A stretch of DNA of 62,683 bases, the filler included, from Hausera hauseri (taxonomy: Eukaryota), in assembly GCA_046269625.1 (NCBI GenBank). It is 10 parts of 10 records of this genome, joined end to end, with 100 filler letters (N's around TTAATTAATTAA, not from the genome) between each part and the next. Parts side by side here need not be neighbours in the genome. Positions count along the whole stretch, not along the records: positions 46,374 to 52,000 come from JBJURY010218188.1; 9 more parts are not named here. The stretch is one strand, 5' to 3'. Of the stretch, positions 1 through 62,683 are shown in pieces (position 1 is the stretch's first letter; each line of letters begins with the position of its first letter). The notes beneath the pieces are model-generated. The model made no database searches and was not told where the DNA came from. It saw nothing but the letters and a program-made list of their open reading frames with translations. Both the position numbers and the translations under genes were made by a program.

Positions 1-749
1 TTTTTATAAAAATTATTTTAATTACTTTGATTAGAAAATGTGATTAATTGATCAGGGGAATACTACACAAGTCTCTGATTTATTAGAATTACAAGACTAC
101 CGGAATTAAGCAATCCACGTTGAATTTCGTGGGAAATTCTGGTTCTGTTGGCCTGCATATTATTACCTCATTCTCAGGATAAGAAATTTGAAGAGAATAT
201 TCCATAAATTCATCGATAATAGAGACTCATTCAGTATCCTCCCCACGAGTGATTTTATTGCATGCCCCTGTTTGGACATTTAGCTTTTTCGTTGGACTTA
301 AGGATTTGGAAATATCGCTCCAAAAAACGAAATGCATTGGATGAAGGAAGAATCCGAATTGCCTGGAATAGAAGGATGTAATCGTTGTGTAAGTGGGCTA
401 CAATCATCCTTTTATTCATTTTCTCCTTTGCAATCGGGATATCTAGGGCTCGTGTGAGCTTGTCTTGTAAACTACGCAATGATTATAATGAAGTCTGGGA
501 TTAGGCGGGAGACTTGGCTAAAAGCAGACATTACAAAAGTTTTATGAATATATTTACCATGATTAAGTTAAACATGCTATCTTTAACAATCACTAATCAC
601 TTATGTAATTTGAAATGTACAAAAGAGGCATCTTCATTTCTTTGTTTATACACTAAGGTGTTCTTTTATACGATGTTATGCCCAACGAGGCTGTGTTTCC
701 ACGATTTTTTTTCCTTTGCCTGTAAATGCAATTTTGTTGTTTCCTCTAC

Positions 750-3700
750 CATTGTAAATTTTTTAATGATAATATCGATATTCAGTCGAGATTTGGTTTT
801 GACAACTACGATTGTGTTGGTTCAGTACATTCACTAGACAAAATTACCTCTTCAAAAACTATTTTTAATACTACTATCCTACATAAAATTCCCGTTGATT
901 TCAATAACTCGTAAACATCACTCGTTACTGCACATATTGACTCAACACCATCAACATCACCAATCTATCGCAATTTCCTGCAAGTCTACGGCAATACATA
1001 CACACTTCATGCCCCTGCTTAATCCAGAAGGATCGAATCTTCACACCTACAAACAGCATTTTTCATCACATCATAAGGCAACACCAAAGACCTACTTGTC
1101 AAAAGGTACGTCCATTGTCACCTCGTCGTAGGCAAGCTGTCGAAGCGGAATTTCTAGACCTTGAACGTTCCGGCATTGTACGCAGATCTAAATCGCCGTA
1201 GTCTTCGCCTTTATACGTTGTCCAAAAAAGATGGATCCTTCCGACCATGCGGTGATTACCGTCAGCTAAACACTTTAACTGTTATGGATACATATTTTTA
1301 CCATTAATTAAGGATATTCCACTACAGTATATTCAACCATAGACTTAGCCAAGGCATATCATACAATTCCTGTAGCACCCGAGGACATCGAGAAAACTGC
1401 CGTTACGACACCTTTCGGCCTGAACGAATACATTCATATGCCTTTTAGTTTACGCAACGCTGCGCAGATTTCCAACGTCACATCGATTCCATCCTCTCGG
1501 ATTTCACTTTCACAAATCCATATATTGACGATATCTTGATTGGTTCGTCTTCAACCAAACAGCATGAGGAACACCTTTGTTTTATTTTCGAACGACTTAA
1601 GCACCATAATTTACAAATTAATTTTACGAAATGTCAATTCTTCCAAAAGCGTATTAACTTTCTCGGACACATCATTTCAGCAAATGGTCATTCTCCTCAG
1701 CCAGAACGTATTGAAGCTCTCAAAAGTATACAACTACCTCGAACAACAACAGAAATGAGGAGCTTTTTTGGAACTTTGCATTTCGTTCAGAAGTATGTGC
1801 CGTACTGTTCTAAACTTACCGCAATATTTTCTCACTTAAGCGGTGGCAAAAAACGTCAGCCAATCCAGTGGACACCTGATTTAATTGATAAGTTTGATAT
1901 CCTACACGAAGGAATTAAAACCGTCGACATTCTCGCTTTGCCCAAGACTGATGCGGAACTTATCCTTATTACAGATGCTTCGACCACTGCGGTAGGTGCT
2001 GTGCTTAAACAAATACACAAAGGAGAAAATCAACCACTAGAATTTTTTTCTCGTAAGCTAACATACCCTGAAACTCGATATTCAACGTTTGATCGAGAAT
2101 TATTGGCCATAGTTCTCACTTTAAAGCATTTCTCACATCTACTTGTCGCTCGTCATTTTACCATACAGACCGATCACAAGCCCTTCTAAGCATCATGACT
2201 ATGAAGCATCCTTCCTCGCGCCAAGAACGACAGATATCATATCTGTAGACATTTAACTTTGACATTAAACATATTAATAGGGTTAATAATTTGGTTGCCG
2301 ATTTCCTATCTAGGACGATTGGTTAGATTAATTTTTCACCAATATTCTCTCAAGTACAACTTCAACAGAACCAACCACCTCAGGGCACGCTTAATTCTTT
2401 TAATTCTTACACAGTTGTTGACGGCGTGGCTTTAGACACTTCCAAACCAGGTCATTCTGTAATAATTCTTGAACCACCTTTACAGCGGCAAGCGTTTAAT
2501 AGTGTACATTCACTGCACCATCCTGGTGCTAAGGCAACTTTTCGCTTACTCTACCTGCAAGTAATATGGCCGACTATGCGTTCTGATGTGCAAGCGTGGG
2601 TTAAGGAGTACGTGGTTTGTCAGAAATTTAAAATCACCAAACATTTGAAGCCACCACTATATCATTTCCCTTGCACATCACGTTTCGAGTCTGTTCATGT
2701 TGATCTCGTTGGCCATCTTCCTCCTGACAGCGGCCATCAGTTCATTTTGACCATGATGGATCGTTTTTCACGTTGGCCAGAAGCTGTCCTCCTACGGAGT
2801 ACTAACACGGACACAATAGCCGACGTTTTCATACGCACTTGGATCAGCAGATTTGGATCCCCTAGATTCATTATTACGGACCAAGATACTCAGTTTGAGT
2901 CCAATTTGTTTAAATATCTCATTAACCTCTTAGGAATCAGCCATATACACATCGCCGTATCACCCCCAATCGAATGGTCTTCTAGGGAGATTCCACAGAA
3001 CACTAAAAACGTCACTGAGAATCCTCGCAGAATCCTATAGCAGTTGGATTACTCTTCTTCCGTTGGTTCTTCTGGGTTGACGTAACACCCCTTCTACTTC
3101 TACTGGTTGTTCACCTACGGAAGCCCTTTTCGGAACACCTGTACGTTCATTATTTGAGTTAAATGCTTTGGAAGATACACCTACAAACGAAGCTATTCGA
3201 ACGGCACAGAATCATTTTGTCCCAGTTAGTAAAATTCATTCTGCAGAATAATACATAACAATAAAACGTACCTACCCGACGATTTATATTCTGTAAAGTT
3301 TGTCTGGCTGAAAAAGCAGACGCGGTGCGGTTTTCAACAACAGTATTTGGGGCCCTACAAACTCGTTCAATTGCATTCGCACAATGCCATTATTTCAAAA
3401 GACGGTAAGGAAATGGTGGTTCATGGCAACAACGTAAAGCTTGCTTTTTCGTAGATGATACAACCGAATTGAATCTTTTACCTCTTTTTGACTCCTCACC
3501 TTTTCCTCCTTACGTTCCTCCAACACCTGTACCCCTTTCCATGCTGCCCCCTATTTCTACTACTCTACCAAAACTTCGCCCAAGCTCCAATTCTACTACC
3601 CTAGTAACTTTTACTTCCTCTTTCCCTACATCTTATCCTCCATCTTCTTCTCCATCCTTGTACGACAGAACACCTAACACGACCAAATCCGACTTTGTTG

Positions 3701-3902
3701 TATCTCAAGCACCTCAACAAGAAGGTTCAAAGACATTGAAAATTCACAAATCAGTCACATTTACTACCTACAGTAAGGAGACTAACACTGCAGGAGTACA
3801 ACGTCTTACCCACACAAAGACCACTTAGACTTCCCGAACCGTTTCCATCCATTTTTTACTTTCTTACCTCTCTAGTCGTTGCTTTGTCACGGAGTGGGGT
3901 GA
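750..3902 (+). mobile_element. Degenerate Ty3/Gypsy LTR retrotransposon, pol region (RT, RNase H, integrase) plus S/T/P-rich tail; family A
   Basis: Frameshifted RT ([28 protein letters not shown]), RNase H (LITDASTTAVGAVL, YSTFDRELLAI, TDHKP), integrase (HSLHHPG..C, HVDLVG, DRFSRWPEA, TDQ..QFES). Polypurine tract GGAGTGGGG at 3891-3899. Confidence 0.95.
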
Positions 3903-4065
3903 TGTTTTGCCAAACAAGAGCCGTTTATTTACTTGTAAATATACTGTTATCGTTTCTCTCATCTTTTGTTACTTGTCCTTGTTTATCTTTGCAGTTGCCA
4001 ACAGGTTGGTGTACTTTTGTCAATTTTGTCTCGTCGTGCCGGAATATCTCATCAGGACCACAACA
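3903..4065 (+). repeat. Probable short 3' LTR (TG...CA)
   Basis: Starts with TG right after the PPT and ends ...ccacaaca; the right boundary is a guess. Confidence 0.45.
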
Positions 4066-4179
4066 AGCCTGATTTGTGGATCCTTATTGATTGTAAACAG
4101 TTTCGAGTGTTGACAAACGCGGGAAGCAAATCGACGTTTGATGTGTCTGGTGATGGTCACAATCCGATCATTCTTGTTG

Positions 4180-4427
4180 CCAATATATTCGAATGTAAAT
4201 TCTATAACAAGAATCTCTACAATTATCAGAGACTGAGATCTCACAGTATTCTTCATAAAGACCACCAAGCGTGTCTCTGTGTATTTTCTGATTGTGAAAT
4301 GACTTTTGAGGAATCGGATGATTTCGTCAATCGTTTGGAAAGCCACAGGAAGGAGAAGAATATAAAATTTATTTGCCGGTTTTGTAATTTGACTTACGGA
4401 TCTCTTTACGAACTGATTTTTTATTGA
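4180..4427 (+). pseudogene. C2H2 zinc-finger gene fragment
   Basis: CVFSDCEMTF...LESH and FICRFCNLTY..LYEL are degenerate C2H2 patterns. Confidence 0.5.
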
Positions 4428-4611
4428 AATGATCATGGGAATTGTGCTGATGATTCCAACAATGTTTGCCAGAAACCAGCAGTCAACCTTATTAATTACA
4501 TCGAAAACTTCATCATGTAATCTCGCTAGCGCACAGCGCCAAAAGGAGCTTGAAAATTCCAGAGTAGCTACAATTCAATCACACTTCCAAATAGATTCTT
4601 TATCCGCATAA

Positions 4612-4830
4612 TTGTCCGAAAATAATCTTACAGTTCTTATTGGACTTCAATATCAAGATAATTCTTTTTTGTGGGCAAATAAGAAATATGACTATTTTAC
4701 AAATTGGGGCCAAAATGAACCAGCCTTTGACTTAAATAAAAATGTGTATATATGGATTTCAGTGAACAGAAACTTGGTGATTGGTTCAGTGTTAGCCACA
4801 AGGAAGAATTTAATGTTTTGTGTGAAATAA
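4612..4830 (+). pseudogene. C-type lectin domain fragment
   Basis: LIGL....FLWAN....FTNWGQNEP matches the CTLD WIGL/W/NW..EP motif; C-terminal part is frameshifted. Confidence 0.65.
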
Positions 4831-5059
4831 ATTCTTCATCAAATCAAGAAAATTACGATAGGAATAGCTTACTTAAAAAAGACTATGATTTTGTAAATAT
4901 TGATAAGTATTGAATTTGTTAATTTGAAAAATGATATCTTGTTTTTGCTAAAGCATTTTGTTTTGAATGATTGAATCAAGTAAAACTCCTGATTTAACTC
5001 TGAAACTTCAATCATCATCATTTTAACCTTTGTATAAAGTCATGTTTTCTGTTTCAGTC

Positions 5060-5921
5060 TGTTTTACAAAGCCAACTAAAACCGATCGGTTATTAAATGG
5101 CTACAAACAGAAATTTAATGAGTTTCTAAAATTCGTCTACTGTATTCACTGAAATACTGTGCACAACATTGTGAGATATCGGTAAATACATGGGCCCGAT
5201 GATATTTACGTGAGCAGTTTCGCCCGGTGTTTTGTACGTGTCCGAATCCAGTCCGATAAAAGCCAATATTTGTTTACGGTCTCCGCCAATATATACGGGT
5301 TCCGTTAGATCCGTTAAGATATTAATTCGATGAATTGCTGTGTAGAGACGTGGTTCGTGTTTATCAACAATAGGCCGTCCGCCATCGGTTTGACCGAATT
5401 CTCGTTTCTTAAGACAGATTCCGTGCCAATACCTCATCAGAGGTAAAATATGTAATATTATCATGTAGTGTAAACGAAATAAGACCATAAGAGTATAAAT
5501 CAAATGTCTTGAGAGACAATTTTGCTACTGCCTTGATGGTTTCACACAATTCTGTTTCCGTTTCCGTAAGAAAACTAGTTCCTGTTGTATGAGAGTAAAA
5601 GCATGATTCAATCTTTTGCCAGTTCACTGTAATATCGGTGGTTTCATGAAATAGTTCAATTTTTCACTAATTATTCTATGTCCATCGAGCTGTAGACCTT
5701 TCGAGCGCATATTGACAGATTGAAAATCCCATGCCAGAGCGCCGGCTGGTGACTTAAATTGCAATTCAATTGGATGTTGGTGTTTTAGCACTAATCGATT
5801 GTTTAAATGAAAAATAAAAACAAGGAAATATTGCCGCTTGTAATTGCGAACCTCAAATCCCTTAGAGTCTCGGACTAACTGCAAATGACTAGATGCAAGA
5901 GATTGTCTTAGTAGAGTATAG
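5060..5921 (-). pseudogene. Polinton/adintovirus minor capsid (penton) protein, frameshifted, truncated by the spacer
   Basis: C-terminal INILTDLTEPVYIGG..KQILAFI....MYLPISHNVVHSISVNTVDEF fits the Polinton minor-capsid pattern (Y.DIVEP..VGD...LLR...Y.P.....I.I...D). Confidence 0.7.
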
Positions 5922-6021
5922 NNNNNNNNNNNNNNNNNNNNNNNNNNNNNNNNNNNNNNNNNNNNTTAATTAATTAANNNNNNNNNNNNNNNNNNNNNNN
6001 NNNNNNNNNNNNNNNNNNNNN
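5922..6021. other. Artificial contig spacer
   Basis: 44 N + TTAATTAATTAA (stops in all six frames) + 44 N. Confidence 0.98.
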
Positions 6022-6029
6022 GCTATAAA

Positions 6030-6863
6030 TTGGGATTGCACAAAGGTCGTGTGATTGTCGGCAAATACAACGAGGAAAATATGTTACTTGTATTTGAAAT
6101 GAGTGAAGAGTTGCTGAGTAAATGTCCGGAAAAGTATGTGAAACCGATTGCCAGATTGGGTGCTATTCCGAGAATTCTGGCTGTTGTAGAAAACACTTTG
6201 TCATCGTTCAGGAATTTGCAGGCCGAATGCAAGTATTTCATCGATTTCCAAATGTCAGTGATGCCAATTACAGACAGTCTCCCAATATATAATCAGTACT
6301 ACTGGCGTGAATGGAGCTTTATCTTCACAAATAATTCCATGTTCTCTTTCAATTCTAAAGCCTTGATCAAAATCCATTTATCTTCTGAATCATTGAAAAA
6401 TAATGAATTAAAGCCATCAATTGCTGTTCAAAACAAACCTAATAGTTTCTTTGGAAATTCAGACAAATCATCTCGGAAAAATCTGTTTAAAGTGTTCTAC
6501 ACTGAACTTTTAAATATTCAGTCAAAAGGTGTATTTAAGAATTTGTTTTCCGTATTAGATCAGAGTACTAGTAGCATATTCAAAGGTATTTCGTTTAGTC
6601 GCACTGCTGAGAATGACATTCTTGCTATTACTGTGGTAAATTATGATGCATCAAATTCTCTTTTATCCGAATATCTAATCATCGGTGCTTGCAATAAAGG
6701 GATTAAACTAACGAAGAAAATGTCACAAATGGTAAATGCCGAAGAATCCAAAAGTGTATCATATCAGTATTCAAGTGGGAAATTGCTGGAATACGTAGAG
6801 CACAAGTCGGATACACCATTTTGGCACACAAAGCAAATTTTCATACAATTATTCAATAAGTAG
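6030..6863 (+). CDS. Unknown protein, 5'-truncated by the spacer
   Basis: 277-codon open frame in AT-rich DNA; no recognisable motif. Confidence 0.45.
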   Translation: MGLHKGRVIVGKYNEENMLLVFEMSEELLSKCPEKYVKPIARLGAIPRILAVVENTLSSFRNLQAECKYFIDFQMSVMPITDSLPIYNQYYWREWSFIFTNNSMFSFNSKALIKIHLSSESLKNNELKPSIAVQNKPNSFFGNSDKSSRKNLFKVFYTELLNIQSKGVFKNLFSVLDQSTSSIFKGISFSRTAENDILAITVVNYDASNSLLSEYLIIGACNKGIKLTKKMSQMVNAEESKSVSYQYSSGKLLEYVEHKSDTPFWHTKQIFIQLFNK

Positions 6864-7169
6864 CTTTCGGCATCACCTTCTGCTCCATAACCACCTCAGC
6901 ATACTGGGGCTGCAAGTTCTCTCTCTCTCTCTCGGCTCGTTAATTTTAACTACAAAATCGTTCAATGCGCCTGTAACGGTATTAAAATTAGTGAAACCAG
7001 TCACGTTAGAGGAAAAACCTCTAGATTAACTGCCCGAGTCAATGTCTTTTCAAGGTAATTGTGATAGACATTCACGTATCAGTATCTTATTATTTAATAC
7101 ATGGAATAATGTTTATAATTTACAAAAAAACTAATACATCTCAATCACCAAATGATTTGGGTGAGAAAT

Positions 7170-8345
7170 CGAGCGTGACCGCCCCTGTTTCGCCTCGTCG
7201 CTTATCCCTGTTTATTTTCCTCAATAATACACACCTTCATATCTTTAGTGCGCAACACACGGATACGTTACATCGCCTTCACGCACATCTATCCTCTCTC
7301 CTCAACTCATCAGACTTTTATCTCTCACATCACGGTTCTATACTTAATGTCCATGATCAACTTTCTGCATTTTCCTCCAAAATTATCCACCTTACTCTTC
7401 ACTTTTGCCTACGGGGTGGATCGTACCCCAACCCTTTTTCTGTTGAAAATCCCACTAAGACCAGATCTGGTCGTCGTCCTGCCGACCCCGCACCAACTAC
7501 ATCTCCAAATCTCCCTTGCACAGATTATTTTCTCGACAAGGCGAATTCAAGTCGTGCATGGTTACAATTCCATTTGCAATGACTTAAAGCCAATCATATC
7601 ACAGACTCCTTTTTGCAGGCGAACAGCTTGCTGCTACTACTTCCAGCTAATATCAAGCAGCAAATCAATAATCTGGCCGACATACTAACCTCTTTGAATC
7701 TATATGATATGCTTTATGAATCAGTTCTACCGACCTTTCCATTGACAGCATAATTCAGAAATACTTTAATGAACATGCCATCGGAAATAAAAAACCATCG
7801 GATTTCCTTAAAACTGCAATATCTCAACTGAGTTCGTTAGGCGTCACTCCTATAAACAATACCGATCTTCGTTGGTATTTTCTTTCATCCTTGACAACCT
7901 CAATCAGAGCGCTGCTCACTGTAGTAGACGACTCAATGGCCCTTGAAAAACTCACCTTATTGACAGACAAAAGCTTTGACATTTTGCAATCTAATAGTCA
8001 ACAACCAGTAGCTGCAGCAACCGCTCACACACCTTCAAACAGAAAATACTTCACTTTCACAACAATTGTAAATGATGCAGCAACAGTTTGACGAGTTACA
8101 GCAGTCGATTTTGGCCATTACTACCCAACTAAATAATCTTAATGGGCCTCAACGAAGTGAAACCAGACCTTCAAGGAAGAGAAGCATTTCCAGACACTCT
8201 TCGATCCATTTCACTTGGCGGACACATGACTTGCTTTTATCACACACGATTTCGAAGGGATGCTAGGAAATACTTTTTGGGCTGTCGGTTCTACAGCGAA
8301 CGGTACGCTGTGGACAACCCCATTTGCGTCTATCACAATAAGTTT
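7170..8345 (+). mobile_element. Gypsy family A gag, degenerate
   Basis: FFLDK....AWLQFHLQ..IT...LP..I..LADIL....YD.L, IRALLTV...LEKL..L.DK, and C-terminal CFYH.RF..A..C / CVYHNKF motifs; near-identical to 13500-14115 and homologous to 57559-58150. Confidence 0.85.
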
Positions 8346-8786
8346 CAGTCACGGTTTTGTACTTATCATAATTCGAATAATTAACAAGTGACAAATGTGT
8401 CAAAATTTGATATCATAAAATTTCCAGGAGTTTATTCAAAATGAAATCTGATTCAATATTAAAATCCACGGATTTAGAATGAATGATATAATTTCCAAAA
8501 CAACAGCGACGTAAAATGTTTACTGATGAAAATTCAGAATCAGAGATTAATTGTAATTTAGACTAATATAAAAATTCTGAAATAAAATGGCAGAGAATCA
8601 CAATATTTTTTGAATACGTTTTTAAGATTTATTTACAATAATCATTTTTTAATATCGATAAACAAAAGCAATACAATTTTCAATCTTTGTACAAATTATT
8701 GTTGACACTAATACATGCACACATCTTTACATACCCCAAATGATGAAATAAACACATGTTCGTTTTAACCCTTCCTCACCATTGCT

Positions 8787-9190
8787 CTAGCTAAATAATA
8801 AATGAATATTTCGAAAATCTAATTCGAGTTTGTCATCTGTCGAAATAAAATAAACATTTGTTTCACTTCGGGATTCTCGGAACCGAATAAATTCAAATCC
8901 TTTATACTTCTTCCTGTAACACGCAACACTACCAACGAGAATTTTCACAGCAGAAAGTATTCCCAGTGTTGTGTAAATTATGATTTTCTGACTGGGTATT
9001 GAACGTTGTTGTTTGCTGCCTGATATCTTAAACGGATCTTTCGTTTCATTGAGATACAATACCATAGCATTGGTAAATAGATCCAATCTTTGGACACAAG
9101 GCATTGTTTTGGATGGACCGAATATTCCGTTAAATATAACGGTGTCTTCTGTTGACTGCTAAGTAGCGTGGGGTAATGTGGGCAATACAC
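8787..9190 (-). pseudogene. Fragment of a single-pass membrane protein gene
   Basis: Hydrophobic IIIYTTLGILSAVKILVGSVACY followed by basic RKKYK stop-transfer; frameshifted. Confidence 0.35.
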
Positions 9191-9242
9191 ACGGGCTAGA
9201 TCATGTGTGCCTGGTTGTAAACATTACAACGATAAATCTCGT

Positions 9243-10428
9243 TTTTCCTCCTCCTCTTCCTTTCCTCCCAAACCTTCAAAAACCTAATAACGCCGCCAGA
9301 TTTTACGGCACATTCTGGCGCAGGCAATATCGCTCAATCTTCTGGCCGTATCAACACCGCCTCTGCAGTCTTTCTGTTGAAACCTGTACTGTTATGCACA
9401 GATACTTCACATATCGACTTCCTTATAGACTCAGGAGCTGCCTTTTCGCTCCTTCCATTGTCCTCCGTTCCTACATCAACTATGATTTCCTGTCCACCGC
9501 TTTTCACTGCCAGTGGTCAACAGTTGCATGTTGCAGGAACCACAGAATTAACTTTCACATTCGCCAACTTGCCGGATAAATTTGTCTGGAAGTTCCACGT
9601 GGCCAACATTAAATCTCCCATAATAAGCTCAGATTTTCTCGCCGTACATGAACTATTGGTCTTTCGCAAATACAGCTGTCTTTTAAGCAGGAACTCAATT
9701 GCAACTCCAAACATGTCTCGTGGACAACTTAGCGAGCAATTCACTGCACTCATCTATGAACCTGTTGAACGCTTCTTCATCTATAAAAAACTTCCGATAA
9801 AGTCGCCAATATTTCCATCGTGAACGACAATCATAAATCTATCCTAAAACAAAAATCCAAATTAGGCGTCGACAGTAGCAATGCCAGCTGCTTTTCGTCA
9901 ATCACTGGAGCTGTTATCTCTAATGACATGCCTCATTCATTCTTGTCGCGACTCCAATCTTAAATCATACGTCACAACGTCTTGTTTTCACACAGATAAA
10001 AGGGACGTCAACTTCAAGCCTCCATCCACAACTTATCATCACATAGTAACAGAGAATCAGAGGCCGATCAAACAAAAGGTCAGACCTTTGTTGCCACGCA
10101 GACGTAAAGCTGTGGAACAGGAATTTAATGAACTGGAAAGGTCTGGCATCATTCGGAGATCCAATTCACCGTGGGCTTCTCCTCTTCATGTAATGGTAAA
10201 GAAAGATCGTACTATAGGCCATGTGGCGACTATCGTCAATTAAACAACTTGACTATTACAGATGCCTATCCACTACCACTCATTAAAGACATTCTTCATA
10301 GCCTCAACAACATCAATACCTATTCTACCATTGATCTGCACAAAGCCTACCATCAAATTCCTGTTGCTCCTGATGACATTCCAAAAACTGCTGTCATCAC
10401 ACCATTTCGTCTTTACGAATACATCTGT
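9243..10428 (+). mobile_element. Gypsy family A protease and N-terminal RT, degenerate
   Basis: DFLIDSGAAFSL retropepsin, IIRRSNSPWASPLH, RPCGDYRQLN, DLHKAYHQIP, KTAVITPF. Confidence 0.92.
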
Positions 10429-12539
10429 TAAGGTTAGTTTTGACTCATGTTGTCTTGCCAAGAACCTACAACCCAATGACGTTTCAAATTACTATACTTT
10501 CAAATTTTACATTGTGTAAATTATTGTGGTTAATAGTTCATCTTGGCTTACCAAAAGACGACATTCCAATGACATTTCAATCATTGTGGTTAACTCGAAA
10601 TTTAACAGATTAATAATTTGACATCGTGGAATTATTGATCAAATAAACTGTTATTTTGTCTCGTTTTGTTTTGTGTCAAACCCTTTTTGATGGGTATCTC
10701 ATTATTATTATCATCACTGCAGCATGTACATGTGTTGTTATCCACAACCTAATGCGGCTATGAACAGCAAGTAAAATCGAATTCCATACAAAATACATAG
10801 TATACAAAGCATTAGAAAACAAAAGGAATGAATTTCATAAATGGTTTCATAATTTGATTCATGAAATATCAGACCAGAAAATTAAGAAATTTGGGTTAAT
10901 TAAAACGATATAAGTTAATTAGAATAAAATTGAAAAAAACATTATATACAATTTCAAAATTGGCCACACATGTTGATAATTGAATGTGCATGCGTTTTGA
11001 AAACCAGTTACACATGCTCATTGTCTGGAAATGAGACGTTAGCAATTTAAAAAAATCAATTAATTAAACATTTGTCGCTAATTGAAACAAGCTGATTACC
11101 TGAATATGAACCACCAGTAATTTTTTAAAATCAATAAAGCCAATTTTAAGAATGAAAGCCAAACAGAATGTAACATTTGTTATTAATCGAAATCAATTAG
11201 TAAAATGCCAAAAATCAGTATATATGCTGATTAGAAAAGGTGAAACAACACATACTTATTCACTTAATTGGTTATAATTGCAATTGACTGAAAGGCTTCA
11301 GATCTTCAGGAAGACATACAAGTAATAATTCTGGTATTCTCAAGGTGAAAATAATTCTTATTTAGCAGACATACTACAGTTAACATTAAGCAGGTCCATA
11401 AGATAATCCATACAACAAGGATAGGAATATTCGTCGAAAAAATTAATAACTTTGTCACAGTAAATACAAAATGAGTCAAGACAGAGTCAATAATCATAGA
11501 ACAGTAGAAATAAATGGTATACTATTAATTATGTTAATAATCATGTATTCATGCCGCTAGTTTTATGTAGATATTTGTGATAAAATAAATTTTATGAATA
11601 AAAATGCCAAATATTATAACAAGTTCCTCTAGTTTTGTAGATGTGAAGGTATGGGAGTGAACCGTACGCGTGGGATCTTCTGAATTTTTGATAAAATCAG
11701 TGGAAAGATTATCTTGGATCGCAAAGAGGCTTATGCCAATGAAGGTTGATGGTTGGATCATTGAAGATAATGCCCACTCTAAATACTGATCGAGTGGATG
11801 AGGAAGCAGGCATAGCTGTATTCTTCTAATCATTAATTACATATAGTCAAAGACAAGATAAATAATAATCCTATTGATTTCAGATAAAAGAAAGTTATGA
11901 CTCGAATGGTATTGAAATACAGAGGTATAATATGGAGTAAATGATATGTGGAATCATCGAAATCACGTAATTCAACTGAGAGTCATATTCAAGTCATACG
12001 TAAAATAAGAAATATGTGATGGTCCATTCATATTCGTAAAAGAATGACTCGATTATAATGATTATATGGATATTGTTACCTGAAGCTATATAATGGTTGC
12101 GTCATTGTTGCATCATTGCGCGAGTATGCTTATTGCACAAAACTAATATTAATACCGATTATTGATAAAGGGACCATTAAACAATGTACTCATGATGGAG
12201 AGTAAATTATCCGATTATAGATAATGATTTTAAGTCACTGATATTTTGTGATTGATAATGTATGCGAGTACCAAAATATAACATTTGTTTAGACCTTAGA
12301 GCTATTGAATTTAAGGTTTAAACCAGGTTGATTGTACTGATGGAGGATACAAGTATAAACTCAATTGCGACTGTGGTAGCCTTATGCTATTAATTAAAAT
12401 ATACGATAATAAAGCAAATAATCATTAATGTTGCGACTCGGGGTCTTATACCTCATCGAAGAATAATTCGTGTTATCTGATGGATATGAATACATTTTTT
12501 TCCATTTACATTTTTTTCTTGTCACGGGGGAGGGGCTGA

Positions 12540-13154
12540 TGTGGTGCCACGGTCGCGGGCGCAGCTCGTTTTCTCGCCAGAGAGCAAGTCGCCAATCTCC
12601 AATTTCCGAAGACATCTCCAATTCCTCTCATTCAGCAAGACAGAAAATCAGCAAATCTTCTACATAGGCGAGGATTCAACTTTAAGCGGAAATTGCAATC
12701 TCTTAGACTCGTTCAGGATCATCTATCAAGTCAAACAATAAAGGACTATCATTCTGTCGAATCATCAAAACTGCTCCAAAACCAAATGAACTTTTCATCA
12801 TTCTATTCACAATATTGTTTTAATATATGAAAATTGTTACGTCATTTCACACTTTTACAATGTTCTCTTCTAACAGGCAGTGCAGTTCGTCTCAAGTCAA
12901 TTACGTCATCTCGCACGTCCACAACATTCCTTGGAAGCGTTTCTGATCAAAAGATGCTTAATTGCACAAAACCTGTATAAACATTGGTATATGCATTTGA
13001 TTACAAAAAAATTGATTCTTGTTGATAATTAATAGTCAATAGACAACATTTGAATTTTGAATAAAGCGTAGTTCAGCTACTCTTCTTTTTTCTCGATTTT
13101 GGATTTAACTTTTGGGAATTAATTCAATCATAAAATTGGTGTCAGAAATGGGAT
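12540..13154 (+). repeat. LTR with upstream PPT and downstream tRNA-Leu-type primer binding site
   Basis: GGGGGAGGGG (12526-12535), then TG start at 12540; TGGTGTCAGAAATGGGAT at 13137-13154 resembles the common Gypsy tRNA-Leu PBS. Confidence 0.7.
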
Positions 13155-13499
13155 TCAACCAGCAGTTACATTTTGTTCACAAAAAATGACCAATAATAAC
13201 AATACACCTTTCAACAGAATTATATTGGAATTAATGCTTCAACAACTGCATCTCTAGTAACTTCAGAAAACGATGAAAACCAGAAGCAGATGAATACGCC
13301 CTTTTCAACCAGTTTCACGCCGGATAATCCAGGTTCATTGGAGTCTACCACGAATACTGCAGATACAAAGCTTACAATAATTGCGGGTGCCTCTGTGACA
13401 ACTCAGACCTCACAGTCCATTGGAATTTTTCAAAGTAATTTTATGATTGGATATCTTTCTACATTTACGGCGCATTCAATAAACTGTATAGCTGAGGGA

Positions 13500-14783
13500 C
13501 CGAACTTGCCCGAACCCGCTGAACTTCATCCCCTTTCTCTTCTTTTTTTTCCAAAAATAAATATGTGTATACATTGAGGGTTGCATGCAAACATACGGCA
13601 CACATCCTTTATTCTGCATTTTCTTCTTTTTTCGGCTCCTCCGATTTTTATTGCATGCACAATGGCCTGACCCTGTTACCTTCCGACTCTCTGTCACCTT
13701 TTGCATTCGCGAAACATTCAATGATTCTCACTATTCATTTTGGTACCCGTGGTGAATCAGACCCTGACCCTTCTACCGAAAACTTAACCAAAACCAGATC
13801 TGGTCGTCGTCCTGCAGACCCCACACCAACTACTTCTCCAAATCTCCCTTGCACAGCTTTTTTTCTCGACAAGACGAATTCGAGTTGTACATGGTTACAA
13901 TTCCATTTGCAATGGCTTAAAGATGATCATATCACAAATTCCTTCTTGCGGGCAAACAGTTTGTTGCTACTATTTCCAGCTAATATCAAGCAGCAAATCA
14001 ATAATCTGGCCGACATACTAACCTCTTCAAATCCATATGATATGCTTTATGAATTAGTTCTGCACATTACCGACCCCTCCATTGACAGCATACTTCAGAA
14101 ATACTTTAATGAACATGCCTCCTCTAGCTTTCCTCCCAAACCTTCACAAAACTAATAACGTCGCCAGATTTTACGGCACATTTTGGCGCAGGCAATATCG
14201 TTCAATCTTCTGGCCGTATCAACACCGCCTCTGCAGTCTTTCTGTTGAAACCTGTACTGTTATGCACAGATACTTCACNNNNNNNNNNNNNNNNNNNNNN
14301 NNNNNNNNNNNNNNNNNNNNNNNNNNNNNNNNNNNNNNNNNNNNNNNNNNNNNNNNNNNNNNNNNNNNNNNNNNNNNNTTCGCTCCTTCCATTGTCCTCC
14401 GTTCCTACATCAACTATGATTTCCTGTCCACCGCTTTTCACTGCCAGTGGTCAACCGTTGCATGTTGCAGGAACCACGGAATTAACTTTCACATTCGCCA
14501 ACTTGCCAGATAAGTTTGCCTGGAAGTTCCACGTGGCCAACATTAAATCTCCCATAATAGGCTCAAATTTTCTTGCCGCACATGATCTATTTGTCGATTG
14601 CACATACAGCTGTCTTTTAAGCAGGAACTCAATTGCAACTCCACACATGTGTCTCGCAGACAACTTAGCGAGCAATTCACTGCACTCATCTGTAAACCTG
14701 TTGAACGCTTTGTCATCTATGAAAAAAACTTCCGATAAAGTTGTTAATATTTTAATTATGAACGACAATTATAAATCTATCCT
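13500..14783 (+). mobile_element. Gypsy family A gag-protease with internal deletion
   Basis: Near-identical to 7200-7780, then jumps at about 14113 to sequence matching 9250-9845. Confidence 0.9.
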
Positions 14784-14784
14784 G

Positions 14785-14940
14785 AGTAGGTAGAAATTAG
14801 CGCATCAGATCAGACCCCCCAAGGAAGGAAGAAAGCAAATGAGAGGAGAACACGTCATCGGGGATAGGAAAACTGGCCAATGAGAGGAGGACACGTCGTG
14901 GTTGAATAAGGAAAACTGACCAATGGAAGAGCAGTATTCG
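14785..14940 (+). repeat. Probable Polinton-like terminal repeat (AGTAG start; CCAAT/CACGTCA modules)
   Basis: Begins where Gypsy homology stops; shares aatg.gagga.acacgtca and ccaat units with 62510-62683. Confidence 0.55.
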
Positions 14941-15049
14941 GTAGACAAAGCATTATGTGATCTGGTCGTGGTTTCACTATTTCCACACCTTTTGTTTAAA
15001 TTTTATAAAGTTGATATAAATACCCATGTAAAAGTATCACTTGTGAAAA

Positions 15050-15330
15050 ATGTATGAACCAGATATTTGTCTTCATTTAAGTCGAAAATAACAGTTTATG
15101 CAGCAGTGATTAAATTGAAACATGATATTCAACAAGGATTTCATGAATTGCAGGCACTGTTTACTACAACAGAAGATTTAGCGTATGTAGCACCGGAGGT
15201 TCTATTGGAGGTAATACGAAGCAGATTGATTATTGTTAGTCCGATGATTGAGAAATTAATCAGAATGGCAGAAGAATTAGAAAACAGTCAGAAGGAGCTG
15301 AACAATGTAATTAATGACTTTACCAATTAA
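15050..15330 (+). pseudogene. Small coiled-coil ORF next to the putative Polinton end
   Basis: TATAAATA about 35 nt upstream, ATG 15050 frameshifted into the 87-aa ORF, AATAAA just after the stop, convergent minus-strand remnant behind it. Confidence 0.4.
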
Positions 15331-15632
15331 TGATTGTTGTGCAATAAATCTTGTATTCAGTGACTTGTTGTTTTTTATAGAACACAAAACACAAAACTTT
15401 TATTATATAACGAGTACAGTTTACTAATAATACACTAAACATGCAAGTCTTTTTATAAAGTTAAGACTGTTTTCGTTCCATCTCTTTTGCTCAATTTTCA
15501 TTATAACTTCTTAAATGATCATGCATCGATTAAATAATTCAATATGTTCATGGACAGTTGTTGGTAATTTGGCTTCAGGCATAATTCTTGATTTGTGAAA
15601 TATGCCACTTTCCATTGTATCAGTTAATTGTT

Positions 15633-15732
15633 NNNNNNNNNNNNNNNNNNNNNNNNNNNNNNNNNNNNNNNNNNNNTTAATTAATTAANNNNNNNNNNNN
15701 NNNNNNNNNNNNNNNNNNNNNNNNNNNNNNNN
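15633..15732. other. Artificial contig spacer
   Basis: Same 100-bp spacer. Confidence 0.98.
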
Positions 15733-15963
15733 TCAATCCATATGTCCACAGAAACACACCATAATTGTCCGTTTTTGGACTAAATGTCCAAATTAGGACA
15801 TTTAAATGAACAGACATGAGAGACAAAAAATCCTTTCTATTATATTACTAGGAAAATCACCATAGATACATTAATCCGTGTCAAAGAAAATAAATCAATA
15901 ACATAAATAAGACAGTGGAACATAAAAATAATTAGAAAAAACATTGGGCAGCAATATTTGCTT

Positions 15964-16043
15964 GCCTGCAGTCAATTGGAGTAGATTTACTCTGATTGGA
16001 TACGCCTGCAGTCAATTGGAGTAGATTTACTCTGATTGGATAC
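15964..16043. repeat. Perfect 40-bp tandem duplication
   Basis: gcctgcagtcaattggagtagatttactctgattggatac x2. Confidence 0.9.
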
Positions 16044-17454
16044 TTAGATACTGTCACAATTGCATTACTAATACTTTTTTTCTAAAATACCAATACCTAA
16101 AGTATTTGAGCTTAACTTATTCCTAAAATAAAAGTTAAATTGTTACAACTCCTATAAAAGGACAACACCTTGAAATTATTATTCCTAATCCTACTAAATA
16201 TATAACCCTTTTTTATCTTTCACACATTTCTATTATAATTTTTTATAACGACATTTTAAATCATTTTTACAATTTAAAACTTTTTGCTTTTTTAATTCTA
16301 AACAATAATCTTTTCAATAAATCTATAATCTTTAAATTCTTTTCTTAAATCAGGATATTTAATTTCATCTTTATCATCAGACATTTTCATATAATGAAAA
16401 TAAACTATTTTTAAAGGCAAAGAAAATGATCTATTTAATTTATATAGTAAATGTCTGTATGTAATGTAATAAAGAATGTATGCATTTGAAAATATTATAA
16501 AATGCGATATTGTATATTGTAATAGTGTAAATCGTAAGTAATTTAATAATTAATAATATTCAGAGAAATGTGACATGAAGGAACCAAATACCTAGTCCCA
16601 TGTAGATGTTTGTGTTAAACATTTCATGGCATTATAAGGAATTACAACATTAAAATATATTACCATCAAGGGTGGAATGTATACACGAATAGTTTTCTGT
16701 ATAAATGTTCATGTAAATAGGACTTTTTACAGTGATTTATCTGTGTACCTTAACGTAGTCCTGTGACTTTAAGCATTATGTCGAACTAAACTCATACAAT
16801 ACATTTAATTAACTGTGCGATGCATCAGAACCTTGACTAACTGAACATGACAAAAAATCAAATACTAATTGTTGAATTTGAAATTTAATTATTAAGTGCA
16901 ATGATTTATTCAATTGTTACAAGTGAGAGTTATAAAAATTTCTTACATTTCCAATACAAACTGTATATTTATACTGCATACACACTTCCACATGCATTCG
17001 TAAGGCACTGCACTTTTGGGAAAATTTAAATTATTTCTTATTAGTAAAATTCGAATATTAATTTTATGATTGAGACAGATTCGTTTGTCTAAGGAATTGA
17101 AATTTGCTTTTTGCATCGATTTTGACGAAACTATACCTTGCTCATTAAAATTATTACAATAACTAATTTTGACATTCCTTAATAATGAAATTGAATTTTG
17201 TAATCAATGAAATAATATCAAAATATCATTTATAATAACAGAATTAGTAGATTCTCACCATTTTAGTTTCTATAAATACTTATTTTGAAATATATTTTTG
17301 TAAAATACCACTTTCATTAAATGTTTAATTTTAATTCAAAATTTAATTTAATTCATCCAACAGAAAGTCAGATAATTCAGAATAGACGGAAAATGGACGT
17401 CAATTGAATTAAAGACAGAAGAGAAGAGGTAACACTTAAACGAAACAATTCAAA

Positions 17455-18714
17455 ATGATCGATACTCGTGACGAATCCGAATGCAATGTTTGTTTTGAAA
17501 CGTTTGACGATCAAAATTGCGTATTGTTAAATCCATGCAAACACCGGTTTTGTGAATCGTGTTACGATCAATTCTCTGATCCAATTTGTCCATGTGACAG
17601 ATTGGATATTCAACTGGAAACCATTTACAGCCCAGATGGAAAATTATTGTCGGAAAAATCATTTTCTGAAATTACGGAAATCTATCTTGAAAGTTTCTGG
17701 AACAATTTTGGTAGAGAAGTTTTAGACGATGTCGTAACGCTGGTGAGAGTATATGAACACTTAGTGAATTCCAAACAACGATTTGATGAAAATTCAATGA
17801 GTTTTGTTGATGAAATTCGTCGACATACTAACGAAATTCAACAAGAAAGTTTCACAATAAAAACCGACAAATTATTGAGAGTTTGCGAACGATATGACGA
17901 CACTGAATTGTCGACAATGACTGAAAGAAGTCGACTCATTCTGTTCAAGGTGGATAAATTAGTGACAACGATGAGCATTTTATACAAAATGAGAGAGAAT
18001 TTCAAAATACTTCGACAAGTTTTGGAGTTAGATTTGAACAGAGATGACGTATCATGGCAGTTAAAATTTGAACGAGACAATAATTTCGAAGCCATCAGAT
18101 TAATTCGTGCAATTCTCGTGGATTTAGCGGATGACGCGGATTCGGTTAGGTTGTTTTACCAGTCTTCAAGTAACTGCAATATTTGTCAAGAATTTCAGAA
18201 GTTTGAAGGATTGATATTTGTAAAATCTTGTAGAGTTTGTGAAAAATGTTTTGATCGATACTCACTAAATCAATTCGATTGTTGCAGAGAAGAGAAATAC
18301 TTAATATTAGACAAAACCATATGTCAATTAAACAGTGATACAGTTTACTCGCTAAGCAGTTGCAGAAAGGAGGTTACGAACTGCATAAGAAACTTTATTC
18401 GAGAATTTCAACAAAGAAAATTCCACTACCGATGGGATATTGCGAAAACGCGTAAAATATCCCAAAGAAAAGAAACGAATTTCAAGAACTGCAGACATGA
18501 GTATTACGAATTTATTTTGAAAGCGGCACGTAATCTAAACGAATTTGCCAACATCAAATACCTTTATTCGGATATTTCTGAGGAATTGATTCAACGCATA
18601 AACGATATGCAGAATATATCGAATTATTTGGAGAATTTCATGAAATACCATGTCAGAGAAATTGACCAATTTTGTGCAGTTGAAAGAAGTATTCTGGCGA
18701 AAAAAGATATTTGA
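17455..18714 (+). CDS. Intronless RING-finger (C3HC4) protein with a second degenerate RING-like Cys cluster
   Basis: CNVC...LLNPCKHRFCESC....ICPCDR at the N-terminus; CNIC...SCRVCEKC..DCCR in the middle; helical regions after each. Confidence 0.8.
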   Translation: MIDTRDESECNVCFETFDDQNCVLLNPCKHRFCESCYDQFSDPICPCDRLDIQLETIYSPDGKLLSEKSFSEITEIYLESFWNNFGREVLDDVVTLVRVYEHLVNSKQRFDENSMSFVDEIRRHTNEIQQESFTIKTDKLLRVCERYDDTELSTMTERSRLILFKVDKLVTTMSILYKMRENFKILRQVLELDLNRDDVSWQLKFERDNNFEAIRLIRAILVDLADDADSVRLFYQSSSNCNICQEFQKFEGLIFVKSCRVCEKCFDRYSLNQFDCCREEKYLILDKTICQLNSDTVYSLSSCRKEVTNCIRNFIREFQQRKFHYRWDIAKTRKISQRKETNFKNCRHEYYEFILKAARNLNEFANIKYLYSDISEELIQRINDMQNISNYLENFMKYHVREIDQFCAVERSILAKKDI

Positions 18715-19934
18715 CCTTTCAACTCTTTTCAAACTGATAGAGGAATTTTATTGGAACAATTAGAATCGGCTTTGGAAAATTTAATTGACTTTGTTAAGGA
18801 TTGCCAAACAAGTTATGTTGATCTGAATTCTATGGTTGAGCATCTGGAGAAAATTCATAAAATTTGTAGTTCAGATTGACAAATCCAATGATTCGTATTT
18901 TCTAATAGACTTTTGAATATTGTTCTTGACTTTGTTTCTTTTGTATGTGTAAATAAGCCGTGAGAATAAATCTGTAATTGTTCTGTAATCCCCGATATTT
19001 ACTATTCAAGACGTAACTGCTGCAATAATTAAAAGGTTGAAACGGATTCCATAAATTTACTATTCTTCCTTTAATTGGCAATTTAATTGATTATTGAATA
19101 ATACAAAATTCGAACAAAAATGAATATCTTTCACCTATCTGGGACATACTAACCGATCCCGGTAATTAATTTTAGAACTTTAAAAAAATTTTTTTTAATT
19201 AATAATTTAGCAATATCTGTGCCTGAATTTAAATTCGAAGTTTACTTCTATACGTGGAGTTATTAAACGTAGTTAGTAAACAGAAATTAAATCAAAAATT
19301 ACTGTATTAAATATTAAACGATTTACGATAACAAATCAATAAAAAGTTTCGATCATTTTCAAATTCAACTGATTATGACCACAAAGAATAAAAATCACCG
19401 TATATATAATTCAAGGGCAATTAAATTCAAAAACCGAACCAAAAACTGAAAGATGTTTCAAAGCAGTTTAAAATTAACTAGGACGTTTTTTGTGAAATAA
19501 CATCATGAACTTGTACATTAAATATTGACATTTGCGAACACGTATTTGACATTGTAAATATTGTGTATATGGAATAAACCTTGTATATACATAAATTGTT
19601 TTTACTATTTTATTTATGGAAGAATAGCTCTCACCTTTAGATCCATTTTGATGGAACCGATTCATACCGATTTTGTTAAATACCTCCGCAATTGCTTGAA
19701 CAGTCCAATCAAACGGTTGCAATAACAGTGTTGTCAACTCTTGTTTAACCTTTTCACTGCCCACTAACGAAAGAAAGTGTTCCGATTCTATAATTAAAAA
19801 ATGTGTAGCAACGTAAATTCGGAGCAAAATTAAACAACATTCGCGGTAAGTAAAGTAACAATTAAATTATATAATTTTATTAAAAGTTCTTTATAGAGTT
19901 TTTTATTATTGAGTTTTTTTATTATAGAGACTTT

Positions 19935-20240
19935 TTAAATTATAGAGTCCTTTTTGAGCACAACAAACAATCTTTTTTTGAAGTGGAGGAATAGATTTTT
20001 GAAGTAAATTGGCGGAAAGGTTTTTGCTTTCTGTTTGATTCTTCGTCCAAGTTGCTGCTCATTTTTGGCAGTGCAGCCATTTTTGTACACTTTCAAGTTA
20101 GGTGGGCCCAGAAGTGTTCAATTGGGCGGTCTGTGGTGCACAAGGTTGACTTTTGGGGCAAGATTCTGTGGCAAAATTTCTGGCGGTATTTCAAGCGTAG
20201 CCCCTCTGTAACATTGTTTTTATATGCTGTTAGTAGTTGG
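19935..20240 (-). mobile_element. Tc1-like transposase C-terminal fragment
   Basis: Manual minus-strand translation gives PIEHFWAHL..KVYKNG.TAKNEQQLGRRIK, the Tc1-type PIE..W catalytic-Glu motif. Confidence 0.7.
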
Positions 20241-20519
20241 ATGTGAGCGCATAAGCACAGACCCCTCTCTAGAATTGGAAATCAATATTCAATAATCAAT
20301 TTTTTTAAATTTTTAAATTTTTAAATTTTAGAATTTTCAAATATTGATTTTCGAAAGTGCAATATTGATTTTTCAAAAGTGCAATATTGATTTCTCGGTG
20401 CAAATTTCGAAAATTTTAGAAAAAGTAAAACATGTGTATTTTCGAATTCTGTACATGATGGTATTATTAGAAAAAAAATTTCGAAAAAATTCTTTTCGAA
20501 CTCGAATATCTTTTCTGCA

Positions 20520-22385
20520 ATATCTTAGCTGTGCCACATGCCACCATAGGGGACATACCGAAAAGGAGTACTACACCAGGTTGGAGGGGAAAAGAAAACC
20601 TGGATGGGATACATTCAAGTTGTAAAGAACGTACGGTGATAACCTGAACAGAAGACGGGGGAAGTCTCAAACGTAGAGGAAGAAGAAACAGAATAGGAAC
20701 AGGAGTTAGTTGCCCCAAAAGGCCGAGCCTCGATAGAAGTGGAGCAAATCGGAGCACTGCAATAGATTCAGTCTCCCAAAATATTGTTATGTATAATAGT
20801 AATAGTATATCAAACAGTATAGACAGATCAAGAAGAAGGGGACGCGGGATATGTTGATGGATAAAAGGACACACGAAAAAGTACGGAAATTTATGAAAAC
20901 GGAAAATTTCCAGAAGAATCCTTCAACGGAATGGAGGAAAGTGAGAACGGTGCGCAGATCTTCACGCTAGACGAAATGTATGCCAAACAGATATCAAACA
21001 GGAAGTTTAATGGACGACCAGGAATCAAATTAAAGGTACAAGACAGATGGAAAGATTGCTTATTGGACACAGTGGACAGAGTAAGCGTTATAAGCAAGAA
21101 GACCGTGGATAAACTTACAAACACACACATAGAGAAGTCAGATACCACACTACGATGTGCGAACAAAGGCCCATTAGATTGCCTGGGCACACTGACAACA
21201 GACGTAGAAATCAAGGGTCTAAGGAGACGTGTGACATTTCTGGTAGTGTCGGAATTACGTCCAGAAATAATAGGTGGTGTGGATCTGAAATGCATTCGGA
21301 ATAGAACTGGGATGAAAACGCACGGAAACGGAAACAGTACAGCAAGAAATATGCAACCTGGAAGCCAAGTTCGGCCGTATTCATGGTATTCATGGCCGCA
21401 AATGGGAAATAAGGTGCATACCTCTCATCAAACACCGAATTGACACGACAGGAACGCCGATTAATATCAAACCTTACAGACAACCAGTAAATCTAGAAAA
21501 AAAGATCGACGAGATTATCCGAATCCTATGGGAAAACGACATTATCAAGCTATGTAACTCAGCATGGAATACACCAATGATATGCGTATGGACGAAAAAC
21601 AAGAACGATGTCATAATGTGCCTAAACTTCAGACAGCTGAATCTTATAACGGAACGGCAGACCATCCCCATGCCTAACGTCGTAGAGATATTGGATAGGT
21701 TATACGGGATCACGTTTTTTACGTCAGTCGACCTAGGGAATACATATTAACAAGTCGAGCTAGAGAAAGACTCCTAATTGAAGATGGCCTTTTCAAACAA
21801 ATTAGGGCAGTTCTGTTTCAACAGGGTGCCATTCGGTATAGCAGCAGCCCAGGGCACCTTCCAAGAACTAATGGATAAAGTACAAGGGAACATTGAACAA
21901 ACTGTGGTATACCTAGATGATGCACTAGTCTTCTCTAAGACTCCAGAAGAGCACAATAGGATACTAGAAAAGGTATTGCAGTGGATCCGGGAAGCAGATC
22001 TCACAGTAAACCCAGAGAAATGTCACATCATCAAGAAAGAAGTGAAATATTTAGGGCATATAGTGAATGACAAGGGGATACAGAGAGAACCGTCAAAACT
22101 GGAAGCAATTATGTACTTTGAGAAACCAAAATGTGTCAAAAATTTGAGAAGCTTCTTAGGGATCTGCAACTATTACAGAAGATTTATCCCAGATTACGCA
22201 GCAAAGGCCAAGGCATTGGAGCAACTATGCGTATTGAATAACAAGAAACTAATATGGACCGAGAAATGTAACGAGGCTTTCGAGTCAATAAAAAGAGCCT
22301 TAGCCACACCACCAATACTAGGTTTCCCTGACTTCAACAATAATTCATCCTCGATACGTACACAAGCTTCGACACAATTGCTATG
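20520..22385 (+). mobile_element. Second Ty3/Gypsy family (A-rich): gag zinc knuckle, protease, RT, start of RNase H; degenerate
   Basis: CATCHHRGH knuckle, CLLDT..VSVIS, IIGGVD, SAWNTP, RVPFG, VYLDDALV, LRSFLGICNYYRRFI, PPILGFPDF. Confidence 0.93.
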
Positions 22386-22744
22386 TTTTAATTCCTGATA
22401 ACATTTTAATCATAGAAGTTGCGCTTGTGCAACTTTTCTTACAATGGATCCGTATGGTGGTTCAGCTCCCACAATGGCTGGCATGCACATATTTTCTATT
22501 TATACATTGTTAGCTGTAAATAAATCTAAATTTATTGATATAAATATATATTTCCATAAAATAAATTACATTTATATTTTGACGGCACATTTAGTTAATT
22601 ATGACTGATTTATCTTAATCAATTACTTTTACTATGATCTATGTAACACAAAAATAAGTAACAGAGGTTGCAGAGATAATTAACCTATAATCGAAAATGT
22701 CCCTATACAAAGTAAAAACCATATTCTAAAACCTTCAAAAATTA

Positions 22745-23188
22745 CGCTTTATTTTAATCACAAAAGTACATTAACTACCCATATTAACTATACCTTCAAC
22801 ATTTCCAATCGCGACATTGTCGTCGACTTCCGGGCATGCATTAAGCATATCATCCTGTTGAACGTTGTACGAATTCATTTTGTTAAACTTGATGGCGGAT
22901 CTTAATGATGATCTTCAATTGAGTATCCTGCAAACAACCTTATAAGGTATCTAATAAATCAACTGATCTCTCACCTCTATTAATATCAGATTGATGATTA
23001 GTATATGAAGGTTTGTATATCTGGATGAAAAATTTTGAATGGCAAAGTTTCGGTCCACTGTTTTCTAAAATTCCCGGATTTCTTATAAGTGTTAAATATT
23101 TATGATCGAATGTTACCTTTTGGAATTGTGATGATATTCTAATTTCTTGCGTAGTAAAGTAATGGACAAAACCTTGTGTTTGTCCCAA
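22745..23188 (-). pseudogene. Host gene fragment with mini-introns
   Basis: Minus-strand GT..AG introns of about 35-47 nt (e.g. gtaacattcg...ttataag, gtgagagatc...ttataag) separate short coding blocks; one in-frame stop. Confidence 0.4.
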
Positions 23189-23416
23189 AAAATTGCGTTT
23201 CGAAAAATAGTAGCTGTCGCGGAAAATATAGTGTAAGTGTGGTCGTTTGGACGCAGTTTATATAGTATTTTGGACGACCATTATCGTTAATCAAATCTAG
23301 AACGATAACCAAATTGACGTTTGGATGTCCACATGGGTTCGGAAATTAAAATCCTTATCTGACAACCGCCCAATGTGTTTTCGTACATGAACTCGAAATC
23401 ATAATCTAACGCCATC

Positions 23417-23516
23417 NNNNNNNNNNNNNNNNNNNNNNNNNNNNNNNNNNNNNNNNNNNNTTAATTAATTAANNNNNNNNNNNNNNNNNNNNNNNNNNNN
23501 NNNNNNNNNNNNNNNN
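23417..23516. other. Artificial contig spacer
   Basis: Same 100-bp spacer. Confidence 0.98.
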
Positions 23517-24409
23517 GAGATAAACCCCAACCAATAATCACGGCCGCTTAAATCTGGGCTGCGAAAAGGCCACTCGAATGGAAATCCTTTGCTCATGACT
23601 CGCTCTCCAAAGTTCTGTGAAAGGAGCTGCTTGGTGTCGTTGGCCGTGAAAGAAGTAGACCCATCTTGTTGAAAGATTATTGAAAACATCTTTCGTTTAC
23701 TTCTTAGAAAAGGAAGCAGAAAAGTCTGTAGCATTCTCTTGTATCTGTCTCCTGTTATGGTGACAGTCTGTTCATCGTCATTGTCAAAGAAATAAGGAGG
23801 AGTAATGAACTTCAAGCAAAATCCGCGAAAGACTTTTACTTTCGGTGAATGCTATGGTTATTCAATCACTTCGTTGGGATCATCAGTTAATCATATCCTC
23901 ATGTTGTAGATATTTACAGCATCATTGAGGTGAAAATATGCTTCGTTCGTGAACAGGATTTTTGAAAGCCAGTTTTCACCAGCTTCTTATTGTTTGAGAA
24001 ATTTCTGACAAAATTGGGTTCTTTTCACCCCTATTTCCTTTGCTTAACTGGTAGAGCAGACGAAATTTGTAGATTCATCTGTAAGTGCTGAGTGGCAATT
24101 TTGTTGACAGTAGATTGAGGGACATTAAGCTGACGACCAATTTGCGTTGTGCTTATTCGCCCATTAGCCTGTTCCAATAAATGTGAGTCCTCATCCACGT
24201 AATCACCGGATATTGATGGTCTTCCTGATCGTGATACATTAAAAGAAAATACATTGATTCAAATTTTGATCATCAGTAACAGTAGGTCTCTTGGATTTAA
24301 TTCCTCTCAATGTAGAAAACTTTCGGATTGTTTCACATGGGTAACTATTATTTTGATAATACAACTGCACTAACAGTAATCGATCCGCCATTTCCAATCT
24401 TGAAGACAT
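23517..24409 (-). mobile_element. Tc1/mariner DDD transposase (DUF4817-type N-terminus), degenerate
   Basis: FQQDG.T.FTA and WPFRSPDLS.RDYW; ILFTNEAYFHLN upstream; ATG at 24409 followed by RLLLVQLYYQNN. Confidence 0.88.
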
Positions 24410-24773
24410 TAGGAATCTGAAAGAATAATGAATTAGTTATTTATTGGTGAAAATTTGGAATTTCCAATGTTACTAAAAGTAGCAACCAATTATAAACTCT
24501 AGTTACTTTATGATAACCCTCCACTATAACTTTTCATCTGTTTCTTTGATCGCCTTGCTTTTTGATCCACACTACTGCAATAATAAAGTGCACAACGTTG
24601 ATGGTTGTCATAGTACAATGGCGCAGTACTATGGCACCACAACGCTGTACAATAAACGGGCCTAAGTTTGTCCCGGTTGTTGTTCAATAGATGCTGAAAT
24701 CACCTATAAACAATTTTATAACCAGCAGAAAGACCACTTAAACCACTTTAAGCGGTTGAAAAAACAACTAGTT

Positions 24774-27700
24774 ATGGACGCAACTAAAAACAGCATCCCC
24801 TCAACAACCAGTAGGAAACATCACGCCTCGACAAGTCTTGACGACTTAATCAGAAACAGTACAGAATAGAAGCAGTAACAGGAGCAGCAGAAACAGAATC
24901 AACAACAAGAACAGGAGCAGCAGGATGCCAATATTTCCAATATTACAGTCTGGTGCGATCTGAACAGATCGTACGTGGACATAAATGTGAACATATCGGC
25001 GAAAACAACACAACTGATACATGTTTCGCAAAATGTCTGCAACCGGTTGGAATCAGAAGTGGAGAAATTCCAACATCACTGCAAAGTGCAATATTATGCA
25101 CTTTCAGAATTGGAGAACGTACAAGGTGACAGGAAACAATGATACCTGTCACATCAAACTGTTCCATACGCCGAAGATTTTATTATCCATGTAGGCGAAA
25201 ATCTCGAGGAGAAAATCGCCAACTGCACTGGAAAGGGTAGTGGATGGCGAATTATAAACATTGTCACCCTCGGCTTTATTAAAACAAAGTCGAGTGACAT
25301 AACATATTTATCCAGGCGATCATTCATACCGCCCTCTGCAGCTCTGAAGCAGTCTCTGGAGGTAATGAATGTAAAAAATACCGACGACGAATACTGTTTT
25401 CTTTACAGTATTCCGGCGGTATTGAAATATGACCAAGTGTACAGACATAGTGCATATAGTCCAAAACGTTATCAGAAATACTTTTGCGAATTAAATTACT
25501 ATGGATGCTGGATGCCGATGAAACTGAAATCCGTTCCGGTTTTTGAACGACGTAATCTGACACTGTTAATAAACGTGCTTCGCTACAACACAATAATAGA
25601 AATACCGGCGGATGAAGAAATTTACAAAAATCCTCATGTGGATATAATGTATCGTAGTGGGAACCCAAATGGCCGCCCAATAAATTTGTTGCTGTTAGAG
25701 CAAATTAAAAAATTCCATTACGTTGCAGTGACAAATTTGGACAGACTGTTGAAGATGGAACATGACCAGTTCATCAAAAAGCATATACGGTGTAAATGGT
25801 GTCCAGTACGTCTGCACGGATTCAAATCCGAAACAACGTGGGAGAAACATGTGACTGTGCAGACAAAATTCCTCTGGAACCACAAAGTACGTCATGCCAG
25901 TCAAAAAGGAGCTGAGATTCAGTGATTTGTCAAAATCCGACAGTCCGGCATACGTGGTATATGACGATATTGAAGCCGTTTTACCACGTCACAGTGTATA
26001 TGATCAAAATCATGTTCCAGTCGCTGTCGGTATGTTGGTAGTCCCAATAAAAGCCACTGGTCAACCGCAGTATTACGTTTTCCACTGCTGGAACTGTATC
26101 CGTGATTTCCTGCATCAGTTGGAAACATTAGTAAAAACTGAAGTCGCACCCTGGTACAGTAATAATAATAAAGCAATAAACCCTTGATGTGGACAGACAA
26201 ATATGAACCGTTGATGTTTGCAACCACCGATGAATGTTACCTATGCCATAAAATATTACCGTTTGATGCACAGGAACGGCACATACCGGATCACGATCAT
26301 TTTACCGGTCGATACTTGGGAGCAGCGTGCAATTCATCCTATTTGGCAAGGCGTATGTGTGCATTCCTTCAGGTGATTTGTCAAAACTTCGGGTATTATG
26401 ATTTTCACCATATTTTGAAATGGACAATAAACGGATTTTCGCACTGCGACTATCCGTAATTCCGACTACGATGGAGAAATACTTGTCACTGTCTGCTCGT
26501 ATAAACCGGTTCCAGGTACGCTTCCTCTATTCATTGCAATTCCTCACTGAATCACTGGCAAAGCTAGTAAATGTCTTGCCAGATATGCCGCTAACGTTCA
26601 CTCAGTTCCCTGTACATATTGCACGTAGCAAAGGTATAATCCCGCATGACCGCTATATTGGACGAGCAGCTCCAGACGACATACGAATTACCACCGCAGT
26701 GGCCTGGTATCACAGAAGACGAAAGTCACAGAGCACAATCGTTTTGGGCAGAGCTCGGCTTCAGAAACCTGTTGGAGTACATGCTTCACTATCTGAAATC
26801 GCATGTGTACCTGTTAGCCGATGTGTTTCCGACATTTCGAGCCAAAGCGTTGGCAGAAGATAGACTGGAGCCACTCAATTTTTACTCAATACACGGAATG
26901 AGTTGGGCATTAGCCCTGATGTTACTGGATCGGGATATCGAACTATTGCAGGACCTGGAAATGTATCTAATATTTGATGTTAGTGTTCGTGGCGGCATGA
27001 CATTTGTCAACAAGCATTACGTAACCAGTGATGATACCACATCACTTTTGTATATCGACATTAATAACCTGTACGACTGGGCGCTTTCGCAACCCTTGTC
27101 GTACGGTTCATTCAAATAAATAGTTGACAAGCAGGACCTGGACGCAATACTGAAAAATCTGCCGATAGCAGACACAACAGAAAACAGCTAAATCGGATAC
27201 CTGATGGAAGTCGCACCGGTCGCGCCAAACGGCCAATGCCCGTCGGGCTTGAAGGCGAAGAAGCTGCTTGTGAAGCACGATCCTAAGCAAAATTACAGTT
27301 CATTGGCGTCAGTTGCAATTTTACATGTAGTTGGGTGTACGCGTCACACAGCTACATCGCGCAATCCGATTACCACAGGCTCCGATATTTAAGCCGAACA
27401 TAAGTCGGAATTCGGAAAAAACGAGCTGCAACTTGTACGAAGTTTGAAAGACTATTACAAACTGAAAAGCAATTTCCTCTACTGAAAAACAGTAGAGAAT
27501 CTGAAAAAGCGGCTCAATGTATGCCTGTGCAATACCGAAAAGCGGTTAGTCACGTACACCAGCAAGGCGCAGTTCAGGTGGTCAATACATATTGCTGATA
27601 GATTGGTTGCCGTGCTTTTAAACAGGGAAGAATTCGTGTTGGACCGCCAAGTTATATGGGATAAGTGGTATTGGATCTGAGCAAGTTGCGGATGTATGAG

Positions 27701-28251
27701 CTGCAGTATCGTAATTTGGCACGATACCGGCAAATGTTGGGCGGATGCAAGATCAATATAGTTGCCGGTGACACAGTTTTTTCTTGGAACTGGAAAACGT
27801 CAATCGCGAAGAACTATTGCGACAAATGATTGCAGACGGATTATTAGACACGTCCACTTACCCACAGAATCATCCATTGTACAGCAACGCCATCACAAAC
27901 AAAATCGGCTGCTTCAAGGATGAAAGTGAAGGTCGGGTTCAATATCGGGAATGGGTATTTCTACGGCGTAAATGTTATAGCTTTTAACTGACTATGGACC
28001 GAAAATGCGCGTCAAAGGAGTTCAGTTGGCCCAGATGGAAATAAACCACGGTGATTATCGCCATATATATAAAGGACAGGCAGAAAACGATGGAGGAGGA
28101 GAAGGACAATCAAAGGCTGTTGTGTCTTAAACAATCATTCGATCGATTGATCACCAACTGTATACGGTGACCAATACAAGTAGCTTTATCGTGTAATGAT
28201 GATAAGCGAAAGTGGGTGAGGCGAAATAAGAGTTGGGCATTAGGACATTGA
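24774..28251 (+). pseudogene. Polinton/adintovirus protein-primed family B DNA polymerase with embedded endonuclease-VII-like zinc module
   Basis: GSGW and NVKN.DDEYCFLYSI N-terminal region; VVYDDIEA Exo I; CYLC...DHDHFTGRYLGAAC; VRGG; LLYIDINNLY.WA; YYKLK.N..Y.KT.EN; GDT; IGCFKDE; KCYS; KG; DDKR..ALGH*. Many frameshifts; start approximate. Confidence 0.93.
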
Positions 28252-28499
28252 CGCTTTGGAATAACACACACACACATGAATTCGGTGCTGGCGATACAGA
28301 CAGAACAAAGTTACCCATTTACTGTGATAAGTCATTGTGATCTGTTTTTTGTATATTGTTCGCCGTTTTTGCCTTTTGTTTTATTATCATTTAATTTATC
28401 TCTGTATTTATATATTAAAGTGAATGTGACGAGAAACAATATCAAGAAAAAAATAAATAATATTTACTAATCACAAGCTAAAATCAAAAACAAAGTAAG

Positions 28500-28955
28500 T
28501 CAAATCAGCGTAAACTTTCTCAGCCTCCATATTGGTGATTTAACGCCGTGCAGATCCTTGTATACTTTCAACTTTAATGTCAGAGAGCCTTTAGCTCCAT
28601 CTGGTGGCAAAACTGCCCTTGCTATTTCTCTGCCATGTAAACTGAGTATTTTTGTCATATTTCCTTTGAGAAAAATCGACGATTTATCTCGGATGTCGTT
28701 ACGCAACACCAAATCTATGTCAACTTTTCTAATTGTTTCTTCCATTGTATCCAAATCATCGTCGCTGATCTTTTTAACCCATAGACCATATTTCGCCTCT
28801 TTGATTTTGACCGCTTGCGTTAATGGCAATTGAATAGCGTTGCGCAGATAATGTAAGTTGTATCTATTATACAACCGGGAATTTCTGAGCGAATATTCCC
28901 TGTACCTTGGCTTTTTTGAGAGTCTGTCAGTTGCTGAATTGTTTTCCAAAGACAT
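28500..28955 (-). CDS. Polinton-associated protein, possible OB-fold ssDNA-binding protein
   Basis: Intact 151-aa ATG ORF with upstream TATAAA; C-terminus similar to ORF 30849-31067. Confidence 0.55.
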   Translation of the reverse strand: MSLENNSATDRLSKKPRYREYSLRNSRLYNRYNLHYLRNAIQLPLTQAVKIKEAKYGLWVKKISDDDLDTMEETIRKVDIDLVLRNDIRDKSSIFLKGNMTKILSLHGREIARAVLPPDGAKGSLTLKLKVYKDLHGVKSPIWRLRKFTLI

Positions 28956-29147
28956 TGTTTAAATAAGACAAACATGAAATGAAATTTCATCCATATTTAT
29001 ATCAAATTTGTTCATACCGGTTTGTTTTCATTGTAAACAATAGACATTTACTCTGTGAGTATTTTCATATATGACAATGATACATACTAGTTAAAATTAC
29101 CTCCACATCATCGAAGCACACGACACTGTTTCGTTCCGTTATTGAAG

Positions 29148-29597
29148 TCATTCGTAATAAATGTGTACATTTTCCATTATAGCAGGTTTACATTGTGGAC
29201 ATTGGTGGGTTACTTTGGTGGAACACATTTGACAAACAACTAGATGGCCGCACATTAAGAATACCGTATCTACTTTTCTTTGTTTACATAGTAAACACAT
29301 AAACTGGCAGTCTCGCACTTTGTCCATTATTTTCTCTTTCAAGCTCTTTAACGCACCGCGTACCTTTTCAACAGTATTAAAGTAATTTGTATCATACAAT
29401 CGGTGAATGTACATTTGTTTTAACACAATAATTAGATTTTCTATAGAGCTACAATCTGTTGCTGCCATCAATGCTAATGACGCTAAATCTTCTTTAAATC
29501 CAAAATTACCTGCTGCTCTCGCAACCAGTTCACTATCAAGTACTTGGCACCATCCATCAAAATTTTGCAACTGCTTCAGTTGATTAACTATTTCCAT
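29148..29597 (-). CDS. IAP-type C-terminal RING finger protein (no BIR visible)
   Basis: CLLC....DTVFLMCGHLVVCQMC......CPQC...I....HIY; TATAAA upstream. Confidence 0.85.
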   Translation of the reverse strand: MEIVNQLKQLQNFDGWCQVLDSELVARAAGNFGFKEDLASLALMAATDCSSIENLIIVLKQMYIHRLYDTNYFNTVEKVRGALKSLKEKIMDKVRDCQFMCLLCKQRKVDTVFLMCGHLVVCQMCSTKVTHQCPQCKPAIMENVHIYYE

Positions 29598-29719
29598 GAT
29601 GATTACTATTATTACTATAACCTACCCATATTTATAGTTTTTGAACTATTCAACTGACCAATACTGCTAAACATGTCGTGGACCTTATTTACAGAAAGAA
29701 AGAAAGGAACAGAGAAATA

Positions 29720-30200
29720 CATTTATTTATTTGCATGAAATATAGTCAATACAAAGCCGTAGACATTTTTGTAAGCACAATGCGGTCCATGATCACGATA
29801 CAGACATCTAATATTGTTGGATACAATCGTCAGCGAGCTGTTCTATGTTGAATACGTCGTCATTGGCAATTCGGGAAAGTGTGAATGTAGTTGTGCAAAC
29901 TTGTGTCCGTGAATTTGATCTTTAATGTAAAATATTTTATTTTCAATGTCAAAATAGTCACAAATGTCTTCCATAATACGCATAACACAGAAAATTGAAT
30001 TGAAGTCCATCACGATGTCGAAAGAGAAATCCATTTGTAAATTTCGCCTTTTCTGCCAGGTCATTCCACACAATATCGGGCTTGAATACGTACACAATCG
30101 GTTTGAAAATGTTACCGACGTCCATAATACATAATTCCTTTATTATGTACCGGGCATTATCATCCTGGAAAGCTTTAATATTTATAAATCCTTTCGCCAT
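29720..30200 (-). pseudogene. Polinton-type DEDD-like exonuclease, frameshifted
   Basis: FINIKAF...YIIKEL (decayed D.E.F...KEL), IFYIK, C-terminal C...DHGPHCAYKNV. Confidence 0.6.
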
Positions 30201-30274
30201 TATTTATCATGTACAAAATCATTTTTTGTTTATAACGCAAACAAAACAACTGACTATAATGATCATCACAATAG

Positions 30275-30743
30275 TTAAACATAGGTGGTTTTGTCCACAT
30301 CACCAAAGCCAAATTCTTTGAGTTCATTTCGTGTTGCGTCATTGACACAAAACAATCTCCATTCTTCCGGTAACATTACACTGAATTCCGCCTTGTTACA
30401 TCGAAGAAATACGATTTGTGCTATTGCATTGCCTTTCGCAATATCATACAATAGTCCTGATTGGTTTGCCAGCAACACCTTAATTTCACCACAAAAGTCC
30501 GAATCAATGACACCGCCTACAACCGTCAGTCCGAGCTTTTCCAGTCCGCTTTTCGATAAAAATTGGCCGTAGTAATTGGGTGTAATAGCCATTCAAATCC
30601 CAGTCGTTATGCATTTGTTTGTGCTCTCCAAAGCTGTTGTATTGACATAGGAAAACATCGTAGCTTGCACTGTTTGCTGTAAAACGTCTCGGTACAAAGG
30701 CATTTTCTTCTGTTAAGGTAATCTTTACATCATTCGTTATCAT
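30275..30743 (-). pseudogene. dut: dUTPase, frameshifted
   Basis: PRR.TANSASYD, YYGQFLSKSGL, VVGGVIDSDFCGEIKV, GNAIAQIV, TR...FGFG: all five motifs. Confidence 0.92.
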
Positions 30744-30848
30744 TATTTTTATGCCAGTAATAAAATTACACTTATATTTACACTCTTTAATTGGTTAATG
30801 AAAGAAGAAGAAGAAGGGTAAAACAAAATAAAACAACAACAACAATAT

Positions 30849-31150
30849 TTATTGATAATTAAAATGTGTTTCAGCAACACGCCAAATCGAGCTTTTGTTA
30901 CCTGCTTTTTCCTTGTATCTGTGCAATTCAATGTTCAATCGACACTTTAAATCATCATCGGGTACATTAGAAGTTTCGCGACCGTTAAAATCAAACAATT
31001 TGGTTTTCTGAGCCGGTAAAACGACAGATTGCTGTTGCACGGTCGTTTTGTTCAACTTTAAATCCACGTTTAATTGATCAGAGCATCAGAAAGTTTATCC
31101 AAATTTTTACCCGAAAGCCGTTTTACACGACAGGTGTACTTGGGTGCTCA
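30849..31150 (-). pseudogene. Paralogue of ORF 28500-28955, degenerate
   Basis: TKLFDFNGRE...L.IELHRYKEKAGNKSSIWRV vs TKILSLHGRE...LTLKLKVYKDLHGVKSPIWRL. Confidence 0.6.
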
Positions 31151-31429
31151 TAGAGACACTGAATCATTCAATGAAATGAGTACACGCGTTTGCAGAAAAT
31201 GAATTTCAATCGTTTTATCGTAGTCTTTTATGGTAGTAATATCTGAGTGAGCATGGGAATGGTATTTATAGTTTGTTGTGCAATGTAAATTATTTCGATT
31301 CACTAAAAAATTCATGTGATTTTTAATTTGATTAATAATCGGTTCATTGTCCACTGTCCGAATACCGAGTACAACAATTTTTCCACTGCTAAAAACATTG
31401 ACACAGAGTGGCCGAAACGATGTCAGTCT
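31148..31429 (-). CDS. TATA-binding-protein-like gene, C-terminal part, cut by the spacer
   Basis: Frame is open from the spacer and reads RLTSFRPLCVNVFSSGKIVVLGIRT, matching the TBP repeat motif IFxSGKxVxxG. Confidence 0.65.
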   Translation of the reverse strand, partial: RLTSFRPLCVNVFSSGKIVVLGIRTVDNEPIINQIKNHMNFLVNRNNLHCTTNYKYHSHAHSDITTIKDYDKTIEIHFLQTRVLISLNDSVSL

Positions 31430-31529
31430 NNNNNNNNNNNNNNNNNNNNNNNNNNNNNNNNNNNNNNNNNNNNTTAATTAATTAANNNNNNNNNNNNNNN
31501 NNNNNNNNNNNNNNNNNNNNNNNNNNNNN
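31430..31529. other. Artificial contig spacer
   Basis: Same 100-bp spacer. Confidence 0.98.
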
Positions 31530-34500
31530 TATTTAAAATAACTTTTTATTCACATCATGTCATGAAATTTTGGATCTAGAATAATAAGGGGATGTTTTCT
31601 GAGTCATTTTACTTTTAAGAATAAGGTTGTTCTTTTTAAAAGTTGGTTACATTTGCAGAACACTGACAGTAAGGGTTACTTTAAACAAACAAGCTTGTTT
31701 TCATGGGCATTGATTTAATAAGTTGTGCAGATATTCTGCTGATTAGCATAACAATTAATATGTGTGCAGATGCACCAGTAATGATTAAAAATATAACTTT
31801 CGCAAAGGTTTCAGCAATACATCGTAAAGATTTGTTGTTTTGCTGCATAATGTTATATAGGTTTTTGTGCATTTGAGACGTCCAAACCAGTAATATTATT
31901 AATATGATTCTACAATTACCATGTGGCCCTGATTGTACTTGCATTACATACAGTACCTACTATATATCATTATGTTTTGCATTTTAGGATTGACTGACTG
32001 TAAAGGAATTGGGTTTCACCAAATTACAGAAATTCTATGAGACCTCCATTTTTGAAACCGTTAAGAACAATAATTTATTCCTTTAAATATAGCTAATAAG
32101 TTCGTCTCGCAGTCGATTCAATACTGGAGGACTTTTCTTCATTTTAGAACAGGAATTTCAGAATTATTTCGAACGTTGGGCATTTTTCGAGTATCTTGAA
32201 TGTAAAGTTACTTTGAAAATCTATACATTCATGTAACATTAGAATGGATTGTAACACGAACTTTTAATGAATATAAGTGTACAGATACAGAATGTCATGT
32301 AGATTAGCATTATATAAAAATATTTATATTTATTAACTAGATCAATCGTAAATCAAAATATTGTCATCATAGTAATTTCATGTAGGTACTGTATTCATTC
32401 CAAATTAGAATGAAAAATTATTTCACAAAAATCAAGGTACAAATCGACAAATTTGGCGATTACTGAAAATTGTTTTTGAAGTCTGTGATATAAAGGGATA
32501 TAATAAAACACAAAAATGCACACAAGCACAGACACATGAATGAATGTAATAAAAAATAGATGAATTTATTTGTCTACATAAAGCACAGAAAATTCATGAA
32601 AATAGCGATACAGGAAAGTAAAACGAATCTAATGAATGAATTTACAAGGACATCAACATTAAACATCGACCTTCACGGCCAATCATGTACGTAGAAATAA
32701 TATTGGTAATACATAGAGAATTAATGAAAAATGTGACAACAGAAAACATCCTCCATAATCATTGCAAATTATTTCCATCACAGGAAAAATACGACTCAAG
32801 TAATTATAATTGCTCAAAGCGACAATTGCTGAAATAACGCAATATTTCAAATTACTTCATTGTCGTTAAGAACCAAAGCAAATGTTAATAGATTTCCACA
32901 ATAAAACAATTACTTAACGCCATCGACTTGAAACGGAAACAAATTACTACGAATATTCGGATCGACAAACTGATACATTTTGTCAGTGACAAAAGCAATT
33001 GGATTTGCACTCGGCAAATTATTCATTTGTTTTTCAAAAACCTCATTGTTAATTAAAAAATAATATCACTTCAAAATAAAATTTGTTACTCTGGTTAAAA
33101 ATATGGGCAAAGCTTCAACTTTAACGGTATTCAGAGTCTTCAGTGATCGAACTGCAGTATGTAATTTACAGAAATTCCAATAGACTTACTTAAATTGTAG
33201 TAATCCGTGAATTGAAAATTCCAACGTCGATTAGACATGTCTAAGATCGATTAGAATTGACATATACCATAAAAATTACTGTATTGTCTTGTTTTCAATA
33301 TCTTTGCTATTTCAATTATCTTTTCGTTGTATTGAAATTCTATTTCAAATCTGTCTCTAGATATAACAAAGAATTTCAAAACATTTAATTTATTGTTTTT
33401 GAATGTTCATTCAAATCTGAAATGTATTATTAATATTTGTATCAGCCAAATAATAACCTCACAATTTTACACGGAAATAAAATGTTTTTTGAAAAATGAA
33501 AAACTAGTTTATACTGCAAATAAATCTATTTTAAACCAAAAGTACAGAATAATGACAATTTGAATATCGAAGTATAGATTTATTAAAACAAAAGACTTTT
33601 TATTGCATGCAGTATTCTTATGTGCACCATTCTGACATTTAATTTTATTAGTGTAATTAAAGCACTGTATACAAAAAAACACTGAACCACTTTATAAAAA
33701 TCTAAATCTTAGATATGTAGGGTAAATTGGAAAATAGCAAAATTATTGTCAGTGCACTATTCATCTTACGATTACCATAACTAAAATAAACAATAATTAA
33801 AATTGAGATGAATCTTCCAAATTTTGCCAGTATTCAATAAAGAATGACATGACAAATATGAACATGCAATATTTCATGTCAGATAAATAAAAAAGTAAAT
33901 TTGAAATAAAATAAACTGCTGTAATTCGATATGGACACTATGAATGTAACACATAATTTGAAGGAGTTGTACAAGAATTCCCTTATTACATCATAATAAC
34001 ATAATACAGCGTGTCTGAAACGTAACACATGGAATAAATTGTAACTTCAAAACGAAACGAGATACACTAATTTTTCCCTTATTAATGCGTACGTTAATAT
34101 ACACCGTGACAACATCTAGTTGCAGCATGCAGTGAGATCAACCCTTACCGAACTAAGACAATTAAACTCATCACGAGAAAATATAAAGAAAATACTATTT
34201 AAGTAATTTCTCATACGCCATGAGCAGCATTTCGACATATCATGCAGTAATTTTTTACTAACTTCTACCGAGCAAGTCAAGTACAAAAACAAGAATCATC
34301 TCCTTTAAGCAACATCATGGGAAAACTTACCCATTCGCTTTGAATTTATTGTGTTAGTTATTATAATGTAGGGTATCAATACTCGTGAAGTCACGACACC
34401 TAGATCACCTTTCTAAAGACCATTTCCGAGTCTCAATAAGTACGTATATATACACGAATATATCCTATACATTTGTGTATATGTATACCACATACATGTA

Positions 34501-36040
34501 CATATACTGTATTCTAAGTTTATTTATTCAACTATTTTTCTGCCTTTCGCTTCAACGGCTATTATATACACCATACTTCTGTTCAGAACATACTCTCTTT
34601 GACTTCCGAGATTCTTTTTAAACAATCCCCCTGGTTTACTCATTCAAATCTGATAGTAGTATTGTGTACTTATTATTTGTTCCCTTACAAAGGCATGCAA
34701 AAGTCGTTATTCACTCAGTAGAAACCAGAAGTATAGGCAGATTAAGAAGGCAGAAGATTCTGCAATAATCGCTCTATAACGTGAACGAAAAACTACACTA
34801 CATCGACCCTTAGAAAGTTATTCATTAGCCCATCCGAGATCGAAAAGAATACACGTTATGTCTTTAACAACCGTTTGATCTTTAGAGAACGCGCAATCAA
34901 CCTTTAATTTACTACTGTTATGTCTGGTTTTATGAAACATGTCAATTTGTTTAGTTACCCAGTGGGATAAGTTGTTTATTTAACAATAATTAACGATTTA
35001 ATTACTCAGAGAAACTATTAGTTATATTAATCTATATTATTAATAAATTTATCACTAATTAATTATTACTTGTTAAATAACATACGTATGTGACCGGACC
35101 AAGTCATTCGACTACTTATTTACACAATGAAACAGGTTTGGCGGTATATATGCCATATTAACTTGTTATATACTGATATATACCTTGTTTTCATTTCATG
35201 TTATGTCACCAACCCTTCGTCCTAGTCCTGTGTGTATAAGCCCGAACCGTCATAACTGAAGACCGAAACACATCACACGCCGCACACTGATGCATACACT
35301 CAAGTCGAATTCGGCATGGTTGCACCTACTCTGTCGCACCGACGAGATCTTCACTGACCAGACCTCAGGATTTACTTCTGGCGCAACTTTCTGCATGAAG
35401 GAGCTGATAATATTAACTTCCATGCGAAAGTAGTGGCGTCCAGCAAAAACACACATTTATACGAGCGGTCGTATTAATTCATACTGTTTCATTCAATTTC
35501 AAGGGTGTATTATTTTTTTCCGCGTCAGAAAAAAGTGATCTTTCTAAGATCGCAGGACATTCACACAGCCTAGTCTCATGCTCGACTCATACAAGAGTCA
35601 TTTTTGTTAGCTAATCCAGCGAGGGGCGATAGGCCCTAATTGCAACATTTTTGTGTAATTTTTCACTTGCCTGACTGAGACTTTGTTCGACGTGAAGCCA
35701 ACTTGTTAAGAAAGTCATTTCGTTGGACACGACATGGTTTTACTTGCAGTCAATAGACCTATCATAGTCCTTACCAATGACGTGCGGTGACTTTCCTCGT
35801 AGGGGACTAGCTTCCATGATACTTTAAAATGCTAAAAAAAGGTTCTTTGGATTTGATGTGTAGAGTGTATCTTAACAAAGGAAATTTCACGGGTGTTAAC
35901 GTACATGGTGCACTATCTTAAATGATGCATTTTTGACATAAAAAATTGAATAAACATACAAACAACGATAAAAATGAAAACAAAATTCAACAAACATTTA
36001 AACAGAAAAACAGTTTTAAAAAGGCTATGAAAAGCGACCT

Positions 36041-36272
36041 TTATTTATACCTTAATGCGATCCTTCTGTCTCCTTTCTGAATGAATTTTTCAATGACGGC
36101 GTCGTAACATGTAGGCCTATTGCACTTTGCAGTTCATTTAACAAGATTTTTTTTCAGTTGATAGCAAAGAAAGTATAGACGGCCTGTTCGTGCATTGGGT
36201 TTTCCGCACACACGTCTTTTGTACGTTTCGAACAAGAGAAAATGCGTTCTACAGTGTACTGTTGTTGATACC
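36041..36272 (-). mobile_element. hAT transposase C-terminal dimerisation fragment
   Basis: TVERIFSCSKRTK... and YDAVIEKFIQKGDRRIAL resemble the hAT ERxFS.LKR and D.II..F....RR motifs. Confidence 0.65.
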
Positions 36273-36372
36273 NNNNNNNNNNNNNNNNNNNNNNNNNNNN
36301 NNNNNNNNNNNNNNNNTTAATTAATTAANNNNNNNNNNNNNNNNNNNNNNNNNNNNNNNNNNNNNNNNNNNN
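36273..36372. other. Artificial contig spacer
   Basis: Same 100-bp spacer. Confidence 0.98.
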
Positions 36373-37233
36373 TCTAGGAAAACTACAACAAAGGACGGTG
36401 GGAATGTTCTGAGAATTGTACTGAAAATATGTAAGAGAAATGTACTGAGAAAGTGACTCAATTAAGATGTCCAGGTAACTAAGCTGTCAATAAACCAACA
36501 ACAACATACTAAAGGACCAGATGTGAAATAACAAAGTTGTCTTGCTTCGACTAGGGGGAAGAAGGGGCTAAAAAAAGATACGTCTGATTCTGTTGACTTT
36601 GATATTTTAAAAAGAGTCACAAAGTGCTGACAGAGTTAGAAAGGTGCTCCTTGAATTAGGAAAAGAGTATTTTTAAGGTGCTCTCAGACAGCAAGCTGTC
36701 ACATCTCCTTCCTCTGTTCCACTGACGACACGGTGAGGAACAGGATGGGTAGCTGTCACGAACTGGAGGAGGCTGCTGTCAGAGATGATGATTACTTTTT
36801 TCCTTCCTGTTGAAGGTTTTCAACCACAGAAACCTCAATGAAGGAAGTCAAGCAATAGTTGTTCTTAACCAGATTCTTTGAATTTTAACATTATTGACTA
36901 TCAATCGTTAGTATTTTAAGATTTAAAGTAAGAAACACTATGAAGAAAAGAAATAAAAAACAAAATCTTCTTGTGTGACTCTGATGGCTCAATTTCTTGC
37001 AGACAATTTCGGCTGACCTAGCCATTTTAAATACAGGATGCATAAGTACCTAAATTTGTTGAATAAATTACGATTGTCATTCAGCGTAGACCATGTTTTC
37101 TTTATGTATCGGCTGCTCATGTTATAACTGTCACATCCAGAGCAATGGGGGAATCTGAGAAAATCACGGTAACTACAGTTTAAGGTTTTTAAATGGTGTT
37201 TTTAAAGGTGTTTTCCTAATGATTTCTTAGAAC

Positions 37234-37394
37234 AGAAATTAGTCACCATGGCAAAGAATTCCTTACAGTATATTCAATTCCAGAAATTAGTCATCATGGC
37301 AGAAAGTTCCTAAGAGTATATGCAGTCCCAGAAATTAATTGCCATGACAAAAAATTTCATGACAGCATATTCAGTCCCAGAAATTAGTCACTAT
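37234..37394. repeat. Degenerate minisatellite, about 48 bp x 3.3
   Basis: Recurring cagaaattagtca.catggca unit. Confidence 0.75.
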
Positions 37395-37499
37395 TACAAT
37401 GCAACAAAAGATGCGGTTGATGTTTAGGATGAACGTATTGGCTCAAATCGCTGTAAGCTCGAGGTTAACTGTTAGTCGAATTGTTGAACATATATTCAT

Positions 37500-40335
37500 T
37501 GTCATCAACACTAAATTAAATTCTTCGTTGAATGAAAATGAAAAAGAAAAAAAGATTAAAGAAATTTATAGATTACGTCAAAAAGATTTTGTTCCAGAAC
37601 CTCGATACTTATCAGAAATTGAAAAACAAGAAAAGATTAATAAGCAAATCGATGCAGTAATTGATGAAGTTCTTAATCACAGAATCGAACCATCTCCAAT
37701 AGTAATTAGCAGTGGTGAAGTCACCCCTATTGGAGTGGACGAAACTCAGTTAATAAAAGAAGATGAAGAAATTGATATACAGAAATTCATTAAAGAAGGA
37801 CAAGATTTACTTCTTACTAAAGATGTGACCACAAAGAACGACTAATTAGACAAATTATGTTTACTCATGTTAAAGAAAAAGAAAATGAAGCAAGAACAAA
37901 AAGAGCAGCTGAAAGAGATACGCACTGATATGGAATTATGGCTAAGTAAAACTTATGAATCAGAAATTAAAATTGAACTTAAGAAAGTCGATGATATCCT
38001 AGATCAAAAACTAAGTGATAAAGACAAATCCTTTTGGACTGAACAGAAACAATTATTAGAAGGCGCGAGATTACCACCTATTAACTCTGGAAAGAAAGAA
38101 ACTATCAACGAAGTACGGATTAAATTAAGTCAAACAATAGTATCGTATCTATTTAAAGTCTTAGAGACAAAATCACTATGTAAATATTTGCTTCGGAATT
38201 CAATTATTGATAAATCAGTAACTCTTAAAAAGAGAATTAATCATTTAATTGAACAATTGAGAAGTTTTGGTATAAAAAGCCCTGAAGATAACGAGAAAAC
38301 GTTAACCAAAATCCTTGATGAAACCAATGAACAGTATCAATGTGTGTCTAATGAGAATGATTTAGATAAGAGTGAAAACGAAATTGAAAATGAATTAATT
38401 CTGATTTCTATAAAATAAATTACCGACAACTATCCTCCTATGGTACCTCCAGTTACCATCAAAGAACTTACTGAAGAAGTAGAAACTACTGACGATTTTC
38501 TTAAAAGACTAAAAGGAATCAAATTTTCTCCGGATTGCAAGAAGTTTATAAATGAAATAAGAAGAAAAGAAGGAAGCGAACCTCTTACCGATAACGAACT
38601 TCCGTTGATAATTGATGAAAAATCAGACTTAAAAGAAAGAATGGAAAAATTAAAAGGACCAGTGTCAAAACGATCAGATATCATACAACAGTTACAAAAA
38701 GCAATTCTCCCAGAAGAAATTGAGAGTAATACTGCCGATCTAATTGAAACAATACAACCCAAAATCAAAAGAAAACCTATTGTAGAGAAGATGCGCTTAT
38801 GCAAACCTAGTGACGTTAGAATTAGTAGAGAAAAATTGCAAGTGCCAGTTGATGTAGTACAAGATACTCTCTGTGATACGACTGATTATAATTTCGGAGA
38901 TGACATCAACATTACCGATTTCAGCAAGTGTGATTTGGACAACATCTATCCTGAAAGATTCCCAGAGGATGAAATGGACAATGAGATAGAGACTCGACCA
39001 ACTTTACTTAAAAGAATGAATGCTTTGGAGGAGTAACCCGAAGAATTAGATGACTTATTAATGACATAACTCAACAAGGACGGAAATATTCAAGAAATTT
39101 TAGAAGCAGTAGAGAAGTTATCTAGTAAGGCGGCAGATAAATAGAGATACAACTCTACTCCACGAACGCTATTGAAACTATTAGGAAAATATTTCCTAAG
39201 CAATCAATATTAAAAAAATATATATTAAAAATATTAAAAAGTTATTGTTCGAGCCATGTTAACGGAATCGTCTTTCCTGATATAGAAATGAATCTAGATA
39301 GTCAATTTGCGGACCTTGAACAGATGATCAAATGCCAAACCAATAGAGTAATGAAACACTTAAGAATTGAATATTATAACAGAATCTTAGACTCAGAAGA
39401 ATTTTTAATAAATGTTGGAATGATACCCACAAATATCAACGCCGTTAAAGTTATGCCAACTAATGAATTAACTCAAGAGGAACCAAAACGAAAAATAATA
39501 AATGGAGAAGATATACATGAAGATGAATCTATTATGGGAATCCAATGTAAACAAACTTATTTGCAACATTTAAAGGAAGCAACAGCGGAAAATTTGAAGA
39601 AACCACTTATTGATATAGAAGATAAAGAAATCGTACAGCCAATAGTAAGGAAAACATTGTTTGACCTTAATAAGCGCGCCAGACCTAACAAATTAATGAC
39701 TGTTGCTAAAAATTTCGCTACCAAAATTATGGATTATGAAACTCCAAAATTATATAAATAATATAAAGAGGTCAAGAAACTGGGTAGAGAAATCTATTAC
39801 ATAGATATTGGAAAGGATTCGATTACCCCTCGATCTCCAAAATGGAAAAAACGGGTTTAGGAACAGCTGAAATTTATGAAGAATCTTAAGAAAAATTCAC
39901 AGTTGAAAAACTTCACAATTGATGATATCGTACAACTAATCCTAGAGAAACCATCCAGTATAAATCTTGAAAAGGTGATACTGTTGTTAATATCCGAGAC
40001 ACTCAATGAAAATGGATTGAAAAATACAACAGGCAAAATCATTCATGCTAGCAAATCAATAATTCCGCAATATGGAAGATGGAGAGACCTATTTCTACGC
40101 AATGAAAACGAAAGTTTACTCGAAACAGAACCGAAAAATATAGAAAAGGCTATTCAAGAAATTACTTTAAATGCATCCCATGAAAAGATTGTTCCCATCA
40201 TAATTGAGAAGATGACAAATCAATTACAAGAGGAAATTCAGAAAAGGGATAGTGTAAAGTCTAATGGAATATTCGTACAACTCATGTTACTCTTATTATT
40301 GTTATTTTCGAGTTTTAAAAGAACTGGAACAATAT
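37500..40335 (+). pseudogene. N-terminal E/K-rich helical part of endogenous viral/retroelement polyprotein, copy A
   Basis: Consecutive ORFs broken by single stops or frameshifts, running in frame into an internal signal peptide (IFVQLMLLLLLLFSS). Confidence 0.7.
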
Positions 40336-41311
40336 TGGCCTATGATTGCAACCAGATATATGAAGGCAGTTACTATTCATTGATGGATCTTCAGTCATGC
40401 CCAGATGCTCTTCCGAGAAAGCTGGAGACGCAAATGCAAAATCTATATATTTATTACGACAAAACTGTTACATATAAAAGGACTGGAATGTTCCTTACGC
40501 GTTTCTCGCACTATTTCTCACTGTGGCTACTTACACCATGACTCGTACATCAAACCAACTACTATACCTAAATATGTGTCAGTAAATCCCACATATTGTA
40601 GAGATGCGGGAGAAACCCAGCAACTGAAATGTGGAGAAATCCTGTTGACCGCCATAAAAGGACAAGTAACTCAACAAGAAAAATGGATCGCTGGATATAA
40701 AGATGAAAAAGGAAACTGTAGAGGAGGAAATTTTGACACAGGAAAAGGTGTTGAAGCAGGTAGCATAGTGCATGACCAGTATGAGGTTGAAATTAAGGAT
40801 AATACCTATTTTTTTCGAAACCAGCACAAATACAATGGCAGACGCATCCTTTTGTAAATTACAAACAGGACATTGTCATACTAGAACCGCCATTATAGTT
40901 TGGACACCACCAACGAGTTATGATTGTACATTAGTACAAATCAGAAAAGGAAAATTCAATGTCACCACAGGAAAACGTTATGTCCGCCATTATGAGACTA
41001 ATTTCGAGCATACCAATATTCAAGTTATTCCGGAAGTAAAAACACCCAAGATTGTAATATCAAAGGATATCAAAGGAGGAGTCAAATTCATACAACAAGA
41101 TGCTATTACGAAATGTGGACAGCAAGTATTCAGTATAAATTACGATAATTACTTTATATCCGAAAGAAAAATTAAAGGAGCAGATAATTCTCCCTCCAAT
41201 AGAGCTCAGTTAGTGAATATTGCAGATTATATCGCAAACCAAAATGACTTTCTATTCTACCTAACTCATAAAACTATCGAAGAAATATATTCCGAAACAA
41301 TCCAAAATTTT
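40336..41311 (+). pseudogene. Chuvirus-G/gB-like class III fusion glycoprotein ectodomain, copy A (truncated by the spacer)
   Basis: AYDC....YSLMDLQSC, ECSLRVSRTISHCGYLHH.S, C...., IAG....GNCRGG, C....G.C......IVW.....C, CG.....NY. Confidence 0.85.
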
Positions 41312-41411
41312 NNNNNNNNNNNNNNNNNNNNNNNNNNNNNNNNNNNNNNNNNNNNTTAATTAATTAANNNNNNNNNNNNNNNNNNNNNNNNNNNNNNNNN
41401 NNNNNNNNNNN
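41312..41411. other. Artificial contig spacer
   Basis: Same 100-bp spacer. Confidence 0.98.
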
Positions 41412-41800
41412 GTGGGAGTTGGACTCCACCAGGGCTGCCCATTGTCACCGATTTCATGCATGCACAGAGAGAACTTGTAAACTCCACCCAGAAACATCCC
41501 CAGCCCAGATTTGATCCAGTGACCCTATTGCGAAAGGCAACAGCTCTACCAACTGAGCATCAAAGGCTCAATCAGTTACACATCTGTTAACATTTAAAAT
41601 GCCATCTAGTGGGCTGGATATAATTGTAACATGGGCCATATCTGACGTATGGGTTATGAATTTGATGACACTTGGTATGAGACCCAGGAGGCTGGGGTGA
41701 TGAAGGGTAGGTTTGGCTGTGCAAGAGGGGGGAACCAGAAAGCCTGGAGAAAACCCCTACATGCAAAAGGAAAACATTCAAACTCCACAGAGAAAAGTCA
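41412..41800. repeat. Teleost-type RTE LINE sliver and SINE fragments
   Basis: VGVGLHQGCPLSP RT motif at 41412; two gagaac.t..aaactccac.cagaaa-like SINE motifs (about 41465-41560, 41730-41795). Confidence 0.55.
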
Positions 41801-41920
41801 AGCAGATATTTGCAATGTAATCCTTTCTTTTTTTGTTAACCACCATGTGGTTTCACCATGTGGACACACATGTGCTTTCATTGGCCAGAAAAGGACTAGG
41901 TCAGCTCTTGGGTTTGCACT

Positions 41921-44900
41921 TTATGTATATTGGCCAAATTTCTTCCCAGATGATTTGTTATTGGCATCAGAAAGGTGAGAAGTTGTGTAGGAAGCTTCAA
42001 CACTTGTGTTAGGTAAAGTCCTGGTGTTATGATCTACACTTGCTTTCTTGGTGAGAAATTTTTGTGGGCGTTTTCGATGCACTTTTGTGTCAGATGTTTG
42101 TTGGTTAGATTTTTTGGAATTTCTACCCGCAGTCGGAATCGCAATGGGATCAGGATTTGTGAACCTTTTGTTATTGAAGTCTGGAGAAAGACAGGCTCGG
42201 CTCTTGAGTTGGCATCTTTTTAATATTTGGTGTGCGTTGGTCACATAAACACTGTTTTTGAAATCAGCAAGATGGGCCATCGTGATGAAGTCATGGTTTA
42301 GCGCATCACTCGAGAGAATTCTGTCCGCTGAATTTATCATTAATATGTTCCTGATAAAGTCTATAAAGGATGTCAGATCTTCTATTTCAATAGGATCCTC
42401 GGTTTCAGGTGCCATTTTCTGCAGGTCATCCAGAGACTGTAAACGATCTGAAATCATGTTTCCTGTTTCTTCTGTATTTTTTTTGCGTCTCTTAAGTCTC
42501 CAAACAAGACCCGATTTTTTCATGTCCAGTTTAAAAAAGCGATGGACGTGCTTGCCAAAATTCAGTGAATTATGGTCTGGCATACCATGCAGCTTTACCA
42601 TCATTTTCACATTTTCAAATAACGATACTGGATACATATGTTCAGCAAGAAACAGGTAAAGTAATGTAGCTCCAGTACTCCACACATCAACACTTTCGTC
42701 CAGCGGAAAGCCCAGGATAACTTCAGGTGCTTTATAACCGAAAGCTTGGATATCAGAAATCAGTCGTAATTCTGAAGTCTGACAAGCAAGGCCAAAATCG
42801 ATCAGTTTAACTCTAAATAGCGTTTTTTCATAATCAGCAATCATTATGTTGTCGGGTTTAATGTCGGTGTGGGTGATGCCAATTTGTTTCAGTGCGCTAA
42901 GAGCTACTAGCGTTTGTTCAGCGATCGGTCTGATTTCCGACACGCTCAGAGGTTTGCAATTGTTTTTTCCAATCCAGTCAAATAAGCTCAGATCTAACAT
43001 TTCAAACACAAAGCAAGTGCTGTTCTTATATGGAAAGCAGTGAAAAAACTTTATCAAGTTGTTTTTGTCAGCGTCAAGCTTTCTGAGACGTTTTAGTATG
43101 CATGCTTCTTGCTTAGCTGACAAGTCATCTTCTTCACCTATTGCTTTTATTGCTACAAATTCCTTTGTGCCTTTTTTTCTGCACCTAGCAACTTGTCCGA
43201 AGCTTCCTTGACCAAGTATTTTATAAACGTGGTAAGAAGTTGATCTATGATGGATGGTGGTATTTTCATTGAAAAATAATACGGACAAATTCATAGCGTT
43301 TCTGGAGTCTTTCAGGCTGAAGTCTGGGTTGTATGCTGTGTCATCTTTGTCATAATGTGAGTTCTCAAGGTGGCACCTTGACATCATTTCTTTTGCCATT
43401 GTTCCTGAAGAACTTTCACCTGCTTTAGTAAGGTGTTTCATTGTAATGAAGTTGTGCCGAAGAGCATCACCTGGGAGAATCCTGTTTAATGGATCAACTG
43501 TTAGCATCATCTTAATAAGGTCCACAAAGGCTTTGACATCTTCTAATGCAGTGGGATCTGTTATGTCAGGTGCCATTTGGTGTAAATCATCAAATGACTT
43601 TAAGTTATCATAACAGTTGCCTTTCTCATCAGTGCAACATTCTGTTGCCTGAAAATATTCCTTAGGTGTTTTGAACTTCCAAACGCTTGTAGGCCCTCTC
43701 TGGAGGAGAGTAAAAAAGTCCATTGATCGCCATCCTTTCTCCAGAAAATATTTCTCTGGTTGGCCATGCAGTTTTACAATGAACCTCAAATAGTTGTATT
43801 CACAGTGGGAAGTAGGATAAAAAGATTGGCCAAGGAAAAGAAACAGCAATGTGCATCCCAGACCCCACATATCAATACCTTCATCTGGTTGAATACCCAA
43901 GTTAACTTCTGGTGCTCTGTAACCAAAAGCCTGAAGATTCTGACCCTTTGATAATGTAGAGGTTTGACATGCAGCCCCAAAATCAATCAGCTTAACCCTA
44001 AATGGATTTGACCTCTGATTGACAAGCACTATATTAGTTGGATTTAAGTCTGCATGGGTGATGCCAATGCTTTTGAGTGCTTTAAGAGCTACGAGCATTT
44101 GTTGACAGATCGGTCTGATTTCAGCAACTTCTAGAGGTTTCCAGTGCCGTCTTTCTATAAAATCATACAAGCTTATGTCTAACAACTCAAATTTGAGGCA
44201 AAAGCATGACTTAAACTGAAAACAGTTAAAGAACCTAATGAAGTTGTTGTTGTCCGGGTCGAGCCTTCTGAGACATTTGAATATGTCAGCTTCTTTGTGA
44301 GCTGTAACGAAGTCCGACTTATTCACTATTTTTATAGCTACAGTCTCAGAGGATCCGTCTTTTCGACATTTAGCAACTTTTCCATAACGTCCGTGTCCAA
44401 GCACTTCCTCGATGTAGTAATGTGTCCATCTCAAGTTATCTTGTATAACAAATCCTTTTTCAAACGGACTAATCAAATATACGACAGAAGAGTCGCTATC
44501 CGTGTTGTCCGTTTCATCTGTGTTGTCCGTTTCATCTGTGGAGTCATTGCCATCTGTTTCTTCTGTGGTTTCTGCTTCATCCATGGAGTCTGTTTCATCC
44601 ATGGAGTCATTGCCATCTGTTTCTTCTGTGACTTCGGTTTCATCCATGGAGTCTGTTTCATCCATGGAGTCCGTGCCATTTGTTTCTTCTGTGACTTCTG
44701 TTTCATCCATGGAGTCTGTTTCATCCATGGAGACCCTGCCATCTCTTTCATCTGAGCTCAGGAGTCCAGATCCCTGCATTAACTTATTTGCACAGTCAAC
44801 ATAGAGGCCATTTTCTGAATTATCAAGGTGGTCCATTGTGATAAACTGATGATTAAGCGCATCAGCTGGGGAGATTCTGTCCACTGGATTTAGTTCTAAC

Positions 44901-45904
44901 ATGTTTTTCAGGAAATCTATGAACGCTTTTAAATCATCCAATTCAGTAGGATCCAAGACTTCATCCATGTTAATTAAGTCATCTAGTGAATTCAAATGAC
45001 CATAAGGGATGTTTTTGATTTTAACTATATTTCCTGTCGCTCTTTTGTATTCTTTGAATGTTCTAAGCCTCCACTTTTTGTTAGGATCTTTCGTGTCCGT
45101 GGTAAAAAAGCGCCTGGCACGCCATCCTTCGTCAAGCAAAGAATCATTTGGTTTGCCGTGCAGTTTAACTATAGATCTCATATAATTATACTCACAGTGT
45201 GTACCATACAACTCTTCACCAAGGAGTAGATATGCCAGCGTGCATCCAAGGCTCCAGATGTCAATGCTTGGACCCACCGATAAGTTTAGAAACATTTCAG
45301 GTGCACTATACCCGCAAGTTAGATGGAATGCAGCCTCTGTTAGTTTTCCTTGTTTAACAGCCGCTGAAAAGCCTGCAAGTTTAACTTTAAACGGCTGAGA
45401 GACATGGTCAACAAACAATATGTGTTCAGGCTTTATATCTGCATGCATAATTCCAGTGTCTTTCAGTGCACTCAAAGCCACCAACATTTGGTGAGCTATT
45501 GCTCTGATTTCACTTACCTCTAAATATGCCATGTGTCTTGAAGACACAAATTCTTGTAGGTTTAAGTCAAGATGTTCAAATGCTAAACAGATACGGTCAT
45601 TGAACTCGAAATATTCATAAAACTTGACAAAATTATTCCTGTCAAGACCGACCGTACCGAGAAGACGTAAAGCTTTGATCTCTCGCTCTTCTGCGTCGTA
45701 ATACTGCTTCTTTGTGCATTTTAAAACAAACATTTCGTTTGTTTTATCGTCTCTGCAAGCGGCGATCTCTCCAAAGTTCCCATACCGTAGGATCTCTACA
45801 ATGTTGTAAACGCTTGACTCACTTCTGATTTCAGAACCAACTTCTGGTTTAAAAGCTGGATCCGCGACGCAGTTTGGCGAATATTTTTTCAAATATCCAG
45901 CCAT
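41921..45904 (-). CDS. Intronless protein with three tandem HIPK-like (CMGC) kinase domains; probably teleost
   Basis: Intact ORF of about 1327 aa from ATG 45904; three units of G.G.FG.V..C / VAIK / FE.LD / H.D.KP.N / VKLIDFG / APE / D.WSLG, with an acidic repeat between domains 1 and 2. Confidence 0.93.
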   Translation of the reverse strand: MAGYLKKYSPNCVADPAFKPEVGSEIRSESSVYNIVEILRYGNFGEIAACRDDKTNEMFVLKCTKKQYYDAEEREIKALRLLGTVGLDRNNFVKFYEYFEFNDRICLAFEHLDLNLQEFVSSRHMAYLEVSEIRAIAHQMLVALSALKDTGIMHADIKPEHILFVDHVSQPFKVKLAGFSAAVKQGKLTEAAFHLTCGYSAPEMFLNLSVGPSIDIWSLGCTLAYLLLGEELYGTHCEYNYMRSIVKLHGKPNDSLLDEGWRARRFFTTDTKDPNKKWRLRTFKEYKRATGNIVKIKNIPYGHLNSLDDLINMDEVLDPTELDDLKAFIDFLKNMLELNPVDRISPADALNHQFITMDHLDNSENGLYVDCANKLMQGSGLLSSDERDGRVSMDETDSMDETEVTEETNGTDSMDETDSMDETEVTEETDGNDSMDETDSMDEAETTEETDGNDSTDETDNTDETDNTDSDSSVVYLISPFEKGFVIQDNLRWTHYYIEEVLGHGRYGKVAKCRKDGSSETVAIKIVNKSDFVTAHKEADIFKCLRRLDPDNNNFIRFFNCFQFKSCFCLKFELLDISLYDFIERRHWKPLEVAEIRPICQQMLVALKALKSIGITHADLNPTNIVLVNQRSNPFRVKLIDFGAACQTSTLSKGQNLQAFGYRAPEVNLGIQPDEGIDMWGLGCTLLFLFLGQSFYPTSHCEYNYLRFIVKLHGQPEKYFLEKGWRSMDFFTLLQRGPTSVWKFKTPKEYFQATECCTDEKGNCYDNLKSFDDLHQMAPDITDPTALEDVKAFVDLIKMMLTVDPLNRILPGDALRHNFITMKHLTKAGESSSGTMAKEMMSRCHLENSHYDKDDTAYNPDFSLKDSRNAMNLSVLFFNENTTIHHRSTSYHVYKILGQGSFGQVARCRKKGTKEFVAIKAIGEEDDLSAKQEACILKRLRKLDADKNNLIKFFHCFPYKNSTCFVFEMLDLSLFDWIGKNNCKPLSVSEIRPIAEQTLVALSALKQIGITHTDIKPDNIMIADYEKTLFRVKLIDFGLACQTSELRLISDIQAFGYKAPEVILGFPLDESVDVWSTGATLLYLFLAEHMYPVSLFENVKMMVKLHGMPDHNSLNFGKHVHRFFKLDMKKSGLVWRLKRRKKNTEETGNMISDRLQSLDDLQKMAPETEDPIEIEDLTSFIDFIRNILMINSADRILSSDALNHDFITMAHLADFKNSVYVTNAHQILKRCQLKSRACLSPDFNNKRFTNPDPIAIPTAGRNSKKSNQQTSDTKVHRKRPQKFLTKKASVDHNTRTLPNTSVEASYTTSHLSDANNKSSGKKFGQYT
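44495..44735 (-). repeat. Coding acidic repeat (DSMDET / EETDGN)
   Basis: 18-bp and larger nested repeats inside the kinase ORF. Confidence 0.9.
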
Positions 45905-46017
45905 TTTCAAACGCTACGTTTTCAGTAGTCCGGAAACAGTCCTTTCGGTTCTAAGTTTCACCGAAGAATGATGTTCCAACGTTTCGCTTAAGTATTAATG
46001 GCATGTAAACAATGATG

Positions 46018-46230
46018 TAACAAAGGATCAAAGACTGTGATGCATAACAAAGGATCAAAGAATGTGATGCAGAACAAAGGATCAAAGAATGTGATAGTGA
46101 TGTCATCAAGCTAAATGTTGCTATAGTGATGATGTCATGAAGCCAAAAAAAGTTCTAATTTCCTGTATTCTATTTAGCTTGTTTACATCATCACTTTCAC
46201 ATTTGTATTCCATTTAGCTTGATGACATCA
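46018..46230. promoter_or_regulatory. Upstream tandem (aacaaaggatcaaaga.tgtgat x3) and 20-bp inverted repeat
   Basis: tgatgtcatcaagctaaatg (46098-46117) vs catttagcttgatgacatca (46211-46230); the tandem units contain ATCAAAG and AACAAAG HMG-box-like sites. Confidence 0.5.
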
Positions 46231-46273
46231 TCACTAAAATCGATTTGTTAAAGAAGCTAGATTCTTAGCCCTG

Positions 46274-46373
46274 NNNNNNNNNNNNNNNNNNNNNNNNNNN
46301 NNNNNNNNNNNNNNNNNTTAATTAATTAANNNNNNNNNNNNNNNNNNNNNNNNNNNNNNNNNNNNNNNNNNNN
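46274..46373. other. Artificial contig spacer
   Basis: Same 100-bp spacer. Confidence 0.98.
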
Positions 46374-46469
46374 AATCAGTAAATGAACCTTATTTTCCTC
46401 CTCTTATAAATTTCCTCACTTTATATTGGCTGCCTGAATTCCTCCTCACATCCTAAAAGGCCCAGATGA

Positions 46470-48840
46470 TAAATGAAAAGATGCATATAATATGCTAGAT
46501 AAGGCTATAATGGCAAAACCAATAATCGCCAATCAATTGTCGGAATGGCCCGAATTAATAACGCGACTAAGTAAATTAGTGGAAAACCGTAGGAAAGAAT
46601 TTCCAGAAAGCAAGCCTTCTATAAAGAAACAGTTAAAAGAAAGTGCACATAATTTAAACACAATAAAGGCAGAAATAGATATACGAACGCAATTCGAAAC
46701 TTTACGACGACTAAATTTTATGAAGAAAAAGCAGGAAACGACGATACTGGAAAAATCTATAAAATGGTCGAAGAGACGAATTTTACAAAAAAGCGGAATA
46801 TGACTTGCAATTTCTATCCAAGATTAAGAAATGTCCGATTGGAAGGAGTTTAACATTTAACATATAAACCTATCGATGAGATCCACCCAAGATATTGAAA
46901 CCCTAGACATTTGTCCGAAACATCAAGTCACTTTGACGGACGCAATAAAATTTTTGCATAAATTAAAAGACTGGATGGCCGGATCAGATCAGAACTTCCA
47001 CATCGAGTTGACAAAGATAAGAAATGACGAACAGCTTAGTTTTCAGAAATCTAAGTTCGTAAAGAAATTGTTTGATGCAATGGATCCCGACTCAAAAGTC
47101 ATAAATGAGATGTATGTACTTAATGGTAGAAATGGCAGAAATTAATGATGAGAAGATGAGGCAATTGATGCCCAAGTTACAGCAAGTAAAACAAACGTGC
47201 ATCAGAACAAAACAAAGAGCAACGAGACTAGATGAACTAGAAAAAGAACTCGAAAGCTATCGGAATAAATACACCTTTACCGAATCAGAAATTAAAAACC
47301 AGCGTGAATTTGTACAGAGATGGCAAAGAGGTGTAATCATTGAATTAGCAGATTATCATCAAAAAGGACTTATCAATTCTAACGAATTAAGCGAATCACT
47401 AAAGATGATTCAGTATGCTGTGGAAACGGAATAGGTTTCCGAACTACGCAGATAAAAGAAGTACAACCAAGATTGAAAGAGATTAGGGAAAATGTGCAGA
47501 AAACGAATACAGCTTTAGTAGGCTATGGACTTCCAGATATTGGAAATGAACCAGAATGGGACGCATACTTCGAGGCGATAACGGTCAAAAATCCTATTAC
47601 TCCTGTACAGCTAAAAGAAATAGAAATGGGCCCGCAGAACAAGAGATACAATATGGAGATGCTCCTGGATTCAGCGCTAACTGAAAAAGATTTAATCAAA
47701 CTAATTAACGTAAATATCACTGAAAGTAAGTTAAGGCAACTCATTCCGACCTTAACTAAATTATCTAGTGCGAATACGATTTATAGCACGGTGCCGAAAC
47801 TTTTGATAATGGAATAAGCTAAAATCTTGAGGGCTAAACCTGAGGTAGCGATGAAAGTAATGATATCGTCCGAGTGGATGGACGAAAAAGAATGTGAATT
47901 AACTACATATTCCTATGTGAGGGATGTAAGAGAATGGTTATTAAATAATGGCGGAACAAACGAGTTAAATTACAGGTTTTACTTCAGAGGTAGAATACTA
48001 GACGATTTAGAACAGTTTATAGACGTCGGAATTATTCCCGACGAAACAAATCAAATAGTGGTAATAATAGCCAATGAACAAAGTAGAGAAGAAGCCACGG
48101 GTAGAGCTAAGACAAAACAATGCGTAGGACAAATTATGGGAGTCCGAAACGCTACAATGTATTTTGAGTATCTACAAACGGACGAAGATAAGGATCAATA
48201 CGATAAGAATTTAGTACCACTAAATGAAATGACAGCCAATGTTCCAAGACAGAAACGCCCAGTCGGTAGGCCTAAGAAGACACGAGAAGAAGTCGATTAT
48301 AATGGAAAATTGATTAGAGAATTGAGACAAATGTCATTTCCGACTTTCGGCTCACATAATGAAGAATTAAACGAGTTAGTGAAGAATTTAATACGAATTG
48401 TAAATTATTCAAGCCTTCTAGATGACACGTTAGATGGTAAAGAAAAAGTCATATTCGATGCAGCTAGAATGATGAGAAGTTCACATTTTAAACTATCGAA
48501 TAATAACTTAACCGATGAATCGGTAATCGAAAACATTATGGTAAAAAACACCAATGAAGAATTGAGAAAAGTATTACTATACTTAGCTATTAAAATAAAC
48601 CTTAATCGGGAGAATATAATTAATAAGGCTATAGGCTTAGCACGAAAAGCGGCAAGAAAACTGCCGTGCGAAGTAAATTGGTCAAGACTATTTGACAAGG
48701 AAGAAGACAGACAAACCAATAATAAACTCGACGATATGTTATGCATTTTGACAACGGCGGACGTTGGATACCGGAAAAACGAATCAAATTGGCTAATCAG
48801 CTTACTCACTTTGATGATGCTAATAAAGCACATAAGCGCT
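46470..48840 (+). pseudogene. N-terminal part of polyprotein copy B: coiled coil, ubiquitin-like domain, AT-hook, helical domain, internal signal peptide
   Basis: Mostly one frame with isolated stops; YRFYFRGRILDD..FIDVGI (Ubl), KRPVGRPKK (AT-hook), WLISLLTLMMLIKHISA (signal). Confidence 0.75.
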
Positions 48841-50974
48841 GTTACCGTCTACGACTGCGATAAGTTTAAACTAGGGCAGAGATATTCCCTAATGGATTTA
48901 GAAGTGTGTGAAGATGCCAAATCGCACAAGTTGGAAGCAAGAAAGAGAAATTAAATCCTGTATCAACAACAAGAACTGATATCGTTGGATGGGATGGAAT
49001 GTATGCTAAGATGATCTCGTAGCATTTTTCGCTGTGGTTTACTACACGGACATTCCGCAATAATCAAACCAACCACTGCTCTCATTCCAATGAACCTAGA
49101 ACGCCAGCACTGCAAACAGGCTAAGGAAACTGAAAGAGTACAATGGGACAATATACAATTAGAAGTGCAACCAGGAAAAATAATTAGGGCATACAAGATA
49201 GTGGCAGGAAGGTTAGACATGCATAACGGACATTGTTACGGAGCGGAATACGACACTGTAAAAGGATTGGAAGCAAATGTGGTAGTCGTGGATTTTTAAG
49301 AATCGGAGATGCGACCACTGAATGTAATGTTCCATAGTGTCACTAAGTTATACACTGAAAACCAAAAATGTCACTTACATGATGTAACCCGTACTTTTCG
49401 AAGTTCTGTTATAGTGTGGGAATCTCCCTCTGGAAGAAGTTGTAATTTTATTAAAATTAAGGAACTAAAGTTTAATAAAACCACCGGAAAGCGATATGTG
49501 GATAAATCTGATACCAGCTCAAGGACACGCGAAGACGTGTCGGAACATCCTACGCCCACTATATTAATCTCAGATCATCATGGACTGAAATTTATTAAAA
49601 AAGAGATTATTTCCCTTTGTGATGTAGTAATGTTTGCTACTAACTATGAGGCGTTCTTCATAGCCAAAACTGAGATAAATGCGAAAACCTATAAGTTGGA
49701 AACATAAGATATCCGGATTAAGGACTACTTGAAGAACAAAGACGATTACTTTTATTATAAAGGACAAGTCGGAATAGCTGAATTATATCACAAAATGATA
49801 ACGAACGACTGTAAATTAGATACCGAGATCATGAAGACAAAATTGGCCCTTATATACGCCAACCCAGAGTTGGCTTATCCAATAATTCCTATGGGAGAAG
49901 GAATTTTCGGTCGAGTCACAGGCGAAGTATTACTAATTTACGAATGTGAAAAAAGAGATGTACCCATTAATGTGGAAGAAAAACGTTGCATTTAGGAACT
50001 TCCCGTTATTTATCAGAATACCCCAAGGTTAGCTACACCGTTGACGAGAGTGTTATTGGATAACGCAACCAACCAACCATTCTTAAGGATTGCAAGGCAA
50101 GTTTAGGAGAACCCACGTTTAGACGTAGTAAAACAGACTGGGTTAGTCTGCCAAATGGAGGTATTACTGCCGCCAAAATAAACTAACAGGAACGAATCTT
50201 GCGAAAGGAAGTACGGACGATAAATTCCAAGATACTTCGTCGAAAGGCATACACAGGCCCAAGGAAATCGAAGCTTTTAGACAATTCCTCGCTTTTGCGC
50301 GACAACGCACACATGAACTAAATCGAGCCATGACCTCGGTAGTAGATGATACACGATATCAGGCCAAATGGGAATCTTTACTCGGTGTAAACCATTATCA
50401 GCGAGTAACCACAGAAATACTCTACAAAATTTGGGAAAGATTTTTAATTTTTGTCCAAGCCGCATCTAGATTCTTGGCGATATATTTTCTGATACAAATG
50501 ATTAAAGCAGTCATCCAAGCAGTAATTAATTGGTATGAAATATTTACATTGACTGGATTTTCATGTAAGCTACTGACTGCAATCATAACGCCCTTTGGAA
50601 AATTCTCAAAAGCATACGAAGAAAATAGATGGAAATCCGACGTAGAACGCCATGTCGGTTACTATAATCGTAAACGAAAAGGAAGGCCCATATTCTTGCG
50701 AAAGCGGGGAGTTACAAAACCTAATACGCAAAGAAATAACTCAGATAATGACGAGCCTAAGGGAGGAGAAGTACTTTCAGGAAGAAACAGACATAAGACG
50801 AACTCTGTCATTAAAGGGTCATTGCCGATGCTACCTCCTACCGCTCCAGTCTATGAAGACTGCGACAAACGATCAATGAGTTCATATCAAACGGAAATCT
50901 ATAAAAGGACGATTAATGTAGAAGACTCGTATGAAGACACGAAACGCTACGTGATCCTACGGAAAATGTGTTAG
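48841..50974 (+). pseudogene. Chuvirus-G/gB-like class III fusion glycoprotein with TM anchor and PTAP tail, copy B
   Basis: VYDC....YSLMDLEVC, EC.LR.SRSIFRCG..HGHS, VAG....GHCYG, NDC, GRVTGEVLLIYEC....RC.*ELPV......TPLTRVL, W..F..F...S.FLAIY...IK..I....G.S.KLL.A TM region, PPTAPVY. Confidence 0.9.
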
Positions 50975-51853
50975 CGACAGCCGGTGGATGATTCCAGGAT
51001 GTTGTATTCTCCGAGAGAACCTCGGAATATAGAAACTGGATCAACGGTTTGGGACAACCCAAGGTTAAGAACCTTCCAGAATACCGAACTACACACTAAC
51101 AATCGAGAACCATTAATCAGCACTCATGAAGCAGAAAACTTAAACGTCGAAAACAATGAATTATACCCAAACGGAGAGTTAAGACAACTGGAGGAGAACA
51201 TAGTATCCTCCCCAGAAATCCGAATCAATGGATATAAAATATCTGTGACTAAACGGCCAAAAGTAGCATTAAACCGTTTTGGAACAGTAATAGAAGGAAG
51301 ACCCTTCGCTAAAATCACTATCGAACACTGGGAAGTTTATGCATTAATCGATACAGTTTCTGAGATGTCTGACATTAATAATGATTCAATACATCAAACG
51401 CTGAGAGGATAATTATATCCACCATCTACAAAGGACCCAGAAAGCACATGAGCTTTTGGTCAAATGTCGAAACCGATGTTTAAACGGAAGCCAGAAGTCC
51501 AAATAGTTGGACAAATTTTCCGTCATGAATTTGCAGTCATGAAACAATTAACCGATGACGTCGTCTTAGGATGTGATCTACTGAAAAGGTTACCAAATAT
51601 AGCAATCGATTTGCAAACAGGAAAATTAATAGAAATCAGACAAGATAAAGGTATAAAAAACGCCAAAGAAAGAAAATTTGGAGAAGTATGGATACCAGTC
51701 GATGAAAACAATCCACCGAAAACAGAGATAATAATCTATGATCAAGTTCAACAAGATGACGATCAACCGGTATATTTTGAACCGAAAGAGACGTTAAATC
51801 CGAATATAATACTTAGTAACATACTCACAAGAGTACCCTCTGGTCGTGAATAA
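50975..51853 (+). pseudogene. Retropepsin (retroelement aspartyl protease) and post-protease region
   Basis: GRPFAKITI....VYALIDTVSEMS (DTG>DTV, one base change), RHEFAV..L..DVVLGCDLL...IDL; same frame as the glycoprotein tail. Confidence 0.85.
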
Positions 51854-52000
51854 ATCAGAAAAGCAAATAATGCACCGACTCCCGTTGAGCTTCATGCATA
51901 CAAAAATACTTATAGAGTGTCGTATATGCAGTAATATTAGCGTTGTCCTTAATTTTCTCATGTGTTCCGAAAGGTAATTCTGAGCTTTTCAAAGGAGACG

Positions 52001-52100
52001 NNNNNNNNNNNNNNNNNNNNNNNNNNNNNNNNNNNNNNNNNNNNTTAATTAATTAANNNNNNNNNNNNNNNNNNNNNNNNNNNNNNNNNNNNNNNNNNNN
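52001..52100. other. Artificial contig spacer
   Basis: Same 100-bp spacer. Confidence 0.98.
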
Positions 52101-52675
52101 GACTGCGGTTAGTTTAACTTTCCCGCGCACTTTGAGTGCAAATAAAACAAGTGTTTTTCAAAATATACAACTAGGCGCTACCCGTTGAGGGGACGGGACT
52201 GTAGCGTTGATAGCACTCTTAGTGATGCAGTTATATTTAGTAAAGCAGTGATATTTATTTGATTCTACTGAAGGGGGTGTCTACAAAGTAACCAGGTCCA
52301 TAACATTACTGGTTTGTATAATACACATTTAATGATGATTTTAAAGGTGTACAAAATGTATCAGTTCAATGTCGTTCGCACGAGAAATAGAAACAGACCA
52401 CCATATAATTCTATAAAATTTCAGGGTTTCGCTCTCCCTACAATGATGTCAAACTTGTACACTGAAAACTGTTCTCTTATCGGCACATATTTCCTGTACC
52501 CTATTACCTTTTCCTGTGGATATTGTAATCGTTACTTTATTCTAAATTTAAGTTGAAAAGATTTGTTCCAAAATGGAATGACATGTTGCTATACATTCAA
52601 AATCATGCTTAATTTGAGAACTTGAATAAAGAACACAGAACTTTTTTTGTTCAGCACCAACTGTTAACATTTTAC

Positions 52676-53985
52676 CTGATATGGCATGACATTTTCAGAC
52701 AGCTGTAGTGTTTCACTGGGTGAAACAGTGGTCACTGTCACAGACGTTATTTCAGTAGATGGTGGAATCTGTGGTTACAGATGAAGGTTTAAGAGTTCTT
52801 CTTGTAAATATGAATAAAAGTATTTTGACAATGCAATGAAACTTAAAGGATACAAACCTGCATTATTTCCACACGAGGCAAGATGTACAGTCTGCTTTTT
52901 CCAACACATTTTTTAAGTTCTCTCACTGAGCCAGCCTGTAACTTTTGAAGCTTGCGCCTCTTTCCTGCCCTTGCCAACTCAAACCCAGTCAGATTTAAAC
53001 TTATCTGAGGATAACTCTGACAGATGAAATTATTTAGGTCAGACAGCGTCCACGTCAGGTCTATCTTCAAACTTGCTCCACCCACTGTTGACTCATGGTA
53101 AGCTGGTGGGCCTAAATAAAGAAACATAAAAAGATATATCAACACATTAGTGGCAAACACCAAAAAGGTTATAACTACAAACTCATAGCTCAGTTAAAAA
53201 CATGGAATATTCAGCCTATATCTGTCCATACAAGTGCTATTTGATACACACATACCTCCACCTAACCAGCAAGTCTTTACTTTTTAAGTTGAAAAGGCTG
53301 CCTATTATTTAAAGCATCTTGTCTTCATAGTGTAGGCTTTGATATTAAAATGTCTTGGACTAATACTTCCTTCCTTCCTAAAAGACATTTGCATTAATGT
53401 GTGGACAGATAAATAATTATCCTCATATTGCAAAAGTAAATTCACTGATGACAAAATGGTACAATGAGGCTTAACAACAAAAATTAATGTACAAGTAATT
53501 ACTATATTTCACATATCTTACCTACCTAATCCATTTTTGACAAGTTGTTGAAGGTCCGTTGTAGAGGGAAGAACATCGAAATTTGGACCAGGAAGAAGAA
53601 ACAGTCTCGCCTGCCACAAGGGATTTGCCCGTCTTCCAATGGATCCTATGACAGAAACTTCATATATAAATTTATTTTAAAAAAGCAACTATGAAGCAGC
53701 TATAACTACTATCTATAACTAATTTTATTTTAACTACTTAAAGTATCCTTATTATAAATAACAAATCCGTTAGATGATAACTTTTCCCTGGATAAATGTC
53801 CATAATGTTGCTAGCTTTCACGCAACTTTGCAACCTAACACAATTTTTGCTAGCTTACCTTGTCTGGCGGGGCGACGTCGGAAAAGTCGCCTTGTAGCAG
53901 ACAGTATTTCCTCTGGATTAGTAAGTTCCTGTCTTGCAAGAGAAATCGCCCCGAAAAGTCTGTCAAAAGCAGAAGAACTTTCCAT
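52676..53985 (-). CDS. Spliced teleost-like gene, first four exons; resembles N-termini of transposon-associated G2E3/HECT-like proteins
   Basis: Phase-consistent GT-AG exons 53985-53859, 53645-53526, 53111-52858, 52768-52676; motif W....L......YP......GFELAR...L..L.....LK..VG.SRLYI.P. HECT domain not seen. Confidence 0.6.
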
Positions 53986-54109
53986 GTCTGTTACATTATG
54001 AACTCCAAATGCGCCGATAGTGTTTGAAAGCGGGAAATACAACTTCCTGCCTCCGTGACTCGTGTGTGCTCACTCTGACGTTCCACTCTACGTGTCCAAA
54101 CGCATCAAA

Positions 54110-55760
54110 TTTAATATTCGTATAAACGGATTTATAGATAGGAAGAATGGCAATTATGGATATCCACAACTAAATTATTCCCAGTACAATTGCAGTTGTA
54201 GATATATGTAAAGAAATTTTTACTAGTAGGAATGTATTCCTGATGTTACAAATCATGTTGTTGATATCTGAAATGTTTTCTTCATTTTTGATATCTTAAA
54301 AGATAGTATAACCAGTAACAATTGGATTATAGAGATCTAAATTTAGTTTTTAGACATCCAGAATGTTAATTTTAGATAGGAGAAATGTTATTTCGGACAT
54401 CCGAAAGTAAACGCCCGATGACGTCATTTGTACTAGTAAGAACTCCATTCCTCCTATCTAAAATGAACATTTTAGATAGGAGAAATGTTATTTTGGATAT
54501 TCGAAAGTAAACGCCCGATGACGTCATTTGTACTAGTAAAAACTCCATTCCTCCTATCTAAAATGGCCATTTTAGATAGGAGAAATGTTATTTTAGATAT
54601 CTGGAAGTAAAAGCTCAATGACATTATTTGTACTAGTAAGAATTCAATTCTTCCTATCTAAAATGAACATTTCAGACAGGAAGAATTCCATTGAAGACAT
54701 CTTAAATACATATCCAGTTAAGCAAATATATGTTAAAACGGCCACTTAAAAAAAGTAAAGATTTGTAGATATCTGGAACTTAGTTTTTACTAGTACACAT
54801 TTGATTACAGATCACTGAAATGTTAATTTATACTGGCATAAATGTAATTGGTGATATCTGTATTACAATTCTGACTAGGAATATATTAATTGTGACTAGG
54901 TAGAATGCATTAGTGCTATCTATAATAGAAATGTGGCTAGTCAGCAAGCCTATTTTATGTTAAAACGGAGCCCTATTATTCTGCTGAGAGATAGTCAAAA
55001 TGTGTTTGTAAGTATCTATAATTGTAATTTGTATAGGCATTATTAACATTTCAGATATCTGAAATTCCACATTAACTAGTCAAATGATCAGTAGTTGATA
55101 TCTTTAATTAGATTTATACTGGTACAAATGTATTTTGGATGTCAAGAATTGATATCTGGATATCTAGAATGATTTATTCATTTCTGATATCTGAAATGGT
55201 CATTATGACTAGTATTAACTGGATTATGGATATCTGAAATTAGAGTTCCTCCTCGTCAGAATTCATTTATAGACATCCAGAATGTTTATTTTAGATAGGA
55301 AGAATGTTATTTCAGATATCTGGAAGTAAAAGCCCAATACACATGAATGGGAAAAGTGACGTCATTTGTACTAGTAAGAATTACATTCTTCCTATCTAAA
55401 ATGAACATTTTAGATAGGAAGAATGTTGTTTTAGATGTCTGGAATTTTCATTTTGACTAGGAAGAATTGTGTTTGAGATATCTGAAATAGATATTCATTC
55501 AACCTATTAAATGTTAAAATGGCGACTTAAAATTTGTAAAGATTTATAGATATCTTAAACTAAATTCTTAATAGTTCAATTTTATTTATTGACATCCTGA
55601 ATTTAAGATTTTCCCAGCAAACATGTAATTGTAGATATCTATAATTACAGTTCTGACTAGTAAGAATGTAATTTTGACCAGGAAGAATCTTTTTTTAGTG
55701 ATCTACAAATGGAATAACAGAGAGGAGCTCACTTGAATAAATGTTAAAACGGCCTACCAT
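54110..55760. repeat. Complex palindromic repeat, likely non-autonomous DNA transposon interior, with 100-bp tandem units
   Basis: tttagatagg recurs at 54371, 54471, 54571; internal palindrome tcctatctaaaatg..cattttagatagga; dense gatatct and actagt motifs. Confidence 0.75.
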
Positions 55761-55797
55761 AGGTAAGGTTTCCACTTCTCACATTACATTGTAACCT

Positions 55798-55945
55798 GGG
55801 GTGGTAGCTTGATGGTCAGTCTGTGTTGTAATCCTGAGGCTGCAGGTTTGAGCCTAGGTTGCTACAGGAAGGACATTCAGTGAAAAACAGTTGCCAAATT
55901 GTTGGTGAAACCCCAGAAGAATGGAGCAGCTGAAAGAAAAACAAC
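55798..55945 (+). repeat. Possible tRNA-derived SINE with RTE-like tail
   Basis: A/B-box-like head (gtggtagcttgatgg...ggtttgagcc), ending ggagcagctgaaagaa. Confidence 0.4.
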
Positions 55946-56680
55946 TACTGTATATCAGCCATGTGAAAGAAGCCAAATTATTTGGTAATGGAGCCATAAA
56001 GTGATGACATAATTCTTTTAATTTTGTCCTACTTTAGACTTGTTTAAGACCAAACTTGTTGACTGAAAAAACTTTGGCTTTAAGTGGAAATCCATTCAGC
56101 TAAGCATCCATCGTCTACTTCTAAAGTCTTCTGTATATCTACAGAATAGAACATTCTGCTCACACCCTGGGCCGTACCATTTTACATCAGACATTAGTAC
56201 GTCAACAAGTCCTAAACAAGCTTTGTTGATGTTACAGAGTGGGACACATTGATAGAGACTCAACTCTCTCTGTTTAAAGTAAATGACTGCCCATGATCAC
56301 AAAATGTAAGAAATAAAATAAAACTGGATCTAAAAATCTGTTAATTAGTCTCAAAATGTCCTTCAATACAAAGAAGCTGATTTAAATTAAATATAAAAGC
56401 AAAAAATTCCAGCAAAAAGAGAAGCAATTTTAAAAATTAAATATGTTTTGTCAAGACCTGGAGAATTTTACCAAACTAATCTTGCTCATTTGTTTCAGCT
56501 GCCCCCAAATAGGTTACAGTTACTTGTACAAAAAAACTAGTGTCTATTTTTTTTACTCTGTGACTTTCTGCATAAAACAGATCTCTTAGATGAGATGTAA
56601 TGTAAAGCAGCACTTTGAAAAAAATCTCTACAGGAATTTAAGTAATTAAGATTGACACAGGTTGCCTTTCTGAGGAGAGA

Positions 56681-56735
56681 ACCAATGACAGCAGATTACA
56701 AACACCTGTGAAACCTGCAGGTTAGGGTATTTAAA
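56681..56735 (+). promoter_or_regulatory. Proximal promoter of the hyosophorin-like gene
   Basis: CCAAT (56682), E-box CACCTG (56703), TATTTAAA (56728), ending about 40 nt before the ATG. Confidence 0.55.
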
Positions 56736-56775
56736 CCTCAGATGTTGGTTGCCTCTTTAGTCAGAGACAGGAACC

Positions 56776-57458
56776 ATGGGAGGTGCTTGGTTGCTGATTG
56801 GTTTTATGGCAGCTGTGTGGCTCAGGACAGGTTTGTACAAAGACAGATGTTTTATTTATTTATTTAATAGTTTGAGAGGGTTTAATGGTGAATGTTCAGT
56901 TAGAGATGGGATTTACTGACTAGTTTCTCTGTAATCCAACCCAGTTGGTTTGTTTCATCAAAAAACTGAACTTGTGTAACTTTTCTATCTACAGGGTCCT
57001 GTTTACCAATTGATGTGCCACACAGGGCTGATCATGATGCAGTTGACCTGCAGGATGGTAAGTAGACAATATTAACACAACAAGCAACTGGAGGAGCACT
57101 AACCTATATATTGTTCATGCAGTTGCATCGTCAAGAGATATTGCTCTAAGAAATGTGGTGACATTTCTCCAGTCAAAGGATACCAGGGTGAACCAGCAAG
57201 AAAAGGAAGGTAAATGTTTGCTCAGTTGCTGGAAAAACTTCATTGGTTCTGTTTAGATTTTTAAAAGTACAGATTCTAAAACTGACTTTACTAAACCTAG
57301 TTTACCTGGAAACCAATGAAGTGGATGCAATTTGGGACAACGTGACTGCAGGCGACGAGGGCCACAGCAACGTGACTGCAGGCGACGAGGGCCACAGCAA
57401 CGTGGCTGCAGGCGAAGAGGGCCACAGCAACGTGACTGCAGGCGACGAGGGCAAAAGC
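56776..57458 (+). CDS. Hyosophorin/polysialoglycoprotein (PSGP)-like fish egg cortical alveolus glycoprotein; 4 exons, 3'-truncated
   Basis: Exons 56776-56830, 56995-57057, 57123-57209, 57301-> give MGGAWLLIGFMAAVWLRTGSCLP...VDLQD.VASSRDI...EVYLETNEVD, then (DEGHSNVTAG)n. MGG..LL, SC.P, V.LQ, SS.D and YLETNEV match the trout PSGP precursor as I recall it; the repeats carry an N-x-T sequon. Confidence 0.8.
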
Positions 57459-57558
57459 NNNNNNNNNNNNNNNNNNNNNNNNNNNNNNNNNNNNNNNNNN
57501 NNTTAATTAATTAANNNNNNNNNNNNNNNNNNNNNNNNNNNNNNNNNNNNNNNNNNNN
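57459..57558. other. Artificial contig spacer
   Basis: Same 100-bp spacer. Confidence 0.98.
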
Positions 57559-60500
57559 ATATCTTTTTCTCACCTCAATACCCTTGGCGTAACATCTGAG
57601 CACAGTCCAGAACTTCTTCACCGTTACTTTTTAAACGCATTGCCCCTTCAAATAAGATCTCTGCTCACTGTGGTCGAAGACTCCACGGCACTGGAAAAGT
57701 TAGCCGAACTGGCAGATAAAGCCTATGAAGTGTTGCACTCACACACAACACAAACTGTTTCTGCGTCATTAACAACAAACCACCAACAACAAAATGCAAT
57801 GCTGCAGCAACAAATTTCGCTATTACGCACAGAAAACGAAATTTTGCGAAAGATAATTAATAACTTAAACGAGAAATTAAATGAGTTAACGCTGCCTCGA
57901 CGGGGTTTTTTTAGAGCTGTTTCTCCTAATGTATTTTATCAGCGACAAAGACGGTCGCCTTCGCCCGCGTGGTCGTCTATTTTCTGCTATCACAACAAAT
58001 TTGGTAATAATTTTCAGAAATGCTCATCAGTTGTAAATTTTACTCCCCGATTTTAATACAAGCAGCATCGTTTGCATCTATCACGCAAAATTTGGAACAA
58101 AAGCACAAAAATGCCTACCTAGCAGTAACTACAATACGCACAATAAAATCAACATTACTAAACTCACACAAAATAGTTGGCCAAACTCACCAGCTACAAA
58201 AAACTGATTTCGCAGCTAGGACACACGGCAAGTTCTAGCAAAGGCAACAACTTACAAAAAGATAGCCGACACATTTCTTTTGATGTATTCACGTTGAAAG
58301 CAGCAGTCGTCACTCCAACAAAGCAAGACGTCAATTTTCTCATAAACACCGGTGCAGCAATCTCTTTATTACTACCAACACATGACATCCAAAACAATTT
58401 CACTTCAAAAAAGCAACTGTTCACTGCGTCCGGTGAACCTTTACAAACTTTAGGTGTTACTAAATTAACTTTTACACTTTCAAATTTCCCAAACACATTC
58501 AATTGGAAATTTACAATAGCCAACAATTTTAATCAAATTAGCAGTATTTCGGTGACCACCCGGGCGATCGCTTCCAGCAAGTCAATACTAAAGGAAACAA
58601 CTTTCGATTTAAATTATTTTTATAATCATCCATTATATAGAAATTTTTATTACGGCACCAAATACGATATTGCCAACTGCGTGGCACCTATTACTGATAC
58701 TACAGCTGCCAACACCATCTTCAACACGAACATCCTGCACCTAATACCACCTAGTCACAACACCTCGTCTACAACTCATACCTCAACTGCATCCAGTCAC
58801 GATGCATCGACACCATCTGAAAACTTTTCATCGTTGCTGTGGTGCCCACATTCACTCAATCGATGATTTGCATGCGAATCATTTTTTATGTAAACCTTTT
58901 TGTTTAAATATAAAGACTTTTGATGGAATTTTGAAAATTATAGACTTTTTCATTCTAGGACAGTACGATTATGTAGTAATTTTTGCTAATTGTTTATATT
59001 TCTTTGATAAAATGGATTTACAAAAATTATTCGCGGAATTAGCCGTCGATTGGTTATTATCATCCAGTTCGATACATTCTGGTCGTACTCCCAAAATTCC
59101 CGGGCCAGAAATTCCTAGGTTTTTCACTGATAATTCGGAGATACTTAACACACCAACGGTTCTATTGGATACCGATTCTTTGAGTATAGAATCCGAGAAT
59201 AATTTGCCAATATTCTTTGCCGATAATGACATAAACTTATCCAACTGTACAGCGTTTTTTAATAGTCATACGAAAAACAATTTATCCAATTTCAATTCGT
59301 ATCAAATCCAATCCCATCAGGTCCGTAATCCGTCGAATAATGTTCTGTTGAATGAAAGTTTAAATGAGAATTTTTCGATCAAACATTACTTCCGAAATAA
59401 TTTAGAGAGTATGACAACACAAAATTGCCAATTCAAATGACATTCACTTGTTTCAAGAAGGCAAAATAATAGACAAAAACAGTTGCCATCTGACTTACAG
59501 TAATATATTTCGTCTTCCTGCACACGTCTGTTGCAAAAGGACAAATCATTCGTACCACCTAAATCCACCTTCCATCACACAGTAACAGCACATCAAAGAC
59601 CAATACGTCAAAAGGTCCGCCCGCTATCGCCTCACCGTAAACAGGCAGTGGAAGCTGAGTTTCTTAAACTTGAAAAATAGGGAATAATCAGAAGGTCAAA
59701 TCCTCGTGGTCTTCACCACTGCATGTCGTTCTAAAAAAGATAGTACCTTTTGCCCATGCGGTGATTACCGCCAACTCAACATCATAACAACAATAGATGC
59801 CTACCCTCTACCATAAATCAACGATATCCTTCACAGGCTCCATGGTTCGACCATTTTTTCTGCATTGATTTGCACAGAGCATACCACCAAATTCCAGTGG
59901 CCCCAGCAGACATTCCGAAAACGGCTGTCATTACACCTTTCGGCCTTTTCGAATACCTTTCCATGCCTTTTGGACTCCGTAGCGCTTCCCAGACCTTCCA
60001 AAGGCATATTGATACAGTTCTCTTAGGTTTAGATTTTGCTTATCCCTATATCGATGATATCATAATTGCATCATCTTCCTCGAAGCAACACTCCGAGCAC
60101 CTACGTTTAATCTTCCAGCGCTTGCACCAAAACAATTTGCAAATTAATTTCTCCAAATGCTCTGTTTTTCAACATAAGGTCAACTTCCTAGGATATGTTA
60201 TTAGCTCCTCCGGACATTCACCTCAGCCAGAGCGCATCATACAGCTCAAAAACATACAGCTACCACTTACATCAACAGAGATGCGTTCTTTCCGCGGAAC
60301 CTTGCAATTTATTCATAAGTATATTCCACACTGCTCCACTCTAACCGCTCCAATTGCATCACTAAGCTCTGGCAAGAAGAAATAGCCTATTCAATGGACC
60401 GCTCAGCTAGTAAACGCTTTCGATCACCTCAAGGATAATCTAAAAATTGTTGAAATTCTCGCATACCCCGACTCCCATGCAGAACTCTTCTTGAGCACGG

Positions 60501-62509
60501 ATGCATCCACAAAAGCTGCATGTGCTCTCCTCCATGAAGTCAAAAATAGATCCCGTGAGCCATTAGAATTCTTTTCTCGAAAATTCACGGCACAAGAGCA
60601 AAGGTATTCAACCTTTGACAGAGAGTTGCTTGAAATGGTCCTTGCCATAAAACACTTTAAGCATCTGCTAACCGCACAAACCTTTACAATACAAACGGAC
60701 CACAAGCATTGCTTCAAATTCTCACCATAAAATCGCCTTCTCCATGTCAGGAGAGGCAAATATCGTATTTGGCCACATTTAATTTTGAAATTAAGCATCT
60801 AAACGGATTAGACAATTTAGTAGCTGACTTTTTGTCCAGATCGGTCAGCTCGATTGATTTTACACCAATTTTCCATCAATCCAAACTTCCACAAAACTAG
60901 CCACCTGCTGACATCCTTAAATCTTTTACATCGTGCAAAACCATCGACGGTGTAACCTTTGACACCTCCAAACCTAATAATCCTAAAGTCACCCTTTCTG
61001 AATAGCATCAAAAAGAAGCATTCAACAACATCCATTCGTTGCACCATCCAGGTGCAAAGGCCACCTTTTGACTCTTACAACGCCAAGTAGTATGGCCGTC
61101 AAGGCGCTCTGACGTGCAGGCATGGGTTAGGCAGGGTGTGACATGCCAAAAATACAAAGTTACTAACTACTTAAAGCCACCACGATATCATTTTCCCTGC
61201 ACGTCTCGTTTTGAATCTGTTCACATTGAACTTGTAGGCCCACTACTCTTAGACAGCGACTATTAGTTCATCCTCACAATTATGGACCGTTTCTTGCGAT
61301 AACCGGAGGCTGCCCGCTTCGGAGCACCAACACAGATACAATCACAGACGTTTTCATCCGCACTTGGATCAGCATGTTTGGATCACGTCGCCACATCATT
61401 TCGGACCAAGGCCCACAGTTCGAATCCAACCTGTTTAAAGCTCTTGTCAATCGATTGGGAATTAACTACATCCACACGTCACCATATCATCCTCAATCAA
61501 ATGGCCTTCTAGAACGCTTTCACCGAACTATGAAAACATCTCTCAAAATCCTTGATGAGTCCAATCGCAGTTGGACTACACTCCTTCCGTACGTTCAGCT
61601 TGGCTGGCGGGACACACCATGTACTTCGACAGGCTGTTCACCTGCAGGAGCATTATTTGGCACTTCCATCAGACCATTATTCGAGCTGGCTGAACTGGAC
61701 AATATTCTTACATAGGAAACCATACAAGCGGCTCAGAGACATTTCCTTGCGAAAAGCAAAGACTCATTTTGTAGACTATTACACGGAAATAAACCTTACA
61801 TACCAGACGATTTATATACTGCCAAGTTCGTATGGCTAAAGAATCAGACACCGTGTGGTTTTCAACCTCAGTATGTTGGCCCTTACAAGGCAGTTCGTTT
61901 ACATTCCCACAACATTATCATCCTCAAAGATGACAAAGAAGTAACAGTCTACATCAACAATGCTAAGCCGGCTTTTTCATTGACGATACGTCTCCCATCG
62001 AAACCACTTCTACATCAACATCTTTAAACGACGCGCAGCAATCCAATAATTTACCTTCCATCTCTGCTCAGTTCTTCATCCCACTTTCCCCTACGTTTTC
62101 TTCCAAGACGTCTACTTCCATTTTTTCTGACAGGTCATCCTCTTTTTATCCAACCGATTTTGCACCTACAAGCCTTTTCACACCCATTTCATCCCTTGAT
62201 AACAACCCGCTTTCTCCTCTTACAATACCTCCTTCATCAAACACCACTTCAAATTTACCAATCTCTCCATCTACCCCTCCCATCATTCCAACCTTTTGCA
62301 TGCCACCTTCCAAATACTTTCCTTCGCCTTTGCCATCTTCTTTCACCTTTCCGTTTTGTCCTCTTCGTAGTCTTCTCTCTCTCTCTCTTTCTCCTTCTAC
62401 ACATTTCTCATCTTTGGCGCTTTCTTCCTCCCTTTCTCCTCACACATTGTCTTTTGCCTCTTTCATTTCCTCTTCGCAACTTCCTCATATTTTTTCTTCA
62501 ATCCCTATC
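57559..62509 (+). mobile_element. Near-complete degenerate Gypsy family A element (gag, PR, RT, RNase H, IN, S/P/T tail) with two foreign inserts
   Basis: LP.QIRSLL..LEKLAELADK gag, FLINTGAAISL, PYIDDIII, TDAS, DRELL, SDQGPQFES, YHPQSNGLLERFHR, GPY; unrelated AT-rich sequence at about 58525-58660 and 58880-59440. Confidence 0.95.
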
Positions 62510-62683
62510 AGTAGTTGGAAGGGAGGAGTTGGCAGCAACCCCCCCCCTCAGGGAATGAAGGAAGCCAATAGGAGGAGACCACGTCATCGAGGAGAAGGGA
62601 AACTGGCGAATGGGAAGAGGACACGTCATCGGGGGGAAGGAAGTAAGCCAATAGGAGTAGAGGACCAATCAGAGAGCATTGGT
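62510..62683 (+). repeat. Probable Polinton-like terminal repeat
   Basis: Starts AGTAGT; repeated ccaat and cacgtcatcg units; similar to 14785-14940. Confidence 0.6.

Follow-up and report, generated by a model that had tools for sequence, protein, structure and literature searches.

Does the fusogen-type glycoprotein that lies inside a long coding run at this locus reflect an inherited gene order, or a single insertion? The window, i.e., the whole analysed stretch of 62,683 nucleotides from the Hausera hauseri assembly GCA_046269625.1, is a concatenation of some ten short contigs with N-linkers in between. Two of these contigs carry such a glycoprotein: copy A (contig 36373-41311), which has N-linkers on both sides and thus stands on an independent contig, as initially described, and copy B (contig 46374-52000). 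We consider it likely that copy A is what remains of an envelope-carrying Ty3/gypsy LTR retroelement with GAG-ENV-POL order (an "ancient errantivirus"), now dead and truncated at both its 5' and 3' ends, that the planarian (Schmidtea) group contains its nearest relatives, and that copy B represents a sister family.

Parts and relatedness of the two copies

The following features were distinguished in copy A, its flank and copy B:

36373..37527, no strand: flank of copy A, host DNA, low-copy by summed contig depth (7 of 7 bins); CpG observed/expected ratio (o/e) 0.42-0.46
37233..37391, no strand: tandem repeat of a 48-bp unit (3.3 copies) within the flank, close to the edge of the element
37528..39140, plus strand: distal E/K-rich coding region in the gag position, four stops; the family depth begins at about 37528
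39231..39467, plus strand: probable ubiquitin-like (beta-grasp) domain of copy A (Pfam; A+B profile against PDB)
39363..40115, plus strand: proximal upstream region, comprising the end of the ubiquitin-like domain, a linker and a helical domain, two stops; homologous to copy B 47974-48711
40251..40337, plus strand: internal signal/anchor helix directly before AYDC (hydropathy peak 2.36 at 40266)
40338..41311, plus strand: ectodomain of a gB/chuvirus-type (class III) glycoprotein, N-terminal half only, with two frame changes (PF24664)
46414..48789, plus strand: upstream region of copy B, with a ubiquitin-like domain at 47842-48084
48790..50600, plus strand: signal, glycoprotein ectodomain and transmembrane (TM) region of copy B, hydrophobic peaks at about 50441-50530 (PF24664, hydropathy)
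50600..51600, plus strand: cytoplasmic tail of copy B with PTAP (50837), then a putative retroviral-type aspartic protease (ALIDT, 51341), in the frame of the TM region

Stop counts per frame indicate that the plus strand of copy A codes from 37489 to the contig end: there are four stops in 550 codons (37489-39138) and two in 450 codons (39141-40490), compared to 42-76 in the other two frames. The stops lie at 37843, 38416, 39034, 39067, 39759 and 39858, and the frame changes near 39140, before the glycoprotein, and near 40490 and 40810, within it. About 910 codons precede the internal signal, and E and K together make up 25% and 22% of the residues of the long coding run, in agreement with the roughly 900 E/K-rich codons of the initial annotation. 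The statement that these codons run in frame into the glycoprotein is correct for 39861-40490, where the reading passes unbroken through the signal into AYDC...YSLMDL..C, but not elsewhere, given the six stops and one frame change before the glycoprotein. The distal region is cut at its 5' end, its first start methionine inside the element is at 37867, and it yielded no Pfam or PDB match and no recognisable domain. The 48-bp repeat in the flank could be read as a 16-aa repeat; it ends about 140 bp short of the element.

Hydropathy of the copy A coding run peaks at 40251-40320 only, and the signal/anchor segment matches positions 6-56 of the Pfam profile PF24664 (E 0.015). The glycoprotein pieces of copy A match the same profile with E 2.5e-10 and 5.7e-8; the last piece alone (40814-41308) has no Pfam match, yet it is 33% identical to copy B. 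When stops are read as X, copy B matches with E 1e-38 (profile positions 6-426) and 4e-16 (471-594), covering positions 6-594 of 653. All seven motifs that had been named as shared were located in copy A, each with a counterpart in copy B: AYDC at 40338 (VYDC in copy B), YSLMDL..C at 40374, IKPTT at 40549, AG..G.C.G at 40690, IVW..P..C at 40895, F..TTGKRYV at 40955 and TP.I.IS at 41042. One hydrophobic segment precedes the glycoprotein in each copy and a TM region follows it in copy B, and the gB/chuvirus-type ENV ectodomain therefore lies between a signal/TM and a TM segment, as judged by PF24664 and the hydrophobic segments; in copy A, the contig end (41311) cuts the glycoprotein mid-ectodomain, before its TM.

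Downstream of the glycoprotein, the TM region, PTAP and ALIDT of copy B share a single frame, with the protease-like domain placed after ENV; the Pfam models gag-asp_proteas and RVP both match this domain at E 0.016, below the cut-off. PTAP is a late domain that recruits ESCRT, as established for retroviruses, and was seen in copy B only. No reverse transcriptase (RT), integrase, LTR or primer-binding site (PBS) was found on either contig, both of which end before the expected RT, and neither an LTR or PBS nor a long repeat was recognised in the copy A flank (36373..37527).

The two copies had been described as protein-level homologues with diverged DNA, and the comparisons agree: the glycoprotein pieces align with E 1e-18 and 5e-21, whereas blastn between the contigs gives no match at E 1e-3. 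Within the glycoprotein, 33-39% of the amino acids are identical; over 237 codons that precede it, the figure is 23%. The codon comparison that had been proposed yields pS of 0.67-0.89 versus pN of 0.42-0.54; synonymous sites between A and B are near or at saturation. The upstream homology (A about 39363-40115) holds when the glycoprotein is left out, with a score of 122 against 38-41 for shuffled sequences (z 13-15), and none of 300 shuffles reaches this score in either of two shuffle schemes. The remaining three of four upstream segment pairs, including both with the distal 550 codons of copy A, are at chance level (z 0.1-1.3). The best distal match, of 27 aa (A 38650, B 46453; E 0.03), was not accepted as homology. 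The initial annotation would have been contradicted by unrelated upstream regions; we found that the proximal stretch of about 240 codons is related between A and B and that the distal stretch of about 550 codons of A does not align. At the sequence level, detectable homology to copy B covers only the proximal quarter of the copy A upstream region. The same upstream domain enters the signal and glycoprotein without a frame change in both copies (A 39861-40490, B 47818-48951). Because the proximal match is real without the glycoprotein, the junction of upstream region, signal and glycoprotein is older than the split of families A and B.

Copy number, decay and host

Relatives of copy A were counted among public contigs of two runs, using an 82% likeness threshold. 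The first run contributed 3210 contigs, of which 234 are at least 99% alike, 588 are at 95-99%, 1197 at 90-95% and 1191 under 90%, a spread over four identity bands that characterizes a multicopy dispersed family. The second run, labelled as another organism and study, contributed 153 contigs, mostly less than 90% alike, which cover 23 of 23 element bins. The claim that the element forms a family is thereby upheld in two organisms. In the first run, which may be the same source as the window, summed contig depth, a quantity not equal to copy number, is 352-2657 in 23 of 23 element bins (from 37528), compared to 1.3-4.4 in the seven flank bins. This contrast indicates that the E/K-rich region is part of the repeat and that copy A is cut at about 37528, without an LTR. 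The glycoprotein was also correctly said not to be a one-off insertion: the junction with the upstream region and signal is unbroken in frame in both divergent copies, and many copies exist in the public contigs.

The depth profile also bears on a different origin, namely that copy A is an endogenized chuvirus glycoprotein (EVE), or a capture of the "Anakin" type by a BEL/Pao element, next to unrelated upstream DNA. PF24664 is indeed the fusion protein family of Monjiviricetes, and chuvirus glycoprotein EVEs are often found within Pao elements as well as on their own (PMC7642597, excerpts). However, the homologous upstream parts of A and B keep register with the glycoprotein, depth is high over upstream part and glycoprotein alike, and a tail and then a protease-like domain of retroviral type come after the glycoprotein in copy B; among 35 ORFs scanned, none matches chuvirus N or L. 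We regard this origin as highly improbable and already largely refuted. The resemblance to the chuvirus glycoprotein is that of the PF24664 domain, which here forms part of a retroelement polyprotein and comes after about 900 residues, with no N or L gene. Anakin of mosquitoes likewise has a glycoprotein of the same superfamily on an LTR retroelement, but its backbone is BEL/Pao (PMC7642597, excerpts), whereas the glycoprotein of copy B precedes a protease that is weakly matched by retroviral/gypsy-type profiles.

Returning to copy A as a truncated gypsy-type element, we asked how it differs from other copies. Using the best-supported 40 of 790 listed base differences, 39 of which could be scored, 12 of 39 are synonymous, compared to an expected fraction of 0.28 under neutrality. 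A synonymous share as expected for neutral change is indicative of a dead copy. From the same set of differences, 2 of 14 transitions are in CpG context, against a background of 17%, and there is no signature of CpG decay in copy A.

The latter result is relevant to the host. Besides the contig of copy A, the window has seven contigs that are not CpG-depleted and two that are (41412-46273 and 52101-57458), and the CpG o/e of the two classes is about 1 versus 0.03-0.9, which suggests that the assembly contains DNA of two organisms. The presence of the depleted contigs, one with a triple HIPK-like kinase that we take to be teleost-like, together with a CpG o/e of 0.42 in the copy A flank (12 observed, 28.6 expected), could mean that the element resides in the genome of a vertebrate (fish). 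We find this quite unlikely: apart from the missing decay signature, CpG o/e is 0.85 in copy A and 1.14 in the heavily decayed copy B, which likewise shows no CpG decay, a non-depleted contig falls to 0.45 in one of its segments as well, the closest described ENVs are planarian in the published rows excerpted, and a mixed assembly (fish and invertebrate) explains the window more simply. An invertebrate host, likely a flatworm, in a mixed assembly is probably the simpler reading.

Other contigs contain further coding remnants. The CpG-depleted, fish-like contig carries an uninterrupted ORF of 1330 aa (41921-45913, minus strand) that codes for the three HIPK-like kinases and also contains an acidic repeat with a 63-bp unit. 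In an exact look-up of four neighbouring proteins, intended to place the host group, 0 of 4 were found. Intronless RING-finger ORFs of the C3HC4 type (17440-18714, plus strand; 29148-29621, minus strand) are on non-depleted contigs. Decayed fragments of a protein-primed DNA polymerase B, Polinton-like, were seen at 25143-27119 (plus strand; PF03175, E 2e-4), and degraded LTR-retroelement pol pieces (protease, RT, integrase), unlike A or B, at 1081-3393, 9236-10424, 59590-61918 and 20865-22398. Between contigs 1 and 10, 2.3 kb align at 67% identity. A fragment at 23465-23851 (minus strand) resembles a Tc1/mariner transposase by eye, with no Pfam match, and a sequence scan for tRNA genes found none.

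The upstream protein and a probable ubiquitin-like module

We infer from its position that the upstream protein is Gag, since neither a capsid nor a zinc-knuckle match was found in the upstream regions of A or B (Pfam and PDB sequence searches), and structure models of these regions were of low confidence (pLDDT 39 and 51). Fold searches with the two models returned nothing above background, and PDB sequence searches with the upstream regions and the ectodomain returned nothing significant. Gypsy Gags have often diverged beyond detection by Pfam.

Segments resembling ubiquitin were first spotted by eye, at 39231-39467 in A and 47842-48084 in B, which are 27% identical. A profile of the two sequences, searched against PDB, has as its best matches the ubiquitin-like (UBL) domain of IQUB (E 0.003-0.005), and UBL-domain proteins account for 7 of the 11 rows up to E 10; with the untrimmed profile of 321 positions, the IQUB UBL domain is again on top (E 0.004). 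The Pfam ubiquitin model gives E 0.07 for A, below the cut-off, and no match for B. The structure model of the segment has the order strand-strand-helix-strand-strand-helix-strand, which is right for a beta-grasp, at a low-confidence pLDDT of 51; its fold search gave no Foldseek match at E 0.001, and the best VIA match (Z 4.4) was an unrelated protein. Taken together, a ubiquitin-like domain is probably present about 300 codons before the signal in both copies. Copy B has in addition an AT-hook-like motif near 48250 (plus strand), between the UBL-like and helical domains (Pfam AT_hook E 0.19, below the cut-off), which is only partly preserved in copy A.

These results could also be accommodated if the element is a retroelement whose upstream part of about 900 aa is not Gag but a long cytoplasmic Env leader, or else an accessory module acquired by capture (UBL and helical domain), with the capsid gene located further upstream or missing. 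The lack of a capsid match fits this proposal, as do the restriction of recognisable upstream features to UBL-like and AT-hook-like ones and the lack of alignment between the distal regions of A and B. We still rate it as unlikely: the high depth of the family ends at about 37528, the length of the upstream part appears to suit the whole gag slot of planarian elements, and a blank Pfam result is common for gypsy Gags.

One tentative interpretation is that the gag-position protein of this lineage carries a conserved UBL domain, without a C-terminal GG, and is fused in frame through an internal signal anchor to a class III fusogen; the protein might then be membrane-tethered, with the UBL domain recruiting ubiquitin-pathway or budding machinery. 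No description of a ubiquitin-like module in Ty3/gypsy elements was found in the literature searched, and the possible UBL module before the envelope is the one feature that looks undescribed.

Related elements and proposed working

Elements of the GAG-ENV-POL type with gB-type ENV have been reported from Nematoda, Bryozoa and Platyhelminthes, where they are not monophyletic; intact homologues were not found in vertebrates, and the ENV ectodomains lie between two TM segments (Chary and Hayashi, eLife 2026, PMC13524379, excerpts here and below). The Platyhelminthes elements, Smed_errantivirus_1-6, are of cysteine type C1a and have 1-215 copies; Schmidtea elements 1-4 measure 14.5-14.9 kb when the 3-kb extensions at either side are counted, which, after subtraction of an assumed Pol length, would leave room for an upstream part of about 800-1000 codons. 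ENV-POL candidates are listed for Dugesia and Girardia too, among 30 of 55 flatworm rows. Smed_errantivirus_1-6 resemble A and B in the apparent order upstream part, ENV, protease, in the gB-type ENV, in being multicopy and in compatible length; they differ in that copies A and B are dead and truncated. The six Schmidtea C1a ectodomain rows are close to A and B by eye, with a common cysteine spacing and a TP..S..G..F..KCGQ.V..NY block, a likeness that rests on inspection and short motifs rather than on a computed alignment or tree. Of 229 published sequence rows, two contain KCGQ, both from Schmidtea; ATNY is less specific (2 of 5 occurrences in Schmidtea). The 15 nematode C1 rows are, again by eye, much less like A and B than the planarian rows. 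The words "ubiquitin", "polyprotein" and "fused" do not occur in the excerpted main text of PMC13524379, and the in-frame fusion and the UBL domain are therefore not stated there. Non-canonical ERVs of nematodes resemble A and B in that ENV is ahead of POL; they are metaviruses whose glycoprotein is of RNA-virus type (Sacco et al. 2022, doi 10.1099/jgv.0.001739, excerpts), and the excerpted parts of PMC11089739 and of the Atlas-virus preprint contain nothing that alters the reading.

The initial annotation had called the internal placement of the fusogen an ancestral, conserved design. Conservation is evident between A and B and across the family; "ancestral" is to be limited to this lineage, because the design is published for three phyla and is not monophyletic (PMC13524379, excerpts).

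Searches for longer relatives were blank. There were no longer proteins related to the upstream ORF of copy B among 3309 candidates, none related to the glycoprotein piece of copy A among 146, and no relatives of the copy B ectodomain (stops as X) among 4640; phmmer with the upstream ORF of copy B against 1.84 billion representatives gave 0 matches. These results carry little weight, since annotation seldom covers the proteins of eukaryotic repeats, and a full polyprotein is longer than the 2000-aa limit. Scans of viral and metagenome contigs did not find longer relatives reaching RT; a single locus at E 1e-3 was rejected as chance, its ORFs being T4-like phage by eye. The Atlas feature search returned nothing at 0.9 or above.

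Based on the order of parts in the two copies, we propose the following working of the intact element. A single long ORF would be translated into a polyprotein whose first 900 aa or so, in the gag position, would be cytoplasmic and may contain the ubiquitin-like module and the helical domain. The internal signal/anchor would thread the gB-type fusogen into the ER lumen, and the second TM helix would bring the chain back to the cytoplasm, where the PTAP tail and protease would be followed, presumably, by RT and integrase. Signal peptidase and the protease of the element would then cut the polyprotein, so that structural protein, fusogen and enzymes would all end up on the same membrane, from which budding and cell-to-cell spread of an infectious particle could follow. 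Some nematode ERVs reportedly have one continuous gag-env-pro-pol ORF; the phrase "gag-env-pro-pol" itself was not found in the literature searched.

The two divergent families add to a thinly sampled group of retroelements with a fusogen inside the gag-pol chain. It should be noted that the gain is modest, because the layout is already published. From such a layout it follows that production of structural protein, envelope and enzymes is coupled on one membrane, an arrangement closer to the polyproteins of alphaviruses and flaviviruses than to retroviruses. A confirmed ubiquitin-like domain, or a host beyond the three known phyla, would raise the significance of these families.

Follow-up and report, generated by a model that had tools for sequence, protein, structure and literature searches.

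A dead, high-copy retroelement fragment, very probably Burro-like, with Env ahead of its protease in a Hausera hauseri assembly

Identity and published kin

A dead internal fragment of a retroelement, very probably a Burro-like Ty3/gypsy LTR element of the GAG-ENV-POL 'errantivirus' type, fills one contig (46374-52000, 5.6 kb) of the window analysed here, a 62,683-nt stretch of short contigs from the Hausera hauseri assembly joined by N44-TTAATTAATTAA-N44 linkers. The element is one member of a high-copy family: in run X1, 16,266 pieces of contigs, most of them 85-95% alike, were placed over all 30 of its bins. The copy is dead, with stops and frameshifts and with neither Gag nor RT on its contig. 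One part of the original prediction stands, a polyprotein of a retroelement in which a class III envelope protein (Env) lies upstream of the protease (PR); the other part, a new lineage, does not: the Env-in-the-middle layout had already been published, for Burro/GYPSM1 in 2019 (PMC6431247) and again in 2026 (PMC13524379). The layout is thus striking yet published, and with the fragment the Burro-like elements would gain one further family and possibly a host group new to them.

In planarians, Burro/GYPSM1 is described as a single ORF with a Gag...Ubl-BCL2-Env-PR-RT layout and an Env similar to mononegavirus-type glycoproteins (PMC6431247), within an element that has LTRs and a total length of over 30 kb. 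Likeness to that account extends to a ubiquitin-like (Ubl) domain, a helical domain in the BCL2 position, an in-frame Env, PR, a PR-RT linker and high copy number, as well as to decaying copies with stops and frameshifts, which are described there for Dugesia japonica (PMC6431247). The window element differs in being a 5.4-kb dead fragment with MATH, BIR, ankyrin, Gag, RT, integrase (IN) and LTR all absent from its contig, in a barely recognisable BCL2 domain and in a host that is possibly not planarian; the Burro account, for its part, makes no mention of an AT-hook, tail motifs or a post-integrase membrane protein (PMC6431247). These comparisons are with the published description and not with an aligned, named Burro sequence.

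Chary & Hayashi (2026) described GAG-ENV-POL elements with gB-type Env in flatworms, nematodes and bryozoans, including 9 flatworm elements with up to 215 copies, only intact elements being kept (PMC13524379). Gene order and Env type in these 'ancient errantiviruses' are as in the window element; the main text does not use the words 'polyprotein' or 'in-frame', and its passages on the elements do not treat accessory domains (PMC13524379). GAG-ENV-POL elements are not monophyletic and form distinct host-associated clades (PMC13524379), which lends some weight to an unlikely alternative, namely that the window element is of the same working kind but arose by independent rearrangement in a gypsy clade separate from planarian Burro. 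Its Env reaches no more than 32-33% identity to its best matches, the contig has no RT by which to place it, and the host may not be planarian. Against a separate clade, the cassette of Ubl and BCL2-position domains before Env is common to the window, its relatives and the Burro description, and the window Env is, by eye only, nearer to Schmidtea C1a than to the Bryozoa or Nematoda rows, its domains I-II resembling the Platyhelminthes_C1a rows of supplementary file 2 (PMC13524379).

The host of this Burro-like element is probably a non-methylating invertebrate within a partly fish assembly. A teleost host is disfavoured because CpG o/e on the element contig (1.14) and its few CpG-context transitions (5 of 29 listed, background about 0.19, from the best-supported 40 of 928 differences) contrast with the two fish-like contigs, at 0.53 and 0.43. 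Other identities were also considered. A continuous gag-env-pro-pol ORF in nematode ERVs was reportedly described by Sacco et al. in 2022. In these non-canonical ERVs the ENV/POL order is flipped (Sacco et al. 2022 as cited in PMC13524379), but they belong to nematode clades, and the Nematoda_C1 Env rows are unlike the window Env by eye (PMC13524379). Anakin is an LTR element that has taken up the same Pfam glycoprotein family (PMC7642597); it is BEL/Pao, not gypsy, and in BEL/Pao elements such as Roo, Tas and Cer7 Env comes after the polyprotein (PMC7642597). P0042 is an example of that order, with DUF5641 and then Env. Anakin was rejected, since Env precedes PR in the window and its relatives and the relatives' Pol is gypsy-type. 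Troyka, an aquatic-animal LTR element with one ORF (PMC12440569), was likewise considered and rejected. RT pieces on other window contigs have 30-35% identity to the Pol of P0003 over long matches; their contigs are unlinked to the element, to which they are not assignable.

Coding frames, envelope and protease

Some 5.4 kb of one strand had been read as coding sequence interrupted by stops and frameshifts, and the stop statistics of two frames bear this out: the 907 codons of frame 47383-50103 (+) contain 6 stops (binomial P 3e-22, given the base composition) and the 568 of frame 50147-51850 (+) contain 3 (P 4e-15). Within Env there is one frameshift, between 50104 and 50147; others fall within 46800-47430. 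The break-off expected at about 51855 also agrees with the data, similarity stopping near 51850 with the contig end at 52000, and the depth of family copies falling near 51850 from 5470 to 210 in the last bin. Profile and repeat searches found no Gag, CCHC, RT, integrase or LTR on the element contig, and no direct repeats there or in the loci L001 and L003.

An internal signal-peptide-like hydrophobic segment (48793..48849, +; hydropathy) shares the frame of the 378-codon ORF upstream and leads into the Env ectodomain (48850..50440, +). The two are entered from that ORF without a break, which puts Env in frame between PR and the region on the Gag side. Relatives have a similar segment at the equivalent position; its cleavage is putative. 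Stops interrupt the ectodomain at 48952, 49012, 49297, 49705, 49993 and 50104, with the one frameshift before 50147, and a transmembrane (TM) region follows (50441..50596, +; hydropathy and PF24664 positions 471-594). Pfam matches to the chuvirus-type glycoprotein PF24664 (E 7e-38 and 3.5e-16) identify the protein, and its region of the AF2 model mostly exceeds pLDDT 80. Foldseek with the 907-aa model returned only herpes gB as top matches (best E 1e-10, with a TMq of only 0.22), and 34/34 matches in a profile search of the PDB with Env were gB (best E 0.002). Searching the PDB by sequence, with proteins of the window as queries, gave nothing useful. A class III (chuvirus-G/gB-like) Env with signal peptide and TM is thereby upheld, and the chuvirus-glycoprotein motifs first quoted for it (YDC/SL.D..C, R....CG..H.S, GEV....C and C..ELPV...P.TR) are all present. 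In a quick Env tree of 51 rows (15 top matches and one in three of the other 104), the window Env groups with P0003-P0009 and P0153 (SH-aLRT 97%) and is separate from stand-alone chuvirus-like G; its branch is long (1.49), and the 'polyprotein' group was selected by similarity to the window.

The cytoplasmic tail and linker (50597..51298, +; delimited from the sequence, one stop at 50972) carry PPTAP at 50834-50848 and a YP..L-type motif. PTAP/YPxL-type motifs occur in 7 of 10 Env tails against 1.6 expected, a count that leaves out 2 of 12 proteins (no TM anchor) and uses a pattern picked after the sequences had been viewed. The retropepsin predicted after Env was found at 51299..51598 (+) by a profile from 11 relatives (E 1.3e-9) and by phmmer against P0004 (E 8e-8), the protease sequence alone having no Pfam match. 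It is decayed in this copy and, to judge by its sequence, inactive, with the catalytic motif DTV, not DTG, and in-frame stops at 51410 and 51449. The start of the PR-RT linker (51599..51850, +) is recognised by a profile built on the pre-RT linkers of 7 relatives (17.9 bits, equalled by 0 of 930 shuffles). This linker is described as dUTPase-like in Burro (PMC6431247); Pfam did not detect a dUTPase in the pre-RT linker of L001.

The assembly is mixed and broken into short contigs, so that a solo chuvirus glycoprotein EVE could come to lie beside an unrelated protease by chance nesting or chimeric assembly; this reading is here effectively refuted, and we give it next to no probability. The ORFs at 50330, 50984 and 51464 lie in a common frame, as originally noted, with a single TAG (50972) separating tail from protease, so that Env tail and PR share one frame, in which 421 codons contain just one stop (P 5e-13). 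Another family copy (record 6) crosses 50748-51225, the Env tail/linker stretch, gap-free. The same Env-PR order is found within single chains of 12 database proteins (P0003, P0004, P0006, P0007, P0008, P0010, P0012, P0014, P0017, P0018, P0019 and P0153, two of which are one cluster) and in two DNA loci. The linkage is real and not a matter of chance: in intact relatives a single ORF encodes Env-PR-RT-RH-IN, in some of them with Gag upstream.

The region upstream of Env

The N-terminal coding region (46477..47630, +; defined on sequence, with stops and frameshifts) has no convincing match among 152 proteins (best E 0.098) or in Pfam; the matching interval in Burro lies between Gag and the Ubl domain (PMC6431247). 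The coiled coil proposed at the N-terminus is not confirmed: in the four pieces scored, 16-70 of 100 shuffles equalled its crude heptad score. Smc-like coiled coil, MATH, BIR and ankyrin domains, which vary between Burro families (PMC6431247), were not detected on the fragment by Pfam or heptad score; an ankyrin domain was found in the relative P0153.

Downstream, a helical and ubiquitin-like unit (47638..48081, +; one stop at 47815) is recovered by a profile from 6 relatives (38.8 bits, a score that 0 of 958 shuffles reached), confirming a ubiquitin-like domain upstream of Env. It also matches L002 (tblastn E 4e-7), whose counterpart resembles Pfam ubiquitin PF00240 below cut-off (E 2.4e-4). 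The AT-hook survives as an AT-hook-like KRPVGRPKK motif (48253..48285, +; from sequence) containing GRPK, with DNA binding putative; of 16 relatives checked, 6 have GRP[KR] upstream of Env, two of these belonging to one cluster. An all-helical domain (48289..48708, +) then takes the position of the relatives' BCL2-like domain, and its assignment as BCL2-like is positional and weak (4.9 bits, 29 of 987 shuffles as high). Bcl-2 matches are also weak in P0005 (PF00452 E 1e-3; Bcl-xL chains E about 0.01) and L002 (E 0.042). Single-sequence AF2 of the Ubl-helical ORF gave pLDDT 37, the N-terminal half of the 907-aa model made with an alignment is mostly under 50, and neither the window's helical domain nor that of P0013 drew a usable match from the ESM Atlas.

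Another contig carries a second, diverged member within 36373-41311, mapped as 37363..41311 (+; tblastn 30-41% identity, E 2e-45), with a long decayed N-terminal region, Ubl (about 39282-39452; 26.8 bits, 0 of 970 shuffles as high), signal peptide and an Env (PF24664 E 2.5e-10) that runs off the contig end; the BCL2 assignment is absent there (664 of 999 shuffles as high). Gag was found on neither of the two contigs, and N-terminal coding sequence without assignment spans 1.1 kb in the first copy and about 1.9 kb in the second, as would suit a new retrovirus-like lineage of order X-env-pro(-RT) that lacks a normal Gag or falls outside Ty3/gypsy. Such a lineage is highly improbable: relatives with the Ubl unit and this Env clade carry typical Gag/CCHC and gypsy Pol, and Burro polyproteins, at about 4,900 aa, have Gag far upstream, at a distance beyond the element contig. 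The 'X' is no novel substitute for Gag but the Gag-Env interval, Gag or CCHC knuckles lying further upstream in P0006, P0013, P0017, P0019, L002 and L003.

Intact relatives and a possible mode of working

A HMMER search of 1.84 billion representatives placed among its best 12 matches 8 proteins of 1130-3243 aa with an internal Env. Word-seeded searches for longer homologues confirmed 0 of 2159 and 0 of 2970 candidates, which is weak evidence, and of 2 pattern matches in viral contigs none was confirmed. By Pfam, Env, PR and RT-RH(-IN) follow one another in one chain in P0003, P0004, P0012, P0014, P0017 and P0153 and in the loci L001 and L003. All 6 relatives reaching past integrase (P0003, P0004, P0012, P0153, L001 and L003) have Env-PR-RT-RH-IN in one ORF, as does P0017, ending inside integrase; the RT expected downstream of the protease is thus seen in relatives. 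The PR-RT-RH-IN order and GPY/F motif of the 6 full-length relatives mark them as gypsy type, while the window contig carries only PR. L002 has Gag-CCHC-Ubl-AT-hook-BCL2-like and then signal peptide and Env, with an in-frame stop between BCL2-like domain and signal peptide, and P0005 and P0015 stop just past Env, so that the single ORF is shown for part of the relatives.

Intact members would encode Gag, Ubl, AT-hook, BCL2-like domain, Env, protease(s), RT, RNase H and integrase in one long ORF, an arrangement shown in relatives. The ribosome would make the Gag/accessory part in the cytosol, the internal signal peptide would feed the ectodomain of Env into the ER, with signal peptidase cleaving just before the YDC motif, and the Env TM would halt transfer and return the chain to the cytosol. 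PR-RT-RH-IN would stay tethered to the Env tail until released by the element's own protease, which would bring Gag, Env and Pol together on one membrane, as flavivirus and alphavirus polyproteins do with their products. PTAP/YPxL-type tail motifs may recruit ESCRT for budding, or serve as YxxL sorting signals, and spread from cell to cell would be driven by the class III fusogen. Once cleaved, the signal peptide could serve the BCL2-like domain as a tail anchor and so keep the producer cell alive.

A second envelope protein, of signal peptide, ectodomain and TM, may follow integrase; it is suggested by relatives only, all 6 full-length members having hydrophobic pairs 3' of integrase and L001 a further pair between its proteases. 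Their post-integrase ectodomains belong to no real Pfam family, and a clear relationship was seen between only two of them, those of P0004 and P0153 (E 3e-5). This second membrane protein is possibly unreported, no description being found in the Burro account of PMC6431247, the passages of PMC13524379 or a literature search; supplements of Grohme 2018 and Sacco 2022 may already cover the accessory features. Taken as a whole, the picture of Burro-like elements as working enveloped viruses, with a multi-pass polyprotein, two envelope proteins (a fusogen before Pol and an attachment partner after integrase), a BCL2-like domain tail-anchored by the Env signal peptide and a host range reaching a fish-associated non-planarian, is tentative and rather doubtful.

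The intact relatives are more useful than the window fragment, and their Env-tail budding or sorting motifs, multiplied proteases and post-integrase membrane protein are testable. As the relatives show, elements of single-ORF design are common in public metagenomes; one single-ORF relative had been mislabelled as a bacterial protein.

Decayed polyprotein and its placement

The element fills its contig (46374-52000), whose readable DNA stops 150 nt past the last ORF. Translated by reading through stops, with X placed at each, the window copy holds two frames, at 47383-50103 (907 codons, 6 stops) and 50147-51850 (568 codons, 3 stops), in both of which stops are far below chance. Either side of the frameshift, Env matches Pfam PF24664 (Monjiviricetes fusion glycoprotein) collinearly, at profile positions 6-425 (E 7e-38) and then 471-594 (E 3.5e-16). 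Confidence in an AF2 model built on a 100-row alignment is confined to the Env part; all among the Foldseek matches listed for this model are herpesvirus gB (best E 1e-10), as are 34/34 matches in a profile search of PDB sequences with Env (best E 0.002). The protease had no match in Pfam and was located at 51299-51598 by a profile from 11 relatives (E 1.3e-9); it carries a DTV motif and two stops. The window copy of the element is unable to work. Stop counts, PF24664 and the protease profile confirm the colinear decayed polyprotein, Env then protease, of the original prediction; its ubiquitin-like (Ubl) unit is real, its N-terminal coiled coil was not borne out, and its AT-hook is present as a motif and nothing more.

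The predicted architecture was right and its novelty was not, as the layout is already published: the fragment matches the Ubl-to-linker part of the order given, in the portion of PMC6431247 covered, for Burro, giant gypsy-like planarian LTR elements. Env in frame before the protease, Ubl and a class III Env are all present in the window copy. For BCL2, 29 of 987 shuffles score as high as the window copy and 664 of 999 as high as a second, more diverged copy; the Bcl-2 matches of two relatives (protein P0005, metagenome locus L002) are weak. As to the dUTPase-like linker, the window copy resembles the pre-RT linker of relatives (0 of 930 shuffles score as high), and Pfam detects no dUTPase in the linker of locus L001. 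No defining Burro feature tested here failed, and the element is filed as Burro-like; its origin from a GAG-ENV-POL clade separate from Burro is improbable. GAG-ENV-POL order with gB-type Env is reported, in the part of PMC13524379 covered, from Nematoda, Bryozoa and Platyhelminthes, and is not monophyletic; supplement 1 lists 9 flatworm elements, and Schmidtea C1a Env rows in supplement 2 resemble the window Env by eye, including TP...G.RF....CG..VY.TNY.

Relatives and proposed maturation

A HMMER search of 1.84 billion representatives returned 419 matches at E <= 0.001, the best being long proteins with Env internal. Among 22 relatives scanned with Pfam, protease follows Env in the same chain in 11, five of which (P0003, P0004, P0012, P0014, P0017) also reach RT-RNase H; CCHC knuckles lie upstream in P0006, P0013 and P0017, and retrotransposon gag in P0019. 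P0153 (4844 aa) holds Env, seven protease motifs, ankyrin, RT, RH and IN. Three metagenome loci confirm the Env-containing polyprotein order at the DNA level: L001, a 5'-open ORF of 3426 codons (Ubl-like and BCL2-like, both assigned by alignment, Env, three proteases, RT, RH, IN); L003, an ORF of 2693 codons (Gag-Env-PR-RT-RH-IN); and L002, in which Gag-CCHC-Ubl-AT-hook-BCL2-like ends at a single in-frame stop and signal peptide and Env come next. That stop (3058-3060) lies exactly between BCL2-like domain and Env signal peptide; the frame is open elsewhere, and the stop is either decay or regulated read-through. A quick tree of 51 Env rows places the window Env, on a long branch, with polyprotein relatives (SH-aLRT 97), a group picked by similarity, so that the tree is supporting rather than independent.

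Protease motifs are multiplied within single polyproteins (P0153, 7; P0006, 4; P0004, 3; L001, 3), some located past the integrase. P0003 (HBK71150.1), deposited under a Flavobacteriaceae MAG as a hypothetical protein, is an Env-Pol polyprotein of 2627 aa and almost certainly eukaryotic contamination. Downstream in L001, a separate ORF (10617-12107, +) matches PF00929 (E 1.4e-5), an exonuclease of RNase T type; judged by eye, P0012 and P0015 seemingly have a domain of this kind upstream of Env.

The relatives establish the order of domains in a single ORF; hydrophobic segments flanking the ectodomain and the fold class are likewise established. On the proposed route, the internal signal peptide would insert Env into the ER co-translationally, signal peptidase would cleave before YDC, the TM would act as stop-transfer, the element's own protease would free Gag and Pol domains, and tail motifs might assist budding. 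Such motifs occur in 7 of 10 Env tails against 1.6 expected, under a pattern chosen after the fact, and an endocytic YxxL would account for YPxL equally well. It is possible that Env is made instead from a spliced or internally started message, since a Met lies 37 codons upstream of the Env start in the window copy.

All six relatives extending beyond integrase have further hydrophobic segments there, spaced like signal peptide and TM around an ectodomain (L001 8900-10282; L003 7640-8521; C-termini of P0003, P0004, P0012 and P0153), and a further unit of this kind sits between the proteases of L001. No known family was found between the post-integrase segments. The pair may be new, not being found in the portions covered of the Burro and GAG-ENV-POL texts.

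Copies, host and neighbouring contigs

One public run contains 38% of words, with 16,266 contig pieces, most of them 85-95% alike, covering all 30 bins, and one 481-nt piece spanning 50748-51225 gap-free. This run may be the source sample, and is therefore evidence for a high-copy family, not for an independent host. The second member, 30-41% identical, lies on contig 36373-41311, with a degenerate ~48-nt tandem array on its 5' side (37233-37399).

Ten short contigs make up the window, with N-padded TTAATTAATTAA linkers between them. CpG o/e is 1.14 on the element's contig and 0.75-1.04 on seven others; because two depleted contigs (41412-46273, 0.53; 52101-57458, 0.43) stand among these eight without strong depletion, a mixed assembly is suggested, of fish and an invertebrate such as a parasite. 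The former, preceding the element's contig, is likely teleost DNA given its depletion; it carries an intronless 1327-aa ORF (41921-45913, minus strand) in which an acidic repeat linker accompanies three HIPK-like kinase domains in tandem, and which is closest to killifish proteins (40-61% for the first domain). CpG decay is lacking in the element's family (5 of 29 transitions in CpG context, among the best 40 of 928 differences), which argues for an invertebrate host inside a fish-containing assembly, one that may lie outside the taxa so far listed for such elements.

Elsewhere in the window, 25143-29621 is a Polinton-like fragment on the minus strand, combining a RING-finger IAP-like ORF with a protein-primed DNA polymerase B in decay (PF03175, E 2e-4). 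Decayed gypsy-type gag/pol fragments at 1218-3131, 9236-10422, 13523-14793, 20865-22398 and 57559-61715 are spread over four further contigs and are not linked to the element. An AT-rich contig carries at 17440-18714 (+) an ORF of 424 codons whose N-terminus is a RING finger, and a degenerate tandem array of ~100 nt lies at 54196-55644.
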